From positions 18,228,001 through 18,292,000 of the forward strand of contig NC_135254.1 of NCBI RefSeq assembly GCF_964204865.1: a stretch of 64,000 nt of DNA. Direction: 5' to 3'. This document shows, piece by piece, positions 1 to 64,000 of the stretch (positions are counted from its first letter, which is position 1; every line of letters starts with the position of its first letter). The notes under the pieces are model-generated. The model was not told where the DNA came from and did not search any database. It worked only from the letters and a program-made list of their open reading frames with translations. Source of the stretch: Styela clava. Lineage: Eukaryota. The translations under genes were made by a program, and so were the position numbers.

Positions 1-2850
1 ATTGCGCTTGGATAACCAAGACACTCGCAGCCATAATTTTTGAAAACTCTTAACCGCTATGTTGATCCACTAGCCATCCAACAAGATGTTCCATATGAGA
101 CTGTTGGCCCAATTGACTATACTCAGTTTATACCTAAAGCGTATGTCGTGTCGTGAGCTCATCATTAGCAACCTTTCCCTAGCATAGGCCTACTGAAGAG
201 TTCGACTATGTCCGCAGCGCAATATTTATGTAGCGACAGGGAAGTAATATTGTTGGACACGAAGCATACTGATAATATACTGAAATATACACTGACATGT
301 TAGCAATTTCGATTGATATTGTCGTGAAATCGAATGACTTAGGATGCCTTCTATAACCTCGGATGAAAATTTTGATTCGATATTTCTTGACCAAAACCAC
401 GTATTTCAATTTCTCTATCAAACACAAAAACGGTAAGTGCCAAATAAATTTCCCCATGAGCAAATTTGACGTCGCATGTAACAGATAGATGCCTCACCCT
501 ATATTTCTCCCATTCACGATAATTAGATATATGAAACAAATACAATATATCGTCACGCTAATAACCGAAATGCGTAAGTCATTTTTGGCAGTTTCGAGAA
601 AAACGTAAAAAACTTCCTAATGATATTGTTATGCCATTGAGAGTCAATAATTTGCCACGGTTCAATTTTTTGATCATAGCCGGATTTAAGTTAATTTGTA
701 TGACGCAGTTAAGTGACGTCATAATGGCGCACTGTGACTTAGGCAGAAATGTGTCTATGACTTGGGGACATACGCAATTTTGCATATGCACTATATGCAC
801 CAGTCCTGAAAACTAAACATTCCAAAAACGAATGTAATTCTCAGTATCTACAATGTCTAATCCCCAAAATAGTTAATCAGTTTCAATTACATTATTTTTT
901 ATGTTTAAAAATATATATTTCATTAATATATATAACACGTTCTGCACACCCACCAAAATAAGACTAAGATTAAATATAAAGAATAAAACAGCAATGCACC
1001 CAATATAAAAGCCAACCAAGGTGAATTGGACTCGAACAGTGAATATCACAAGTGCACGTCTTCCTATACTGTAGTAAAAATTCAAATTAATACGCGCTAA
1101 GCTAGAATCCGAGATGCAAAAACTCGAAAATACTTTGCCGAGGTTATTTTGCTTTTGTGATGTCACAATAGTCCTGCGGTAACAATGATAATTTATTATG
1201 ATGAAACAATTGCACAAATGTGCATGTCATACTAAATCTCCATTTTTATGAGTTTCGGAATTCTTAAAATAAAATCTGAGTTAACAGACAGGTGCGCAGC
1301 GTTACATAAATACCTATTTTATGAAAAACTCAAAATCGCCAAAAATGACTTACGCCATTCTGTTATTAGCGTGACGATATCTCTGTGAAACGGAGGCGTC
1401 TAAGAGAATGGCAATGCAAAGATGGCAATGCAAGTCATTATTTAGAATTTTTGACGCAGTTATTTCAGCTTCTTTTTGAGCTTTTTCTGTATATTTGAAT
1501 AACCTGTAAATGCTAAGTTGGGTGTGCAGTGTGAGCAAATACATCTCTAGACCTTGTTAAAGAGATGACTTTAAAACGGGTGATTGCGGAAAGCTGACCT
1601 AAGAATCTGCACGTGTCGGGCGCCAAGAGGGAACCGCGCGCCATTCATATAAAGATGAATTGTCAGAAGCAAATAATACTTATCGATTTTCAGTGTCAAT
1701 AAATGTACTAATATTTTTATCTTTATGCGAAGCATACTGAAAAGCTTGACATTAATTAGCTCATAAACATATTCACGATTACAAATAATTGGCATTAAAA
1801 ATCAAAATTACAAGTTCCCAGACGCGAAGTGAACCTTCGGATCGCTTTGGTAAATTGTTGTTGTCGTTGTTGCAAAAGTTTTCATTATCAAAGATGAAAT
1901 AAGTCATTCAAAGGCTTTTAATTTATATTTATTTCAGAATTCTCTTGAGTCTCATGTGACTATCTGATCAAATTATTATCTATTTTATTTAAAAGGGAAT
2001 ACGTTTCATTTCGTATTTTCTCTTATACAAGCATGTTTGCTTAATTTTAAAGGCAACATGACGGAACAACGCTCTCAGATAACAGATTTTTATTGAGTTT
2101 TTACGTCAATTCAAAACGATTATATTATAAAAACGCATAATAAACTAAACAATACCTTTCGGAGGCTATAAAGCTACATTTGTGCTTACATTTAGGCATC
2201 ATGCCACAATGGTTACTTTGATATTCAGTATTTGAGCTGCAATTTTCATAAGTATACCTCAAGTTTGCGGTTTAGGAAGCTAAAAATATTTACCTAATTT
2301 TTTTAAATTTTACTTTTCTTATCATTTTCTACCAACCTTCAATTCAGTGATATAATTTATAGCTTGACGACAATTTGCTATATTTGCGTACTTCAAAAGC
2401 GTGTCAAATTATTAATTATCCTTTTCAACGAATACAAAATCACAAAGTCAAAATTTCAAGTAGACAGAGGTTTTACTTATAAATCAGATAATTTCTTATA
2501 ATTAGGCATGCGACACTTTTCATCGGTACTCTTCATTTTTACTCGCCAAAATCCAAGTGTGCGATTTATAGAGCTAAAAATATTTTCAATTTAATATTTT
2601 CTAGTTCATTCCGAAACGTTCGTACACACAGGCGTGGTTATCTTCTCTACTTAGAACAATATAGCTCACATAAGTATAGAATATTCATATTAGCGATTAT
2701 AATAGGATAAATATTTCAACGGTTGGTGCTAGACCCACTAACCTTTGTTGGAATTAATGAGTTGTGTAAAACAAATGTGTGTAAATGGTGTTTGTAAAAC
2801 AAATTCCTTTCCTAACATAAAAATCTCACATACCCTCCAAATAAAACATA
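1..2850 (+). repeat. Segmental duplication copy A (paralogue of 14900-17045)
   Basis: Collinear similarity, e.g. 160-548 ~ 15118-15506 and 1381-2850 ~ 15511-17045. Confidence 0.88.
551..1376. mobile_element. Non-autonomous DNA transposon/MITE with ~45-bp TIRs and 4-bp ATAT TSD (Sola1-like)
   Basis: TIR CGTCACGCTAATAAC.GAA..GCGTAAGTCATTTTTGGC at both ends, ATAT on both sides. The paralogous empty site at ~15501-15520 has the length expected for a 4-bp TSD. Superfamily is tentative. Confidence 0.8.
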
Positions 2851-3190
2851 AACATAAACGACAGATAAAAAAGATTGTGGTTTTATTTTTATTTCAACTA
2901 ATTCGTACAATAGGTGAAATTGATCTTTTTCAGTTCGTTCTTGTTTTTGTGATTCATGGGAATAGCTTTAAATATAAACTTCACTATCTACTAACATATG
3001 AATGTCAATTGAGACGACTTCAATGACAAAAAAAAAGACTTAAAATTCCGAAGAATAGTTGAGTTCAATTTCACAACACCGAGTAACCTATTTTATCATG
3101 ATTATTAATCGTGAGGCTATTGAATCATAAGGATTTGGCTGTTTTGTAATTATACTGATGAGCATAATCCCTTTGTCAGTTTGGCACCAT

Positions 3191-5115
3191 CTTCTTCTTC
3201 TAGTGTCGTGACATGTTGATGCCGTAAGCTTTGATCCATTGCCTTTTATCCGAGTCCGCTGGTATTGTTGACACCTCTCACCCTGCACATCTAGTGTAGC
3301 ATCCTTATTATTGGCCTACCTCTGGCTCTCCTACTTTCAGTTTGATTTGCCTTGCCGCCTTTAAGAAGGTCCAGTCGGATATCGCCGTATTTTAATTATT
3401 TGCATACTGCTCCTTCACACACCAACAGAAACGTGTCATTGTCTGCCTTTGGTTCCATTACATTTGAACCCACGTACATTTGAACCCATGACAATTGCAC
3501 CTGTATGCTATTGCACCTATGGAATTTTTTTTGTTTCACGGATAGTTAAACCCATACTAACCCTAACCCATGGGTTTTAGCACCCGCATATAGATTGAAC
3601 CCGTGGATATACGCATGGGTTCAAATGTACATGGGTTCAAATGTACGGTCACCTCTGCCTTTAGCAATCTGATTTGTTATAGTGCGACTGGTGTCTTGAG
3701 CTCGATCTTCTTCAGCTTCAGTCATATTCTGCTAGATGATGATGAAAACATGATCTGAATTGCATTCCGCACCCGGATACGTCCGAACCCTTTAAATCGC
3801 TTGTTGAGCAACATGAAATCAATCTGATTATGGCAACGGTCCCCAGGGCTCTTCCAGGTGTAAATGATTCTGGGATGATGTCGAAATAATAACGTGTTCA
3901 TGACAATCATATAATTTATCTTGCACCCCTCAACCTGAGGACCCCCGCTCATTTCGCACACCTAGTCCGAATGGACCCACTGCATTGCCGTCTCGGGTAC
4001 ACCCAATCTTCGCGTTGAAGTCGCCCATGATGATCCTGATGTCGCCCGATTTGCATTGATTCATTCATTGATTCAAGTCCAACCGATCATAGAAACCGTC
4101 GATCTCTTCATCGTTGCACTCGGCTGTTGGAGCATAGCACCGGATCACCACTGTATAAAACGGTTTGTCACGGACTCGAATTGGCATATGTCGTTCAGAG
4201 ATGCAACAAAAGCCAGCAAGACACTCTGCCATTTTTGAATCAAGTAAAATTTCTACGCCTTTTTCATGCAGTTAGTTATTGCCAGTATAGAAATGTCATT
4301 CCATCATAAAACTATTTTTCCAGCGCCAGGCCACCTTACTTCTGCCACTCCCAGAATGTTCATGTTTAGCCGCTTCATCTCTTTTACAAGATTGACTATT
4401 TTTCAATCCTGATACATGGTTCTCACATTCCACGTAGAAATATTAGCTGATGCAGTAGTTTGATAACGACGGGGTTTCACCTGCAGCGCATAATAATCCC
4501 TGCCGAACGAGACACTGTGATTTTCACCAGTATCCTTTACATTGTTGATCTGGTTTATTTTAGAAGACATTTCATGATTTGAACGTGGCAGAATACATGG
4601 GGTGTTACCTTCCCCAGCGCAGTGGCATCTGAATCGCCTGTTTGCACCTATCCGTTGTCTTAGAGCATCCATATAGCTGCAATTGCTGTAGAGCCGTTGA
4701 TCTGCGAGATATTCATCCGCCTCCATGGCTATTCAATGTCCGGCTGCCTACTTCCATTGTGTCTATTTAGGAAATAGTTCCCTGGGCATTTGTCCAGACA
4801 CCAGAGCGTTATTCAAACACCGGTGGGTCAGGCACATCGTAGACTTTAAGGGATGCTCATCTCCGAGTACGTGATCTCATTGCTGAGACAGCTACTCACT
4901 ATCGCAAAGCGGTTTTCTCCGAGGAGACGGGCACGGACCGTCGTCAGGTACTCGTAGTTGTAACCCATGCAAGACCGCACTCCAACCGGTGCTCTGAGTC
5001 ATCGGTGAATTGAGCCCTTTATCACTGAGAGCTGAAAGCATCCAAGATTACAACTACCTATAGGGCTACTGAAATTGATATGTGCTAAAGCAACGGGATC
5101 AACAGCAGTCCCTTT
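3191..5115 (-). mobile_element. Degenerate, internally deleted RTE-clade LINE (endonuclease region plus 3' end, RT largely missing)
   Basis: Minus-strand remnants ISTWNVRTMYQ, IMGDFNAKIG, YTWKSPGDR.HNQIDFML (APE endonuclease), a C-terminal RRARGRP motif near 3310-3335 and a (GAA)n tail at 3191-3200. Absent from the paralogous site at ~13330. The 5' boundary is approximate. Confidence 0.8.
3451..3653. mobile_element. MULE/Mutator-like MITE, 9-bp TSD TCTGCCTTT, nested in the RTE LINE
   Basis: GG...CC termini, inverted TACATTTGAACCCA repeats, TSD at 3442-3450 and 3654-3662. Confidence 0.88.
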
Positions 5116-6826
5116 CCCAGTTTGAATGAATAGTCATAATTTTTTTTTAATAAATGTGTTGTTCTAGGTCAGGATGGTATAAACCCAGGCCCGCGGGCCA
5201 TATTTGGCCCGCCGCTCCATTTTTTGTGGCCCGTGTCTCATTTGCGCGAGGGTAAACAAAAAATCGCATTAGGCGATGTTTTTTCATAAAAATAACCAGA
5301 AAAATCTTTCAACCTATTGCTATATCACTAATGTCACTGAATTGACTAGTCTTAAGGCTAGCTGAGGCAACTAGCAAAGTTGAATGATGTGCTTGGCAAA
5401 TCTAAATTGTGAATTGGTTACTATATTTTCGGTCGGGAATATATTCTAACAAAATACACTTCATAGAAAACTAAAAATCGAATAAATAATCAATCTATCG
5501 ACCTAGGTTGGCTATGCCTGATAACTAAATATTAATGTAATGACGGACCCATATAATTCCTGCCGTTTATTTTGCAATTAGCCTAAACAGTATTACAAAT
5601 AATGCTGTCTATATGTCAGAAAATTCAGTAATTACTCTGCTGTATCTAAAATTTGGTAATCAATCAATCTGCACTTATTTGTAAGTTATTTTGTAAACAT
5701 GAGTTTGAAAAGAAAGCTGACCAATTCAAACAGATTTTTGACTGGATATCGGAGGGAAATAACACAATGCTTGCTTAATATGTCTGCAGGTTGTGTCGGT
5801 GACAAACTAAAACGGCATTTTCTCCTTATGACACTTTCTTGGTTATTTTGAAATCTTACACTAAATGTAGCACGATTTAGTCCGTTTTTTGCATGTTTTA
5901 GCTTAATAAATGACAAATAATGACCTATGTGTTTGGACAATAAAATATTTCGAGTTCCGGGCATTGGGAATTTTTCCAAACATGTTTGGGGGTGGGGGAA
6001 GTGCCCCCGCCCCCCCCAGTGGTGAGAAAACGTGTGGAAAGCCACGCCCCCTTGGGTAATATGGTTTTTCGCATTTCTTTCTAGTATTCTTCATCCTTGT
6101 TGCTGCATTTCTGTTTTACAAAATTTTTTTTTCTCTTCAACTATTGGACCAATGAACAATTCAAACTTTTTCAAATTTGCACTTCCGCTTTCAAAATATT
6201 TAATACATTCCTGAGCGTTTACGCGCCGTAGCGTTTAAATATAATTTCGAGCCTTATATTTTCAAGTTCGTATAAACGAGGACGTAGTGGTTTTATAACA
6301 TATACACCTCTCAACAATTTCCCCATATTTGCTATGTAATTGTGAACTTCTGTGAAGTCAATTAGGTTTCAATCAACAGTAGTTATTATTTTAAGCGAAG
6401 GTGTCAACGTTACTAATAAAAAATAGTATATATTGACTGAAAATTTTGAAACGTTTATTGCAATAAATTCTACTAATTGCTAATTTTGGTCAATTACCCA
6501 TATCTGTCAATCTCAATGTTTGCTTCGATCACGCTCATTTCCCTACGAACTCGACAAATGAGTAAAACTGACGAATAGTTATGGCTTATTATAATTTTAT
6601 TATTTTTTTGACACGTTATTTTATGTGCGATTTAATTGCATAAAGCACGTTTTGATCAAAAATGATATAATATAAAATAGCAAACAATATATTTTTTCGA
6701 ACTACAGTTTTCCACGGCAGATCTGAAGATTGTGGTTTGAGACAAGTTTTTTTTTGTTTCAACTTTTCTCACAACATGAGAAATTGATCTTTCTGAGTTA
6801 CTTCTTGTATAAATAATACACTGTAA

Positions 6827-6976
6827 CAGTGGTGGGATTCATTTTTTTTTGTCAGCCGGTTCCAACACAAAAGTCATATTATTCAACCGGTTTTATTACA
6901 AAAAATCATTGACAGTAACTAGTAATGCTAACCGGTTCGTTGATCCCATAAAATTCCGTGAGACGGTTCTATAGAA
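6827..6976 (-). mobile_element. Partial, inverted copy of the hAT-like MITE family at 18286
   Basis: CAGTGGTGGGATTC...GTCAGCCGGTTC...CCGTGAGACGGTTCTATAGAA match the reverse complement of segments of 18286-18788. Confidence 0.65.
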
Positions 6977-9900
6977 ATATGAAACAATTTTCCCGTTTTA
7001 TTCTTTAATAACAACAGGAAATTAGTTAGTTGGTTTTGTAAATAATAGTGTGAAATAAATTAAAGAAATGAAGAATGGTATTTATCTATTCGAGGGCTTT
7101 AAAATTTCAAAGTATGTATTATGTGATTACTAAATTCAATTTTACGTTGTCTGGTAATTCATATAGAATGCATATAATACGTTGAGGCATAATAATTGAA
7201 TAGGGCTTGAAACTATCAAACTGCCTAGTGAAATCAGTCGTACCCAGTGGTGCGTTTCACTGAGTTTGCAGGAACACGTTCTGTCGTCATAATCGGCGTA
7301 CCCGTTCTTGTTTAAGACGTCAAACCACATTATCCGAAATGTGAGAACTTGTTGTTAGCGAGGTCAAAAGTTTCAACATCAGCACTGACGCGTACCCATG
7401 CTAAAGGTTACGGGTATAAATAACTTGGGTTTTACTTATATAACATATCCATCTTCTACGAATCTACATTACATATAGTTTCATATTATAGTAATTTCTG
7501 AAAGAAAACTGAAATACAACTAACTCTCGAAAGTTATAAAGCTGTGGGCATATGAGCTGATACACGCAAGAAGAGAAGTACATTATTTATTAGTAGAAAC
7601 GAAAATATCAATTTTTTTTTATTTAATTAGACAAATGACGCTGTATGTAGCCTACTTCCATAATTATTTCTATTTACGTTTATTGTAAGAAACTGACGGA
7701 CGAGCTGTGCTCTTACTAGATGAATTTTTAGTAACCCAATACCTTTATAACTAAATATAAGATATATGTAAATTGGAACATGCTGCTTCAAATTCAATTA
7801 GAAATGTTATCGTTTGAATAACTGCGGATATTGTTGCAAAAATACTTCTTCTATATATCGGAATGACGTAGGTCCTAGATGATTAAAATATAATAACATA
7901 TTGTCATCTTATCTTTGTACAGCGCCTTTTCGAAGAAACATTCACTGGCTGAAACCACTATGTCAACGGGTTAAAAGAAATAATATTTGTTTTTTCACCT
8001 ATGTATCTTTTCCGCCACGTCACAATCTTTCGATATATCGATAAAATATTTGTTTTCATGTAGAAACCCCAGTTTTGTCTGAAGTCAAGTTGTGCATGAA
8101 TTACTATGGCAAAAAGAATACTAAATTTATAACGTGCCTTTGTTGTTTAGCAGCATTTGACAAATTCAAAGAAATATGAGCGTAATTGAAGGGAAATGGG
8201 ATCGCAAAAAATTTGTTACTGGTCATAACTACAAACTTTATTAGTCATTCGAAGGTTTCCGAAAGAAACATTAGTCATCGTTAATTCAATCCTAAATTAT
8301 TTAAGAGAAGTTCAAAATCACATAGAAGGTTTTGGGAAACTGTTTAAAAGTGTATAAATTATTAAATCACTACTTGAACTTGAAATAATAAGGCCCGGAA
8401 TTATATTTAAAAGTCACGGTGCGTGAGGGTTAAGGGTCACAGAAGAAGCAAACGTGGAAAAAAAAGTATTTTGTAGAATTTTTGCGATTTTATAATTATA
8501 CTTCCTCAACTATAAAATCATTACACTAGCATTTTGACACATTGTCAGAATAAAAAAAAATCACTGGGTCGATATTAAAAACTCTAATAAATACTCACGA
8601 ATATATCCAACCTGATAAACTCTATTTGGAGGTTAGTTGAGTTTTCCAAACAAGTTTTAGTTATTAGAAATGTAATTACGGTATATCAAAATAAGAAGTG
8701 ACTTTTACATTACACACATAACAAGCAAATATTTTGTATTTATGTTCTTAAATTTTAATATTTGTTATGTAAAAAATGTCAAATTGCCTATAGGGAACAA
8801 ATAATAACTCATTGTTACACACTATTAACCTATATTTTTGCAACATTAGACTTGATATTCCTAAATAAATTGTCGAAACAAAAATTCAAAATATATTCTG
8901 ATATGAAATATAGGAAAAGGGCGCATGTGATGTTCATTAATATATACCTAACCATAGAAAATATACACTGAAATGATGTATTGAACATTATATGATATTC
9001 AGTTTATATGTCTCTGACTATTTATTACATTGTTTTACATTTCTTTATTATTAATTTTTCATTGTCCAGTCATTATTTTTTAAACCATATTTTGCTGAGT
9101 GACAACTTTTCAAAATTTTTTTTTTTTCAAGTCTAAAATTTAGTTATTGAGAATGGAAAGACACCACTGAACTCTGCTGTGGGAGCAATTTGGGTATTAA
9201 CTAAACAAAGTTTCATATTTTTAGCCGAACAGAGATAATATTTATTTTCAACATTTTCGAACGGAACTAGAGGCTTGGTATATGTCTAAGATGACGTCAA
9301 CAACCTTGGACACCAATTGTAATACTAGGTTGACAAATGACAGTATGAGGACAGCAAAACTGACAATTATGGCAGCCTAATTACAATGAAAAATCTAAAT
9401 TATGGTTTTGTAGGGCGGGCGGAAACAAAATTAAGTCTAGTTCAAATAATAAATAGGACGATAATGAATAGTTAGGCACGCTCTTGAAGTTCACACAAAA
9501 CTATCCATTTTTTTCTAGGTATATGCTCTTGAAAATATTCAATTGGTATATTTTATACAAGTGTTATCTCTTCTTCAAAGTGTCCTTCAAGTTCCAATTT
9601 CAATTTTGTTTTGTAATTAGGCTTTCATAATTTTCACTTCCTATGTCTTTAGAGCATACCCCTATTTTTCAGTCCGTTATAAGTTGTTTACGTAAAAACT
9701 GCTTATATATTTCAGAATGGGGATCTAATTAAACAATTTAGGAAACCGTCGCATGGATTCGGTATATTCCCAGGCGACTTTACTTGAAATAAGACATGTT
9801 GTCGGGTACTGAGTATCTAATTCCGTTTGGAAACGTTGAAAGTAGCAATTATCACCTTTCTACGAAAACTATATAACATCTATTTAGTTAGTAGCTTACG

Positions 9901-11431
9901 CAAATGGTTCCGCTATATACCAGAATGAAATACAGTATAAACAAAGTTTTATAAAATGTTCACTACAACTTTCCAGTGTAAAATTTGCATGGTTAGATAT
10001 AAAAGAAGTAAATATCAAATGCGTCATATTTCCCATATTTATTCATCAGATCATTTATTCATTAAATATTTTGAAGCAACTAGCATGCCAATTTTTTAAG
10101 ATTGTCAAGTCTTATTGAACACTAAATGGGCCTACGGATTGATTTGCTATTATGTTGTTGTTTTTAGCATTCTTTTTCTCCTACTTGTTGTGAAATATTG
10201 TTTTTATCATTAACTACGAGATCAATTGGATTGAAAATTTCATTGGTTAAAGATTGTTTTTTTTTCGCTGTAGGGCTATTACCTTTATTTATTTCAAAAC
10301 TTCTATGGGATTCGTTTTTCTATCCGAAGTTTTGTGTGGTGACGTCAACAAACTTGAAAATGAAAATTATGTCAAGCGGTGTTCATATATTTGAGCATAG
10401 ATTTCTTGTCTTATATTATTTATTAGTGTTGAACAATTAATAATTCTCTTTCTAAAAAAGGATTTAATCGGTGTCGTACACGAAGGTTGTATTCTATTGA
10501 GTTGCTTCAGCGCCTAGATCATCATAGGAATTTCTTCGTCTCCCTCTTAAATCCGAGTGTCATATTTTGAACAATATTAATTACCCCAATACTAATGAAT
10601 ATACATGACTTTTCAAAATTTTTTTCGAAGAAACCATGGTACACATCTGTAGTATTCAGATTTCAATATTCTCTTGAATTTTTATTTCAGTTTTTTTGTG
10701 GTAATTTGTTTGGACGTTTGGAATATTAATCCGGAAAGCGGATTAATATTAATATTAAGCGGAATTTAATTTGATTTGAGAATATTACAAACTAAATCTG
10801 CAATATTTTAGACTAATAAAAGTTACTAACTAGTAACAAAATAAATAATACTTTTTTACGATACAATGTCGTTCCAAAATTTCATCTGAAATATTTTTAA
10901 ATGTTTTTTATTAAATTGCTATGGCAGATCCTAGGATGGTCAAGATTGTCCTATTTCTTTATATATTTTGGTCATATATTGACGTTTCTTATTTCGTATA
11001 GATTCAATTGAGAAAAAAAAACGAATTTTTCAAAACCATCACACTTGAAGATTTAAACGCAATTAAGTAACTTAGTATCTTTACCATAACAGCTTCTGTA
11101 TTTACGCATGTCAATAGGACGCTAGTAGAAATAATGTTTGCTATGTTTGTAAATAAATATGTAAAATGTAAATAATTAGACCTTGTTTTGAAAATCCAGA
11201 ACATTTATTCGGGATTTTAATATCAACATCATTTAATTTAACATCATTTAGTATCATCATCATTGTTTTGAGAATGTGTCGAAACACAAATGCTGCAGTA
11301 ACCAGTGTATAGGTCAGAAGGTATAATTCATAGCAATAACCTGACGCAATATACAAAATGATGTCAGGTAGCTTACAACAATATACCCAATTTTATTTTA
11401 TTCCGAATTTGCCCTTTCCCGTTCAAATTAT

Positions 11432-12566
11432 TCAACACATCCCTAAACCTTTACGCACGGTGGCGTTTAAATATATTTTTGAGCCGTATGTTTTCAAGTT
11501 CATACTTAAACGCGGAAGTAGTGGTTTAATAACATATACACCGCTCAACAATTTCCCAATATCTTCTATATAATTTTGAACTTCTGTGAAATCAATTAGG
11601 TTTGAATCAAAAGTAGTTATCATTTTAACCGAAAGGCGTCAAAATCACCAATTAAAAATATTGTATATTAACTGATAATTTTCAAAACGTTTTTTTGCAG
11701 TAAATTCAATTTATTTTCGAGTAAGGTAAATTTAATACTTTTCCCAATCCTTTAATAGAATTGAGTACCTAATAAACACTCTATAAGATTTCTTCAATTT
11801 CTAGTTTTTTTTTCGGACAAAATAAATACTGACTGATCTGTGTTTGTATATCCATATTGTACCTTGCAAACTTGTACTCCTCCTGACTGCCCTCAATCGT
11901 TTATGCCATAGACAACATACAATATTCGTAAAATTAATTTTATTTTTTAAAAAAATATTGCACTTATGAAATAATTTTAAAGAGTATAGTTTGCAAACAT
12001 TTAATAAATTAAAATGAGTAGGCGAGCTTCATAAAATATCAACAGCAAGCTATAATTATGTTATATCCAGTTTTTCCGTGGAAATGGCTTCTCGGCTTGC
12101 AATCATTAAAAAGATATTGTTTTTTGTTTAGTTCCGTATCATAATTTATTTCCTCTTTCTCCTCAATAACAGTCAATAAGTTTTTTATTTTTACCCGAAG
12201 ATTCATTTTATATTCCGTCGAAAGTGTTCGCATTTCTGAAAAATATCTTCGAGTTTTCTCAATTTTATTCCACAGGCATATGTTAGATTTGTTGTATGTT
12301 GATTCTACTGGTTCCTCCGATTCTTTAATTGAGCAAAGATCATTTTTTAGGTTTTTCATTTTTCCGTTCTTAGATACAGATATCCGAGTATGCTTTCTCA
12401 TAAATGTTGGTTCATATTCGTTCGCTGTTCGTGTTTTTACTTTCTTCATATTTTGTCTACTAGATTTTGAAGCGTTAAGCTTTACCAGTCTATTGAATGT
12501 GTAATTTCTTCTGTTTTTCCATTCCGTCTTTTCACTATTATATTCAACAATTTCTAAAACGGCCAT
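11432..12566 (-). pseudogene. Possible decayed multi-exon gene of unknown family (175-aa K/E/N-rich ORF plus two small downstream exon-like segments)
   Basis: ATG-started 175-aa ORF 12039-12566; a phase-compatible junction ...STSLQ G|gtac...cacag|AA VQNYIEDIGKLL; the exon-like segment recurs at ~6215-6480 and ~17080-17260. No recognisable domain. Confidence 0.3.
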
Positions 12567-14899
12567 TTTGCTACAATAGTCTCTCTGAGAAAGTTAATCA
12601 AAAATGATATCTCTAGCGACATTTAAACGCTTATAAGTAGTTTCCCAACAGATATATTTAGCACCTCGCAGAATACAAATGAAAGTACAAATTACTTCTC
12701 GGAAAACGTTCGCAGACTTATATAGCAATTATACACTATTATTTAAATTATAAGTTCAGATAACTTCATCAAACGAAATTATTATTCCTTGTCTGACTTC
12801 AAATTGTGGTATCAGTGTTGATATATCTTAACAGTAGCGCAGAGAACATAAACGAACAAAATACTAATGAAACTTTCTTGGACATTGATGCAAAAAATAA
12901 GAATTTGAAACCGGATTAATTGAATCCTAACTTCTAATCCTATATATATAACTTGATCTCACATTTAAATCGCGTGGTTGGGTATTTATTGTGGTTTGCT
13001 TTTCTGACCTACGTTTAGATTTGGCAAAGTTATCCAAAGTAAAATAATATGTCTTGTCATGTTCGCCAAACTTTATTTTATAGTTTCTTCGGGTCTTCAT
13101 GATTCATGGGAATAGCTTCAAGTATAAACTTCAATATTTACAAATAAAATATCACAAATAAAATGACTTAAAATGCCGAGGACTGGTTCAGTCCTATCCC
13201 ACAACAGTCCCGAGTAACCTATTTTATCATGATTAATATCGCGGAAGCTATTGAATCATTAGGACTTGACTGTTTTGTAATTTTACTAATTGATGAGCAT
13301 AATTCCTATTCAATGTACGTCAGTTTGTCATCATATTTTAACTACAATATGACGTTTGTATGAATAGTCATAAAACAATTTAATGACTGTTTTGTTGTAT
13401 GTCACTGTAGATTTGTATTCATCTCCAAATTTATCTTTCGATAATCATTATTATAGATGATTGTGACGCCGAGTAACAATAATTTGGAAAATATATTTCA
13501 TAAGTAATAAACAGTGAGGTATGTAACACAAGATTTTCAATAAAATTATTTCATTAAATTTTGGTTTAACTACAACGATTTTGATCACATAATCGTTGTC
13601 AACTTTTTTTGTTTTCATATGTTGATGGTAATACCTTTATTTTTTCTAAAAATAAATTCTATTCAGAAGAGCTCGGCTATGAACTATAGCTAAATAATTT
13701 TTCGTTTTGATTACCTTAAAGCCACAGTTGTTCTTATAATTAGGCATACCACAATTGCTACTTTGAGTCAGTGTGTGAGCTGCACTTTGAATCTTTGTTC
13801 TCAAGTAGGCGGTTCAGGGAGCTAAAAATGTTTTGATAAATTTTCTTATCTATTGCCTACTTTTTAATTTTTTAATCCAAGCTTAAGTAAAATAATTTAT
13901 GATAATTAAAAAATATATATATATTTTGCACACTCTCAAAGTGTGCTTTGTTACTAATTATATGGCGTTTTGAAGTGCGAAACTTTTTTTTTTCTTATTT
14001 ATTGCCGATTTATTCATGAATAGGTTTATAATTATTCACGACTCACTTTTCATGAGTGCGTACTAAAACTTTATGCACTAAAATTGAAAGGTATGGTTCA
14101 GAAGACAAAAATCTCTCTGTTTTGTGTTATAAACGGCAAAACATATACAGAGGCCAAGTTTTATTACCTAGGTCCTAGGTATAACCAAATTTAAACACAC
14201 TAACGCCCTGAGTTTTATAATTCATGCTTATTAATACAATTAATTTGGTTTTAAAAAAAAATTCAATAATTTGAACAGATTTTGGTAAAATATAAATTTA
14301 AAAATATATATATATTACTTTCCTTATATTGTCTTGGTGATATAATAACAATTGAACGCATCAAGTTTTGCTATAAAGTGGTATTGGGATTTCTTCGAAT
14401 GTAAGGAACTTCAGTAACATAATATGACTAACTACAAACTGTACTATGGTATGTAAGCTGAAATGTACTGTAGATTTAACGCCATTAACTTCAATATAAT
14501 AAATTTTCATAACATATCACACCTACCAACAATTTCACAATTTTTGTGTTATATAATTCCAAACTTCTTTGAATTCAATTTTGATTGAACTAATCTGTCA
14601 TTATTATCATATTCGAATGTGTAATTCATTTAATGCAACCCATCTCTATGAAAAATAAGTGAGATTTATCATTCAACTCATAAGCTGGAAAAGTTAATTA
14701 AATAATTTTATATGCTCAATGTACGTCCATTATGCGTCAATGTTTGGCCTGAACCTTGCAATTGCAATTGATGCAATTTAGGTAATTGCTTATTATTATG
14801 CAAGTGACTATCAAAAAAAAACAATATTTTGTAGAGTGGTGAACAGAAAATACGCTTGATAAGGATATGAATTTGAGCATCGATAAAAATATTTCACTT

Positions 14900-17045
14900 A
14901 TCATGCTTAGATACCCAAAACACTCAGGATCTTCAAAAACTCTTGACCGCTATGGTGATCCACTACTTCAACAAGCTGTTCCATCTGAGACTGTTTGCCC
15001 AATTGACTATAAATACTCTGTTTGGAATATACATAAAATGTGTACTACCTACAATCATAAAAATGCCAGCTAAAACTTGTATTATAATCGAAAATCATTA
15101 TATCCCACCTGCAGACTCGTCATTAGAAGATTTTATCCTAGCATAGGCCTACTGTAGAGTAGGCTACAACTTTGTCCGCAGCACAGTTTGTATACAGCGA
15201 TAGGAACAAGTGATATTGTTGGACACAAAGCATACTGATATGACTAACATGAAACTATACAGTGACATGTTAAAAGTTCGACTGATATTGTGGTGAAATC
15301 GAATGACTTAGGATACCTTCTATAACCTCTGATGAAAATTTGGATTCGATATTTCTCGACCGAAATCACGTATTTCAATTTCTCCATCAAAGACAAAAAC
15401 GGTAAGTGCCAAATAAATGTCTCTATGAGCAAATTTGAAGTCGCATGGAGCCAAACCCTAATTTTCTCCCATTCACGATAATTAGATATATGAAATAAAT
15501 ACAATATGTGTCTGTGAAACGAGGGCGCCTGGGAGAATGGCGGTGCAAATGGGATGATTTCATCCTTATTTAGGCTTTTTGACGCACGTATTTGTGCTTC
15601 TTGTCTATATATTGGAGTAATCTATAATTGCTGAGTTGGGTGTCCAGTGTGAGCAAATCCATCTCTAGAACTTGTCAGAGAGATGACTTTGAAAAGGGTG
15701 ATTCCTGAAAGCTGGCCTGAAAATCTGCACGTGCCGGCCACCAAGAGGAACATCGCGCGTAATTCATCAAGATGAATTGTAAATCGTAGCCCAAAACAAA
15801 AATTACTTATCGAGTCAAACCACCTGATTTTCAGTGTCAATAAATTTACTGATATATTTAACATAGTGCATAATGAAAAGCTCATAAACATATTAAAGTA
15901 CATATTCATGAAGTGATCTAGGATTTTAGATTAACTAATTGGCATTAAATCAAAATTACAAGTTTCTAGACACGAAGTGGACCTGTGGATCGTTTTGGTA
16001 AATTGTTATTGTCGTTGTTGCAAAAGTTTTCAGTACTCAAAGATGGAATAAGTCACCCAAAGACTTTTCATTTATATTTATTTCAGATTTCTATGTGCCT
16101 TTGTGTTTCACTATTTGATCAAATAATTATCTATTTTATTTTAATTAAAAGGCAATACGTTTCATTTCGAATTTTCTCCTAAAAACATGCATGTTTTGTT
16201 CAATTTCAATTGCAACATGGTGAAACAACGGTCTCAGATAACGGATTTCATTGGGTTTTTTATGTCAACTCAAAACGATTATATTATAAAAAAGAATAAT
16301 ATACTAAAATTATCTTTCGGAGGCTATAAAGCTACATTTGTGCTTACATTTGGGCATCATGCCACAATGGTTACTTTAATATTCAGTATTTGAGCTGCAA
16401 TTTTCATAAGTATACCTCAAGTTTGCGGTTTAGGAAGCTAAAAATATTTACCTAATTTTTTATTTCACTCTTATCATTTTCTACCAACCTTCAATTCAGT
16501 GAAATAATTTATAGCTTGCCAACAATTTGCTATTTTTGCGTACTTCAAAAGCGTGTCAAATTATTAATTATCCTTTATAACGAATAGAAAATCACAAAGT
16601 CAAAATTTCAAGTAGACAGAGGTCTTACTCATGACTCAGATAATCTCTAATAATTATGGTAGGCATGCGACACTTTTCACAAGTACTCTTAAATTTTATT
16701 CGCCAAAACTCAAGTGTGCGGTTTATAAAGCTCAAGGTATTTTAAATTTGATATTTTTTAGTTTATTTCAAAACGTTCGTACACACAAGCGTGGTAATCT
16801 ACTCTAATAGCTTATAATATAGCTCACATGAGTATAGAATATTCATATTAGCGATTATAATAATATAAATATTTCAACCGTTGGTGCTAAACCCACTAAT
16901 TTTCGTTCTAATTAATGAGGTGTGTTATACAAATGTGGGTAATATGATGTTTGTAAAACAAATTCTCCTTTTTCAGGAATAACTATATTCTTAATAAATC
17001 AATCTTGATTGAAAAATCTCACGAAACCTCCAAATAAAACATAGT
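14900..17045 (+). repeat. Segmental duplication copy B (lacks the 551-1376 MITE)
   Basis: Shared MYLFHISNYREWEK shadow ORFs and long shared blocks. Confidence 0.88.
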
Positions 17046-18285
17046 ATTCAAACGGTATTCCTGGATATTGGTTCAATAATGCATACACCGCTCAATAATT
17101 TACCAATATCTTCTATTTAAATTCGAACTTCTGTGAAATCAATTAGGTTTGAATCAACGGTAACTAATATTTCTTCAAAAACCATCAAAGTGACTAACAA
17201 AAATAGGATAGTAAATTCAAAACAGTTTATTGCGGAAAATTAAATTTATTTTCCAGCAAGATAAATTTGCTACTTTTTCCACAAATGTAGTAATAAGTAA
17301 AAATTAAAGCTAAAAAATTATCCAAATCTCTGAATCCAGAACAATTAAATCGTACGTATTCAAGTATTAGGGATTAGTTGTCGACAGTTGAAAATAAGCC
17401 AATATGGAAGGAGAAGTACTTGCCTGTGAAAATCAAGGGTAAGCCGCAATGTTTGGAATTTTTGCAAGTTGTGTCGTTAGCGTACTCGGTGCCAGAGTTC
17501 GGAATTTTGCTTTGAGAATGTAATCGTTGTTTAGTAGCACATATATTTAAGAAAGCACTTTCTTTATCAAGAAAGAACTGAAATCTAACGCAACGAACAT
17601 GTTGCGAAACGAAATATCGGATGCTTTGAGACTGTCATCGACTAAAACAAATGTTGATATAGAAGTATTGATTGAAGATAAATAATGAATAAACGCGCTT
17701 GTACAAAAAAAGAACTTGTTTTATATCGTGCAGTTTACCTATTCAAAACCCGCCTATAACCAGGCTTCTCAATGGGAATGGGACTCCCATGGGAGGAAGT
17801 GGTATAGGACAGCACGCAGTTGTATTTCCCATGAGACAGGAAATTTTTGGGACACCCCTTTTTATATAAGATTACGATTTGTGGGTTGCTTTAGTCATCT
17901 TGTCCGCATATTTGAGCATCGCTTTTTTGTTATGTTGTTGTTATTGTTAGTATTTTCTTCTTATCGTAATTAAAAACAATCGCCTTTATCTTTAACTACT
18001 GGACCAGTAGCTCTGAAATTTTCAGTGATTAAAGATTTTAGTTATCAATAAAAGGCTATTACTTTTAGTTATTCTCAAATTTTCTAAGAATTCTTTGAGA
18101 TCTGATATTTATCCAATTTTCCGCTATAATATATTTTACTCAATGGAAACACCTTTTTAAAAAACTGAATCATGTATAGCATAGATCTTCTTCCCAGGAC
18201 CTGGAAAAGCTAGGACAGACTGCGCAACTTTACTGGTACCATGATACAGGCACTGGTAAGTTACTGTGGCCTTTCATGATATATA

Positions 18286-18788
18286 CAGTGGTGGGATCCA
18301 GCCGGTTCGCACCGGTTCTATAGAACCGTCTCACGGAAATTTATGAGATCGGCGAACCGGTTGGCATTACGGGTTACTGTCAATGGATTTTTGCATCTTA
18401 TCTGACACACCGATTTTTGAGATCAAGTAGCGCACGTGTTTTTTTTTCAAAATGTAAAATGATCAATTTCGCACGTAACAGTTATACCTTGTGTCAATTC
18501 CCATAGTTGTATCAATTTTTTTTTATAATTGTAGTGTGTTTTCAGTAGATCATACATCTTCAGGTTTTTGAGTTCATTATCAACGAGTATATAATATATT
18601 ATACAGCAATATAGACAATCCTCAACATCATCAAAAATTCCGATGCTAATTTTGACATGATGATGCTTACTTAACCATTATTTTGAAATGTTATTTGATA
18701 AGTAGTTAAAAATAATCAGTTTATTTGCTGAAAAAATATGAGTTTTTGTAACAGAACCGGCTGACAAAAAATTTGAATCCCACCAGTG
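18286..18788. mobile_element. hAT-like MITE, 8-bp TSD GATATATA
   Basis: TIR CAGTGGTGGGAT.CA / TGAATCCCACCAGTG; TSD at 18278-18285 and 18789-18796. Confidence 0.85.
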
Positions 18789-21373
18789 GATATATACCGT
18801 ATGATTTTCAGGAAATTGATGGTAAAAACTCAATTGTTATGGATTTCGTGTCCGTATAATTGAGCAATTAATAGTTCTTAATTTTTTTAATTTAACAAAG
18901 CCAATACATTTTGTCGTTTTGCATGTCTCTTTGTACATTTGTTTCTATTTAGTAGACTCTGAAACAAAATTTGACAATTTTTATTGAATTGTAATCCAAT
19001 GGGAATCCATCCCATGGGATGGGACAGGAATATTTTGCTATGCGATGGGACAGAAAAATATGTTCCATGGACAAGACTGCAAATTACTTTAAATCACCAT
19101 AACTTCACTAAACTATTCATAATTCATTACATTGACCAATGTGAGGGATATTAATGAGACACCGTTTTTATTTTAGTAAAACTACGCTACACTCAACCCT
19201 ATTAACCTACAAACGGTTGCTAGTCAAACCAAAAAATGACATTCTCCGGTCAATGCCAAAACAACTCATCAGCAAGAACTTTCCGGAATCCTGCAGCATG
19301 CAGTTCGCTGACGTCACTTCCATAAAATAATTGTGGTGAAGTATCAAGGTATTCGATAATGTGGTCCATATAGTTAACTAGCAAATAAAAATACTACTAT
19401 TGGCGGTTACATATGGATGAATAAGACGTGAAGTACTCAGTTTTGGATAAATATTATTATAACTACACTCTTGATTTTATATCAGTTATTTCCATACAGC
19501 TGTAAAAAGATAATGCATCACTGGTAACTATTTGAATTTAAATGTAAATAAAATGTAATTTTATAATATCTAACGATGTGATTGAGAAGTTACTACCATC
19601 TTGACTGAGTATCTGCTTTTAGTGTACCTGGAATTGAGTAACACACAAAATATATATACCACCATTTTTCTCCAGTTTGTCGTATTGATTTTACTACTTA
19701 ACTGTTCCAAATTTATTGGAACAACAAGCTCCATATAATTTGTTTTTCCTGGTCGTATCGTCGCTGGGGTTGGCCCATAATATAAACCTAGCTTCTGTTT
19801 ACCCACCGGGCTAGTAATGGCTTTTTATGAGATTCGAACAAGAATAAATAAAATATGGTAACGGTATCTATTATCAATTTTTTATGATATATCCGAACTA
19901 GAACAAATATGTTCAAATATATTACCGATGTGTTTTAAGAGTGCTGTAATTGCTACCACCAGCCAAGTCAAGCCAATAACAAATATCACGGGTTGTAATA
20001 TTCTGAACGGCCCGCTAATACTAGTTTTTTCCAAGGGTCAGGTACGCACATCATATAGAAAGTCGCCTGGAGTACTGTATCGGAAGACAACTTGATTTTA
20101 ACTGCCCCGGGGTATGCAACTGTGCGGGTAGATTAGCAACCAAAAACATCGCATTTACTCGCCAACATACGTCCGAACAAAGACAACTCACCTCACAACC
20201 ACAGCGAGACAGGATTTGAGAAACGAGAGACAGCGAACCAAGACGCACCTTTGACAACACCTGCGTAGGTTTCCCGGAAATCACGAAGCTTCGGACGCCA
20301 TTTTGTCGATACGCATCTTGAGAGAACAATTTTGTGATAACTTCTGGCACTATTACTACGTATAGAACATATTGTATGAAAGAAGATATTTCCAAGGATT
20401 AATTCCACAAAAGTAGAAGCAGTTGAAATTAATTGGAGAGCACAAAATGACAATGCAAAGAACATTTTGCAAGTTCAGCTTGATAACAAAACAGTGACCA
20501 AATAGACTGCGAATAATACAGCTTGTACATGTAAATGAAAGAAAACTGATGCACAATTAGAAAAACGTGAGAGGAAATGAATTATGTCATGTAGTCATAA
20601 ATCCAGATTTCATCTTTGAAAACAAAGTGCTTTCGTCTGTTTGCCTGCTGAGCTAGTCCTTAATTCTCTCCCATGTGTTGCAATGAGAAAACTCTTTCTC
20701 GGGGAGTTGACGTCGCTGTAACTGATAAATTTCAGTGCTTTGCATGGTATGTAATGTTTTATCTCATACTTTATACTCTCGATACTTTATTGGATGCGAC
20801 AGATCCTTATTAACCAGCGGAGGAAAAGAAGAACTTGCAAACCATCAAAGTTTGAGCATCCGCGATTGTACTTACAGTCGAAAACAATTTAGATAACTGG
20901 CGTAATACTGTGATAATCTAAAAATTAAGAATACCTTCAAGTCAGTACCAACCAAATGTCAGGAGGTTGAAAGATTATAAAACCGTCGGGATGGCATATA
21001 CTCAGATTACAAAATCTTCGACTTTAATAAGGCGTGACAGACAGTATCGCCGATGCACAATGTGACTAAACGGCACGGTTTCAACATATAGTATCAGTGC
21101 TTCGGAATGCCGAGCCCCACACAAAGCTAGCTTCTCGAAAGAACCAAATCCAGTGATTAGATTAAAATTAGTACGCTAATTAATTTTAAACAATATTGAC
21201 ATACTTCCCCAAACAAGACGGGCCACAAGATGAAATTGGTGTTATATTTTAGGGACATAATTGGTCAAGTTTTACCAAACTAATGCGCAAAATTACTGAT
21301 AACAAAATAAAAAATCTTTTTCCTCCAGCCAATATTTCATTTTTGTGTCCACGTCTTGAATTAAGAATCTCTC

Positions 21374-21379
21374 TTTATT
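21374..21379 (-). promoter_or_regulatory. Candidate polyadenylation signal AATAAA of the CYP4 gene
   Basis: tttatt on + strand, ~100 nt downstream of the stop codon; the motif is common in AT-rich DNA. Confidence 0.45.
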
Positions 21380-21475
21380 CACAAACCGCAATATTAAAAT
21401 GTACATATAATTATAGAAACTATGAGAAAAACAAATACAAAACAATTTAATGTCAAAAAATAAAATTTCAATCCA

Positions 21476-21734
21476 TCAATTAGGCTTTCGTTTTTGAATT
21501 CTAACATTAATTCCTCCACCCGCTCTTAAAATTAATCCAGATATCACTTCCAACGATTCTGGTCTCTTGCAGGACTCTACAGAATATTCTCGTAATAAGT
21601 GAGCTAAAACTACTTTTTCTTCCATCATTGCAAACTTTTGTCCAATGCAGTTCCTAGGTCCAGCCGAGAACGGAAGATATGCATATGGATGTCTCCCGAC
21701 ACTGTTTTCCGCATTGAATCTTTCTGGATCAAAA
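21476..21734 (-). CDS. CYP4V-like last exon (FDPERF...[10 protein letters not shown]...stop)
   Basis: Acceptor ttatag|T; heme-binding Cys motif; TGA at 21478-21476. Confidence 0.94.
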
Positions 21735-24700
21735 CTATAAACAAATATAAGCAGACGATAACACAAAAATGACCCGAAACAGCTATCTTTCAACTGGTTA
21801 CAAAATTAAAATGAACCATGAAGCTGTAGAAATAACGATATTCTGAATGTCAGTTATTAGAAAAAAATTGTTCTTTCTCACTCAAACAATATTTCGTATA
21901 CATTGTCAACATTGTTGTAACCAGTGATTTCCCCTAACTCTCCAACTTAGTGCGAATGCATTTGCAAATCCAGACTGTCTCATACACCAATAAGTGCGAA
22001 ATGGGTTCTTATTTATGTATCACCCCGTATATGAACCTTCGTTGACCCTTTACCTTTCTGCATCCGGCCAATGATTTGGATTTTTGTTCACGGCCTGCGT
22101 ATACAGTATACAATTTGTACCAGCCGGCAGTGTGTGTCCGTCCATTCTTAAAAAATAAATGGATTTTCAAATTAAAATCAACTAAGTCTATGGGAGAATA
22201 GACAGATTCTTGTTTCCACTCGTTCAGTCTCAAATAAATTGTCATACAGTGTGTCCAAAAAGTCCGTTTACAATTTCAATTTTGTTATGAAGACAGTTCT
22301 CAATATTTTATATCTAAACCATTTTTTTTAGTGATAGTTCGACTATCTTTATACATTCTTATACAACAATCACAAATATGTATGCTATCAAGTTATTATA
22401 CTGTATATATATTAACATGTATTGTTGACTTCCTTATGTCTATTTCTCAATCATTAATAATTTGTCGTCTACCTGATGTCTGACTATGAGGATAAATAGC
22501 TGGTAGCCGTTTCGAAATCATATGACAATGCATGACTGTTAGAATGATCATGAGATTGAAATGTATATGGCAATAATAAATATTAGTTACATTTTGAAAA
22601 TAAAATTCAAATTGCTTGCTAAACAGAATATACGCTGCCTCATATATGGCAACTAATTGCTGAATTATTATAAGTGGATTTGATTTTCCAGTAGTACTTG
22701 AAATATATATTCATTTCCATTTAATTTAAAGCACATTATTTCTAAAAAACTATCTAAACGTGACTCTATAGCCAATAGCGGACTTATTTTCAAATATTAG
22801 TATAAATTAATATTGCCATACTACCATTCAACCGATATCACATAAGCAGTAACAATTTTATGAATTAATATTCTACTTGTCAAACAACTCACTTGATACA
22901 TAAGATTGACACAAATTTTGTTCAATAGATTTCAAATTTATGGAAATGCAAATATTGTCCAAAAATGAACATTGTGCTTACACGCATTCTTTGCTCGTCA
23001 CTCGCCCTATGACGGGAACAGGAGGAAACAAGCGCATACATTCTTTGGTAACCATTTCAAGATATACTAATTTCTTCAAATCTTCCATTGTAATGTTTCT
23101 ACATGGAGAATGACCTAAAACGTCATCCAGTTCAGCTTGGATTTTTTTCTGTACGTCGGGATAAGAACCAATCATTTGTATTGACCAGGATAATCCAGCA
23201 GCAGTAGTGTCATGACCTGTAATTTTTGTTTCATAAACGTTACGAATACAAGAAACTTGGTTATGGAGCTTATAATTGCATCTAGACGGTCACTCTCTAT
23301 AAGTTTTGTCGACTTGAATTTTTTTGTTGAACTACTTATAATAAAATAAAATAATGATCTTAAAAACAATTTGAAAATTATGGAAATGTTGATATTGTTA
23401 GTTTTTTCATTATAACTATCAAATAGTTGGGTTTCTTATCGTATTTGTACTACTATGAATGTTGATTGCTTGCCTTCAAACATAAATGTGTCAACTTCTT
23501 CTTGTATATCATGAACAGATAATACTTTCCCATTATCCGCCGCATTGAGTAACATATCAAGAAAGGCGAGTCTTCGTGACGAGGAACAATTGGACGACAA
23601 TGTGGACTCTTTCATTCGATCTGTGATGACTGATTGTGTGAAACCGTGGAGTACTGATAAGCATATTTTAAAATTCTTCCCATCCTGTGTGTGATAAAAA
23701 AGAAAATCTGGCCACAGCCATGGAGATCTTGCTCTTTTTGTAATGAGACCTGCCGCACTAAAAAATAAATAAACAATATAAACCAATTAATCCCGCGAAA
23801 CGAGTTTTTAATTTAGTTTAATCTGGTTAGTGCGAGCAATTCCAATCACTTTGCGCTGCAAAGCCTATCTATACCTGAGTCCAATTCAAATGCTACGGCG
23901 TTACAATGTTCAACAGCGAAGCGAACGACGCGATTCACAAAGCTCTCACTTGCTGAGCGGCGAGCAATTTAGAGAGAGTGCAGAGCTAGCGCTCATAAAT
24001 TAGTAAGAACGGTCAATTGAAGGTTACGTAATTGGAAAGCAGATTGAAGAATCTTGTCGGTTTTTTACCAAAAACATTTCAACCAAGATAACTTTTCACA
24101 TTTAAAAAAGTCATGGCTTCAAATATTGTACTTTTTAGCTCAATTAATTATTTTAAAATTCTTCCCATCCTGTGTGTGATAAAAAAGAAAATCTGGCCAC
24201 AGCCATGGAGATCTTGCTCTTTTTGTAATGAGACCTGCCGCACTAAAAAATAAATAAACAATATAAACCAATTAATCCCGCGAAACGAGTTTTTAATTTA
24301 GTTTAATCTGGTTAGTGCGAGCAATTCCAATCACTTTGCGCTGCAAAGCCTATCTATACCTGAGTCCAATTCAAATGCTACGGCGTTACAATGTTCAACA
24401 GCGAAGCGAACGACGCGATTCACAAAGCTCTCACTTGCTGAGCGGCGAGCAATTTAGAGAGAGTGCAGAGCTAGCGCTCATAAATTAGTAAGAACGGTCA
24501 ATTGAAGGTTACGTAATTGGAAAGCAGATTGAAGAATCTTGTCGGTTTTTTACCAAAAACATTTCAACCAAGATAACTTTTCACATTTAAAAAAGTCATG
24601 GCTTCAAATATTGTACTTTTTAGCTCAATATTTCGTTTTCAAAAACGGGCGTCATTAAATCTCCTTATTGAGGGTTCTGATAGAAGATTACTTGGAAAAT

Positions 24701-27700
24701 GGACTTAGAATTGCTAGCAATTCCAATAAAGCAAATTCCAAGTAGTCGGAAAAGCGGCTGGCTGCAAATCTCTCAATGAATTCATTTAAAGTCGGTGTGA
24801 CAATAAATTTGAATAGCAGTTTCATTAAGTCATTTATGCGTCTTTTAACTCATCATTTCTGCACGGACCGCTGATATTGCCATAAAATCAATATCAAAAA
24901 GACTATTTTTGTACATGCAACTACTAGAAAGCCTATACTAAATGAAGGTACGGCCCGCGGTTTCATCCAACTATTTGTATCCGGCCCTCATGTAAAGCTT
25001 GCACACCCTTGATATAAACGATGTATTTCAGAGTTGGAGTAAGAATTACGAGGAAAGAATTATTAAACGTCTATCTTGCGCGTTTAATATTGCTTGGTAA
25101 CATGACACACAATTTCTGTAAAATTTAACCACAATTTTCAAAATAGGCATGGTGTAACAATCGTTTCTTTCTGAGCAATATATGATATTTAATATTGTTA
25201 ATGATACAATTTATATGCAAAATGATTGCAACCTAAATTTATAAACGTTCCATGTTTATATTTTTATATTGTGAATAAGCAATAGGATTTACAACTAATA
25301 TAAATCTACGATAAGTCAAACGAACTGCCACAAGTGCACCGATTCAAAATATTTACAATTTGTAGCAGATAAAAATTATGTGTTGCAATTCTGCACACAA
25401 TTGATGTATCAAAATGTCTTTTATATTAGATAGACATACTGCATTTATTATATTACCGCACATGCAAAGAAGTTAAAAAGATCTAACATGCTATACAATA
25501 TGTAACAAGTATGTTATAATACCTTTTTATTGCTTTGACGTATTCCGAATTTTCGTCGATTTGAGCTTGAATAGTTTTCCCCATTGCTGTTTCACATATC
25601 ACATCAAGCGTACACAATGTAAGTAAATTCCACACATCGAAAGATTTATTGATGTCGGCATACGGTTCCAGTTTCTTAGCTAGAATACTTGCTTGCTCGT
25701 TCATCACAACCAGAAAATCATTCAGAATGCTGTGTTATGAAATAGTTTTCATTATTTCAGCCAAAGCACTTTTTTTGTTTACTTTCAGGTTTCAAGATGT
25801 ATTGTATATGGACCATATGCTGTAGACAGGGGCGTGCCAAACTTTTCTGCTGCCCGGGGCGAGTTTCTGATTATGACGCTTCTTATCCATAACTTAAAAA
25901 TCAAGTCGGTGGTCAAACATGTTATATATGTTGTTATACATGAGAAAAATAAATTAAAGGTCAAGGAAGAGAAAAACGTTTGTTTTATTGAATAAATCAT
26001 CAAACTAAGCAACAAACTCGCACGTATAAAATCGAACTCATTCATTGACAAAATGGAAGTCACTTATTTCTATGTCCAGATGCTACTTTGCTGTCAACAA
26101 ATGTCTGAACGGCAGTTTCCTCCACCTGGCTCGTCAGGAATTTTTTTCGATGCTATTCAGAGATGAACTTGAAAGGCGCTAATTCGACATTAACTTTGAG
26201 AAAGATCGTTTGCAACTAGCAACTGATTATATTTAATTTTGAGTAATAAACAATATGCAATGTAAAAAGTTGGAAAAAAGGAGACGGTTTGGCATCCAGA
26301 TTTTCTGCCATAGTTGTAAACATTACCTCATTTTCGCTTTTTTGCATGCTATTTGTTAGTTTTTGTTAATGTTTCGGAAATTATTAACTAGTTTAGGGCG
26401 TAAACTCGCGAAACCACCTTTACAATGAGCACCAAAAATGTTGCAATTGTAAAATATAGGAAGAATTTTTTGGGGGTCAACGGTCGGGAAAACATACATT
26501 GTTGACTCATCTTTACCACAGTAAGTCACACAATATTAAACACATAATGTCAGCTTTCAATTAAATAAAAACACATTGAGAAAAACATGTGTAATAACGC
26601 AAACTTCAAAGCTTGGTTCTGCTGCCCCCTACAACGTGCTGTCCAGGGCAGTTGTACCTTTCGCCTACATCCTGGCATGCCACAGGCTGTAAATCAGTAC
26701 TCGAATAAAAACATTACACTATACATAGGATATTAGTAGCCTACTATCCATATCCATGAAGTATATCAGTTTGCTCAATTTACAATTTTCAGATAAAAGC
26801 AAATTTATGTCAAATAAAACCTTTCATGTTACCGCCTCGCGCCATTTTGTTAAGTACAGTATTCTATAGACGCTGAATCAGAAACAGAGATACTGTAGTA
26901 CACAAATGCCAAGTTCTGAATAACCGAATTGCCGTGACAGTAAACGACCAATCGAAGAGATTGTATCATATCAGATTTGAGAAAAAAATATTTTAGTATA
27001 AAGTTCCTTAAAACTCTGTACTATTTACTGGAGTTGAATATGGTATTTCGTGTTGACGTTAACAAATAAAATTCATTTGTATTTATGTATGAGTATTCAT
27101 ATGTTTATATTTTTAAATTATAGTAATCTGACACTTGATGGTAATTTCCTACGTTTCTACAAAGACTAGCGCATGTTCTTCCATTCCGTCCGGTACATCG
27201 ATTTTTGTATTTGAAGGCAATTATTCTGTCTGTACCCACGCCTCTTGCTAATTTTGCAGTGCTATTTACTATATCTCCTGCGGCCAATACCTATATCTTT
27301 CCATTAGTAGAACGAGCAGGCAGGCGATAGGCTAATAAATTTGCTTTATGTAGGACGGAATGTGTTGACGAACCTATCCCTCGCCACTGCAGTCCAGTTC
27401 ACAGTAATTTCATTCGTAATGACAGGAAAAGCGCATCATTTTCAAGAAGCCAATGATTGTTTGAGTTGTAGGAATCACCCATGAAGGTTCGTGGTGGTTG
27501 CATTCACATACATAGGCGAGAAAACTTTTTCAGGTATGACGATTAGCACAAGCACAAACAGATGTCTTCTAGGGATTAAAATTTACGAGTTGTCTTAAGA
27601 ATCTGCACACGCTGCTTTGAGTCTAATTTAAACACGCTATCGGACGCATGCAGTAGACTGGCCACATCAGTCCCATTAACCATTGTGCCACTTAATACAC

Positions 27701-30700
27701 TATCTGTTTGTTGTAATTTAATTAGCTGTTATTTGTGAACAAACAGTTTTTTATTCATGACTTCATTTTAAATTTGAGGCCTCTGGTTAAGTACCCAAGT
27801 CTATTATCTGTAACTGGCCCACTCAGGAAAGTAATTCTCCACCACTGCAATAAATTGATCTTTTTTGGCAAAATGGCGTAGGGCCCAAAACGCGATAGTC
27901 TTATTTAATACGCTGCTGAAGGTGCGTATTCTCTGGCTCAACATATTTGTGTAAACTTTTTTTTTTCTAAAACGTGCGTCATGAAATCTTCTTATTGAGG
28001 GTTCTGACAGAAGATTACTTGTAAAATAAACTTCGAATTGCTAGCACTTCCATTGAAGCAAATTTATGAGAAAAGTAGTCGGAAAAGAGGTTGGTTGCAA
28101 ATTTCTCACTAAATTCATTCGATGTGACAATAAATTTAAATAGCAGTTTTCTTAAAGCATTTATGCGTCATAATTCATTTTGTCCTGTACGTCGATATTC
28201 GTACTTGAAGCCGATTATTCTGTCTGTACTCACATCACTTGCTAATTTTCCAATGGTATTTACTATATCTCCTGCCGCCAATACCTATATCTTTACAATA
28301 GTAAAACGAGCAGGCAGACGATTCATTAATAAATTTGCTTCATTTAAAACGCAATGTCTTGACAAACCTATCCCTCGCCACTTCAAAGTCCAGTTCACAG
28401 TAATTTCATTCGTAATGACAGGAAAGACGCATCATCTTCAAGAATCGCTCAAAAATAATCGTGGTTTTTGAATTCACACACAGAGGCGAGCAAACTTTCT
28501 CAAGTATGGAGTTGACAAAGGCAAAAATTTATGTCGTCTACGGATTTAAACATACAAGCTAGCTGCCTTAAGAATCAGCACAAGCTGCTTCGAGCCTAAT
28601 TTAAACACGCTTTCGGACGCATGCAGTAGGCTAGCGACATCAGTCCCATTAATCATTGTGCCACTTACACTAGCTGTTTGTTGTACTTTAATTAACTGTT
28701 ATTTATGAATAATTTGTTCATTTATAACTTCGTTTTAAGTATTAGGCTGAGTACCAAAGTCTATTATCTGTAACAGGCCCACTCAAGAAAGTAATTCTCC
28801 ACCACTGCTATAAATTGATCTTTTTTGGCAAAATGGCGTAGGGCCCAAAACGCGATAGTCATATTTAGTACGCTGCTGAGGGTGCGTTTTATTTTCTTGG
28901 CTATCACATATGTTGAACAAAAAAGTAAATCATATGATTTATATTGCTCTCATGTTAAGTATGAGAAACAGAATTTCAAATAAACGTAATAAATTATGCA
29001 GCTGTCGCATCAAATGACAATATTCACCTCAAATTAGTTGTCATACAGTGTGTCCAGAAAGTCTGTTCACAATTTCAATTTTGTTATGAAGTCAGTTCTC
29101 ATTATATCTTAACCAGATTTATATTCAGTGATAATTTAAGTATTTTTCTCCATTTATTACGTATGTGAGGGCCAAAACAATATATGGAATCGATGAGTAA
29201 CATTTCATACATTTTAGGACTCAAGGACACCCTATATATTGAAGTATGAAAAAGACTGCGCCTCGCCAAGTTCGCGGGTTAAACAGATTATATATGTCGT
29301 TATACATGTCGAATAAAACCTTTCATGTTACCGCCTCGCGCCATTTTTGTAAAGTACAGTATTCGATAGATGCTGAATCAGAAAACTGTAATACACAATT
29401 GCCAAGTTATGAATAACCGAATCGCCGTGACAGTGAACGACCAATCAAAGCGACTGTATCATTTCATATTTGAAAATAAGTATTTTAGTATAAAGTTCCT
29501 TAAAACTCTGTACTATTTGCTGGAGTGGAATGTGGTATTTCGTATTGACGTTCACAAATACAATTCATTTGTATTTATGTATTAGTATTCATATGTTTAA
29601 ATTATTGAATTGTAGGAATCTGACACTTGGTGGGAATTTTCGACATCTATAGAAAGACTAGCGCATGTTCTTTCATACCGTCCGGTACATCGATTTTTGC
29701 ATTTGAAGCCAATTATTCTGCCTGTACTCACGTCACTTGCTAATGTTATTGCTATTTACTATATCTCCTGCGGCAAATATCTTTATCTTCACATTAATGG
29801 TATAAGCAGGCAGGCCATTGAATAATAAATTTGCTTTATGTAAGACGCAATGTCTTGACAAACCTATCCCTCGATACTTCAAAAGTCAAGTACACAATAA
29901 TTTCATTGGTAAGGACAGGAAAAGCGCATCATTTTCAAGAAGCCAATATTTGATTGAGTTCCATGAATCACTTGAAAATGTTCGTGGTGTTTGCATTCAC
30001 ATACATAGTCAGTAAATCTTTCTCAAGTACGAAGAATGACAAAAGCAAAAACAGATCTCTTTTAAGGATTTAAATCTACAAGCTGTCTTAAAAATCAGCA
30101 CAAGCTGCTTCGAGTCTAATTTAAACACGCTTTCGGACGCATGCAGTAGGCTACATCGGTCCCATTAACCATTGTGCCACTTAATACACTAGCTGTTTGT
30201 TGTACATTAATTAGCTGTTGTTTATGAATAATTCATTCATAACTTCATTTTAAATATTAGGCTGTGTACCCAAGTCTATTATCTGTAACTGGGCCGCTCA
30301 AGAAAGTAATTCTCCACCACTGCTATAAATTGATCTTTTTTGGCAAAATGGCGTAGGGACCAAAACTCGATAGTCCTTTTTAGTACGCTGCTGAGGGTGC
30401 GTATTCTTTGGCTCAACATATTTGTATTAACTTTTTTTTCTTAAACGTGCGTCATGAAATCTCCTTATTGAGGGTTCTGACAGAAGATTACTTGGAAAAC
30501 AGACTTCGAATTGCTAGCACTTCCGTTGAAGCAAATTTATGGAAAAAGTAGTCGGAAAAGAGGTTGGTTGCAAATTTCTCACTAAATTCATTCGATGTGA
30601 CAATAAATTTGAATAGCAGTTTTCTTAAGGCATTTATGCGTCATAACTCATTTCGTCATGTACGTCGATATTTGTACTTAAAGCTAATTATTCTGTCTGT

Positions 30701-33700
30701 ACTCACATCACTTGCTAATTTTCCAATGGTATTTACTATATTTCCTGCGGCCAATAACTATATCTTTACATTAGTAAAACGAGCAGGCAGGCGATTCACT
30801 AATAAAATTGCTTTATTTAAAACGCATTGTCTTGACAAACCTATCCCTCGCCACTTCAAAGTCCAGTTCACAGTAATGTCATTCGTAATGACAGGAAAAA
30901 CGCATCATCTTCAAGAATCGCTCAAAAATATTCGTGGTGTTTGAATTCACACACAGAGGCGAGCGAACTTTCTCAAGTATGGAGATTGACAAAGGCAAAA
31001 ACCTATGTCGTCTACGAATTTAAACATATAAGTTAGCTGCCTTAAGAATCAGCACAAGCTGCTTCGAGCCTAATTTAAACACGCTTTCGGACGCATGCAG
31101 TAGGCTAGCGACATCAGTCCCATTTATCATTGTGCCACTTAATACACTAGCTGTTTGTCGTACTTTAATTAGCTGTTATTTGTGAATAAACAGTTTTTTA
31201 TCCATAACTTCATTATATATTTGAGGCCTCTGGTTGAGTACCCAAGTCTATTATCTGTAACTGGCCCACTCAGGAATGTAATTCTCCTCCACTGCAATAA
31301 ATTGATTTTTTTTTTTGACAAAATGGCGTAGGGCCCAAAACGCGATAGTCTTATTTAGTACGCTGCTGAGGGTGCGTAAAATTTGCTTGGATATCACATA
31401 TATTGAATAAGAAAGTAAATGATCTGATTTACATTGCTCTCGTGTAAAGAATTGTAAAGTATGAGAAACAGAATTGCAAATAAACGTAATAAATTATGCC
31501 GCAGTAACATCAAATGACAATATCCGTATCAAATGAGTTGTCATACAGTGTGTCCAAAAAGTCTGTTCACAATTTCAATTTTGTTATGAAGTCAGTTCTC
31601 ATTATATCTTAACCATATTATTTGATTTTTCATCAGTGATAATTTAAGTATTTTTCTTCATTTAATACGTATGTGAGAGGCAAAACAATATATGGTATCG
31701 ATAAGTAAAATTTCAAACATTTCAGGACTCAATGACACCCGTATATATTGAATTATGAAAAAGCCTGCGCCTCGCCAAGTTCGGGGGTGAAACAGATTAT
31801 ATATGTCGTTATACATTTCGAATAAAACTTTCATGTTACCGCCTCGCGCCATTTTGTAAAGTACAGTATTCGATAGATGCTGAATCAGAAACAGAGATAC
31901 TGTAGTACACAATTGCCAAGTTATGAATAACCGAATCGCCGTGACAGTGAACGACCAATCAAAGCGACTGTATCATCTCATATTTGAAAAAAAGTATTTT
32001 AGTATATATAAAGTTCCTTAAAACTCTGTACTATTTGCTGGAGTGGAATGTGGTATTTCGTATTGACGTTCACAAATACAATTCATTTGTTTTTATGTAT
32101 GTGTATTCATATGTTTAAATTATAGGAATCTGACACTTGGTGGTAATTTCTGGCGTTTCTACAAAGACTAGCGCATGTTCTTTCAATATTTGATTGAGTT
32201 CCATGAATCACTTGAAAATGTTCGTGGTGTTTGCATTCACATACATAGTCAGTAAATCTTTCTCAAGTACGAAGAATGACAAAAGCAAAAACAGATCTCT
32301 TTTAAGGATTTAAATCTACAAGCTGTCTTAAAAATCAGCACAAGCTGCTTCGAGTTTAATTTAAACACGCTTTCGGACGCATGCAGTAGGCTACATCGGT
32401 CCCACTAACCATTGTGCCACTTAATACACTAGCTGTTTGTTGTACTTTAATTAGCTGTTGTTTATGAATAATTCATTCATAACTTCATTTTAAATATTAG
32501 GCTGTGTACCCAAGTCTATTACCTGTAACTGGGCCGCTCAAGAAAGTAATTCTCCACCACTGCTATAAATTGATCTTTTTTGGCAAAATGGCGTAGGGAC
32601 CAAAACTCGATAGTCCTTTTTAGTACGCTGCTGAGGGTGCGTATTCTTTGGCTCAACATATTTGTATGAACTTTTTTTTTCTTAAACGGGCGTCATGAAA
32701 TCTCCTTATTGAGGGTTCTGACAGAAGATTACTTGGAAAACAGACTTCGAATTGCTAGCACTTCAATTGAAGCAAATTTATGGAAAAAGTAGTCGGAAAA
32801 GAGGTTGGTTGCAAATTTCTCACTAAATTCATTCGATGTGACAATAAATGTGAATAGCAGTTTTCTCAAGGCATTTATGCGTCATAACTCATTTCGTCAT
32901 GTACGTCGATATTTGTACTTAAAGCCAATTATTCTGTCTGTACTCACATCACTTGCTAATTTTCCAATGGTATTTACTATATTTCCTGCGGCCAATAACT
33001 ATATCTTTACATTAGTTAAACGAGCAGGCAGGCGATTCACAAATAAAATTGCTTTATTTAAAACGCATTGTCTTGACAAACCTATCCCTCGCCACTTCAA
33101 AGTAAAGTTCACAGTAATTTCATTCGTATTGACAGGAAAAACGCATCATCTTCAAGAATCGCTCAAAAATAATCGTGGTGTTTGCATTCACACACAGAGG
33201 CGAGCAAACTTTCTCAAGCATGGAGATTGACAAAGGCAAAAACCTATGTCGTCCACGAATTTAAACATACAAGTTAGCTGCCTTAAGAATCAGCACAAGC
33301 TGCTTCGAGCCTAATTTAAACACGCTTTCGGACGCATGCAGTAGGCTAGCAACATCAGTCCCATTAATCATTGTGCCACTTAATAAACTAGCTGTTTGTC
33401 GTACTTTAATTAGCTGTTATTTGTGAATAAACAGTTTTTATCCATAACTTCATTATAAATTTGAAGCCTCAGGTTGAGTACCCAAGTCTATTATCTGTAA
33501 CTGGCCCACTCAGGAAAGTAATTCTCCACCACTGAAATTGATATTTTTTGACAAAATGGCGTAGGGCCCAAAACGCGATAGTCTTATTTAGTACGCTGCT
33601 GAGGGTGCGTAAAATTTGCTTGGCTATCACATATATTGAATAACAAAGTAAATGATCTGATTTACATTGCTCTCGTGTAAAGAATTGTAAAGTATGAGGA

Positions 33701-36700
33701 ACAGAATTGCAAATAAACGTAATAAATTATGCCGCAGTAACATCAAATGACAATATCCGTATCAAATGAGTTGTCATACAGTGTGTCCAAAAAGTCTGTT
33801 CACAATTTCAATTTTGTTATGAAGTCAGTTCTCATTATATCTTAACCATATTTTTTGATTTTTAATCAGTGATAATTTAAGTATTTTTCTTCATTTAATA
33901 CGTATGTGAGGGCCAAAACAATATATGGTATCGATAAGTTAAATTTCAAACATTTCAGGACTCAAGGACACCCGTATATATTGAAATATGAAAAAGACTG
34001 CGCCTCGCCAAGTTCGGGGGTTGAACAGATTATATATGTCGTTATACATTTCGAATAAAACTTTCATGTTACCGCCTCGCGCCATTTTGTAAAGTACAGT
34101 ATTCGATAGATGCTGAATCAGAAACAGAGCTACTGTACTACACAATTGCCAAGTTATGAATAACCGAATCGCCGTGACAGTGAACGACCAATCAAAGCGA
34201 CTGTATCATTTCATATTTGAAAAAAAGTATTTTAGTATATATAAAGTTCCTTAAAACTCTGTACTATTTGCTGGAGTGGAATGTGGTATTTCGTATTGAC
34301 GTTCACAAATACAATTCATTTTTTTTTATGTATGAGTATTCATATGTTCAAATTATAGGAATCTGACACTTGGTGGTAATTTCCGACGTTTTTACAAAGA
34401 CTAGAGCATGTTCTTTCATTCCGTCCGGTACATCGATTTTTTTATTTGAAGCCAATTATTCTGTCTGCACCCACGTCACTTGCTAATTTTTCAATGCTAT
34501 TTACTATGTCTCCTGCGGAAAATATCTTTATCTTCACATTAGTAGAATGAGCAGGCAGGCGATAGTCTAATAAATTTTCTTTATGTAAGACGCAATGTCT
34601 TGACAAACCTATTCTTCGCCACATCAAAAATCCAGTTCACAGTAATTTCATTCGCAATGACAAGAAAGGGGCATCATTTTCAAGAAGCCAATGATTGGTT
34701 GAGTTGTATGAATCACCCAAAATGTTCGTGGTGTTTGCATTCACATACATAGGCGAGAAAACTTTCTCAAGTATGAAGATTAGCACAAGCAAAAACAGAT
34801 GTCTTCTAAGGATTTAAATTTACAAATTGTCTTAAGAATCAGCACAATCTGCTTCGAGCCTAATTTAAACACGCTTTCGGACGCATGCAGTAGGCTACAT
34901 CAGTCCCATTATCCATTGTGCCACTAAATACACTGACTGTTTTTTATCCATAACTTCATTTTAAATTTGAGGCCTCTGGTTAAGTACCCGAGTCTATTAT
35001 CTGTAACTGGCCCACTCAGGAAAGTAATTCTCCACCACTGCAATGAATTGATTATTTTTGGCAAAATGGCGTAAGGCCCAAAATGCGATAGTCTTATTTA
35101 GTACGCTGCTAAGGGTGCGTATTCTTTGGCTTACATATTTGTATAAACTTTTTTTTTCTAAAACGGGCATCATGAAATCTCCTTATTTAGGGTTCTGACA
35201 GAAGATTACTTGGGAAATGGACTTAAAATTGCTAGCACTTCCATTGAAGCAAATTTATGGAAAAAGTTGTCGAAAAAGAGGTTGGCTGCAAATTTCTCAC
35301 TGAATTCATTCGGTGTGACAATTAATTTGAATAGCAGTTTTCTTAAGGCATTATTCGTCTTAACTCATTTTGTCCTGTACGTCAATATTTGTACTTGAAG
35401 CCAATTGTTCTGTCTGTACTCACGTCACTTGCTAATTTTCCAATGTTATTTACTATATTTCCTGCGGCCAATACCTATATCTTTACATTAGTAAAACGAG
35501 CAGGCAGGAAATTCACTAATAAATTTGCTTTATGTAAAACGCAATGTCTTGACAAACCTATCCCTCGCTACTTCAAAAGTCCAGTTCACAATAATTTCTT
35601 TCGTAATGACAGGAAAGACGCATCATTTTCAAGAATCGCTTGAAAAATAATCGTGGTGTTTGCATTCACACACAGAGGCGAGCAAACTTTCCCAAGTATG
35701 GAGACTGACAAAGGCAAAAACCCATGTCGTCTAAGAATTTAAACACACAAGCTACCTGCCTTAAAAAATCAGCACAAGCTGCTTTAAGCCTAATTTAAAC
35801 ACGCTTTCGGACGCATGCAGTAGGCTAGCGACATCAGTCCCATTAATCATTGTGCCACTTAATACACTAGCTGTTTGTCGTATTTCAATTAGCTGTTATT
35901 TATGAATAATTTATTTATCCATAATTTCATTTTGAATAGTTGAGTACCCAAGTCTATTTTCTGTAACTGGCCCACTCAAGAAAGTAATTCTTCACAACTG
36001 CTATAAATTGATCTTTTTTGGCAAAATGGCGTAGGGCCCAAAACGCGATAGTCTTATTTAGTACCTTGCTGAGGGTGCGTATTATTTGCTTGGCTATCAC
36101 ATATGTTGAATAAGAAAGTAAATGATCTGATTTACATCGCTTTCATGTAAAGAATTGTAAAGTATGAGAAACAGAATTGCAAATAAAAGTAATAAATTAT
36201 GCAGCTGTATCATCAATTGACAATATCCGTCTCAAATGAGTAGTCATACAGTGTGTCCAGAAAGTCCGTTCACAATTTCAATTTTGTTATGAAGTCAGTT
36301 ATCAATATATCTTAACCAGATTTTTTGTTTTTTATTCAGCGAGTTCAAGTATTCTTACTTCATTCAATATGTATGTGAGGGCCGAAACAATATATGGTAT
36401 CGATAAGTAAAATTTCAAACATTTTAAGACTCAAGAACACCCTATATAACGGAGTATGAAAAAGACTCGCCTCGCCAAGGAATTTACATTGAATTCCTTC
36501 TACTATGCATTGTGATCAAATTTTGGACTTAAAAAAGCTCTCGAAACTACCATAAATCATGGAATATGTAACGTCATCTAACTCAGAATAAACAATTTCA
36601 TAGTAAAATTCATTCACTTTTTTTCAATATCAAGCTAATGGGGTTTGGGCTGTTCAGAAAATTGGCACTTCAAAATTGAATTTGTTCTATTTAGAACTAT

Positions 36701-37207
36701 ATGAAATGCAATGGGTGATTGAATATTTATGCTAAATTTTTTCCAAATGCATATTATTTAATGATTGTACCTGAAATGAAATGTTGAAGTCAAAAGCCTT
36801 CTTCTTGATTTCCACTTTTCTCCAGATGACGTTAGAAGACCAGTTGCAAGCCAAGGTTGAAGAAATTTATATACCATAGACTTCTTAGTATGTTGTGAAC
36901 TATGGAGTAATGTTTCTGCGCTGTTAGGGCCAAATATATAAACTACTGGAACCGATCCCAAGCTGATAACTCCTATTTCATCACCCGAGGTTAAAGATCT
37001 TTCTCGCATGCCGTTCATATTTCTTTTGTATATTTCTTCTGATCTTCCAGTTAACACTAATGCCTGACCCAAGATTGGCCAGGTTTTGCCCTCAGGGCCC
37101 GAAATATTTTTAAAATGACTCCATTTTTTGCGATGTTTCTTTGTCAGAATTATTGACCAGCAAACACAAGCAAATGCAAGAGCTAATGTAATAATGCTCA
37201 TTTCCAT
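21476..37207 (-). CDS. CYP4V2: Cytochrome P450 clan 4 (CYP4V2-like), 6 coding exons: join(complement 36771..37207, 25523..25729, 23474..23757, 22982..23216, 22054..22146, 21476..21734), 504 aa
   Basis: Manual splicing gives a continuous 1515-nt frame with compatible intron phases. Motifs: N-terminal TM anchor, [29 protein letters not shown]-helix [14 protein letters not shown] (CYP4 signature), K-helix ECMR, DPERF, heme motif [14 protein letters not shown]. The subfamily label is by resemblance only. Confidence 0.93.
22054..22146 (-). CDS. CYP4V-like exon 5 ([31 protein letters not shown]), not in the ORF track in this frame
   Basis: 93-nt phase2-phase2 exon with acceptor tttaag|A and donor AG|GTAAAG. 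It supplies the expected DG..P.GT / ..P..WPD segment before PERF. Confidence 0.88.
22982..23216 (-). CDS. CYP4V-like exon 4 ([11 protein letters not shown]...[11 protein letters not shown]...KEC)
   Basis: Acceptor ttacag|GT completes FEGHDTT; donor GT|GTAAGC. Confidence 0.92.
23474..23757 (-). CDS. CYP4V-like exon 3 (SAAGLITKR...RLAFLDMLL...EEVDTFMFE)
   Basis: Acceptor tttttag|T; ends at the non-canonical donor G|GCAAGC. Confidence 0.9.
23664..24629. repeat. Tandem duplication (23664-24144 and 24149-24629, 485-bp period) spanning the CYP4 intron-2/exon-3 junction
   Basis: The two copies appear identical by eye, with a 4-nt filler TAAT at the junction. Confidence 0.93.
25523..25729 (-). CDS. 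CYP4V-like exon 2 ([13 protein letters not shown]...[13 protein letters not shown]...EYVKAIK)
   Basis: Acceptor acacag|C and donor AG|GTATTA; in frame with exons 1 and 3. Confidence 0.92.
25827..26685. mobile_element. Non-autonomous hAT element in CYP4 intron 1 with a transposase C-terminal remnant
   Basis: CAGGGGCGTGCC ... GGCATGCCACAG ends; 8-bp TSD GCTGTAGA/GCTGTAAA (7/8); minus-strand [11 protein letters not shown] near 26190-26225 (hAT dimerisation motif S.ERSFS). Confidence 0.78.
26810..36478. repeat. Higher-order tandem array in CYP4 intron 1: four ~2.5-kb units, each made of two diverged sub-units
   Basis: Marker TTACCGCCTCGCGCC at ~26829, 29328, 31836, 34069. Marker CGGACGCATGCAGTAG occurs eight times (~27641, 28614, 30135, 31088, 32374, 33329, 34878, 35808). 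Confidence 0.93.
29046..29234. mobile_element. Tc1/mariner-like MITE remnant, amplified once per array unit (also ~31546, 33779, 36249; partial at ~22246)
   Basis: TA|CAGTGTGTCC ... GGACACCCTA|TA imperfect TIRs. Confidence 0.45.
36771..37207 (-). CDS. CYP4V-like exon 1 ([12 protein letters not shown]...TSTFHF)
   Basis: Within ORF 36758..37306. ATG at 37207 precedes the hydrophobic anchor; donor AG|GTACAA at 36771/36770. Confidence 0.9.
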
Positions 37208-39171
37208 TTTGAATTGACCTGAAATGTATTTGTAAATATTAATTATACTGTTCAACATAAATCCTCCTGTGTATATCGGGTTATATATACCATGTCTATG
37301 TACCATTATTTGTTTGTTCTACAGATATATCTGGTATGATACCCAACAAATCAAATTTTACTTTTTTGTAACATTCTTTCATCTACTTGGTTGCTTTCAC
37401 TAAGTTCTCATTGTAATCTGACACACAAGACATTGATTGCTCTGGTAAATATATACCGTACAACAAGAAAATCCGGTAATGTTAAAATAAATTTTGCTGT
37501 CATTACTTTGAAGAATGTACATGTAGTTTGTAGAGTATATCATGTTGATACTTGCTGCCGAATATTTTTGCGGCGAATGCTTTGTAGAATCTCGCAACTC
37601 TCTTGAAATTAGGTTGCAATTGCTGAAAAACCCTAGTCCAATTTACAAACAAAAAAAATTGATGTCAATTTTTGTTGTATCTTTTTTATGAGTCCCAAGT
37701 CGAAATTAACTATGTCAAAGTTCAGAAAAAGGCGTTTACGGGTGTTAAATTCCGGGTTCAATATTTGCGTGCGAATCAAAATCCAAACTTTAACTTGTGC
37801 AAACATATTACATTTTATATAGATTGTGTGCGTTATAACCAGTTGTATGCAATCTAAACATTTGAATTAAGTTGGTAAAATTATGATTCAACTTTAAATA
37901 TTTGATTGGAATACATCAATTCACAACTTAATAAATTTTATTGTTAATATGAAAAATAAGATATTGAAATATTTTCAAAACGCGCCTCATACGAATGATG
38001 ATTATTTAAAATAAATGATTGGAAAATATTGCATTTTAGAAAACTGGAATAGTTATTCAAAATCATTTCCTAAATTTATGAACCTAAATAGAATGTGGCA
38101 CATACCCCTAAAATTATTATTTGTTTGAGATAAAGAAACAGAAAATGTGAAGCAGAAATTTCCCACATATATTTGTTGGAAATTTCTCATCAATTTAATG
38201 ATACATTTGAAAACGGACGTAAAAATAAACATTGCCCGCATCATAAAAAATGTGTGAAATTTGTTCTTTTGAAAACATATCGATTTAAAAAGAATTTCGG
38301 AATTCAACTGATTTTAAGAAATTTCTTCGATCAGGGAAATCGAGCATACGCACAGAAACATTTTTATGAGTTAAGTATGAAAAGCTAGCGCCAAAAAAAC
38401 GGTAAAAGAATTTTTATTGATTGCAGCATTGGTATAGCTTAACTAAGTAAAATGCGTTAACGATCCAAATTTTCAATTATTTCTCAAAGGAATTCCAAAC
38501 ATGACCAACTCATCGTGAAGGCAATGACAATTGAATAAGTTTCAAATCGCATCCGTGATATTTATACAGTTTTTTGCTAACTAAATCTACAATATAAAAC
38601 TGCTTGTATTTGGACTACAATTTTACATTGCAGTGTTCACAACCCTCCTTAATATTTCAGCGCATTCAACCCATCGATAAAACATATAAACGCGAGAACT
38701 TCTCGTAAACCATTACAAAATGAAGGTAATTCAGTTACTCGCTAATTTTCAGTTTAATATTAATTATTGAAAAATACTGAATATCTTGTAGTTTGTGGTA
38801 TTAAGATTTCTCGAATTAAATTAAACTGTATAAGTGTGAATGTGCCGCCTTATTATAATGTTGGATTCAATGCACCTATGCGCTAAAATCTATCTGAGCA
38901 AACCGTCAGTGCGCAGGTCCTTGGGGGTTAGATTACATATTCAAACAATAGCAGCTCTTTGTTATAGTTGATTGATAGTGACCCTAACGTATAAATATTC
39001 TTGTTATGAAAGGCGTTTAGATGCATATAAATAAAAAACAAACTATAGCAATTTTAGGTGCTTTCACATTCGTAAATTAATAACACGTGAGCAACATCAG
39101 AATTCATTTTTCCCAACTAGATTAGGTCTTTCATTGCGAGATGTTTTCATCTAGTTTTACATGGTGAAAAC

Positions 39172-39358
39172 GGTTCCATTACATTTGAACCCACGTACAT
39201 TTGAACCCATGACAATTGCACCTGTATGCTATTGCACCTGTGGAATTTTTTTTGTTTCACGGATAGTTAAACCCATACTAACCCTAACCCATGAGTTTTA
39301 GCACCCGCATATAGATTGAACCCGTGGATATACGCATGGGTTCAAATGTACGGTCACC
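39172..39358. mobile_element. Second copy of the MULE-like MITE, 9-bp TSD GGTGAAAAC
   Basis: Nearly identical to 3451-3653 (one subterminal repeat fewer); TSD at 39163-39171 and 39359-39367. Confidence 0.88.
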
Positions 39359-41466
39359 GGTGAAAACATATAGATGCTTCGTCTGAAATAATTAGTGTTG
39401 TCGATATAGCAGAACGTTACGAAACAATCCAATCAATTAATAGTTGTGTACTTTTGTATGTTTTTGTTCCGTCGCCACAAGTATGATTCAGCGACAAAAT
39501 TGAGTGTAGAAATTACGACAATTCGACGATAGATTATTTTAATCCCAGAACGAAAGATATAGACGGCTTACCTAATAAAAAGTCTCAAATTAAAAGAACA
39601 AATTAGAAAATAGAAGAAACACAAAACATGAAAATTTATCGGAAGACCAATGTTTTTTAATTGCCAGTGTAGGTCTTGCGTCCATAGAAATTGCTAATAA
39701 ATTTCAACGTTTTAGATCGCTTGTAAAAAATGTCGTAACAAAACGGGCATAACTCTACAATGACAAGAAAATAATGCTTGACATTGGTGGCAAGCACATT
39801 AATTGATCAAAACCACGAAACAAGATATCAGAACATTCTCAGTTTACCCTATAGTAGTATATTGGAGTCACGGCCTAATTCAACAACCCCCGAATGTATA
39901 TTGAATTTGAATGGAACAAACAAAACTGCGATTCGAAGAAGATTGGTTCGCAATAATACACAACATATCAGTGTTTGTCCCCCGATTCCCCCGGGTTGAC
40001 ATAAAGAGAGAAAACAAAAAAAAATGGTGCGACTGACGGAGCCCAAAAGTCTGGTATACCTAACTGTAACGGTTGACTTGCTGGTCTTTTCCAATTTTTG
40101 ATCTGCCACGGCATATTTTCAAGCGCCACATACAGTCAAGTTCTTCAGCGTTATGAGTGACTAGCTATTTCAGTGGTTAATTCGGCTGAGACTTGCAATT
40201 TTTTGGATGGTCCTCCTCAAGCGTAGAATAATATTCATTCAATATGATTATATTACAACAGGAGTGTTTAAACAATTTTGAAATTAATTAGCTTGACAAT
40301 GGACAATGCGTCATTTTTTCTGGACCACTGTTCGTTCATACGCATCGATGAGGACATGAAAATGTTCGTTACAAACAGACAAGATTTTCTCATCACTGTC
40401 TATGTAATTTTGCTTCTTTCTTGCTTTTATATTGTTTCAATTGTTTTTCTTTATTTCCTCACGGCGTTTTGTCCAAGCACTAAAAATCCCTAATATAAGT
40501 GCCTTAAGTAAAATTATCACAATATACCACGAACCAGCAACATTACGCTCTTCAAAATAAATATTGAACTAATACATTAAATACATTAGACAAACTATAA
40601 TATTACATCTCGTTGATAGATACAGTTATATAATGCAATATGGTATTGTACATACAATTTGCAAAACTCTCACGTCCATAGAAGTTGGATAACAGATTGA
40701 ATTCGATATTGTCTAAACTCTAAATCAAACTGTCGATTTATGTCTATTTAAAATACGAAAATCATAATACATTGCTATGCTACACTTTTGAGCAATTTCG
40801 TATTACTTTATACACAGATAATTGAGATTAATTAAAAAAATTGCTTGATTCTTACTGATAAATAGATATTATATAAAACTGAGCGTCCAGACAATGCTTC
40901 AAATCTCGCTAATATTTAAATTGCCACAAGTCTTATTTCTACTTCAACCAATTGCGCATGTTAATATATCCTATAATCATTTCCTTAGCTTATTTTACAA
41001 GGACTATAACCGAAATAACTTCGAATAAGCCGGCCCTATGGTTCAATTCTCAGGCCAGTTATCAAAATCACACCTTTACCTTCAATATATTTTCAGCAGC
41101 ACTATCTGCGCAAAACCTGGTCACACCGCCTAGCAAGTGTCTCACAACTCAACCAAAGTATAGTCTTTACAAATGACTGCTCAAATATAACCCTACGGTA
41201 TCAATAAATAAATAAAAAAAGAAGCAGACCATCGTTTTCATCCATCTTACAATTGTGGTAATGTAGAGAAAAGCTTACTGATATCTTACATGAAAAATCC
41301 TTTGCAAATTTAAAGGAGACGAACAAAAAATTGCATTAAGGTTTGAACAAGGCGCTTTCTAAATTTCCGTCCTAGTCCGATTGCACACTTTACAATAACT
41401 GGACAACATATCTGGTTAATTGGTTTGAATAATTTATCAGACAATAATTTCTGTGAAGGTATTAAC

Positions 41467-41628
41467 AAATTAGAATAACATAATCTCTTTCCAAGAAATA
41501 TCAAGTATATTAGTAAGCTTTCGTTTGATCATAGTCTAACTTTTTCAGACAAAACAAGATATGGCTTAATCAAACAGCTCACAAATATACTTGCTATTTC
41601 GTGGAAAGAGATTATGTTCTTCTTATTT
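41467..41628. repeat. Imperfect ~160-bp palindrome (long hairpin)
   Basis: AACATAATCTCTTTCCAAGAAATATCAAGTATATTAGTAAGC pairs with GCTCACAAATATACTTGCTATTTCGTGGAAAGAGATTATGTT. Confidence 0.8.
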
Positions 41629-42148
41629 ATCTTTATAATACTATCTCGTTCAAGCATCCTTATGGCAGTTGACACATACGGATCTGAAGTAGAAAGTAAA
41701 CAAGAAGAACGGACTTGCAGTTCAGTACAAAATACCCTAGTATACTAAATACATTTATTCGCTGATCTGTGGTTTCATATTCACTTCTGGGTCTCCGTTA
41801 CTGGTAAGATTATGATTCACCAAAAACGGCTATAAAATATTGTTTTAAATTCTTCTGTTTAAATAATACACTATCTGTGCGAAGCTTTGCTTTTCCGAGG
41901 ATTGAACGAAACTTACGCATTATGTTTACTCAAGTGTGTCTACCCAGTGTGTTTAGCTTTCTTGGCATGATATATTGAAGGAAATTGCTACGTGGTTATT
42001 TTGAATAGCATTAGACAAATTAGACATTTTGAATAGCATTAGACAAAATTTTCGCTGCATATTAAAAAATCTACAAATATGGTACCCAATATGGTGTTGC
42101 CTTTATCTGAATGCATGATTATGTAAGTAGTAGTATAGGTCGGATTCG

Positions 42149-42859
42149 ATACCCAAATAATGTTGCACATGTTGAGCAAATGTTGATCAATGATGCAAAT
42201 GTTGAGCAATACCCAAATAATGTTGCACATGTTGAGCAAATGTTGATCAATGATGCAAATGTTGAGCAATGGTGGTACGTAGGAAGTTGTTATGTAATAT
42301 TGTTTCCGGTATCAGGGGATAGCGTTTGGTAATTTTCGAAAACCATACCCAAATAATGTTGCACATGTTGAGCAAATGTTGATCAATGATGCAAATGTTG
42401 AGCAATACCCAAATAATGTTGCACATGTTGAGCAAATGTTGATCAATGATGCAAATGTTGAGCAATACCCAAATAATGTTGCACATGTTGAGCAAATGTT
42501 GATCAATGATGCAAATGTTGAGCAATGGTGGTACGTAGGAAGTTGTTATGTAATATTGTTTCCGGTATCAGGGGATAGCGTTTGGTAATTTTCGAAAACC
42601 ATACCCAAATAATGTTGCACATGTTGAGCAAATGTTGATCAATGATGCAAATGTTGAGCAATACCCAAATAATGTTGCACATGTTGAGCAAATGTTGATC
42701 AATGATGCAAATGTTGAGCAATACCCAAATAATGTTGCACATGTTGAGCAAATGTTGATCAATGATGCAAATGTTGAGCAATGGTGGTACGTAGGAAGTT
42801 GTTATGTAATATTGTTTCCGGTATCAGGGGATAGCGTTTGGTAATTTTCGAAAACCATA
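42149..42859 (+). repeat. Subterminal hierarchical tandem array: 60-bp unit x(2,3,3), each block followed by an identical 76-bp linker (256-bp higher-order period)
   Basis: Unit ATACCCAAATAATGTTGCACATGTTGAGCAAATGTTGATCAATGATGCAAATGTTGAGCA; the same ORFs recur every 256 bp in the track. Confidence 0.95.
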
Positions 42860-44423
42860 TCGGCAACCGTGTGTTAGTCATTAAGTTTATGGTTTGTCGT
42901 ATATTTACATGCACCTATGGAATTTTTTTGTTTTTGTTTACGTACATTTGAACTCATGTGTTGTTTTTGATAATTTGTGAATGTAATCAGCATTTCAAGT
43001 ACATGTACCCACACTACTTGCATTTTGAAATTTGGATTTCATCAATATTACGTAAGTCAGTACGTATATGTGAGTATTATACGTCAGCGAAACATGACTG
43101 TATTCCTCATAGCAATGCTCGTATTAGAAGTGAATAAGATATGATTTATTTGATTAGCTTTTATCATTGGCAGCTTTCGTTTATGTTCTTTAGCTTCCCA
43201 AATGTGTTAGTCATTAAATTTATGGTATATTTTGTATGTGTTTATATATTAGAGTATTGAGCAATATATATGAGGGTTTAAATCTTCTTTTTTGAGCCGA
43301 GTGATGCAGAGTGGTAATTTATTTCGTGTTTAGGAAATCATGCAATGTCGTAGTTAAGTTTTGTGCATCTGTTGATTGGAAACAACCATAAGGATGTACT
43401 GACTTTAGTAGAAAAATGACAACTGAGTTGACATAATTAAATTCAAAAAACGTATGTTTACTGACCGACGTATGTTAAAATAATTGAAAAACGATTGTTA
43501 TTGGAGGTTTAGCGAGAAATAAAATGCAACAGGCTGCGCATCGGTTTGAAAAAAAAAATTACAATATAAAACAGCTGACAAAAAAAAAGGTCGTGTTTCC
43601 CGGTCTAGTCGTTTGATTTGTTTTTTTTTTACAGTTGTTTATTTTTTTTTTCATTACTCTTTTATTTTCGGTTTATTTTTGATCTTGAAAATTTTATTTT
43701 TTTTAAATTTTTTTTTTTTTTTTCAATTTTACAAGAAATCGATAGTTTGACATATTATTTACCACAGAGATTCTTTTTCACAGACTTTACTGTTGTTTTT
43801 GATAATTTGCGAATGCAATCAGCATTTCGAGTACATGTACCCACACTACTTGCATTTTGAAATTTGGATTTCATCAATATCACGTAAGTCAGTACGTATA
43901 TGTGAGTATTATACGTCAGCGAAACATGACTGTATTCCTCATATCAATGCTCGCAAGTAGATTGTTCTTCCTCGTATTAGAAGTGAATAAGATATGATTT
44001 ATTTGATTAGCTTTTATCATTGACAGCTTTCGTTTATGTTTTTTAGCTTCCCAAATAGGCAACCCTAGTGATTGTCCTACATTCCCCAGATGTGATGCCA
44101 GACTTCAATACCTAACTTCGGTAAAATTGTCTTTGAATATTCAAAAAATGGTATATTTATCAGTGTAGAGTAGATGGTCTGTCATATACATAACACATTT
44201 TTATAAGTTGCAAATAGTTTCATCGCTATTGGCAAAATATTTACCACCCTCTAAATTTCGAAACACAACCCCCCCCAATAATGAAAATATATATATATCA
44301 ATGGAGCATGGTAGCCAGAATAATGATATCATAATGGATGGGAAGCAGATAATAATATTTAACAAAGGTTACCAAAGTAAACAAGATCCGAAAATGATAT
44401 AAATATATTAGTACAATGTCATA

Positions 44424-45320
44424 TTACCGTAGAAGTTTTTTGTTGATAATTTCCCATACCATGGCTCGCCGAAAGTAAGGCATATCTCGCTGGGAAAATG
44501 TTAAGTCTGATTTAGAAGTAATATACTCTGCAAATTTGCAAGCAAAGACTCCACAATCTGATCCATTCATTTGTTGCGGTATATCAGACATTGACAACAG
44601 TTGCCAGTCAGAAAGATTGATCTCTGATCCTTTTTTATCCTTGTGCTCACAAAGAAGATAATTTTTTAGGATTTCAAGGCATTCCCGATTGGCTCCACCC
44701 ATTGAATCATAATATCTTATTTGTTTCGATATGAAATCAACGACAGCTAGACACCAATGCACGCCAAGATGTATTGGATACAGAACGATGTCTTTGGAAA
44801 ATATATCAACTTTTTTTGTCCACCGACGTACTGATGTATAAGATTGTGTACTCAATCGAGGATAAAAGAATGTATTCATGGAATGTACTGCGGGGTAATC
44901 TTTTACATCTTTAGAGCGCTGAACAATCAATTCCATATAAAAATTTATAATTTCATCATTAAGCCAATTTAGACCGAACAAAGTCGACATGTGCTCGCGG
45001 GTTATTGAAATGTTGAAACACTCAGAAAGGACTTGATTTGGAGGATATGGAACTAGTGCTTTGTTTATGTGTTCGCTCATGTCGGAAGTCAGCTCAGGAA
45101 GTGTGGGTTGTTCGATAATCTTTTTTTCTTGGAGTTTTAATTTGTTGTGTAAAATTTCAGCCAGAAGTGCATCTTTCTCTTTACGTTTCTCGTGCCAAAG
45201 TCGGGCTCGTGTTTCTTCAGCACGTGTTTGAGCTTGCCTCTGACGAACTCGACGATTGTATGTTTTTAACATGTCAGGAACGAAATTTTGTGACAAATAT
45301 GGAGAAGAAAACTCTTTCAA
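44424..45320 (-). CDS. SENP1: SENP1/2-like SUMO-specific protease (Ulp1 / peptidase C48 catalytic domain), copy 1; first ATG at 45272 (282 aa)
   Basis: WLNDEIINFYM, NTFFY, HLGVHWCLAVVDF (catalytic His), YYDSMG (Asp), PQQMNGSDCGVFAC (oxyanion Gln and Cys), MPYFRRAMVWEI; uninterrupted frame. The ORF-track start is TTG. Confidence 0.92.
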   Translation of the reverse strand: MKEFSSPYLSQNFVPDMLKTYNRRVRQRQAQTRAEETRARLWHEKRKEKDALLAEILHNKLKLQEKKIIEQPTLPELTSDMSEHINKALVPYPPNQVLSECFNISITREHMSTLFGLNWLNDEIINFYMELIVQRSKDVKDYPAVHSMNTFFYPRLSTQSYTSVRRWTKKVDIFSKDIVLYPIHLGVHWCLAVVDFISKQIRYYDSMGGANRECLEILKNYLLCEHKDKKGSEINLSDWQLLSMSDIPQQMNGSDCGVFACKFAEYITSKSDLTFSQRDMPYFRRAMVWEIINKKLLR

Positions 45321-48300
45321 AATCTGGCTTCTCTTTATACTATCATTGAGAGTGGTTTCTGTTTGACTTTCGGCACCCCGAAGGACTAAGTTGTATATAC
45401 TTATCGCTTTGTGTAAAAACTTTCACTTGAATCGTTTTTTATTTTAATTTTTAAATTTTCACGTCATTGGACGCGAAATGGACGTGTCCTTTGTCCTGTC
45501 CGATATCCATTTTGTTATTGTGCTATTGTTGTAGTCGGAATTCTTCTTTTTGTTGTGAAAAAAAAAATCGCGTTTCTCATTAACTACAAGACCAATTGCT
45601 TTTGCTTTGATTAGTTTCAAAGACTTGTGTGGTCTTTATGGAATTATTCATTCCAAAATTTTTAACTCTTAACTATATGCACATATATACTTGAGTTTTT
45701 ACACCAACTTCATCTTGCAGTCAAGCGAAAAATTACAGCTTATAATTAGAGAAAAATAAATTAGTTTTTAAAATTTTTGATAAACAAAACACACTTCTCT
45801 CATTTTTAACATCCATAATTCAGTATTCATCAAAAAATAAACGAAGAATCTAATTATATTGCAAAACTTCCACGCCAGAAGGACCAAATAATATATACTT
45901 ATGAGAAATGCTTCGCGTCAGCATCTTTGTTTTGAATTGTTTTTTATTTCAATTTTGGAACTTCATTTTATTGGACACGATATGTACCTATAATTGCTTT
46001 CTTTTTCATGTTATTGTTACGTTATTGTTGGTGTAATTTCACTTTTTGTCGCTTTTCTCTATCTATGGAACCAATTGCTTTGAATTTTGCATTGGGTAAA
46101 GATTGTTGTACTCTAATTAATTTAAAAAACTGTTGTGGGCTATATGGAATTTATTTTTCATTTCAAAATTTAAAAAAAATGCGTCAGTCTGCCGATACTG
46201 TACGATTATGATGCTATTTCATTTTAGCTTTCGTGTCCATATATTGAAGCATTGATTTTTTGTTTTTATAAGAGCAAGCAAGGCCATGCGCACCAACTCA
46301 GGAGTAAAGGAGACTGACCTCGATACATTGTACGAGTTAAAAATAAAATCTCCGGCAAATGTTGTTCTTATGTCATAAAAAAAAAACTTGAGCACATTGA
46401 TTATTCGACAAAATCGAATTTAATGAACAACCCCAGCAAAATCAGAACCAATATATCCTAGAAAATTTTCTGTCAGGGTTTTTTGACGTTGGCAAGATAT
46501 AGAGATTTGAATTATACGTTTTTTTTTACTAAAATCGCGGCATTGGGCCTTTCAGCAAATCTTACGATGGAAATTTTGGACTTGCAGAATATTAAGGAAT
46601 ATGCAACGTAGAGTGTTCTATTCACTGTAAACATCACAAAGATAGAAACTATACTCATCAAATAAACTGTCGTAAGTTCAATTATTATTCGTTTTCATAC
46701 GTTTTCTGTGTACGTAACTAATCAGTAGAGTAAATCCACATCTTGCAATCAAACTTGATTCTAAAAATATAAAAAATATGATTTGTCTCAGTATTATTCC
46801 GTAGATGCAAATGTATTTGGTGTACTTGCTTCTGAATCTACTTATTTTGGGGATTGCACTCAATACAGCATTCCACTTTTTAGATGTATATATTCGCTTT
46901 TAACAAACTTTGAAGTCAAAGAGATTTCAAAAAATTAGTCTTAAGTGACCACTAACTGTATGCAAAAAAAAAATTATTTTTTAAAGGCACAAGTTGATAT
47001 GGTATCACAAGAAGACTTGAATATTTTTTGTCTGGAACGATTATGAAAAACGCAAAATGATAAATCGCTGATAAGAACACACTTCGGATTGAAAGTGCGC
47101 TACCGGTAAAGTTTTCTCGGATAGGATACGGTCGAACGAAAACTTTTAACTTACCCTTACTGGTATTTTTACGCAGGAACGTAGCAAAGTTGAAAATGTG
47201 TAATATTAAGCTGTGATTAAAGAGAATTGTTATTGCACATATACTAAAACAAAAAACACTCACTTGATCCTGTTGATTGCACCTCGGACGTAATTTTGGT
47301 AATGCGTACCTAATTCTGTACTTGAATGCACTGGAAAATGGAACCGTTTCAGACCAATGTACAGTTGTGCTTCGCTGATTGAAATTATTGAGATGATTTT
47401 AATAATATATCTGTCTTAAGGCTACCATAATAACAGAAACAAGAGAGCAATTCCCAAATATATGTACACGTTAACCAGAGCGAAGCAATGCTTACCTTTG
47501 ACGCTACCGGTACCCTCCAACAATTTCCGAGTTACTCGTAGCAAGAATTTACAGTATCTAACTGGACAGCCAGAGTTCCCATGTATAAAATAATACAGCG
47601 AAATTTTGGACGAAATATCAGACTTCATACGAAATTTAGACATAAAGAAAAGTAATAGCCTTCTGGCAAAAAATCAATCTTTACCCACTGAAAATTTTAA
47701 AGCCATTGTCCAAGTATTCGAAGAGAGAAGCTATTTTTAATGATAATGATGACGAATAACAAGAACAACAACAACATAATATCGAAACAATCGCTATGTC
47801 CATTAGCGTGTCCAAAAACAAAGACATTGTAAGAAAGGTAAGGTTTGTTTTTTCGTCCGGGTGTCAACGGATCGTGAAAGTACTACATCGAGTTACTCGT
47901 GGCGTCAAATTTAATACCCATTCGAAAACCAATGTTCTTTTCCTTAGCTACTGGACTAAACGCTTTCGAAATATCAGATGTTGAATATAGTGTCATCCTC
48001 TAAAAAAATTCACTTTCCTTTTAAAATAAATCATCAGGACTTCCCGTGCTCATTGTAACCCCACATATTGTTTTAAGTTGAACTACGGCGTGGTTTTTCC
48101 GATGAGCCAATTTTCCGAGCAAGTATTAAAAATAGAACAATATAACAGAGTTGAACGATGATTTAGCAAAACTTTCCACAGGTTTATTCATGTTCAATAG
48201 GCTACTGAGATGACAACGTTCATTTAGTTACAATAGCTCACTTTCATTGCATATTGCATTAAATGTTTCGTTTTATCATCTGAAAGAGAGACCGCTTTCT

Positions 48301-48528
48301 TTGCGCCAGGCATCGTTATAAATATCAACTTTTTTACGGTATTCAAAACTTCGTGAAGAGCCTGAGAACCAAAAATAAAATGGCAAGTTGGTATCAAAAT
48401 TACCTTGACAACGAACGTTCATTATGATTATTATAATATAAAATTAATGATATCGTGGTAAGGACATTTTCTAAAGTCTAAACTATACATTGTCAGTAAT
48501 CATAATTACATACCAATCAGTTCTTATT

Positions 48529-48748
48529 GGTGACAGCACATTTGAACCCACGTACATTTGCACCCGTACATTTGCACCCACCGACATTTGCATCCCGGAC
48601 ATTTGAACCCCCGTACATTTGCACCCACCGACATTTGCATCCCGGACATTTGCACCCCGGACATTTGCACCCCGGACAATTGCACCTACATACTATTGCA
48701 CCTATGGAATTTTTTTTTGTTTTTGTTTACGTACATTTGAACTCATGT
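48529..48748 (+). mobile_element. Truncated left end of a MULE-like element (ACATTTG[A/C]ACCC subterminal repeats) in the palindrome spacer
   Basis: GGTGACAGCACATTTGAACCCACGTACATTTG... resembles the termini and subterminal repeats of the MITEs at 3451 and 39172. It stops at the right-arm junction. Confidence 0.7.
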
Positions 48749-50908
48749 TCTGGTTAACGTGTACATATATTTGGGAATTGCTCTCTTGTTTCTGTTATTA
48801 TGGTAGCCTTAAGACAGATATATTATTAAAATCATCTCAATAATTTCAATCAGCGAAGCACAACTGTACATTGGTCTGAAACGGTTCCATTTTCCAGTGC
48901 ATTCAAGTACAGAATTAGGTACGCATTACCAAAATTACGTCCGAGGTGCAATCAACAGGATCAAGTGAGTGTTTTTTGTTTTAGTATATGTGCAATAACA
49001 ATTCTCTTTAATCACAGCTTAATATTACACATTTTCAACTTTGCTACGTTCCTGCGTAAAAATACCAGTAAGGGTAAGTTAAAAGTTTTCGTTCGACCGT
49101 ATCCTATCCGAGAAAACTTTACCGGTAGCGCACTTTCAATCCGAAGTGTGTTCTTATCAGCGATTTATCATTTTGCGTTTTTCATAATCGTTCCAGACAA
49201 AAAATATTCAAGTCTTCTTGTGATACCATATCAACTTGTGCCTTTAAAAAATAATTTTTTTTTTTGCATACAGTTAGTGGTCACTTAAGACTAATTTTTT
49301 GTAATCTCTTTGACTTCAAAGTTTGTTAAAAGCGAATATATACATCTAAAAAGTGGAATGCTGTATTGAGTGCAATCCCCAAAATAAGTAGATTCAGAAG
49401 CAAGTACACCAAATACATTTGCATCTACGGAATAATACTGAGACAAATCATATTTTTTATATTTTTAGAATCAAGTTTGATTGCAAGATGTGGATTTACT
49501 CTACTGATTAGTTACGTACACAGAAAACGTATGAAAACGAATAATAATTGAACTTACGACAGTTTATTTGATGAGTATAGTTTCTATCTTTGTGATGTTT
49601 ACAGTGAATAGAACACTCTACGTTGCATATTCCTTAATATTCTGCAAGTCCAAAATTTCCATCGTAAGATTTGCTGAAAGGCCCAATGCCGCGATTTTAG
49701 TAAAAAAAAACGTATAATTCAAATCTCTATATCTTGCCAACGTCAAAAAACCCTGACAGAAAATTTTCTAGGATATATTGGTTCTGATTTTGCTGGGGTT
49801 GTTCATTAAATTCGATTTTGTCGAATAATCAATGTGCTCAAGTTTTTTTTTTATGACATAAGAACAACATTTGCCGGAGATTTTATTTTTAACTCGTACA
49901 ATGTATCGAGGTCAGTCTCCTTTACTCCTGAGTTGGTGCGCATGGCCTTGCTTGCTCTTATAAAAACAAAAAATCAATGCTTCAATATATGGACACGAAA
50001 GCTAAAATGAAATAGCATCATAATCGTACAGTATCGGCAGACTGACGCATTTTTTTTAAATTTTGAAATGAAAAATAAATTCCATATAGCCCACAACAGT
50101 TTTTTAAATTAATTAGAGTACAACAATCTTTACCCAATGCAAAATTCAAAGCAATTGGTTCCATAGATAGAGAAAAGCGACAAAAAGTGAAATTACACCA
50201 ACAATAACGTAACAATAACATGAAAAAGAAAGCAATTATAGGTACATATCGTGTCCAATAAAATGAAGTTCCAAAATTGAAATAAAAAACAATTCAAAAC
50301 AAAGATGCTGACGCGAAGCATTTCTCATAAGTATATATTATTTGGTCCTTCTGGCGTGGAAGTTTTGCAATATAATTAGATTCTTCGTTTATTTTTTGAT
50401 GAATACTGAATTATGGATGTTAAAAATGAGAGAAGTGTGTTTTGTTTATCAAAAATTTTAAAAACTAATTTATTTTTCTCTAATTATAAGCTGTAATTTT
50501 TCGCTTGACTGCAAGATGAAGTTGGTGTAAAAACTCAAGTATATATGTGCATATAGTTAAGAGTTAAAAATTTTGGAATGAATAATTCCATAAAGACCAC
50601 ACAAGTCTTTGAAACTAATCAAAGCAAAAGCAATTGGTCTTGTAGTTAATGAGAAACGCGATTTTTTTTTTCACAACAAAAAGAAGAATTCCGACTACAA
50701 CAATAGCACAATAACAAAATGGATATCGGACAGGACAAAGGACACGTCCATTTCGCGTCCAATGACGTGAAAATTTAAAAATTAAAATAAAAAACGATTC
50801 AAGTGAAAGTTTTTACACAAAGCGATAAGTATATACAACTTAGTCCTTCGGGGTGCCGAAAGTCAAACAGAAACCACTCTCAATGATAGTATAAAGAGAA
50901 GCCAGATT

Positions 50909-51805
50909 TTGAAAGAGTTTTCTTCTCCATATTTGTCACAAAATTTCGTTCCTGACATGTTAAAAACATACAATCGTCGAGTTCGTCAGAGGCAAGCTCA
51001 AACACGTGCTGAAGAAACACGAGCCCGACTTTGGCACGAGAAACGTAAAGAGAAAGATGCACTTCTGGCTGAAATTTTACACAACAAATTAAAACTCCAA
51101 GAAAAAAAGATTATCGAACAACCCACACTTCCTGAGCTGACTTCCGACATGAGCGAACACATAAACAAAGCACTAGTTCCATATCCTCCAAATCAAGTCC
51201 TTTCTGAGTGTTTCAACATTTCAATAACCCGCGAGCACATGTCGACTTTGTTCGGTCTAAATTGGCTTAATGATGAAATTATAAATTTTTATATGGAATT
51301 GATTGTTCAGCGCTCTAAAGATGTAAAAGATTACCCCGCAGTACATTCCATGAATACATTCTTTTATCCTCGATTGAGTACACAATCTTATACATCAGTA
51401 CGTCGGTGGACAAAAAAAGTTGATATATTTTCCAAAGACATCGTTCTGTATCCAATACATCTTGGCGTGCATTGGTGTCTAGCTGTCGTTGATTTCATAT
51501 CGAAACAAATAAGATATTATGATTCAATGGGTGGAGCCAATCGGGAATGCCTTGAAATCCTAAAAAATTATCTTCTTTGTGAGCACAAGGATAAAAAAGG
51601 ATCAGAGATCAATCTTTCTGACTGGCAACTGTTGTCAATGTCTGATATACCGCAACAAATGAATGGATCAGATTGTGGAGTCTTTGCTTGCAAATTTGCA
51701 GAGTATATTACTTCTAAATCAGACTTAACATTTTCCCAGCGAGATATGCCTTACTTTCGGCGAGCCATGGTATGGGAAATTATCAACAAAAAACTTCTAC
51801 GGTAA
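50909..51805 (+). CDS. SENP1: SENP1/2-like SUMO-specific protease (Ulp1 / peptidase C48 catalytic domain), copy 2; first ATG at 50957 (282 aa)
   Basis: Translation identical to copy 1, with the full His-Asp-Cys triad. Confidence 0.92.
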   Translation: MKEFSSPYLSQNFVPDMLKTYNRRVRQRQAQTRAEETRARLWHEKRKEKDALLAEILHNKLKLQEKKIIEQPTLPELTSDMSEHINKALVPYPPNQVLSECFNISITREHMSTLFGLNWLNDEIINFYMELIVQRSKDVKDYPAVHSMNTFFYPRLSTQSYTSVRRWTKKVDIFSKDIVLYPIHLGVHWCLAVVDFISKQIRYYDSMGGANRECLEILKNYLLCEHKDKKGSEINLSDWQLLSMSDIPQQMNGSDCGVFACKFAEYITSKSDLTFSQRDMPYFRRAMVWEIINKKLLR

Positions 51806-53370
51806 TATGACATTGTACTAATATATTTATATCATTTTCGGATCTTGTTTACTTTGGTAACCTTTGTTAAATATTATTATCTGCTTCCCATCCATTATGA
51901 TATCATTATTCTGGCTACCATGCTCCATTGATATATATATATTTTCATTATTGGGGGGGGTTGTGTTTCGAAATTTAGAGGGTGGTAAATATTTTGCCAA
52001 TAGCGATGAAACTATTTGCAACTTATAAAAATGTGTTATGTATATGACAGACCATCTACTCTACACTGATAAATATACCATTTTTTGAATATTCAAAGAC
52101 AATTTTACCGAAGTTAGGTATTGAAGTCTGGCATCACATCTGGGGAATGTAGGACAATCACTAGGGTTGCCTATTTGGGAAGCTAAAAAACATAAACGAA
52201 AGCTGTCAATGATAAAAGCTAATCAAATAAATCATATCTTATTCACTTCTAATACGAGGAAGAACAATCTACTTGCGAGCATTGATATGAGGAATACAGT
52301 CATGTTTCGCTGACGTATAATACTCACATATACGTACTGACTTACGTGATATTGATGAAATCCAAATTTCAAAATGCAAGTAGTGTGGGTACATGTACTC
52401 GAAATGCTGATTGCATTCGCAAATTATCAAAAACAACAGTAAAGTCTGTGAAAAAGAATCTCTGTGGTAAATAATATGTCGAACTATCGATTTCTTGTAA
52501 AATTGAAAAAAAAAAAAAAAATTTAAAAAAAATAAAATTTTCAAGATCAAAAATAAACCGAAAATAAAAGAGTAATGAAAAAAAAAATAAACAACTGTAA
52601 AAAAAAAAACAAATCAAACGACTAGACCGGGAAACACGACCTTTTTTTTTGTCAGCTGTTTTATATTGTAATTTTTTTTTTCAAACCGATGCGCAGCCTG
52701 TTGCATTTTATTTCTCGCTAAACCTCCAATAACAATCGTTTTTCAATTATTTTAACATACGTCGGTCAGTAAACATACGTTTTTTGAATTTAATTATGTC
52801 AACTCAGTTGTCATTTTTCTACTAAAGTCAGTACATCCTTATGGTTGTTTCCAATCAACAGATGCACAAAACTTAACTACGACATTGCATGATTTCCTAA
52901 ACACGAAATAAATTACCACTCTGCATCACTCGGCTCAAAAAAGAAGATTTAAACCCTCATATATATTGCTCAATACTCTAATATATAAACACATACAAAA
53001 TATACCATAAATTTAATGACTAACACATTTGGGAAGCTAAAGAACATAAACGAAAGCTGCCAATGATAAAAGCTAATCAAATAAATCATATCTTATTCAC
53101 TTCTAATACGAGCATTGCTATGAGGAATACAGTCATGTTTCGCTGACGTATAATACTCACATATACGTACTGACTTACGTAATATTGATGAAATCCAAAT
53201 TTCAAAATGCAAGTAGTGTGGGTACATGTACTTGAAATGCTGATTGCATTCACAAATTATCAAAAACAACACATGAGTTCAAATGTACGTAAACAAAAAC
53301 AAAAAAATTCCATAGGTGCATGTAAATATACGACAAACCATAAACTTAATGACTAACACACGGTTGCCGA

Positions 53371-54081
53371 TATGGTTTTCGAAAATTACCAAACGCTATC
53401 CCCTGATACCGGAAACAATATTACATAACAACTTCCTACGTACCACCATTGCTCAACATTTGCATCATTGATCAACATTTGCTCAACATGTGCAACATTA
53501 TTTGGGTATTGCTCAACATTTGCATCATTGATCAACATTTGCTCAACATGTGCAACATTATTTGGGTATTGCTCAACATTTGCATCATTGATCAACATTT
53601 GCTCAACATGTGCAACATTATTTGGGTATGGTTTTCGAAAATTACCAAACGCTATCCCCTGATACCGGAAACAATATTACATAACAACTTCCTACGTACC
53701 ACCATTGCTCAACATTTGCATCATTGATCAACATTTGCTCAACATGTGCAACATTATTTGGGTATTGCTCAACATTTGCATCATTGATCAACATTTGCTC
53801 AACATGTGCAACATTATTTGGGTATTGCTCAACATTTGCATCATTGATCAACATTTGCTCAACATGTGCAACATTATTTGGGTATGGTTTTCGAAAATTA
53901 CCAAACGCTATCCCCTGATACCGGAAACAATATTACATAACAACTTCCTACGTACCACCATTGCTCAACATTTGCATCATTGATCAACATTTGCTCAACA
54001 TGTGCAACATTATTTGGGTATTGCTCAACATTTGCATCATTGATCAACATTTGCTCAACATGTGCAACATTATTTGGGTAT
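53371..54081 (-). repeat. Mirror copy of the subterminal 60/256-bp array
   Basis: Exact reverse complement with the same copy numbers. Confidence 0.95.
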
Positions 54082-55322
54082 CGAATCCGACCTATACTAC
54101 TACTTATGTACCAACCAATTAAAATTTAGATGGTTTTAATCTATTAAACAAAGAAACACCCACTAATACCAAGTGGCACTAGATGCATTTCATTTCTATA
54201 TTACTTGCCGTTTGCGAAAGATCTCAGATTTGAATTTATTTATTGTGTTCAGAAAACTCGACGTTTTCTTTTCTCTGCCGCATGGCATAGGCACATAAAT
54301 TTAATGTTTAATATACATCACATAAAGTACTAAAATACCTTTTTTGTTAATTCATTGCCCAACTCTCTGTTATTTCTTTATGGCCACCCCATAAATCGTT
54401 TGCTTGCATCAGCCATTCGCATTCGCCCATGCTTAAGTGGCATATCTTACGAAAGCAAAATGCTGTTATCCAGTAATAACGGCGACAAAAAATAAACAGT
54501 CGGAATTGTAAGCGTCACTGCGCGTGGTTCCCACTGCCGACGAGGAATTTACAAGCACCACGGCAAATAGTCGAACGGATAATATTATAACGAGGTTCTC
54601 GAACTAATCTTAAGTTGCGATTGTTATGCATCGAAGGAAGAGAGTATCACCGATCACATGGATTTGTAGAAGCACGCCACATGACATAAATTTTACAATG
54701 AGGTATTTATGTAAAATGGCAATCTATCTGTTTGCTCTTCCATTCCCATATTATTTAGCGAGATTTGCACCATTTGTCACAAATTTACGATGTCATTCGA
54801 TTTATGCACGTTTGGAACCGAAACCTCTTTTTGGTAAATAATAACGGTAACTGTAATTTAGACAGTAAATAGGCGTGCTCAGTTTTACATTTCAATTTAT
54901 TAGTCTATGGACGGGTTTACCCTTTTGTAGAGTTCCGGTTATCGACGCGTATTTTTCTTATATATGAATAATAACTAATCTACAATACGTTCGCCATGGA
55001 TCGAATGGCTTACCTATATGTATCAATAACATGTTGACGACAAACACCTGTAACGTAAACAATATATTGTGCAATTCGACCTTGTATCAAAATTATGTGC
55101 TAATTCGCACTTTATTTAGAGAATTGTGATAGATGATTTTGTAGGATGAATGGTATACTTTAACCCATTGCTTAAACATCGCTGATACTATTTTCTATGT
55201 TTGCAAAAAATTAGAAATTATTTCTTTAAAAAACTTTTGTTTTTATTTCATATTCGAGAATAGGAGCGTTCATTAATGCTATTTAAAAAAAAATTATCTT
55301 TTCGTGTTCTTTGGTAGTTGCC

Positions 55323-55890
55323 TAATTATTTCAAATAGTTTTTCATTGGAAAATGAGTGGTTAGCATGTGATTGACTTCAGAGTTTGTCGCAAAACACTT
55401 AAAATTTTGTGCTTTCGGAACCAGTCAACAATATTTGACAATGACATGTTACATACATCGTCCTGTTGTTGAAACGATAAGCCAATGGGAATCAGGAGTC
55501 CAAGCAACGCCCACCAATTCTAGGCTCGCGACTCTGATTCAATTGAATTTTTATAGAACAAGGCGAATGTGGCTTGTATCATTTAATTGGCGGTATTTGA
55601 TTTCTAAATTTTGTGAGTTGCATAATTATTTCAAATAGTTTTTCATTGGAAAATGAGTGGTTAGCATGTGATTGACTTCAGAGTTTGTCGCAAAACACAT
55701 AAAATTTTGGGCTTTCGGAACCAGTCAATATTTGACATGTTACATACATCGTCCTGTTGTTGAAACGATAAGCCAACGGGAATCAGGAGTCCAAGCAACG
55801 CCCACCAATTCTAGGCTCGCGACTCTGTTTCAATTGAATTTTTATAGAACAAGGCGAATGTGGTTGTACCATTTAATTGGCGGTATTTAT
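55323..55890 (+). repeat. Two-copy tandem duplication, 300-bp period
   Basis: TAATTATTTCAAATAGTTTTTCATTGG at 55323 and 55623; paired ORFs 55372 and 55672. Confidence 0.9.
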
Positions 55891-57449
55891 TGTCTAACCC
55901 GCCATATTTGGCGCACGTCGCAGAAGTCACTTTCCTGACGCCATCTGTATTTGTAAATCAAATATTTGTTTCGTCATAATCATTTACTTCATGAAATCCG
56001 CAAACACTGTGTTTTGGAACATGTTTTGGCATAGCACAAAGCAACATCGAAATCACGAGAATCCGACCCAACATATGTTTGTTTTAAACATGGAAATTTT
56101 TGAATTGAACAGAACATTAAAATATATTTTTTTTTTAGAAATAAATTTTGAAATTATTCAATTTTAGGTTTGTACTCAACGGCTCATTGTTAAATACAAA
56201 ATTGGATATTGGTATTTATTTTTAAAGAAGCAATCACATAGGTTTTCCGAATATTGCAACTCATAAAATATCAACCTCGGAACGGAACGGAACACTCTAT
56301 TCTGAAGCGCACTTTTCATGAAATGAACGTGATCATAGCAACATCAAACTGATTATTTATAAGCTTATTTATGTTGAACACACGAAGATAGTGCAACCAA
56401 TCAGGCAATCACAAAGATATATTCTTCATCTAGCGCAGTCATCGCACTAATATGTTGCTGATACAAGACCATGCCAAATCTTCTACTCCCGATATGTATA
56501 CCAAATATATCACTTGTTGTCCCAATAGTGACAATATGTAGCATTTGTATCGGGTGTATGAGAAGAAGTACTTTCATCCTCCATAATTCCGTTACCAAAC
56601 ACAATACGAGGATCATATGTAAGCAATATACCTTGCACCTCTGGTATACCATAAATGCGCATTTACCGAATTCAGCTTTTATACATGCGCATGCCTTGAC
56701 TGATGGAAAAGGGAATTCTGTTATTTTTTTAATCCAAGTTCACTGGATACTGGAAATTGCTGTTGAAAATGACACATTTAGCTTCTTTCTCCGACATGAT
56801 TTTTGAAGGATATTTATTGTTATACCTTTATATGTGATATACTTAATCAAGCTTTTGCGTTTATTTCCGTTCGTCTTAAATTCAAAGGTAACTTCTTTCA
56901 GTTGTCAATTGTGGGAATTTTGTAACGTAAGGGGCCAATGTTGAGACGGACAAGCACATGAATTCTGCACAGACTCGACATGGTTGAGTAGCTACGGTCT
57001 ATAGCTATAATCTTTCGACTTTGATACCATCATGCTGTTCGGCACCCTTTGAGCTGGTTGGTGGGTTCAAAAATGCATTGGTTCAATTAGAGAAACCTTT
57101 TACTTAAAAATGCAGTTCGAGAGTTATGTCGAAGCAATGCCATAACCATAAGGTGCTTACTTATTGACAATATTTGAATACAAGTAGACATAGTAATATA
57201 AGCACACAAAGGGAACATTTCGAAGATGAGAAAAAATTTCAGTTTGTGATTCAACCATATTTGGTATTCATTTCTGAATTCGACCGATCAGGTTTGGTAC
57301 AGACAACAGGGTGTCTCAAAAATGTCGTGTCCCACTTATCCCACGTGACCCACTTGTACCACAGGTCCCGTGTCACACTTGTTCCATGTGTCACACTTAT
57401 CCCACTTGTCCGGTACTCATCCGATATTGATGCCTTGTGATATTGAAGC

Positions 57450-58430
57450 ATCAGATGTCTTGTACACCTACATCTTATACATCAGATGTTTTGTCCACAT
57501 GAATCCCATTTATCATGGATACCATTTACCAGATGTTTTGTCTATATACATTCATATCACGAAATGTTTTACCACCAACATTTGCTATGTTTTTGTTTTT
57601 TCATGAAATCTCTTTCATTAGCGGTTTTGTCCACATAAATCCCTTTCGTCAGATGTTTTGTATACATGAATCCCGTTTATCATACATCTCATTACCAGAA
57701 GTTTTGTCCATATGCGTCTCATCCAGCCGTATTCAGTACTCATAGATATCCGTTCATTAGGGGTTTTGCCACATATATCTCATTCAACAATATTTTGTCC
57801 AAATACATTTCACTCGTCAGATGTTTCGTTCACATCCATCTCATTCATCAGATGTTTCGTTCACATCCATCCCATTCATCAGATGTTTCGTCCACATCCA
57901 TTCCATTCTCCAGGTGTTTCGTCCACATCAATCCAACTCATCAGATGTTTCGTCCACTTTCATTCCATTTTTCAGGTGTTTTGTCCACATCAATCTCACT
58001 CATCAGATGTTTCGTCCACATCCATTCCATTCTTCAGGTGTTTCGTCCACATCAATCCAACTCATCAGATGTTTCGTCCACTTTCATTCCATTTTTCAGA
58101 TGTTTCGTCCACATCCATTCCATTCTTTAGGTGTTTTGTCCACATCAATCCCACTCATTAGATGTTTCGCCCACATCCATTCCATTCTTCAGTTGTTTTG
58201 TCCACATCAATCCCACTCATTAGATGTTTCGTCCACATCTATTCCATTCTTCAGGTGTTTTGTTCACATCCATTTCATTCACCAGATGTTTTGTTCACAT
58301 TCATCCCATTCTTCAGGTGTTTAGTACACATCCATCCCACACATTCGATGTTTTGTCTACATCCATTCTATTCTTCAGATGTTTTGTCCACATCCTGTCC
58401 ATCCATCAGATGTTTTGTCCACATCCATTC
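57450..58430 (+). repeat. ~31-bp minisatellite (CAGATGTTTCGTCCACATCCATTCCATTCTT-like), homogeneous in 57815-58430 and degenerate to the left
   Basis: Visible periodicity; it generates repetitive RCFVHI / SSDVSST ORFs in all three frames. Confidence 0.92.
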
Positions 58431-59633
58431 CGTTCCGGTTGTTGGACATTTTACTGCATTTGCGGTCCCGTTGTTGAAATAAAATTGTGGTAAAAAATGA
58501 ATAGCTTACTTTTTCTGGTGAACTCAGTTATTAATTTATGTTTTTTTTACATCATATTAGATCTTTTTACGTTACAACACGCAAATAACTAGTACAGCAG
58601 TAACGTGTAATAGATGTTCCTCCGACCTTTGACCCCACGAAAATTCATTATATGGACCTTTCCCCGAGCATCAACTTCCTTGTTTACTTCGGGACATTAG
58701 TCAATCAGCAAGATGCAAAAAGTGACGTAACTATGCTCCCTTTGCGCATCCGCTCAGACACTTTTCCCACTCAGACAGATTTTCAAGCGTGGTCGTAAAC
58801 ATTACCTCGTTTTCGCATATTTGAACTCTATTCGTTAGTTTTCAGTTGTATTTCGGAAACTTAAATGTAAACCAGATAATTCAATGATCACTTCGTCTTC
58901 CTAGGAGTTTTAATAAAAATTAGTGTAGAAATAGCTGTGATAAACTAGGCTAAAATTCTTTACCGGTACTTTTAAAAACAGATATATACGATAATTCATA
59001 ATGATGGTTTCAAACACACACCCCATTTTACAGGCGCCAACTCGCAAAAGCACTCTTAAAATAGCCCCAAAAATTTTGCAATGGTCAAGTAAAGGAAGAA
59101 TTTTTAGGGGGTCTTAGATCGGGAAAAGGTCCATACCTTTCTAATAATAAAATTTATATTGAATTGCTATGAATACTCTTATAATTTCACACAAACATAT
59201 TTCATATAATTTCTTTGCAGTTCTGTAAACGTCCGCGTCGTGTTGTGAATATATTACATTTTTGCGAAGTAGGTGCGTTCCGGTTGTTACGATTTTTCCA
59301 GGTCATCACTGGTCAGAATAGCTGAAAAATATTTTCATTTTTTGTATGTATATACAATCAAATTTTTATTGAAAAATATCCGTCATAAATAGTAATTACA
59401 ATCTTCAGTAAAATCAGTTATAGTTCACCTACACACCAATTTCCACAACCTTAAAAAATTGCTCTGATTATTCGTTTAAGTCAAGTGAAGCTCTTCCCAA
59501 GTGAATAAAATCCTATACAGTACGTGGGACAAGTGGAAGACGTGGAACACGACATTTTTGAGACACCGTATACGGCATCACCATTATTCGATGCACCAGG
59601 GCTCCTTTCTTACGAGTGGAAATCGAGAGTGTA

Positions 59634-62310
59634 CACTCTAAGAAATATTTACCGGCAATCGCCTGGCATTACCTATTACAGGAATATAGTTGTGAAATTT
59701 TAATGTGATTTTAGGGTAAAGATTACTTGAATTTTTGGTAAAATTGCTGTCGATCACCTGTGAATTTTACAGTATATCCCTAGTAATTCTTACAGTTTTC
59801 TTCGGTAATTTTCACCGGCAATACGCAGTAATATTTACCGACGCTAACCTGTGAATTTACATTACAAATTCGGTGAATTTACATTCAGAACCCGGAAAAA
59901 ATTACCGTAAATATCCTGGCATTACATTTTACAGGACATGAACAGTAAAAATCACAGACTATTTTAGATAACAAGGTTTATTAATAAAATAAATGTGAAC
60001 GTGAAATGAATGATAAAAGTTTGAAAAATGATATGAAAAATTGTGAAACTTTAAAAACGCGAAGTAGGCAGAAACTTCTCGTTTAGAAGTTTTTGCTTGC
60101 AGGGTGTCCATTTACATAGCCACTTCAAACAAGTCTCTTATGTAGACAGCTCCTGAAATCCAAGAAGAGAATGGTATTAGCAGAAGAGGAGTTTTTCCGG
60201 GTTAGTGTTGTCCGTGCTGAATGTATTGCACTATTCATTTGCTTTCACAAAATCATTGCATTTTTATTTTTTTAATATCCTCAAGTTATCTGAAATGGAA
60301 TGTACAAGAAGTTTCAATAAAAAAAGGCAAAATTTGAAAATACTATTCGATTTGGGAATAAAATTTTTTGTTATTCAATCAACCAATCTAGTCTTTTTGC
60401 AACTTCTGGAATTCTTTAATAGCGTGTACTAGCATTGATTACAATATCCCATTTTTCTATAAACTTTCATATTTTTTTTTCGTCTTCAGTTGCCAAAAAT
60501 CGTTGGCCAATTAATCGATACAGAGTTTTCCGGTATATTGCATAACTTTGTAGATTAGATGGAAGCGGTATCTGAAATTATATTCAGAAGAAATCAAACA
60601 TTTAATACTCCCCTGAAATTACACCCCAAATACATATTCCCAAAGCAGATGACAAAGTATTTCTTTTTGCAATTTAAAATTAACATTATAACCAACCTCA
60701 AATACTTCTTCTCCCTTGAAATAACATGTTATTAAATTCAATGATGTCAAATTTTTTGAAGCCTAAGCCTGGAATTTCTTATAGTCAAGTGCTGTGGCAG
60801 ACAAGTTGTTCATGCCACAGTTTTCCCTTCAGTTTTCTAAAGGGAAAACACTGTTGAAAGGAATGTATACATATCCAAATCTGAATATACTTGTATAATG
60901 AGTAATTTATGTACATTTTTAATATTACAAACTCAAAGCATGTAGCAGTAAATTGGGCTGGCCTAAATCAAATATTTAATTATTCCCAATAAAGCTTGAA
61001 ACAATTTTTAAATATGTAATATCAAATATGTTCAAATTCTGTATATAAATCTAATGAGTAAATAACTAGAATATCGGTTAGAAACCGAAGACTTATCGAT
61101 CGAGGGCTAGGGGATCCCCCAAAACAGTGGTCTTACTCCATAGTGACACCGTGTGTCTCATCACTAATTAATTAATAACTCGCTAATTATAAGACATAAT
61201 CCATCCAAAATCAATAGCCTTCTGAGCTACGATGAAGGCACATGCAAAATTTGGAGCAGATTCAACCTCGCTCTCATGAGATATCGCGTGCATCTAACAC
61301 ACAGACATACAGACAAATACCTATCAACACACTTACCGATCTTAAGATCGATAAGTAATTATATAGGCATATATTTAATTGATACCTGTATATTTCAAAA
61401 TCATATTCTTCAAGCTACAGTGTATTAATGCTGCAATGCAGTAACAGAGTAATGGTTCAATATCACCCCTTCTCCCAGTCTCTTGTTCCCCGTAGATCTG
61501 CGATCGACACGAAGCGTCTGTTGATATTTTTTCCCTTATCTTAATTCCGTAATTAGATACCGACTTTTCAAAGCCAGAAAGCCCAGATCTGTATAGACTG
61601 AGAGAGGGCATATTGTATTTATATTCCTGCATTCTGGCATTTGTCAGTGTGCTGCAGTAATGACAAAAATTGAGACTTGTCAGCTTGTTGGAAATACGAA
61701 TCAAGTTTATGCTGTGTTGAGTATCCATAGGCATAACAGTGTAACATGGATGTAGCCTACTTAGGTCAGTACGTACGTCGTACGATGGTCTAACCAACCT
61801 TGTACTGCTATACTGGCAGACTGCTGTACTGCTATAGCTTTAAAGCAGAATATATTAATTGGTACGGTAGATCATGCCCTACTACAATCACACTAAACAA
61901 TACAATATTCAATATAATATTCAACGCTAAACAACACATCTTCTACACTGACATTATTAAATCCAAGCTGCATTGCCTTGCAGAAATACTGCCAACTCAG
62001 TAATAACAAAGGCAACTAAGGTATAACTGCTGTCGACTGACGTAAATATCGTCATATCAAAGTTCAATAGTCTGGAATGCGTCGATGGAACGGACAAATT
62101 AGGGAGTAAAGCACCAAAAAGTTGCGCGTGTTAATTTCCTCGTTTGAAATATACCGTCTGATTGGCTGCTCTCCCTTACCAGTGTGCGCGCGCAACACCG
62201 ACTAACGTCACGCCTCCAATATCGGTAAATATCGGTCGGTGAATCGGTTTACCGACACGAAGTTTTACCCCTGAAATGACGGTAAAATTTACCGAACATT
62301 TCTTAGAGTG
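59634..62310. mobile_element. Non-autonomous CACTA/EnSpm-like element (2677 bp), TA TSD
   Basis: TA|CACTCTAAGAAAT ... ATTTCTTAGAGTG|TA, with many short TTACC/TTACAG subterminal repeats at both ends. Confidence 0.8.
61063..61358. mobile_element. Helentron-associated (HINE/DINE-1-like) short element nested in the EnSpm element
   Basis: Sub-TIR ACTTATCGATC (~61091) paired with terminal hairpin ACTTACCGATC-TTAA-GATCGATAAGT (~61331-61356), and an internal ACAGAC-type microsatellite. Confidence 0.55.
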
Positions 62311-62359
62311 TAGCAACGACGCCAATCATTTTCATGCGAAAATGTGACCCTCCATGCAT

Positions 62360-62565
62360 CAGTGACGTGCCTAGAGGGGGGTGAAAGGGGCAACCGCCCC
62401 GGGCAGCACGTTGTAGGGGGCAGCAGAGCCAAGTTGTGTAGTTTGCGTTATTACACATGTTTTTTCCAGTGTGTTTTATTTGATTAGAAGCTGACATTGT
62501 GTGTTTAGTCTGCTGTGACGATGTGTGGTGATGATGTGTCAACAATGGATGTTTCCCCGACCCTT
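62360..62565 (-). mobile_element. Terminal fragment related to the hAT element at 25827-26685
   Basis: CAGTGACGTGCC...GCACGTTGTAGGGGGCAGCAGA...TTTGCGTTATTACACATG matches the reverse complement of 26480-26685. Confidence 0.65.
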
Positions 62566-64000
62566 GTCCCCAGAATTTTTCACGTGGGACACATGGGACA
62601 AGTGAAACACGACATTTTCGAGAAACCGCGGACAACATAAAGGTGGTAAAGGCTTTACTAGCTTTCGTATAATCACGTATAGTCTGTTTGTTTCTCTACT
62701 TATTCTCTTGGCATTAGCGTTATTTGAGACTTGGCTTACAATTAAAATTCTACATTTATTTTAAAATGTTTTATAGCTTCATTCTTACCATTTTATTCAA
62801 AAATAATTCTACTCAAGAATTTTCTTGCTCCTACTTCAAGATTTTCTTGAAGATACGAATGAACAGTCAGACAAATTCACAAAAAATCTAAACACACCAC
62901 TGAAACGGAAGTGGTTTTCTATATTCACAGACCAACCACTTTTGTGTACTTGATATTATATTTGAGACTGTAATGGGAAAGCGTATAAATGACCAATATG
63001 ATTCAGAGCCAGAATATGTGAAGGCTTTGTACACAGGTATATATATATGAGAATATTGAGTGATATGTTTGAATTTCCATCCACTAAGTGACTAAACGAA
63101 AGCATAAAGGCTTTTTAATGACTACAAATGGTCCTCTCAGCCTAGCCACTTGCTGCATGTATATTGCCAACGAGCTAAATATGCATTCCACAACTTTTTT
63201 TCAATTAACCTTCCAATCCCTAACAATTCTCGAATACAGTACTTAATTTCTGGGATGATATTCAATCGAATACGTTCTTGGTTATGATGGGTGCCGGATG
63301 GGATGTTACGTTATCCCTCGCAAATGGTTATGAACGTTATTACGTATGTTTGGATATCCTACATGCAATAACGAAATAGGTCATTAAATATCGAATGAAT
63401 AATTTTAGTCGCAATGAGGATACTACGTCAGATGTAAAACAACGACCCGCTTACCTGGACCCATTGCTGGAGGCAACGAAGAATGAGTAGCCTTTCTTTC
63501 GTTTGAAAATATGTATGAGTGGGTGGATACGTTTAGATTTGAAGGTTGTACCTATTCGTGCTTATCTATTTTTTTCAGGTATTTGAGACTTCATTGACAG
63601 GCTAATATTATAAAGTATAAACAACACGGATAATAAGATATAAGTCATTGTAATAACTTGTAAATGTAACTCAATGCATCTATTCGTTTATACAGCTGCA
63701 GTCCAGCGATGATTGCTATAGCGTTTTAAAACAGACATCAATCATTACTGTGCTGTAGTAAATTCTTTCAACTTTATTCATCGAACTATTGGGCCGCTTA
63801 CTGTTAGCATCAGCAATTCGCTACGTATTTGTTTTCTTGTTTAATAACATTTACTTGTGTTATATTTTACTTTAGTTTAGATTCATTTTAAGTGTGCTTT
63901 AGATTTAAGTTGAATAAAGGTACTACATTTCTCATTCATTACAGTCATAGAAATGAATGCTGCGAGTAGGGATGTAAGTTTCGAATCTTTTATTTTTGAA

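Follow-up and report, generated by a model that had tools for sequence, protein, structure and literature searches.

How does a 12-kb palindrome carrying two copies of a SUMO protease gene arise in an animal genome, and what mobilises it? Such an element lies in the window, a stretch of 64,000 nucleotides of the Styela clava genome (contig NC_135254.1, positions 18,228,001 to 18,292,000). Its structure as reported in a preliminary description was confirmed. The element comprises 11,979 bp (42126-54104), its termini read AGTAGTAGT/ACTACTACT, and its inverted arms are 99.9% alike, with 3 substitutions and 2 single-base indels between them. The perfect 6-bp target site duplication (TSD), the long inverted arms and the two intact SENP reading frames were all seen again, and these two identical 282-aa frames are the only ATG-started ORFs of at least 100 aa within the element. 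An Rfam search of 42000-54200 gave no match. The features are, in window positions:

42120..42125, + strand: left copy of the TSD, TATGTA (empty paralogous site found)
42126..47479, + strand: left arm, 5,354 bp, starting with AGTAGTAGT
42149..42859, + strand: subterminal tandem array, 2.8 x 256 bp, made of 60-bp units
43196..43610, + strand: Polinton-homologous segment (three blocks, 78-82%)
44297..45377, - strand: captured host SENP segment, 98% identity to C8:4829789-4830880
44424..45272, - strand: 282-aa SENP ORF
46761..47263, - strand: intron (GT..AG, 503 nt) of an element transcript that reads outward; splicing seen in two probable RNA runs
47435..47819, no strand assigned: dispersed ~385-bp repeat, within which the match of the left arm to the right arm ends
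47480..48748, + strand: "spacer", one-sided inner arm DNA, in both arms of 7 other copies
48529..48748, + strand: remnant of a small foldback element with ACATTTGCACCC arrays, symmetry centre of the family
48749..54104, - strand: right arm, 5,356 bp, the left arm in inverted orientation
48965..49468, + strand: mirror of the intron, placed by the arm alignment
50852..51932, + strand: mirror of the captured SENP segment
50957..51805, + strand: second 282-aa SENP ORF, identical to the first
52620..53034, - strand: mirror of the Polinton-homologous segment
53371..54081, - strand: mirror of the subterminal tandem array
54105..54110, + strand: right copy of the TSD

We consider it probable that the element is a helper-dependent, palindromic snap-back derivative of a Polinton, which uses the polymerase and integrase of its helper, and that the host gene fragment it captured recently is a passenger.

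The probability that the flanks match at 6/6 bases by chance is 4e-4. A paralogue matching the left flank lies at C5:18292450-18292615; the right flank, together with its TSD, matches C5:18292142-18292455 on the same strand. Since the two matches overlap by exactly 6 bases, they represent an empty site, 10 kb from the element. Near-perfect palindromes are a known artefact of long reads, so that a fold-back error of sequencing or assembly might be suspected here. However, the perfect TSD between unlike flanks, the empty site, the five arm differences, ten insertions that differ in TSD and show a gradation of arm divergence, and the recovery of arm and SENP sequence from other samples reduce the probability of an artefact almost to nothing. 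Together, the data support a young, genuine, non-autonomous Polinton-derived element, and the window copy is very young.

The element belongs to a family of 9-13 kb elements with at least 16 loci in the assembly, which represents one individual. Eleven copies, corresponding to 10 independent insertions, were examined; the family counts leave aside the loci at C4:15.43, C5:8.74, C10:12.67, C13:1.56 and C16:9.46 Mb as well as two older C9 relatives. The copies have diverged by up to about 5%. The subterminal array is expanded in the window copy alone among the 11, and there in both arms. (AGT)2//(ACT)2 termini are present in the family, one end of the C18 copy reading AGTGGT. The TSDs all differ in sequence and match at 6/6 positions in five insertions, at 5/6 in four and at 4/6 in one. 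Other SENP-bearing copies with different 6-bp TSDs, which the preliminary description had anticipated, are thus present. A search with a 14-nt end pattern gave 7 exact matches, 4 of them known ends, and 113 hits with one mismatch, with no excess over the reversed control (304).

A Polinton origin is indicated by the ends. Published Maverick ends carry the (AGT)2//(ACT)2 motif and a 6-bp TSD (PMC8097293, as far as available). In S. clava, a broken Polinton that bears PolB lies at C14:2879861-2886522 (TSD CCCTCC, PolB remnants), and the outer 1.5 kb of each arm shows homology to one of its ends. The end of this Polinton is 93% identical to that of the C18 copy over 43 nt, the segment at 43196..43610 is collinear with the subterminal region at that end, and the Polinton region beyond the terminal inverted repeat (TIR) matches both arms. 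A sister of the C14 Polinton at C8:2.99 Mb retains integrase and PolB remnants; both match the family ends at 90-93% over 42-43 nt, with further blocks at 77-82%. The only Polinton with open core genes, on C2, has 15 terminal nucleotides in common with some family members and only 7 nt in register with the end of the window copy.

An autonomous Polinton with identical ends had been expected as well. No Polinton with the same 23-nt end was found in this assembly of one individual, and the closest-ended family consists of two PolB-bearing copies, both broken. The lack of an intact member of that family from the assembly, although the window copy is very young, counts against a helper-dependent Polinton derivative, as does the finding that about three quarters of each arm is without Polinton homology. 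An encoded retroviral-type integrase belongs to the definition of Polintons/Mavericks (PMC5499653, as far as available). With Polinton frames of this genome as tblastn queries, neither PolB remnants nor an integrase were detected in the 11 copies, which also contain no PolB ORF; ATPase, adenain-like protease and capsid genes or remnants gave no matches in the family copies, and the only gene of the element is the host-derived C48 protease. Genome-wide Pfam searches for Pox_A32, DJR capsid and adenain were blank even though the genome does contain a Polinton with these genes, and are therefore too insensitive to serve as evidence of absence. The Polinton capsid likewise gave no match when searched by sequence against the PDB. 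A PF03175 hit at C1:14.62 Mb was rejected as a Polinton, its frame reading as host DNA polymerase delta. Thus, the end homology and the 6-bp TSD uphold the earlier view of a non-autonomous Polinton derivative, but not that of a simple loss of core genes, as both arms stem from one single end. Judged by TSD and ends, the element may be mobilised in trans by PolB and integrase, and perhaps packaged.

Potentially, a cut-and-paste transposase of the foldback/Mutator or Ginger type could move the element, the Polinton end being incidental. Mutator and foldback transposons have a TSD of about 9 bp and TIRs starting with G. The long arms with tandem subrepeats are foldback-like and the centre is itself a foldback element; a matching intact Polinton was not found in the assembly, and capture of Ulp1 is known from Mutator and Ginger1 (PMC2836005, as far as available). 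However, the Mutator/foldback features are confined to the small central element, the family of which has 9-bp TSDs and GG termini, whereas the whole element has a 6-bp TSD, AGT termini and outermost bases homologous to Polintons. Ginger1 has a 4-bp TSD, TGT termini and an integrase fused to Ulp1/OTU (available part of PMC2836005), and the window element differs in TSD length and termini and has no fused integrase. Movement by such a transposase is therefore very unlikely.

The centre suggests how one Polinton end came to stand at both sides. In seven of the 11 copies, the palindrome extends inward as far as a loop of about 30-90 nt that lies within the small foldback element, which is likely the fold-back point. 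Free copies of this foldback element have their own 9-bp TSDs, GG termini and unequal ends; in the palindromes, by contrast, the same end of it appears on both sides. The middle segment of 1.27 kb in the window copy, previously read as a spacer, is real, but it is inner arm DNA retained on one side only, the outcome of a one-sided deletion. The ~385-bp repeat at its border occurs in many genomic copies at about 85%.

Within a copy, the arms are sisters in 7/10 insertions. Over 2,080 sites, 7 private variants are shared by the two arms of the window copy, which differ at a single site; the figures for C17 are 6 and 1, respectively. Copy-specific variants that sit in both arms imply that the arms were reset from one template. 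Alternatively, the palindrome might have arisen once and been copied whole ever since, its arms kept alike only by chromosomal gene conversion, as in sex-chromosome palindromes, and not reset at transposition. Imperfect TSDs, found in 5/10 insertions where arm divergence predicts 0.57 (P 3e-5), are in line with this possibility and count against the favoured explanation; such an excess suggests that conversion followed insertion or that TSDs formed imprecisely. The same holds for C13, with arms 3.8% apart between perfect TSDs, and conversion tracts between copies do exist. On the other hand, the centre junctions vary between copies, and the C5b insertion has been tandemly duplicated (right arms 0.10% apart, left versus right arms 0.34-0.48%) with its arm asymmetries kept in both duplicates. 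As these asymmetries persist, conversion in place is not fast. We therefore regard conversion as the sole cause of arm similarity as possible but rather unlikely.

The 282-aa frame matches Pfam Peptidase_C48 (E 4.7e-44) and, from residue 58 on, the solved human SENP1 construct (E 4.5e-83). It starts at an internal Met of the host protein, contains the whole SENP1/2-type catalytic domain and is without the host N-terminal region. H172, D189, Q234 and C240, the roles of which we presume from human SENP1, would form the His-Asp-Cys triad and the oxyanion Gln. The captured DNA corresponds to 1,092 host bases, namely the 3' coding part and the start of the 3' UTR of the host SENP gene, and stands in place of about 1.6 kb found in SENP-less copies. 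At the junctions there is microhomology of 1 and 3 nt but no poly(A), and the donor gene is intronless over 513 codons; on these grounds retroposition was ruled out. The alignment to the donor (98% identity) demonstrates a recent capture from the host gene at the DNA level.

Contigs from two of two probable RNA runs span the 5' junction and join the spliced element transcript to SENP, which lies in its sense orientation. The runs (X5, X10) were taken as RNA by guess, no run being recorded as RNA, on the basis of zero depth in the intron, and reads were compared over 44060-47430 only. In the DNA run X20, 10/11 reads carry the element-lineage base at 44922. It is tempting to speculate that the protease is a selected cargo and that its catalytic domain, no longer tied to the N-terminal targeting region, strips SUMO from silencing factors and thereby aids transposition of the element or its helper. 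The capture of the entire catalytic domain, the sense transcript, the X20 reads and intact frames in the two youngest copies would fit, as would the recurrence of Ulp1 domains in Ginger1 and Mutator, with a suggested role in transposition (PMC2836005, as far as available). In a hand tally of post-capture changes (13 nonsynonymous, 11 synonymous), omega was about 0.3-0.4 (P 0.006-0.04), which counts against a passenger, as does the SENP junction in probable RNA; the tally falls to 12:6 (P 0.17-0.35) only when a cluster of six changes in C5b1, which may be a conversion from a host allele, is left out. However, only 4/11 SENP arm copies are intact and 7/11 are broken, both C5b arms having lost the start-codon region. 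SENP is absent from 5/10 insertions, and the SENP-less C4 is also young, with a perfect TSD and 0.24% divergence between its arms. The 3' junction is not spanned by any contig, and the probable-RNA alleles resemble not the window lineage but that of C13, where the SENP as assembled carries a frameshift. With 28 ATGs in the 1,488-nt stretch ahead of the SENP start, translation is doubtful, and protein output is probably low. Moreover, a gene that helps in trans would repay its own copy little. The capture of a host SENP1/2-type catalytic domain thus stands, but not the proposal that the element functionally spreads a deSUMOylase, since copies without SENP are just as frequent and as mobile, and in most of those with it the gene is broken. 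SENP is probably a passenger, and selection for it seems improbable.

For a snap-back Polinton derivative, we consider the following course of events probable. One end of the resident Polinton family, identified by homology, supplied the outer ~1.5 kb of each arm. As the anatomy suggests, a small foldback element would have inserted about 6 kb in, and a strand that folded back via its inverted repeats and was extended would have produced a palindrome with the same Polinton end twice. By analogy with known Polinton biology, both ends could act as protein-primed PolB origins and as substrates of a retroviral-type integrase, with the enzymes supplied in trans and the integrase generating the 6-bp TSDs. 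The observed homogenisation of arms within a copy may mostly reflect refolding and resynthesis, or hairpin repair, during replication, with some conversion after insertion. In one DNA-level event, SENP replaced part of one arm; arm resetting then doubled it, and a ~2-kb recombination tract carried it between element lineages. The element promoter presumably reads outward through the spliced leader into SENP, as the transcript data partly show. A bolder extension, which we hold to be improbable, is that Polintons spawn germline snap-back satellites rebuilt from a single arm in each replication round, so that a captured gene is doubled at once, and that this family recently acquired and began to express an untethered SUMO protease weakening SUMO-dependent silencing of itself and its helper.

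Replication of animal Polintons has been modelled mostly from gene content. Here, the arms act as an internal clock, and a defined fold-back centre with copies of graded ages lets that replication be read from the genome and gives the search for hairpin or protein-capped intermediates a target. A single genome also preserves a host-gene capture by a Polinton-ended element together with its donor gene, its two junctions, the form before capture and a series of decay stages. If the protease were translated and selected, the family would be a test case for the old idea that transposon-borne Ulp1 domains counter host control; should the doubtful anti-silencing reading prove true, an anti-silencing gene would have been caught during acquisition.

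The family resembles autonomous Polintons/Mavericks in its (AGT)n termini, 6-bp TSD, size near their lower range and the direct homology of its ends to a family in this genome that bears PolB and integrase. Its arms are 5-6 kb long, whereas Polinton TIRs measure 100-1,500 bp (PMC10748475, as far as available). In contrast to autonomous Polintons, it lacks any gene, or remnant of one, for PolB, integrase, ATPase, protease or capsid, and both its ends derive from one parental end. A zebrafish non-autonomous Polinton with multi-kb TIRs has reportedly been described, by Kapitonov and Jurka in 2006 or in Repbase. Like non-autonomous Polintons, of which the Repbase name Polinton-1N1_DR is an example (PMC9341505, as far as available), the family is helper-dependent, Polinton-ended and able to carry foreign DNA. 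PolB-less, cargo-bearing polintons and gene-containing 2-kb TIRs have been described (bioRxiv 10.1101/2025.02.07.637071); those PolB-less cases keep other canonical genes, whereas the present element is wholly palindromic with a host-derived sole gene. In the literature covered, with most subscription papers and Repbase outside its scope, neither titles nor passages mentioned a Polinton derivative that is palindromic throughout or a SENP carried by a Polinton. Capture of a host gene fragment at the DNA level is a trait of Pack-MULEs (PMC6431247, as far as available), and a Ulp1/SENP protease domain within a DNA transposon is known from Mutator and Ginger1 (available part of PMC2836005). Unlike these, the family has other ends and another TSD and encodes no transposase, and its SENP was captured within the species, with 98% DNA identity to the host gene, and is not an old transposase-fused domain. 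Snap-back or hairpin defective genomes occur in adenovirus, AAV and linear plasmids, and large palindromes can be primed by short inverted repeats. The family shares with them the doubling of one end by fold-back at a short inverted repeat and the dependence on a helper; unlike them, it is integrated in the germline with TSDs and has persisted there until its copies diverged by up to about 5%.

The window element (42126-54104; 11,979 bp) ends in AGTAGTAGT and ACTACTACT and is flanked on both sides by TATGTA. Each flank has its match in an inverted paralogue 10 kb away, and the two matches overlap there by 6 bases. This marks an empty site, which fixes both boundaries and the TSD, and the perfect 6-bp TSD of the preliminary description is borne out. 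The arms (5,354 and 5,356 bp) differ by three substitutions and two one-base indels. As had also been described, two intact SENP-type frames are the only long ORFs: they are identical, 282 aa each, the only ATG-started ORFs of at least 100 aa inside the element, and both are C48 proteases, the nearest solved structure being the human SENP1 catalytic domain (E 4.5e-83). The surrounding region has its inverted paralogue just beyond the window end. A cytochrome P450 frame (36758-37306, minus strand) has the element 4.8 kb upstream of it and is directly followed by about four diverged tandem repeats of 2.2-2.5 kb (26500-37306). A perfect 485-bp tandem duplication (23664-24629) and a 31-bp minisatellite of 21.5 copies (57769-58435) were also observed.

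In the 377-Mb genome, the window copy and 10 further fetched copies, named here by contig, form a set of 11 palindromes of 9.4-13.3 kb. Since C5b is a single insertion tandemly duplicated, these represent 10 independent insertions; at least five more loci seen in the genome search were left out of all family counts. TSDs match at 6/6 positions in five insertions (window, C4, C17, C5b and C13), at 5/6 in four and at 4/6 in one, and all sequences differ, while a chance flank match of 5/6 or better has a probability of 0.007. An assembly artefact is thus ruled out for the family. The predicted SENP copies elsewhere with different TSDs were found, SENP being present in five of the 10 insertions. 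The C13 copy (G000:C13:15177156-15186521, L042) has unlike arms and ends, yet perfect TSDs. Two older relatives (C9:12496155-12498209 and C9:8726824-8728833) are collinear with the inner arm at 72-92% identity, and both lack the 385-bp repeat.

The 1.27-kb spacer was not confirmed as a separate part; it is inner arm DNA that is missing from one side. In C4, C17, C8a, both C5b duplicates, C8b and C10, symmetry extends to a loop of ~30-90 nt, which lies inside a small element of ACATTTGCACCC arrays and is cut differently in each copy (folding z -30 for the C17 centre). This small foldback element is dispersed in the genome (1,857 first-look candidates). Free copies at window 3451-3653 and 39172-39358 have their own 9-bp TSDs and unequal ends; within palindromes the same end occurs on both sides and the flanks are mirrored. 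Fold-back through this element would have created the palindrome, for which short-inverted-repeat models of palindrome formation offer a parallel.

Two relevant Polinton families are present in the genome. The first is represented by a copy with open core genes:

G000:C2:12758297-12774269 (L053:2298 to L052:8270), C2 Polinton, 15,973 bp, TSD TACGTA, TIRs of ~336 bp

Its open frames encode a protease, a capsid (atlas double-jelly-roll 0.99), an integrase with chromodomain, an ATPase and an OB-fold protein, with the PolB region spread over three successive open frames. Among the copies searched, only this one has unbroken capsid and integrase frames. With the C5b and C13 right ends it has only its first 15 nt in common, and with the window copy end 7 nt when kept in register. 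The second family comprises two PolB-bearing copies, C14:2.88 Mb and C8:2.99 Mb, the latter with an integrase remnant; both are broken. No intact Polinton with identical ends was recovered from this assembly. The C14 Polinton carries a 6-bp TSD, its TIRs are patchy and lie within ~290 bp, and over 43 nt its end shares 93% identity with that of the C18 palindrome. Past the TIR at one end, its positions 355-1110 are collinear with element 1071-1485 (78-82% identity) and match both arms. Both arms therefore come from the same single Polinton end, with the caveat that a short part of the shared segment is also internal in the C8:2.99 Mb copy. No Polinton match covers the arm's inner three quarters, and none of the 11 palindromes yielded a Polinton protein remnant. 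The proposed loss of all core genes is not the whole account, since both arms derive from one end. Another element of ~3 kb (G000:C8:8434447-8437668), whose inverted ends belong to the C14-type family, has no PolB match and may be a short non-autonomous form of the ordinary kind. On the small contigs G000:C317, C271 and C120, strong matches to PF03175 contain in-frame TGA, suggestive of either linear plasmids using an organellar code or a different organism.

Within-copy arm divergence, measured on a 2.08-kb alignment of the inner arms, ranges from 0.05% (window, C17) to 2.4% (C10), and the two arms of one copy are sisters in 7/10 insertions; the C2 palindrome is not resolved, the arms of the two C5b duplicates are interleaved and C13 arms are unrelated. 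Private variants carried by both arms number seven in the window copy and six in C17, against one arm difference each, which is explained by a reset of the arms during replication. The C5b duplicates show that conversion in place is not fast. However, imperfect TSDs (5/10 against 0.57 expected) count against pure reset, so that either the arms understate the age of some copies or TSD formation is imprecise. About 50 nt near the outer end of the window-copy arms (42910-42959) match the centre junction (48698-48748), and C17 aligns likewise, which suggests that templates were switched between centre and end.

The host origin claimed for the SUMO protease is supported by its donor, a 513-codon open frame (C8:4829202-4830743) that lies in no palindrome. 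Apart from element copies, it is the sole close match of SENP1/2 type in the genome. The captured segment (1,092 host bases, 98% identity) begins 35 codons ahead of an internal Met, ends in the 3' UTR and takes the place of ~1.6 kb present in SENP-less copies. Microhomologies of 1 and 3 nt mark its junctions, where poly(A) is absent, and the junctions are the same in all carriers; capture therefore happened once. C13 carries SENP in the left arm only, in the earliest-branching form, and the likeness of this arm to the SENP lineage is confined to ~2 kb around the gene, which indicates SENP transfer between element lineages. Four of 11 SENP arm copies are intact; the rest have a deletion, a nonsense change or frameshifts. 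In C5b, neither arm retains the start region. By a hand tally, the changes since capture comprise 13 nonsynonymous and 11 synonymous ones (P 0.006-0.04 against neutrality). When a six-change cluster in C5b1 is set aside, the counts are 12 and 6 (P 0.17-0.35); one change of this cluster also occurs in run X10. The host SENP (over 513 codons) and a host polymerase delta-like gene (L051:3690-6866, 1,058-codon open frame) are intronless over these stretches, which is unusual for an animal.

Four of 20 listed sequencing runs were aligned to 44060-47430. X5 and X10, putatively RNA and from two different studies, share a joint that skips 46761-47263 with minus-strand GT..AG ends and zero depth inside; reads of X6 and of the DNA run X20 cover this interval. 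Each of X5 and X10 also yielded a contig spanning the 5' junction of element and SENP (45318-45557 at depth 14.7; 45330-45869 at depth 10.6). Thus, outward transcription from the element continues into the captured gene, although the contigs do not prove a single transcript; over 44060-47430 no contig bridged the 3' junction. Within the final 1,488 nt of the spliced leader there are 28 ATGs, and the X5/X10 alleles are closer to the C13 lineage than to the window lineage. In X20 (~6% of the run used), 10/11 reads have the element-lineage base at 44922 and 16/16 lack the window/C17 base at 44639; SENP-bearing elements therefore occur in another sample, where the window/C17 sublineage was not seen.

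A long-TIR non-autonomous Polinton form may have been described by Kapitonov and Jurka in 2006. The literature searched contained no wholly palindromic or SENP-bearing Polinton derivative. Non-autonomous Polinton derivatives are known by name (PMC9341505), PolB-less, cargo-carrying polintons have been described (bioRxiv 10.1101/2025.02.07.637071), and Ulp1 domains are known in other transposons (PMC2836005). The window element has its end motif and TSD in common with vertebrate Mavericks, as described in PMC8097293. Polintons by definition encode PolB and integrase (PMC5499653), and the window element has neither. It is therefore not itself a Polinton, but would behave as a non-autonomous Polinton derivative.

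Follow-up and report, generated by a model that had tools for sequence, protein, structure and literature searches.

The 64,000-nucleotide stretch of Styela clava DNA analyzed here (the window) contains a large palindrome, which we interpret as a snapback-shaped, non-autonomous Maverick, reduced to its cis-acting ends and filled in its interior with host DNA. The whole element measures 11,979 bp (42126-54104), its ends read (AGT)n // (ACT)n, and two arms in inverted orientation make up 89% of its length: a left arm of 5,354 bp on the plus strand (42126-47479) and, on the minus strand, a right arm of 5,356 bp (48749-54104), an inverted copy of the former. The left arm is probably the template and the right arm the derived one. 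Between them lies a spacer, or loop, of 1,269 bp (47480-48748), composed of non-coding host-like DNA. Self-comparison with BLAST yields a single inverted alignment, 42124-47479 versus 54106-48749, with 99.907% identity over 5,358 columns (3 mismatches, 2 gaps, E = 0.0); an inverted repeat of 5.35 kb with this E value is beyond any chance level, and a chance origin is excluded. The inverted match extends 2 nt beyond the element, into the 6-bp TSD. One palindromic copy is seen in the 64-kb window.

A global alignment of the two arms reproduces all the differences listed in the original prediction, i.e. three substitutions (42984/53246, 43748/52481 and 46927/49302) and two homopolymer indels of 1 nt each (after 43620 and after 46963), as well as the abrupt inner edges of arm identity at 47479 and 48749. 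With 3/5,354 substitutions, arm divergence amounts to 0.056% (95% interval 0.012-0.16%). Equal copy numbers of the tandem arrays at both ends had also been claimed, and this is confirmed: the two ends agree in all of their terminal 755 nt, with eight exact 60-mers (2+3+3) per side. The left subterminal array (42149-42859, plus strand) is built of 256-bp units made of identical 60-mers, and its mirror (53371-54081, minus strand) matches it in copy number. This array is the probable original TIR region. Given that it stops at 42859, and that vertebrate Maverick TIRs measure 46-1,447 bp (PMC8097293), a progenitor TIR of about 0.75 kb is plausible.

A cytochrome P450 gene has exons on the minus strand (21476-21805, 22978-23289, 23436-23786 and 36758-37318), and the element is situated about 4.8 kb upstream of the 5'-most of these. 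This gene houses a tandem array (26807-36479) of about 2.2-2.5-kb units that are 87-97% identical and contain an internal repeat of 720-750 bp. A 485-bp tandem duplication with 100% identical copies (23664-24629) overlaps a P450 exon ORF and represents either a recent duplication or an assembly artefact. Further repeats of the window are an imperfect palindrome of 162 bp (41467-41628; 79%), which precedes the element by 500 bp, a 291-bp tandem pair (93%; 55316-55897), a 31-bp minisatellite with about 21 copies (57769-58435), and a dispersed 1.4-kb direct repeat of 82% identity (1382-2806 versus 15511-16965; 158-548 versus 15116-15507).

The ends of the element place it very probably among the Mavericks (Polintons). 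It is flanked by the two plus-strand copies of a 6-bp TSD (TATGTA; 42120-42125 and 54105-54110). When 12 symmetric boundary settings were scanned, the longest direct repeat was 6 bp, for an element at 42126-54104; readings with a TA or a 9-bp TSD were set aside in favor of this one, and so was a MULE foldback element, which would call for a TSD of 9 bp. Any two positions picked at random in the window have the same 6-mer at a frequency of 5.4e-4, so that over the 12 boundary settings a TSD would arise by chance in fewer than about 1% of cases. The element starts with AGTAGTAGTA and ends with TACTACTACT, and the 8-mer that opens it is present, within the window, at its two ends alone. For vertebrate Mavericks, (AGT)2//(ACT)2 is reported as the commonest end motif, with TSDs of 6 bp, and the TIRs of 134 intact elements range from 46 to 1,447 bp (PMC8097293). 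Our element has the 6-bp TSD, the end motif (AGT)2//(ACT)2 (the alternative being (AG)3//(CT)3) and long TIRs, the latter lying above that range with 5,354 and 5,356 bp. Because the Maverick end motif occurs together with a 6-bp TSD, we regard the element as a real insertion, integrated in a Maverick-like manner. Protein-primed replication, which the original prediction had assumed as the context, fits these ends.

No Maverick proteins were found. When six frames of 42126-48748 were searched against Pfam, with stops as X, only one of the six matched, and it matched Peptidase_C48 alone; ORFs for pPolB, integrase, ATPase, protease and capsid are absent from the element, which is hence not an autonomous Maverick. 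A PHROGs search of six frames of 45423-48748 returned one weak match on MITE repeats (E 0.0032), and Rfam gave no match over 41000-55000. An ORF of 148/152 aa (46952-47398 / 48830-49288) belongs to no Pfam family and was taken as a chance frame. The idea of a defective viral genome finds no support here: there is no Maverick gene or remnant, and since the interior is host-like throughout, with host repeats and a host gene fragment, we see a cargo-filled non-autonomous element rather than a viral genome with a recognizable truncation.

According to its sequence, the interior appears to be host DNA, consisting of old dispersed repeats and a SENP1 fragment. The only long ORF near the palindrome is 98% identical to the Styela clava sentrin-specific protease 1-like protein, and tunicate proteins are among the next matches. 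It corresponds to a 5'-truncated, intronless SENP1-like copy on the minus strand (44424-45377; mirror copy on the plus strand, 50852-51805), which covers residues 180-496 of the host protein P0001 with 317 uninterrupted codons and 2 differences. For host residues 1-175 of P0001, the window contains no match at E<=1. The catalytic domain is complete (Pfam E 1.2e-43), its His, Asp, Gln and Cys motifs could be located, and the cargo matches solved SENP1 over the full length (E 4.5e-83); from the first in-frame ATG (45272), the predicted product would have 282 aa and include the whole Peptidase_C48 domain. An open frame is expected even without selection, because the host gene differs by just 2 changes. 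Downstream of the stop, on the same minus strand, follow a probable 3' UTR (43726-44423) and, 700 nt past the stop, an A-rich tract (43610-43725) that is a possible poly(A) remnant; no canonical poly(A) signal is present 10-35 nt upstream of this tract, and no clear TSD surrounds the SENP1 insert. The 5' break at 45377 adjoins a decayed host repeat. An intron boundary at this break was considered and rejected, as no AG precedes codon 180 and the repeat homology reaches the break. The cargo, recently captured and 5'-truncated, is probably a retrocopy. That the palindrome doubles the dose of SENP1, as had been proposed, finds no support in a cargo that lacks host residues 1-179; we infer that the doubled SENP1 is a passenger.

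Two decayed dispersed host repeats occupy the plus strand at 45377-46266 (about 45377-45661 and 45875-46266) and share 57-62% identity with each other and with copies at 10.1-10.4 kb and 17.7-18.1 kb. A third copy of the dispersed repeat is found in the spacer, on the minus strand (47573-47817; nhmmer E 1.2e-12 and 2.8e-10), together with the left part of a MITE on the plus strand (48529-48748), which is cut about half-way at the inner junction. The spacer is thus not unique, contrary to its earlier description: it holds these two host repeat fragments, and each arm contains a further copy of the 52 nt at its end (48697-48748), the left arm at 42910-42959 and the right arm at 53271-53320. Two intact relatives of the MITE (3451-3653 and 39172-39358) are 98.9% identical over 180 nt and have perfect 9-bp TSDs. 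They show GG...CC termini and subterminal repeats, and we take them to be MULE-like on account of the length of their TSDs.

It is this MITE that gives the palindrome a direction. Its copy in the spacer is collinear with an intact one to about position 105/203 and halts no more than 3 nt from 48748. Neither the right end of the MITE nor a second copy of its 9-nt left flank (the second TSD) is found in the element; the intact 3' half matched only the left-end repeats in the spacer and, weakly, 48730-48770 (E 0.11). The truncation of the MITE at 48748 shows that the junction 48748|48749 is derived and that the copy is the right arm, and the original prediction that one end was rebuilt from the other holds. 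By elimination only, 47479|47480 is the parental junction; no repeat spans it. At the derived junction, a search for microhomology or a priming repeat matched at 0 of 11 lengths. A hairpin stall at the break was rejected as a candidate (z = +1.40; 94 of 100 shuffles fold equally well). In its architecture, the element has one end doubled in inverted order around a loop and a single derived junction, with the break in the MITE at 48748 and the rejoining at 47479, as in copy-back or snapback genomes. Since the junction is devoid of microhomology, template switching is indistinguishable from end-joining or chromosomal conversion. Of the proposed copy-back defective genome, the asymmetric snapback shape is borne out, and the template switch is a candidate beside end-joining, which fits such a junction equally well.

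A patchwork insertion within the arm (42870-43203, plus strand; mirrored at 53027-53360) bears on the age of the palindrome. It starts with a 24-nt duplicate of 43203-43226, followed by 42910-42959 and 42959-43203. The middle segment is a copy of the spacer end 48697-48748 and terminates on the last nucleotide of the spacer; by a simple count, the chance that a random 52-nt source ends so near an inner boundary is about 0.0015. The joint of this 48748 type has an overlap of 0-1 nt. The last segment is a copy of 43791-44056, with 7 substitutions in 245 nt (about 3%) and a 21-nt indel. A 7-mer shared by 42863-42869 and 44058-44064 adjoins either end of the jump by which the patchwork is closed and is not retained at the joint. 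The difference between patchwork copy and donor (7/245 sites) and that between the arms (3/5,354) are clearly distinct (Fisher p = 3e-8). If the template of the patchwork lay in the element itself and was copied no earlier than the break, the palindrome would be far older than the identity of its arms suggests, with the arms since homogenised; if it was sourced from another allele or family member, as could be the case, this age argument fails. The comparison suggests that the palindrome is older than the 0.06% arm divergence and has been kept identical by homogenisation. The earlier statement that either the event is very recent or the arms are homogenised can hence be narrowed: the patchwork (~3%) set against the arms (0.06%) leans towards homogenisation and away from a very recent origin.

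A search for shorter relatives of the cargo protein retrieved 68 proteins, only one of which is from S. clava (P0121, 168 aa, 99%). P0121 is located on a 20.3 Mb contig and P0001 on a 24.3 Mb contig. Both P0121 and the window copy have D where P0001 has N, and P0121 has one private change. Seven codons followed by GT on the minus strand (45988-46009) encode the first 7 residues of P0121 (0 of 3,000 shuffles) and link this gene model with the chimera. They start at 46009, about 1.1 kb upstream of the part of the arm that P0121 matches with its SENP1 portion; for the eighth residue, the window offers no explanation. On this basis, P0121 probably represents a further copy of the chimera, although it could also be the present locus in another assembly or haplotype. 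As a probable second site, the P0121 locus would indicate that the chimera unit has moved, not that it moved as a palindrome.

In protein-primed replication, as in adenovirus and PRD1, both ends of the linear molecule are origins. A molecule that has lost one end and regained an inverted second end is consequently what survives, and one without two origins would be lost. Most likely, the S. clava element is a gene-less Maverick passenger that was replicated and integrated by a helper. As the window shows, its precursor had the order left end, cargo, spacer and MITE and was interrupted inside the MITE at 48748, and the sequence beyond this position was replaced by an inverted copy running from 47479 back to the left end. 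We propose that the event occurred while a linear, extrachromosomal form was being replicated, with the aid of a helper, by protein-primed strand displacement; a homology-free polymerase jump (copy-back) appears only slightly preferable to end-joining. The insertion itself has a 6-bp TSD and Maverick end motifs but no Maverick genes, and panhandle repair may have reset the arms at each replication of the palindrome. We would accept this copy-back route on a helper-replicated, extrachromosomal Maverick derivative about as readily as we would doubt it. Panhandle-mediated restoration of homology is a standing model for adenovirus and PRD1, although panhandles are said to be without direct evidence even in these two systems (PMC11886824). 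For the asymmetric snapback genomes of AAV, it is argued that template switching does not explain them (PMC9463555).

The palindrome may instead have been assembled without a template switch, by end-joining of two broken left-end fragments (with ends at 47479 and 48748) from replicating extrachromosomal copies. The junction without microhomology and the overlap of only 0-1 nt at the 48748-type joint of the patchwork would be expected from such a process, to which the AAV asymmetric snapback genomes are indeed ascribed as NHEJ (PMC9463555). The reuse of the breakpoint in the arm insertion, however, seems easier to reconcile with a stall, or a template end, met repeatedly than with two breaks made independently, and we consider end-joining rather unlikely. 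Unlikely, too, is a chromosomal extension of the TIR, in which the left TIR served to repair a break in the right end, with copying that continued 4.6 kb inward, and in which gene conversion between the arms maintains their similarity. It has a parallel in Galileo, whose TIRs recruit internal sequence by break repair (38 of 170 copies are extended or recombinant; PMC3573991), it makes a helper unnecessary, and it is consistent with the single palindromic copy seen. Yet the TSD is perfect (6/6) and the arms are 99.9% identical, while the breakpoint seems older, and the probable second chimera locus shows that the unit has moved, though not that it did so as a palindrome.

An artefact of the assembly, caused by fold-back chimeric reads or by arms equalised through collapse and polishing, is very improbable. 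The extreme identity of the arms, the homopolymer indels among their differences (2 out of 5), the equally perfect 485-bp tandem elsewhere in the window, and array copy numbers that an assembler could have imposed might raise this suspicion. Unique flanks on both sides, the 6-bp TSD, Maverick ends and 3 true substitutions are, however, not what a fold-back chimera is expected to show, and at substitution 42984 the left arm departs from the donor state, which the right arm retains. Polishing may still understate the arm divergence. A foldback element from a cut-and-paste superfamily (MULE, Galileo/P or Tc1) with an Ulp1 domain is scarcely credible, for although foldback elements typically have long TIRs with internal repeats, Ulp1 domains are known from Ginger1 and Mutator elements (PMC2836005) and a 2-bp TA duplication is also present, the 6-bp TSD and (AGT)2 ends suit Mavericks (PMC8097293), the MITEs of the window give TSDs of 9 bp and Ginger1 those of 4 bp (PMC2836005), and the Ulp1 domain is that of the host's own SENP1 (98-99% identity) and not a transposase-linked one.

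An extension of the copy-back route goes further and is improbable in our view. There could be a satellite family of gene-less Mavericks which move as giant hairpins, with arm identity reset at each replication; the reused breakpoint would be a fossil of the panhandle intermediate, and SENP1 would be functional, either by weakening SUMO-dependent silencing as a stripped de-SUMOylase or by giving rise, on read-through, to a hairpin RNA of 1.6 kb that acts in trans to silence host SENP1.

A zebrafish non-autonomous Polinton, described by Kapitonov and Jurka in 2006, is reportedly largely palindromic, with multi-kb TIRs. With Mavericks in general, the S. clava element shares the (AGT)2//(ACT)2 ends, the 6-bp TSD, long TIRs and a size near the low end of 12.7-24.6 kb, but it is without core genes and its arms of 5.35 kb contrast with TIRs of 46-1,447 bp (PMC8097293). 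Polintons of butterflies are described with gene-containing TIRs of about 2 kb, and copies that lack polB and carry captured cargo remain mobile (bioRxiv 10.1101/2025.02.07.637071). Here as there, TIRs extend over genes, resulting in two copies per insertion; the butterfly elements, however, duplicate core genes and are mostly unique, whereas the S. clava element is 89% arm and duplicates a host fragment. Nematode Mavericks also carry host-derived cargo, in a 2-5 kb region beside the left TIR, but they keep their core genes, are not palindromic, and their cargo genes contain introns (bioRxiv 10.1101/2022.07.12.499685).

Outside the Mavericks, the closest resemblance in form is to AAV asymmetric snapback genomes, in which an end and its adjacent sequence are present twice, inverted around a loop, and which depend on a helper (PMC9463555); copy-back defective genomes of RNA viruses are alike in the inverted duplication of an end and in helper dependence. 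Unlike both, the S. clava element is integrated, heritable DNA with host cargo. Galileo, too, has TIRs with tandem arrays that were lengthened by one-sided recruitment of internal sequence, but it belongs to the P superfamily, moves by cut-and-paste, has other ends, and chromosomal repair has been proposed for it; the same paper mentions reports of TIR expansion in Polintons (PMC3573991). Ginger1 and Mutator resemble our element as DNA transposons bearing a SUMO-protease catalytic domain. In those transposons, however, the domain is native to many families, and fused to the transposase in Ginger1 (PMC2836005), whereas the S. clava element carries a truncated copy of host SENP1 that is nearly identical to the original and shows no sign of selection.

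No palindromic case is mentioned in the consulted parts of five further papers (PMC6431247, PMC11296320, PMC3014272, PMC8502044 and PMC5499653), one of which, on lizards, describes non-autonomous Polintons as apparently absent there. In the searched titles and abstract openings, neither a palindromic non-autonomous Maverick nor a Styela Maverick was found; subscription journals and Repbase are outside this scope, and absence is not implied. Precedent thus exists singly for the extension of TIRs, for gene-containing polinton TIRs, for Maverick cargo and for the capture of Ulp1. What sets the element apart is the combination of an 89% arm content, an all-host interior and a reused breakpoint.

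The element works like an asymmetric snapback genome, while its membership among the copy-back defective genomes is unproven. To our knowledge, Maverick replication has so far been inferred and never observed. A family with multi-kb arms offers a measurable test of it: if the arms are always closer within than between copies, and if the inner junction is common across loci, the ends would be rebuilt mutually during replication. The S. clava element provides an example of a virus-like element that is reduced to its ends and carries a fragment of a host SUMO-pathway gene.

Follow-up and report, generated by a model that had tools for sequence, protein, structure and literature searches.

The accessible parts of the sources cited here describe several systems close to the element of the ascidian Styela clava that is the subject of this report. 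The signature of Mavericks (Polintons) consists of (AGT)2 ends and a 6-bp target-site duplication (TSD), and the S. clava element shares with them this signature, long terminal inverted repeats (TIRs) and a size of 10-16 kb (PMC8097293); unlike them, it has no core genes and holds, inside its arms, a fragment of a housekeeping gene of its own genome with a traceable parent. Nematode Mavericks carry host-derived cargo (10.1101/2022.07.12.499685), in butterfly polintons the TIRs contain genes, so that each insertion has two copies of them (10.1101/2025.02.07.637071), and a non-autonomous Polinton has been named in zebrafish, Polinton-1N1_DR (PMC9341505).

Pieces of host genes inside non-autonomous TIR elements are known as animal Pack-TIRs, such as Ssk-FB4 of Drosophila, and as Pack-MULEs; the S. 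clava element resembles these also in its microhomology breakpoints (median 2 bp in Pack-TIRs), multicopy state, location distal to the parent gene and chimeric transcript (PMC8277862). It differs from Pack-TIRs in carrying its cargo in both arms, and whereas Ssk-FB4 has peptide evidence, the S. clava cargo is known from sequence and RNA-like contigs. Polinton/Maverick has zero occurrences in the available portion of the Pack-TIR survey (PMC8277862). Proteases of the C48 clan are likewise found in mobile elements, as the Ulp1 domains of Ginger1 and Mutator-like elements and the vUlp1/adenain of Polintons (PMC2836005, PMC11161782), but these form old and divergent portions of the element proteins, whereas the S. 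clava cargo is 99% identical in protein sequence to the host enzyme. The cargo has all the catalytic and tunnel motifs of metazoan SENP1/SENP2 and is set apart from them by the lack of native residues 1-214 of 496, the putative N-terminal regulatory and targeting region.

Maverick host cargo, TIR-doubled polinton genes, non-autonomous Polintons and Pack-TIRs are thus already in print. The founding Polinton paper, by Kapitonov and Jurka in 2006, reportedly also includes palindromic non-autonomous Polintons of zebrafish, and the palindromic non-autonomous architecture itself may already be known. Our literature search, which had the founding paper, Repbase and bioRxiv supplements outside its scope, turned up neither a palindromic non-autonomous Polinton that carries a piece of a gene of its own genome in each arm nor any paper on Polintons in Styela (further sources consulted in part for comparison: PMC3014272, 10.1101/2024.01.15.575659, PMC6431247, PMC5499653).

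Architecture of the element and its SENP1 frame

The features of the element are given below by their positions in the window, that is, the whole 64,000-nt stretch of S. clava DNA that was analysed.

42120..42125 (+): left TSD, TATGTA, read from the sequence; the paralogous empty site holds the hexamer once
42126..54104 (no strand): whole element, 11,979 bp, with ends AGTAGTAG...CTACTACT; non-autonomous, palindromic, Polinton/Maverick-type
42126..47479 (-): left arm, 5.35 kb, with 99.9% identity to its right-hand counterpart
42149..42859 (no strand): left subterminal tandem repeats, 256-bp and 60-bp units made of about 10-bp motifs
44297..45377 (-): host SENP1 segment as captured in the left arm, mirror image of 50852-51932
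44424..45272 (-): 282-aa SENP1 frame of the left arm, the same in sequence as that of the right arm
47480..48748 (no strand): central spacer, 1,269 bp, unmirrored here, unlike in most sister copies
48242..48366 (-): 125-nt exon of the element transcript, with ATG 48313, 24 codons (MPGAKK...AMK) and a GTGAG donor; its sense leads into the left arm
48749..54104 (+): right arm, from the inverted-repeat alignment
48965..49468 (+): 504-nt GT..AG intron of the element transcript, in the same sense as SENP, with a mirror copy in the left arm
50808..50809 (+): AG acceptor in the model XP_039253412.1, which brings the 24-codon exon into the SENP frame (355 aa)
50852..51932 (+): captured host SENP1 segment, right arm, 98% identical to G000:C8:4829789-4830880
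50957..51805 (+): 282-aa SENP1 frame, right arm, a basic helix plus the C48 domain, with E31K and N212D relative to the native gene
53371..54081 (no strand): right subterminal tandem repeats, from a repeat search
54105..54110 (+): right TSD, TATGTA, read from the sequence

About 90% of the element is arm sequence, and the arms align as an inverted repeat (42124-47479 against 48749-54106) at 99.9% identity, with three substitutions and two one-base indels. The terminal AGTAGT motifs are flanked on either side by the 6-bp duplication TATGTA, and the empty paralogous site at G000:C5:18292450 has a single TATGTA with both element flanks contiguous. Core Polinton genes (pPolB, integrase, ATPase, capsid and protease) are absent, and the SENP frames are the only ones within the element longer than 152 aa. 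Because the SENP1 frame sits inside the 5.36-kb inverted repeat, an identical second copy lies on the minus strand, at 44424-45422.

The frame is closed upstream by a TGA at 50804-50806 and runs unbroken from the ATG at 50957 to the TAA at 51803-51805 (282 aa). Its landmarks are WLNDE (from 51263), His172 (51470), Asp189 (51521), the oxyanion Gln234 (51656) and Cys240 (51674), and the WLNDE and HW tryptophans, the His-Asp-Cys triad and the oxyanion Gln are all present. The first-pass annotation of this DNA, made from the sequence alone, had described just such an uninterrupted SENP1/2-type frame, and this description stands. Its assignment of the domain to the cellular SENP1/2 type is also upheld, by a Pfam Peptidase_C48 match (E 1.2e-43) and by a PDB search that placed the human SENP1 catalytic domain on top (E 4.5e-83), followed by SENP2 (E 4.4e-71) and yeast Ulp1 (E 3.4e-28). 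The frame is distinct from a Polinton protease, as had been claimed: the protease-like frame of a resident Polinton gave a BLASTP E of 2.6. N212D introduces the Asp that human SENP1 has at the same column. The frame starts at native residue 215, and the captured DNA begins at residue 180 of the 496-aa native protein; the missing residues 1-214 include a basic stretch that is conserved in related ascidian proteins and would be a targeting signal. An exact look-up of the window protein in the protein collection gave no match, and no further S. clava cargo protein was found there at E 1e-100.

The surroundings of the element include a cytochrome P450 gene at 21476-37318 (-), which starts 4.8 kb from it and was recognised by a Pfam p450 match on the first frame, with further exons assigned by eye; within one of its introns, a unit of about 2.4 kb occurs four times in tandem (26.8-36.5 kb). 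A 31-nt minisatellite at 57328-58435 has long open frames in several phases and is not a gene on this evidence.

The palindrome family and resident Polintons

Own-genome DNA searches, in which the best 40 candidates were scored so that copy counts are lower bounds, recovered at least 18 family copies in the S. clava genome. The 18 that were examined are 3.5-13 kb long, with AGTAGT ends and multi-kb inverted arms and without core genes. Both ends are present in 16 of them (one end of the C18 copy reads AGTGGT), and the target duplications of these 16 are perfect over 6 bp in ten and match at 4-5 of 6 positions in the other six. SENP1 cargo occupies 11 arms, in 6 of the 18 copies. The copy on C13 has it in the left arm only and lacks three changes that are common to all other cargo arms.

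A tree built from 30 inner-arm segments unites all ten arms from copies with cargo on both sides in a single clade (support 96/94), to which the C13 left arm is sister (84/92). The left and right arms of one copy usually pair with each other, and divergence between copies is 1-8%; the C13 copy clearly departs from this, and in the duplicated C5 copies like sides group together. The pattern in the tree is that of arms homogenised copy by copy, probably through end pairing in protein-primed replication or through arm-to-arm conversion. A single capture led to five insertions, one of which was later doubled by a 19.4-kb tandem duplication. Cargo-free copies are equally young (the arms of the C4 copy are 99.8% identical), and the cargo is therefore dispensable for movement.

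The tandem duplication lies at G000:C5:6398645-6440377, and a cluster rich in synonymous changes within the cargo sets its twin left arms apart, which suggests conversion from a native allele. Two regions on C9 (G000:C9:12494533-12507719 and C9:8718001-8729529), which resemble each other at about 88% across more than 10 kb, each contain a single-armed relative of the element inner arm (70-90%) with the 24-codon exon at 94-95%; they are either the donor region or an older relative of the element. Nine AGTAGTAGTATCGG matches were rejected as family members and belong to an unrelated 630-bp foldback repeat.

A gene-bearing Polinton resides at G000:C2:12758297-12774269 (15,973 bp, with an inverted repeat of roughly 340 bp and the TSD TACGTA). 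It encodes an integrase with rve and chromo domains and an IVa2/A32-type ATPase and has a DNA_pol_B_2 match, with a polymerase region that spans more than one frame; its capsid and protease frames were labelled by eye, without a profile match. An OB-fold frame and a C2H2 zinc-finger frame are also present. The first 15 nt of this Polinton are those of the C16 copy of the palindrome family, and the end of the window copy itself departs from the Polinton end after the AGT repeat. No internal sequence common to the family and the C2 Polinton was found, the end identity being about 15 nt. As the family holds no internal Polinton sequence, we infer the helper role of Polinton proteins; judged from the ends, resident Polintons may mobilise the family in trans.

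The S. clava genome harbours a second family of gene-less palindromes, 13.5-13.6 kb long with 6.2-kb arms. All three loci examined (G000:C4:24689045-24702666, C19:11194290-11207937 and C8:17271082-17284582) carry the 394-bp end of the Polinton at 93-96% identity, have 6-bp duplications and contain no frame of 130 aa or more, and arm identity is 99.7-99.9% in two of the three. A BLASTN comparison of the two families gave no match. Two separate palindrome families with Polinton-type ends imply that such forms arose at least twice here, and their presence in one genome suggests that the giant palindrome is a recurring satellite form.

Further paired Polinton-end matches, recorded as positions only, lie on C1 (17.85 Mb), C18 (13.43 and 18.76 Mb) and C2 (22.19 Mb), and a degraded Polinton at G000:C6:22972186-23012966 has several nested inverted repeats and rearrangements. 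Matches to protein-primed polymerases on C317, C271 and C120 need TGA read-through and do not belong to this system; these small contigs have TGA-only interruptions, a pattern that mitochondrial linear plasmids from a co-sequenced organism would show.

Capture, transcription and decay of the cargo

A protein search of the S. clava genome with the cargo gave 23 matches, 15 at 92-100% identity and eight at 21-37%. Fourteen of the 15 close matches lie in 11 element arms, and the remaining one is a native 513-codon frame at C8:4.83 Mb, around which the only family sequence within 40 kb is a common 245-bp repeat. The cargo is thus not the sole SENP1 gene of the species. The 496-aa native translation is identical to the NCBI S. 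clava protein sentrin-specific protease 1-like; since this protein corresponds to a single genomic frame, the native SENP1 coding region is intronless. The search found no second, exon-split SENP1 gene.

The captured segment of 1.08 kb takes in native codons 180-496 together with some 127 nt of the 3' flank, and it matches the native locus at 98% identity. Its junctions with the arm show microhomologies of GG (5') and GAT (3') and have neither poly(A) nor a TSD of the insert's own. In all 18 cargo-free arms examined, the corresponding slot is 1.6-2.5 kb long and has no frame longer than 115 aa; the capture swapped 1.6 kb of non-coding arm for the host SENP1 segment. In a C48 tree of 25 rows (computed without L016, L022, L023 and the Polinton protease, and with bootstrap values not fully settled), the cargo groups with the native gene (100/99) within an ascidian clade (100/100), and five other Ulp1-like frames of the S. 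clava genome are on long separate branches far from it. This placement, the phylogenetic check proposed in the first-pass annotation, supports an own-genome origin and argues against a horizontal one. The cargo is, by all appearances, a DNA-level, Pack-TIR-type capture from its own genome. Of what the annotation had proposed about the origin, capture from the own genome, N-terminal truncation and a mobile carrier are borne out (by the DNA identity, the start at residue 215 and the TSDs), whereas a processed copy is not: retrocopying is unsupported because the parent coding region itself lacks introns, poly(A) is absent, and both junctions show microhomology.

Four sequencing runs were compared as contigs, and three of them, from three studies (X1, X5 and X9), are RNA-like, a software guess that splicing and empty introns support. 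These three contain the joint 48964-49469 and have zero depth inside the intron, unlike X10, which covers everything and has no joint; the first three therefore behave as RNA. The spacer exon boundary at 48242 is where contigs end in X1 (record 2) and X5 (record 17). Two of the three RNA-like runs, from two studies, bridge the junction between element and SENP (X1 at 50672-50911; X5 with a 1,656-nt contig that runs from the spacer exon to 50899), and X9 has the native 5' end alone at this place; stretches bare of contigs were given no weight as evidence of absence. The cargo is thus not silent, a case that the first-pass annotation had set against its own proposal. The element transcript is spliced in the sense of SENP. 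As modelled, the observed RNA has a 1,722-nt leader with 33 ATGs ahead of the ATG at 50957, and the first ORF of this leader ends after 31-71 codons, depending on the start of exon 2. At the stop codon, all contigs listed from the three RNA-like runs are native and none has an element-type 3' end, which is marked by an 11-nt deletion behind the stop, a weak result in that contig assembly drops rare variants.

The NCBI model XP_039253412.1 (P0122, 355 aa), which has K31, splices the 24-codon spacer exon in frame to SENP. Its donor is used in RNA contigs; its acceptor lies in a weak, purine-rich context and is unspliced in X1 and X5, and no joint to 50808-50809 is among those listed from RNA-like contigs. 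The 24-codon exon and both splice sites occur also in cargo-free copies and hence are older than the capture. Another acceptor, suggested earlier at 50843/50844, must be abandoned: it lacks a polypyrimidine tract, and its frame does not agree with that of the upstream exons identified.

The window copy differs from its parent by two replacement and eight synonymous changes (stop codon included). Six of these ten coding differences recur in all copies with sequence at the site, and a native-type contig of X1 or the older native protein has several of the window-type alleles as well; the differences common to all copies look like polymorphism of the donor allele. We therefore rejected dN/dS against the parent, the measure first suggested for this locus, because it is confounded by differences that for the most part would reflect the donor allele.

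The frame is intact in 4 of the 11 cargo arms (both window arms, C17 left and C8 left), and that of C8 left has H168P beside the active site, at a residue that we take to be important for SENP1 activity. The other seven arms are disabled by a nonsense codon, frameshifts, start loss, a 340-nt deletion or truncation. M228L, found in one cargo arm, is the residue of the older native protein P0121. Among copies, dN/dS is 0.3-1.0 and varies with the arms retained: it is 0.31-0.37 for seven full arms (p 0.004-0.011), 0.42-0.49 when one conversion-like arm is dropped, whose synonymous-rich tract is not shared by its duplicate twin (p 0.07-0.12), and 0.43-0.51, 0.6-0.7 and 0.8-0.96 in three more subsets (not significant). 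Over five arms, the backbone rate predicts 24.9 replacements and nine were observed (Poisson p 0.0002), together with five synonymous changes against 7.1 predicted and two changes in the 3' flank against 4.4; on the branch to the two-armed cargo copies, there are no replacements against 3.4 expected (p 0.034). The replacement rate is under the backbone rate in every arm subset. This deficit is the best evidence for function; conversion by native alleles, suggested by M228L and by the synonymous cluster in one of the two duplicate arms, would produce it as well.

Explanations for the cargo

Both the enzyme domain and its capture hold up, with the carrier as the more solid discovery. The cargo is probably a passenger, taken up by a non-autonomous Polinton through Pack-TIR-type capture and doubled via arm homogenisation. 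Under this explanation, gene-less AGTAGT palindromes of 3.5-13 kb with 6-bp TSDs have been moving in the genome, as the family's insertions record, with polymerase and integrase presumably supplied in trans by resident Polintons that have the same end sequence. In one lineage, a piece of host SENP1 replaced arm filler at microhomologies, which fits template switching in gap repair, and arm homogenisation, whose pattern is visible in the tree, may have copied it from one arm to both. The cargo landed downstream of a spliced element unit that already existed, giving the sense chimeric RNA that is observed. Little or no protein would be made from it, movement would not need it and inserted copies would decay, with occasional conversion by native SENP1 alleles keeping the cargo cleaner than the backbone.

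The anti-silencing effector that the first-pass annotation had proposed for the cargo does not follow from these data, given the seven disabled arms, the equally young cargo-free copies and the 1.7-kb leader with 33 ATGs. SUMO is required for transposon silencing; for ascidians, our literature search found nothing on SUMO-dependent silencing of transposons. We consider it unlikely that a truncated, delocalised deSUMOylase, made from ATG 50957 or as the 355-aa fusion, has been selected for easing the silencing of the element or its helper, even though the catalytic residues of the window copy are intact, N212D matches human SENP1, sense transcripts cross the junction in two studies, the donor of XP_039253412.1, an in-frame splice model, is used in RNA contigs, and replacement changes are below the backbone rate. 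According to the accessible parts of two papers, the isolated Ulp1 domain of yeast is active, loses nuclear-envelope targeting and gains substrates (PMC2172760), and Ulp1 domains are recurrent in Ginger1 and Mutator elements (PMC2836005). Against such an effector stand the decay of 7 of the 11 arms and H168P in an eighth, dN/dS of 0.42-0.49 without the conversion-like arm and 0.6-0.96 in the two smaller sets, the equally recent movement of cargo-free copies, and an observed RNA form that is a poor template, with a fusion acceptor that is purine-rich and unspliced in X1 and X5. Moreover, a diffusible enzyme would aid all elements alike, which would weaken selection on the carrier. The fullest version, in which a gene-less Polinton satellite has very recently acquired a host SUMO protease as a new counter-silencing protein, with its targeting N-terminus lost, an element promoter and an in-frame 24-codon leader, doubled and with its frame kept by selection, is similarly doubtful; if true, it would be the birth stage of transposon Ulp1 domains, with the parent, cargo-free relatives and a one-armed intermediate still present.

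An effect at the RNA level, in which hairpin RNA couples silencing of the element to the host's only SENP1 or lowers SENP1 in trans, strikes us as quite improbable. A transcribed palindrome can give hairpin RNA, so that silencing the element would also strike native SENP1 and thereby temper the response, and all site classes of the cargo are below the backbone rate in a four-arm set; an antisense spliced form over the cargo is, however, absent among the contig joints listed. An epigenetic-conflict model of this kind has been published for maize, in a study whose available text itself finds little evidence of an advantage to the element (10.1101/777037). Very improbable, in turn, is a carrier that is a Foldback-like cut-and-paste element instead of a Polinton derivative. 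Subterminal tandem repeats are a Foldback-like trait, and the family has no internal homology to the Polinton. The arms also exceed the TIRs of vertebrate Mavericks (46-1,447 bp in the accessible part of PMC8097293). However, (AGT)2 ends with a 6-bp TSD occur in 16 copies, the 15-nt end identity links the family to a resident Polinton, and the second palindrome family bears the full Polinton end; Ginger2 also has 6-bp TSDs, but its ends are TGTNR (PMC2836005, available portion). Retrocopying, horizontal transfer or an assembly fold-back artefact has next to nothing to commend it. The frame is intronless and 5'-truncated, and an intronless parent leaves an RNA template formally possible, but poly(A) is missing, both ends have microhomology and the cargo groups with the native gene of the species. 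Perfect palindromes can arise as long-read artefacts; here, an artefact is rejected by the TSDs, the empty paralogous site, the independent insertions and the same junction in the protein of an older annotation and in other sequencing runs.

Even with the cargo as a passenger, the preferred explanation, the locus provides an unusually complete record of a capture, with the parent, cargo-free relatives, junctions, and one- and two-armed copies. It extends Pack-TIR-type capture to Polintons, and the copy-by-copy homogenisation of 5-6-kb arms bears on Polinton replication. As C48 domains recur in transposons, a fresh, 99%-identical SENP1 in a family that has copies with and without cargo amounts to a natural experiment on SUMO versus transposons. 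A caution also follows for the S. clava annotation, in which 'SENP1-like' paralogues can be element cargo.

The eight divergent Ulp1-like domains of the genome (L014-L016 and L019-L023; 21-37% identity to the cargo) are probably parts of other transposon proteins, and several of them lie in frames of 500-1,850 aa.
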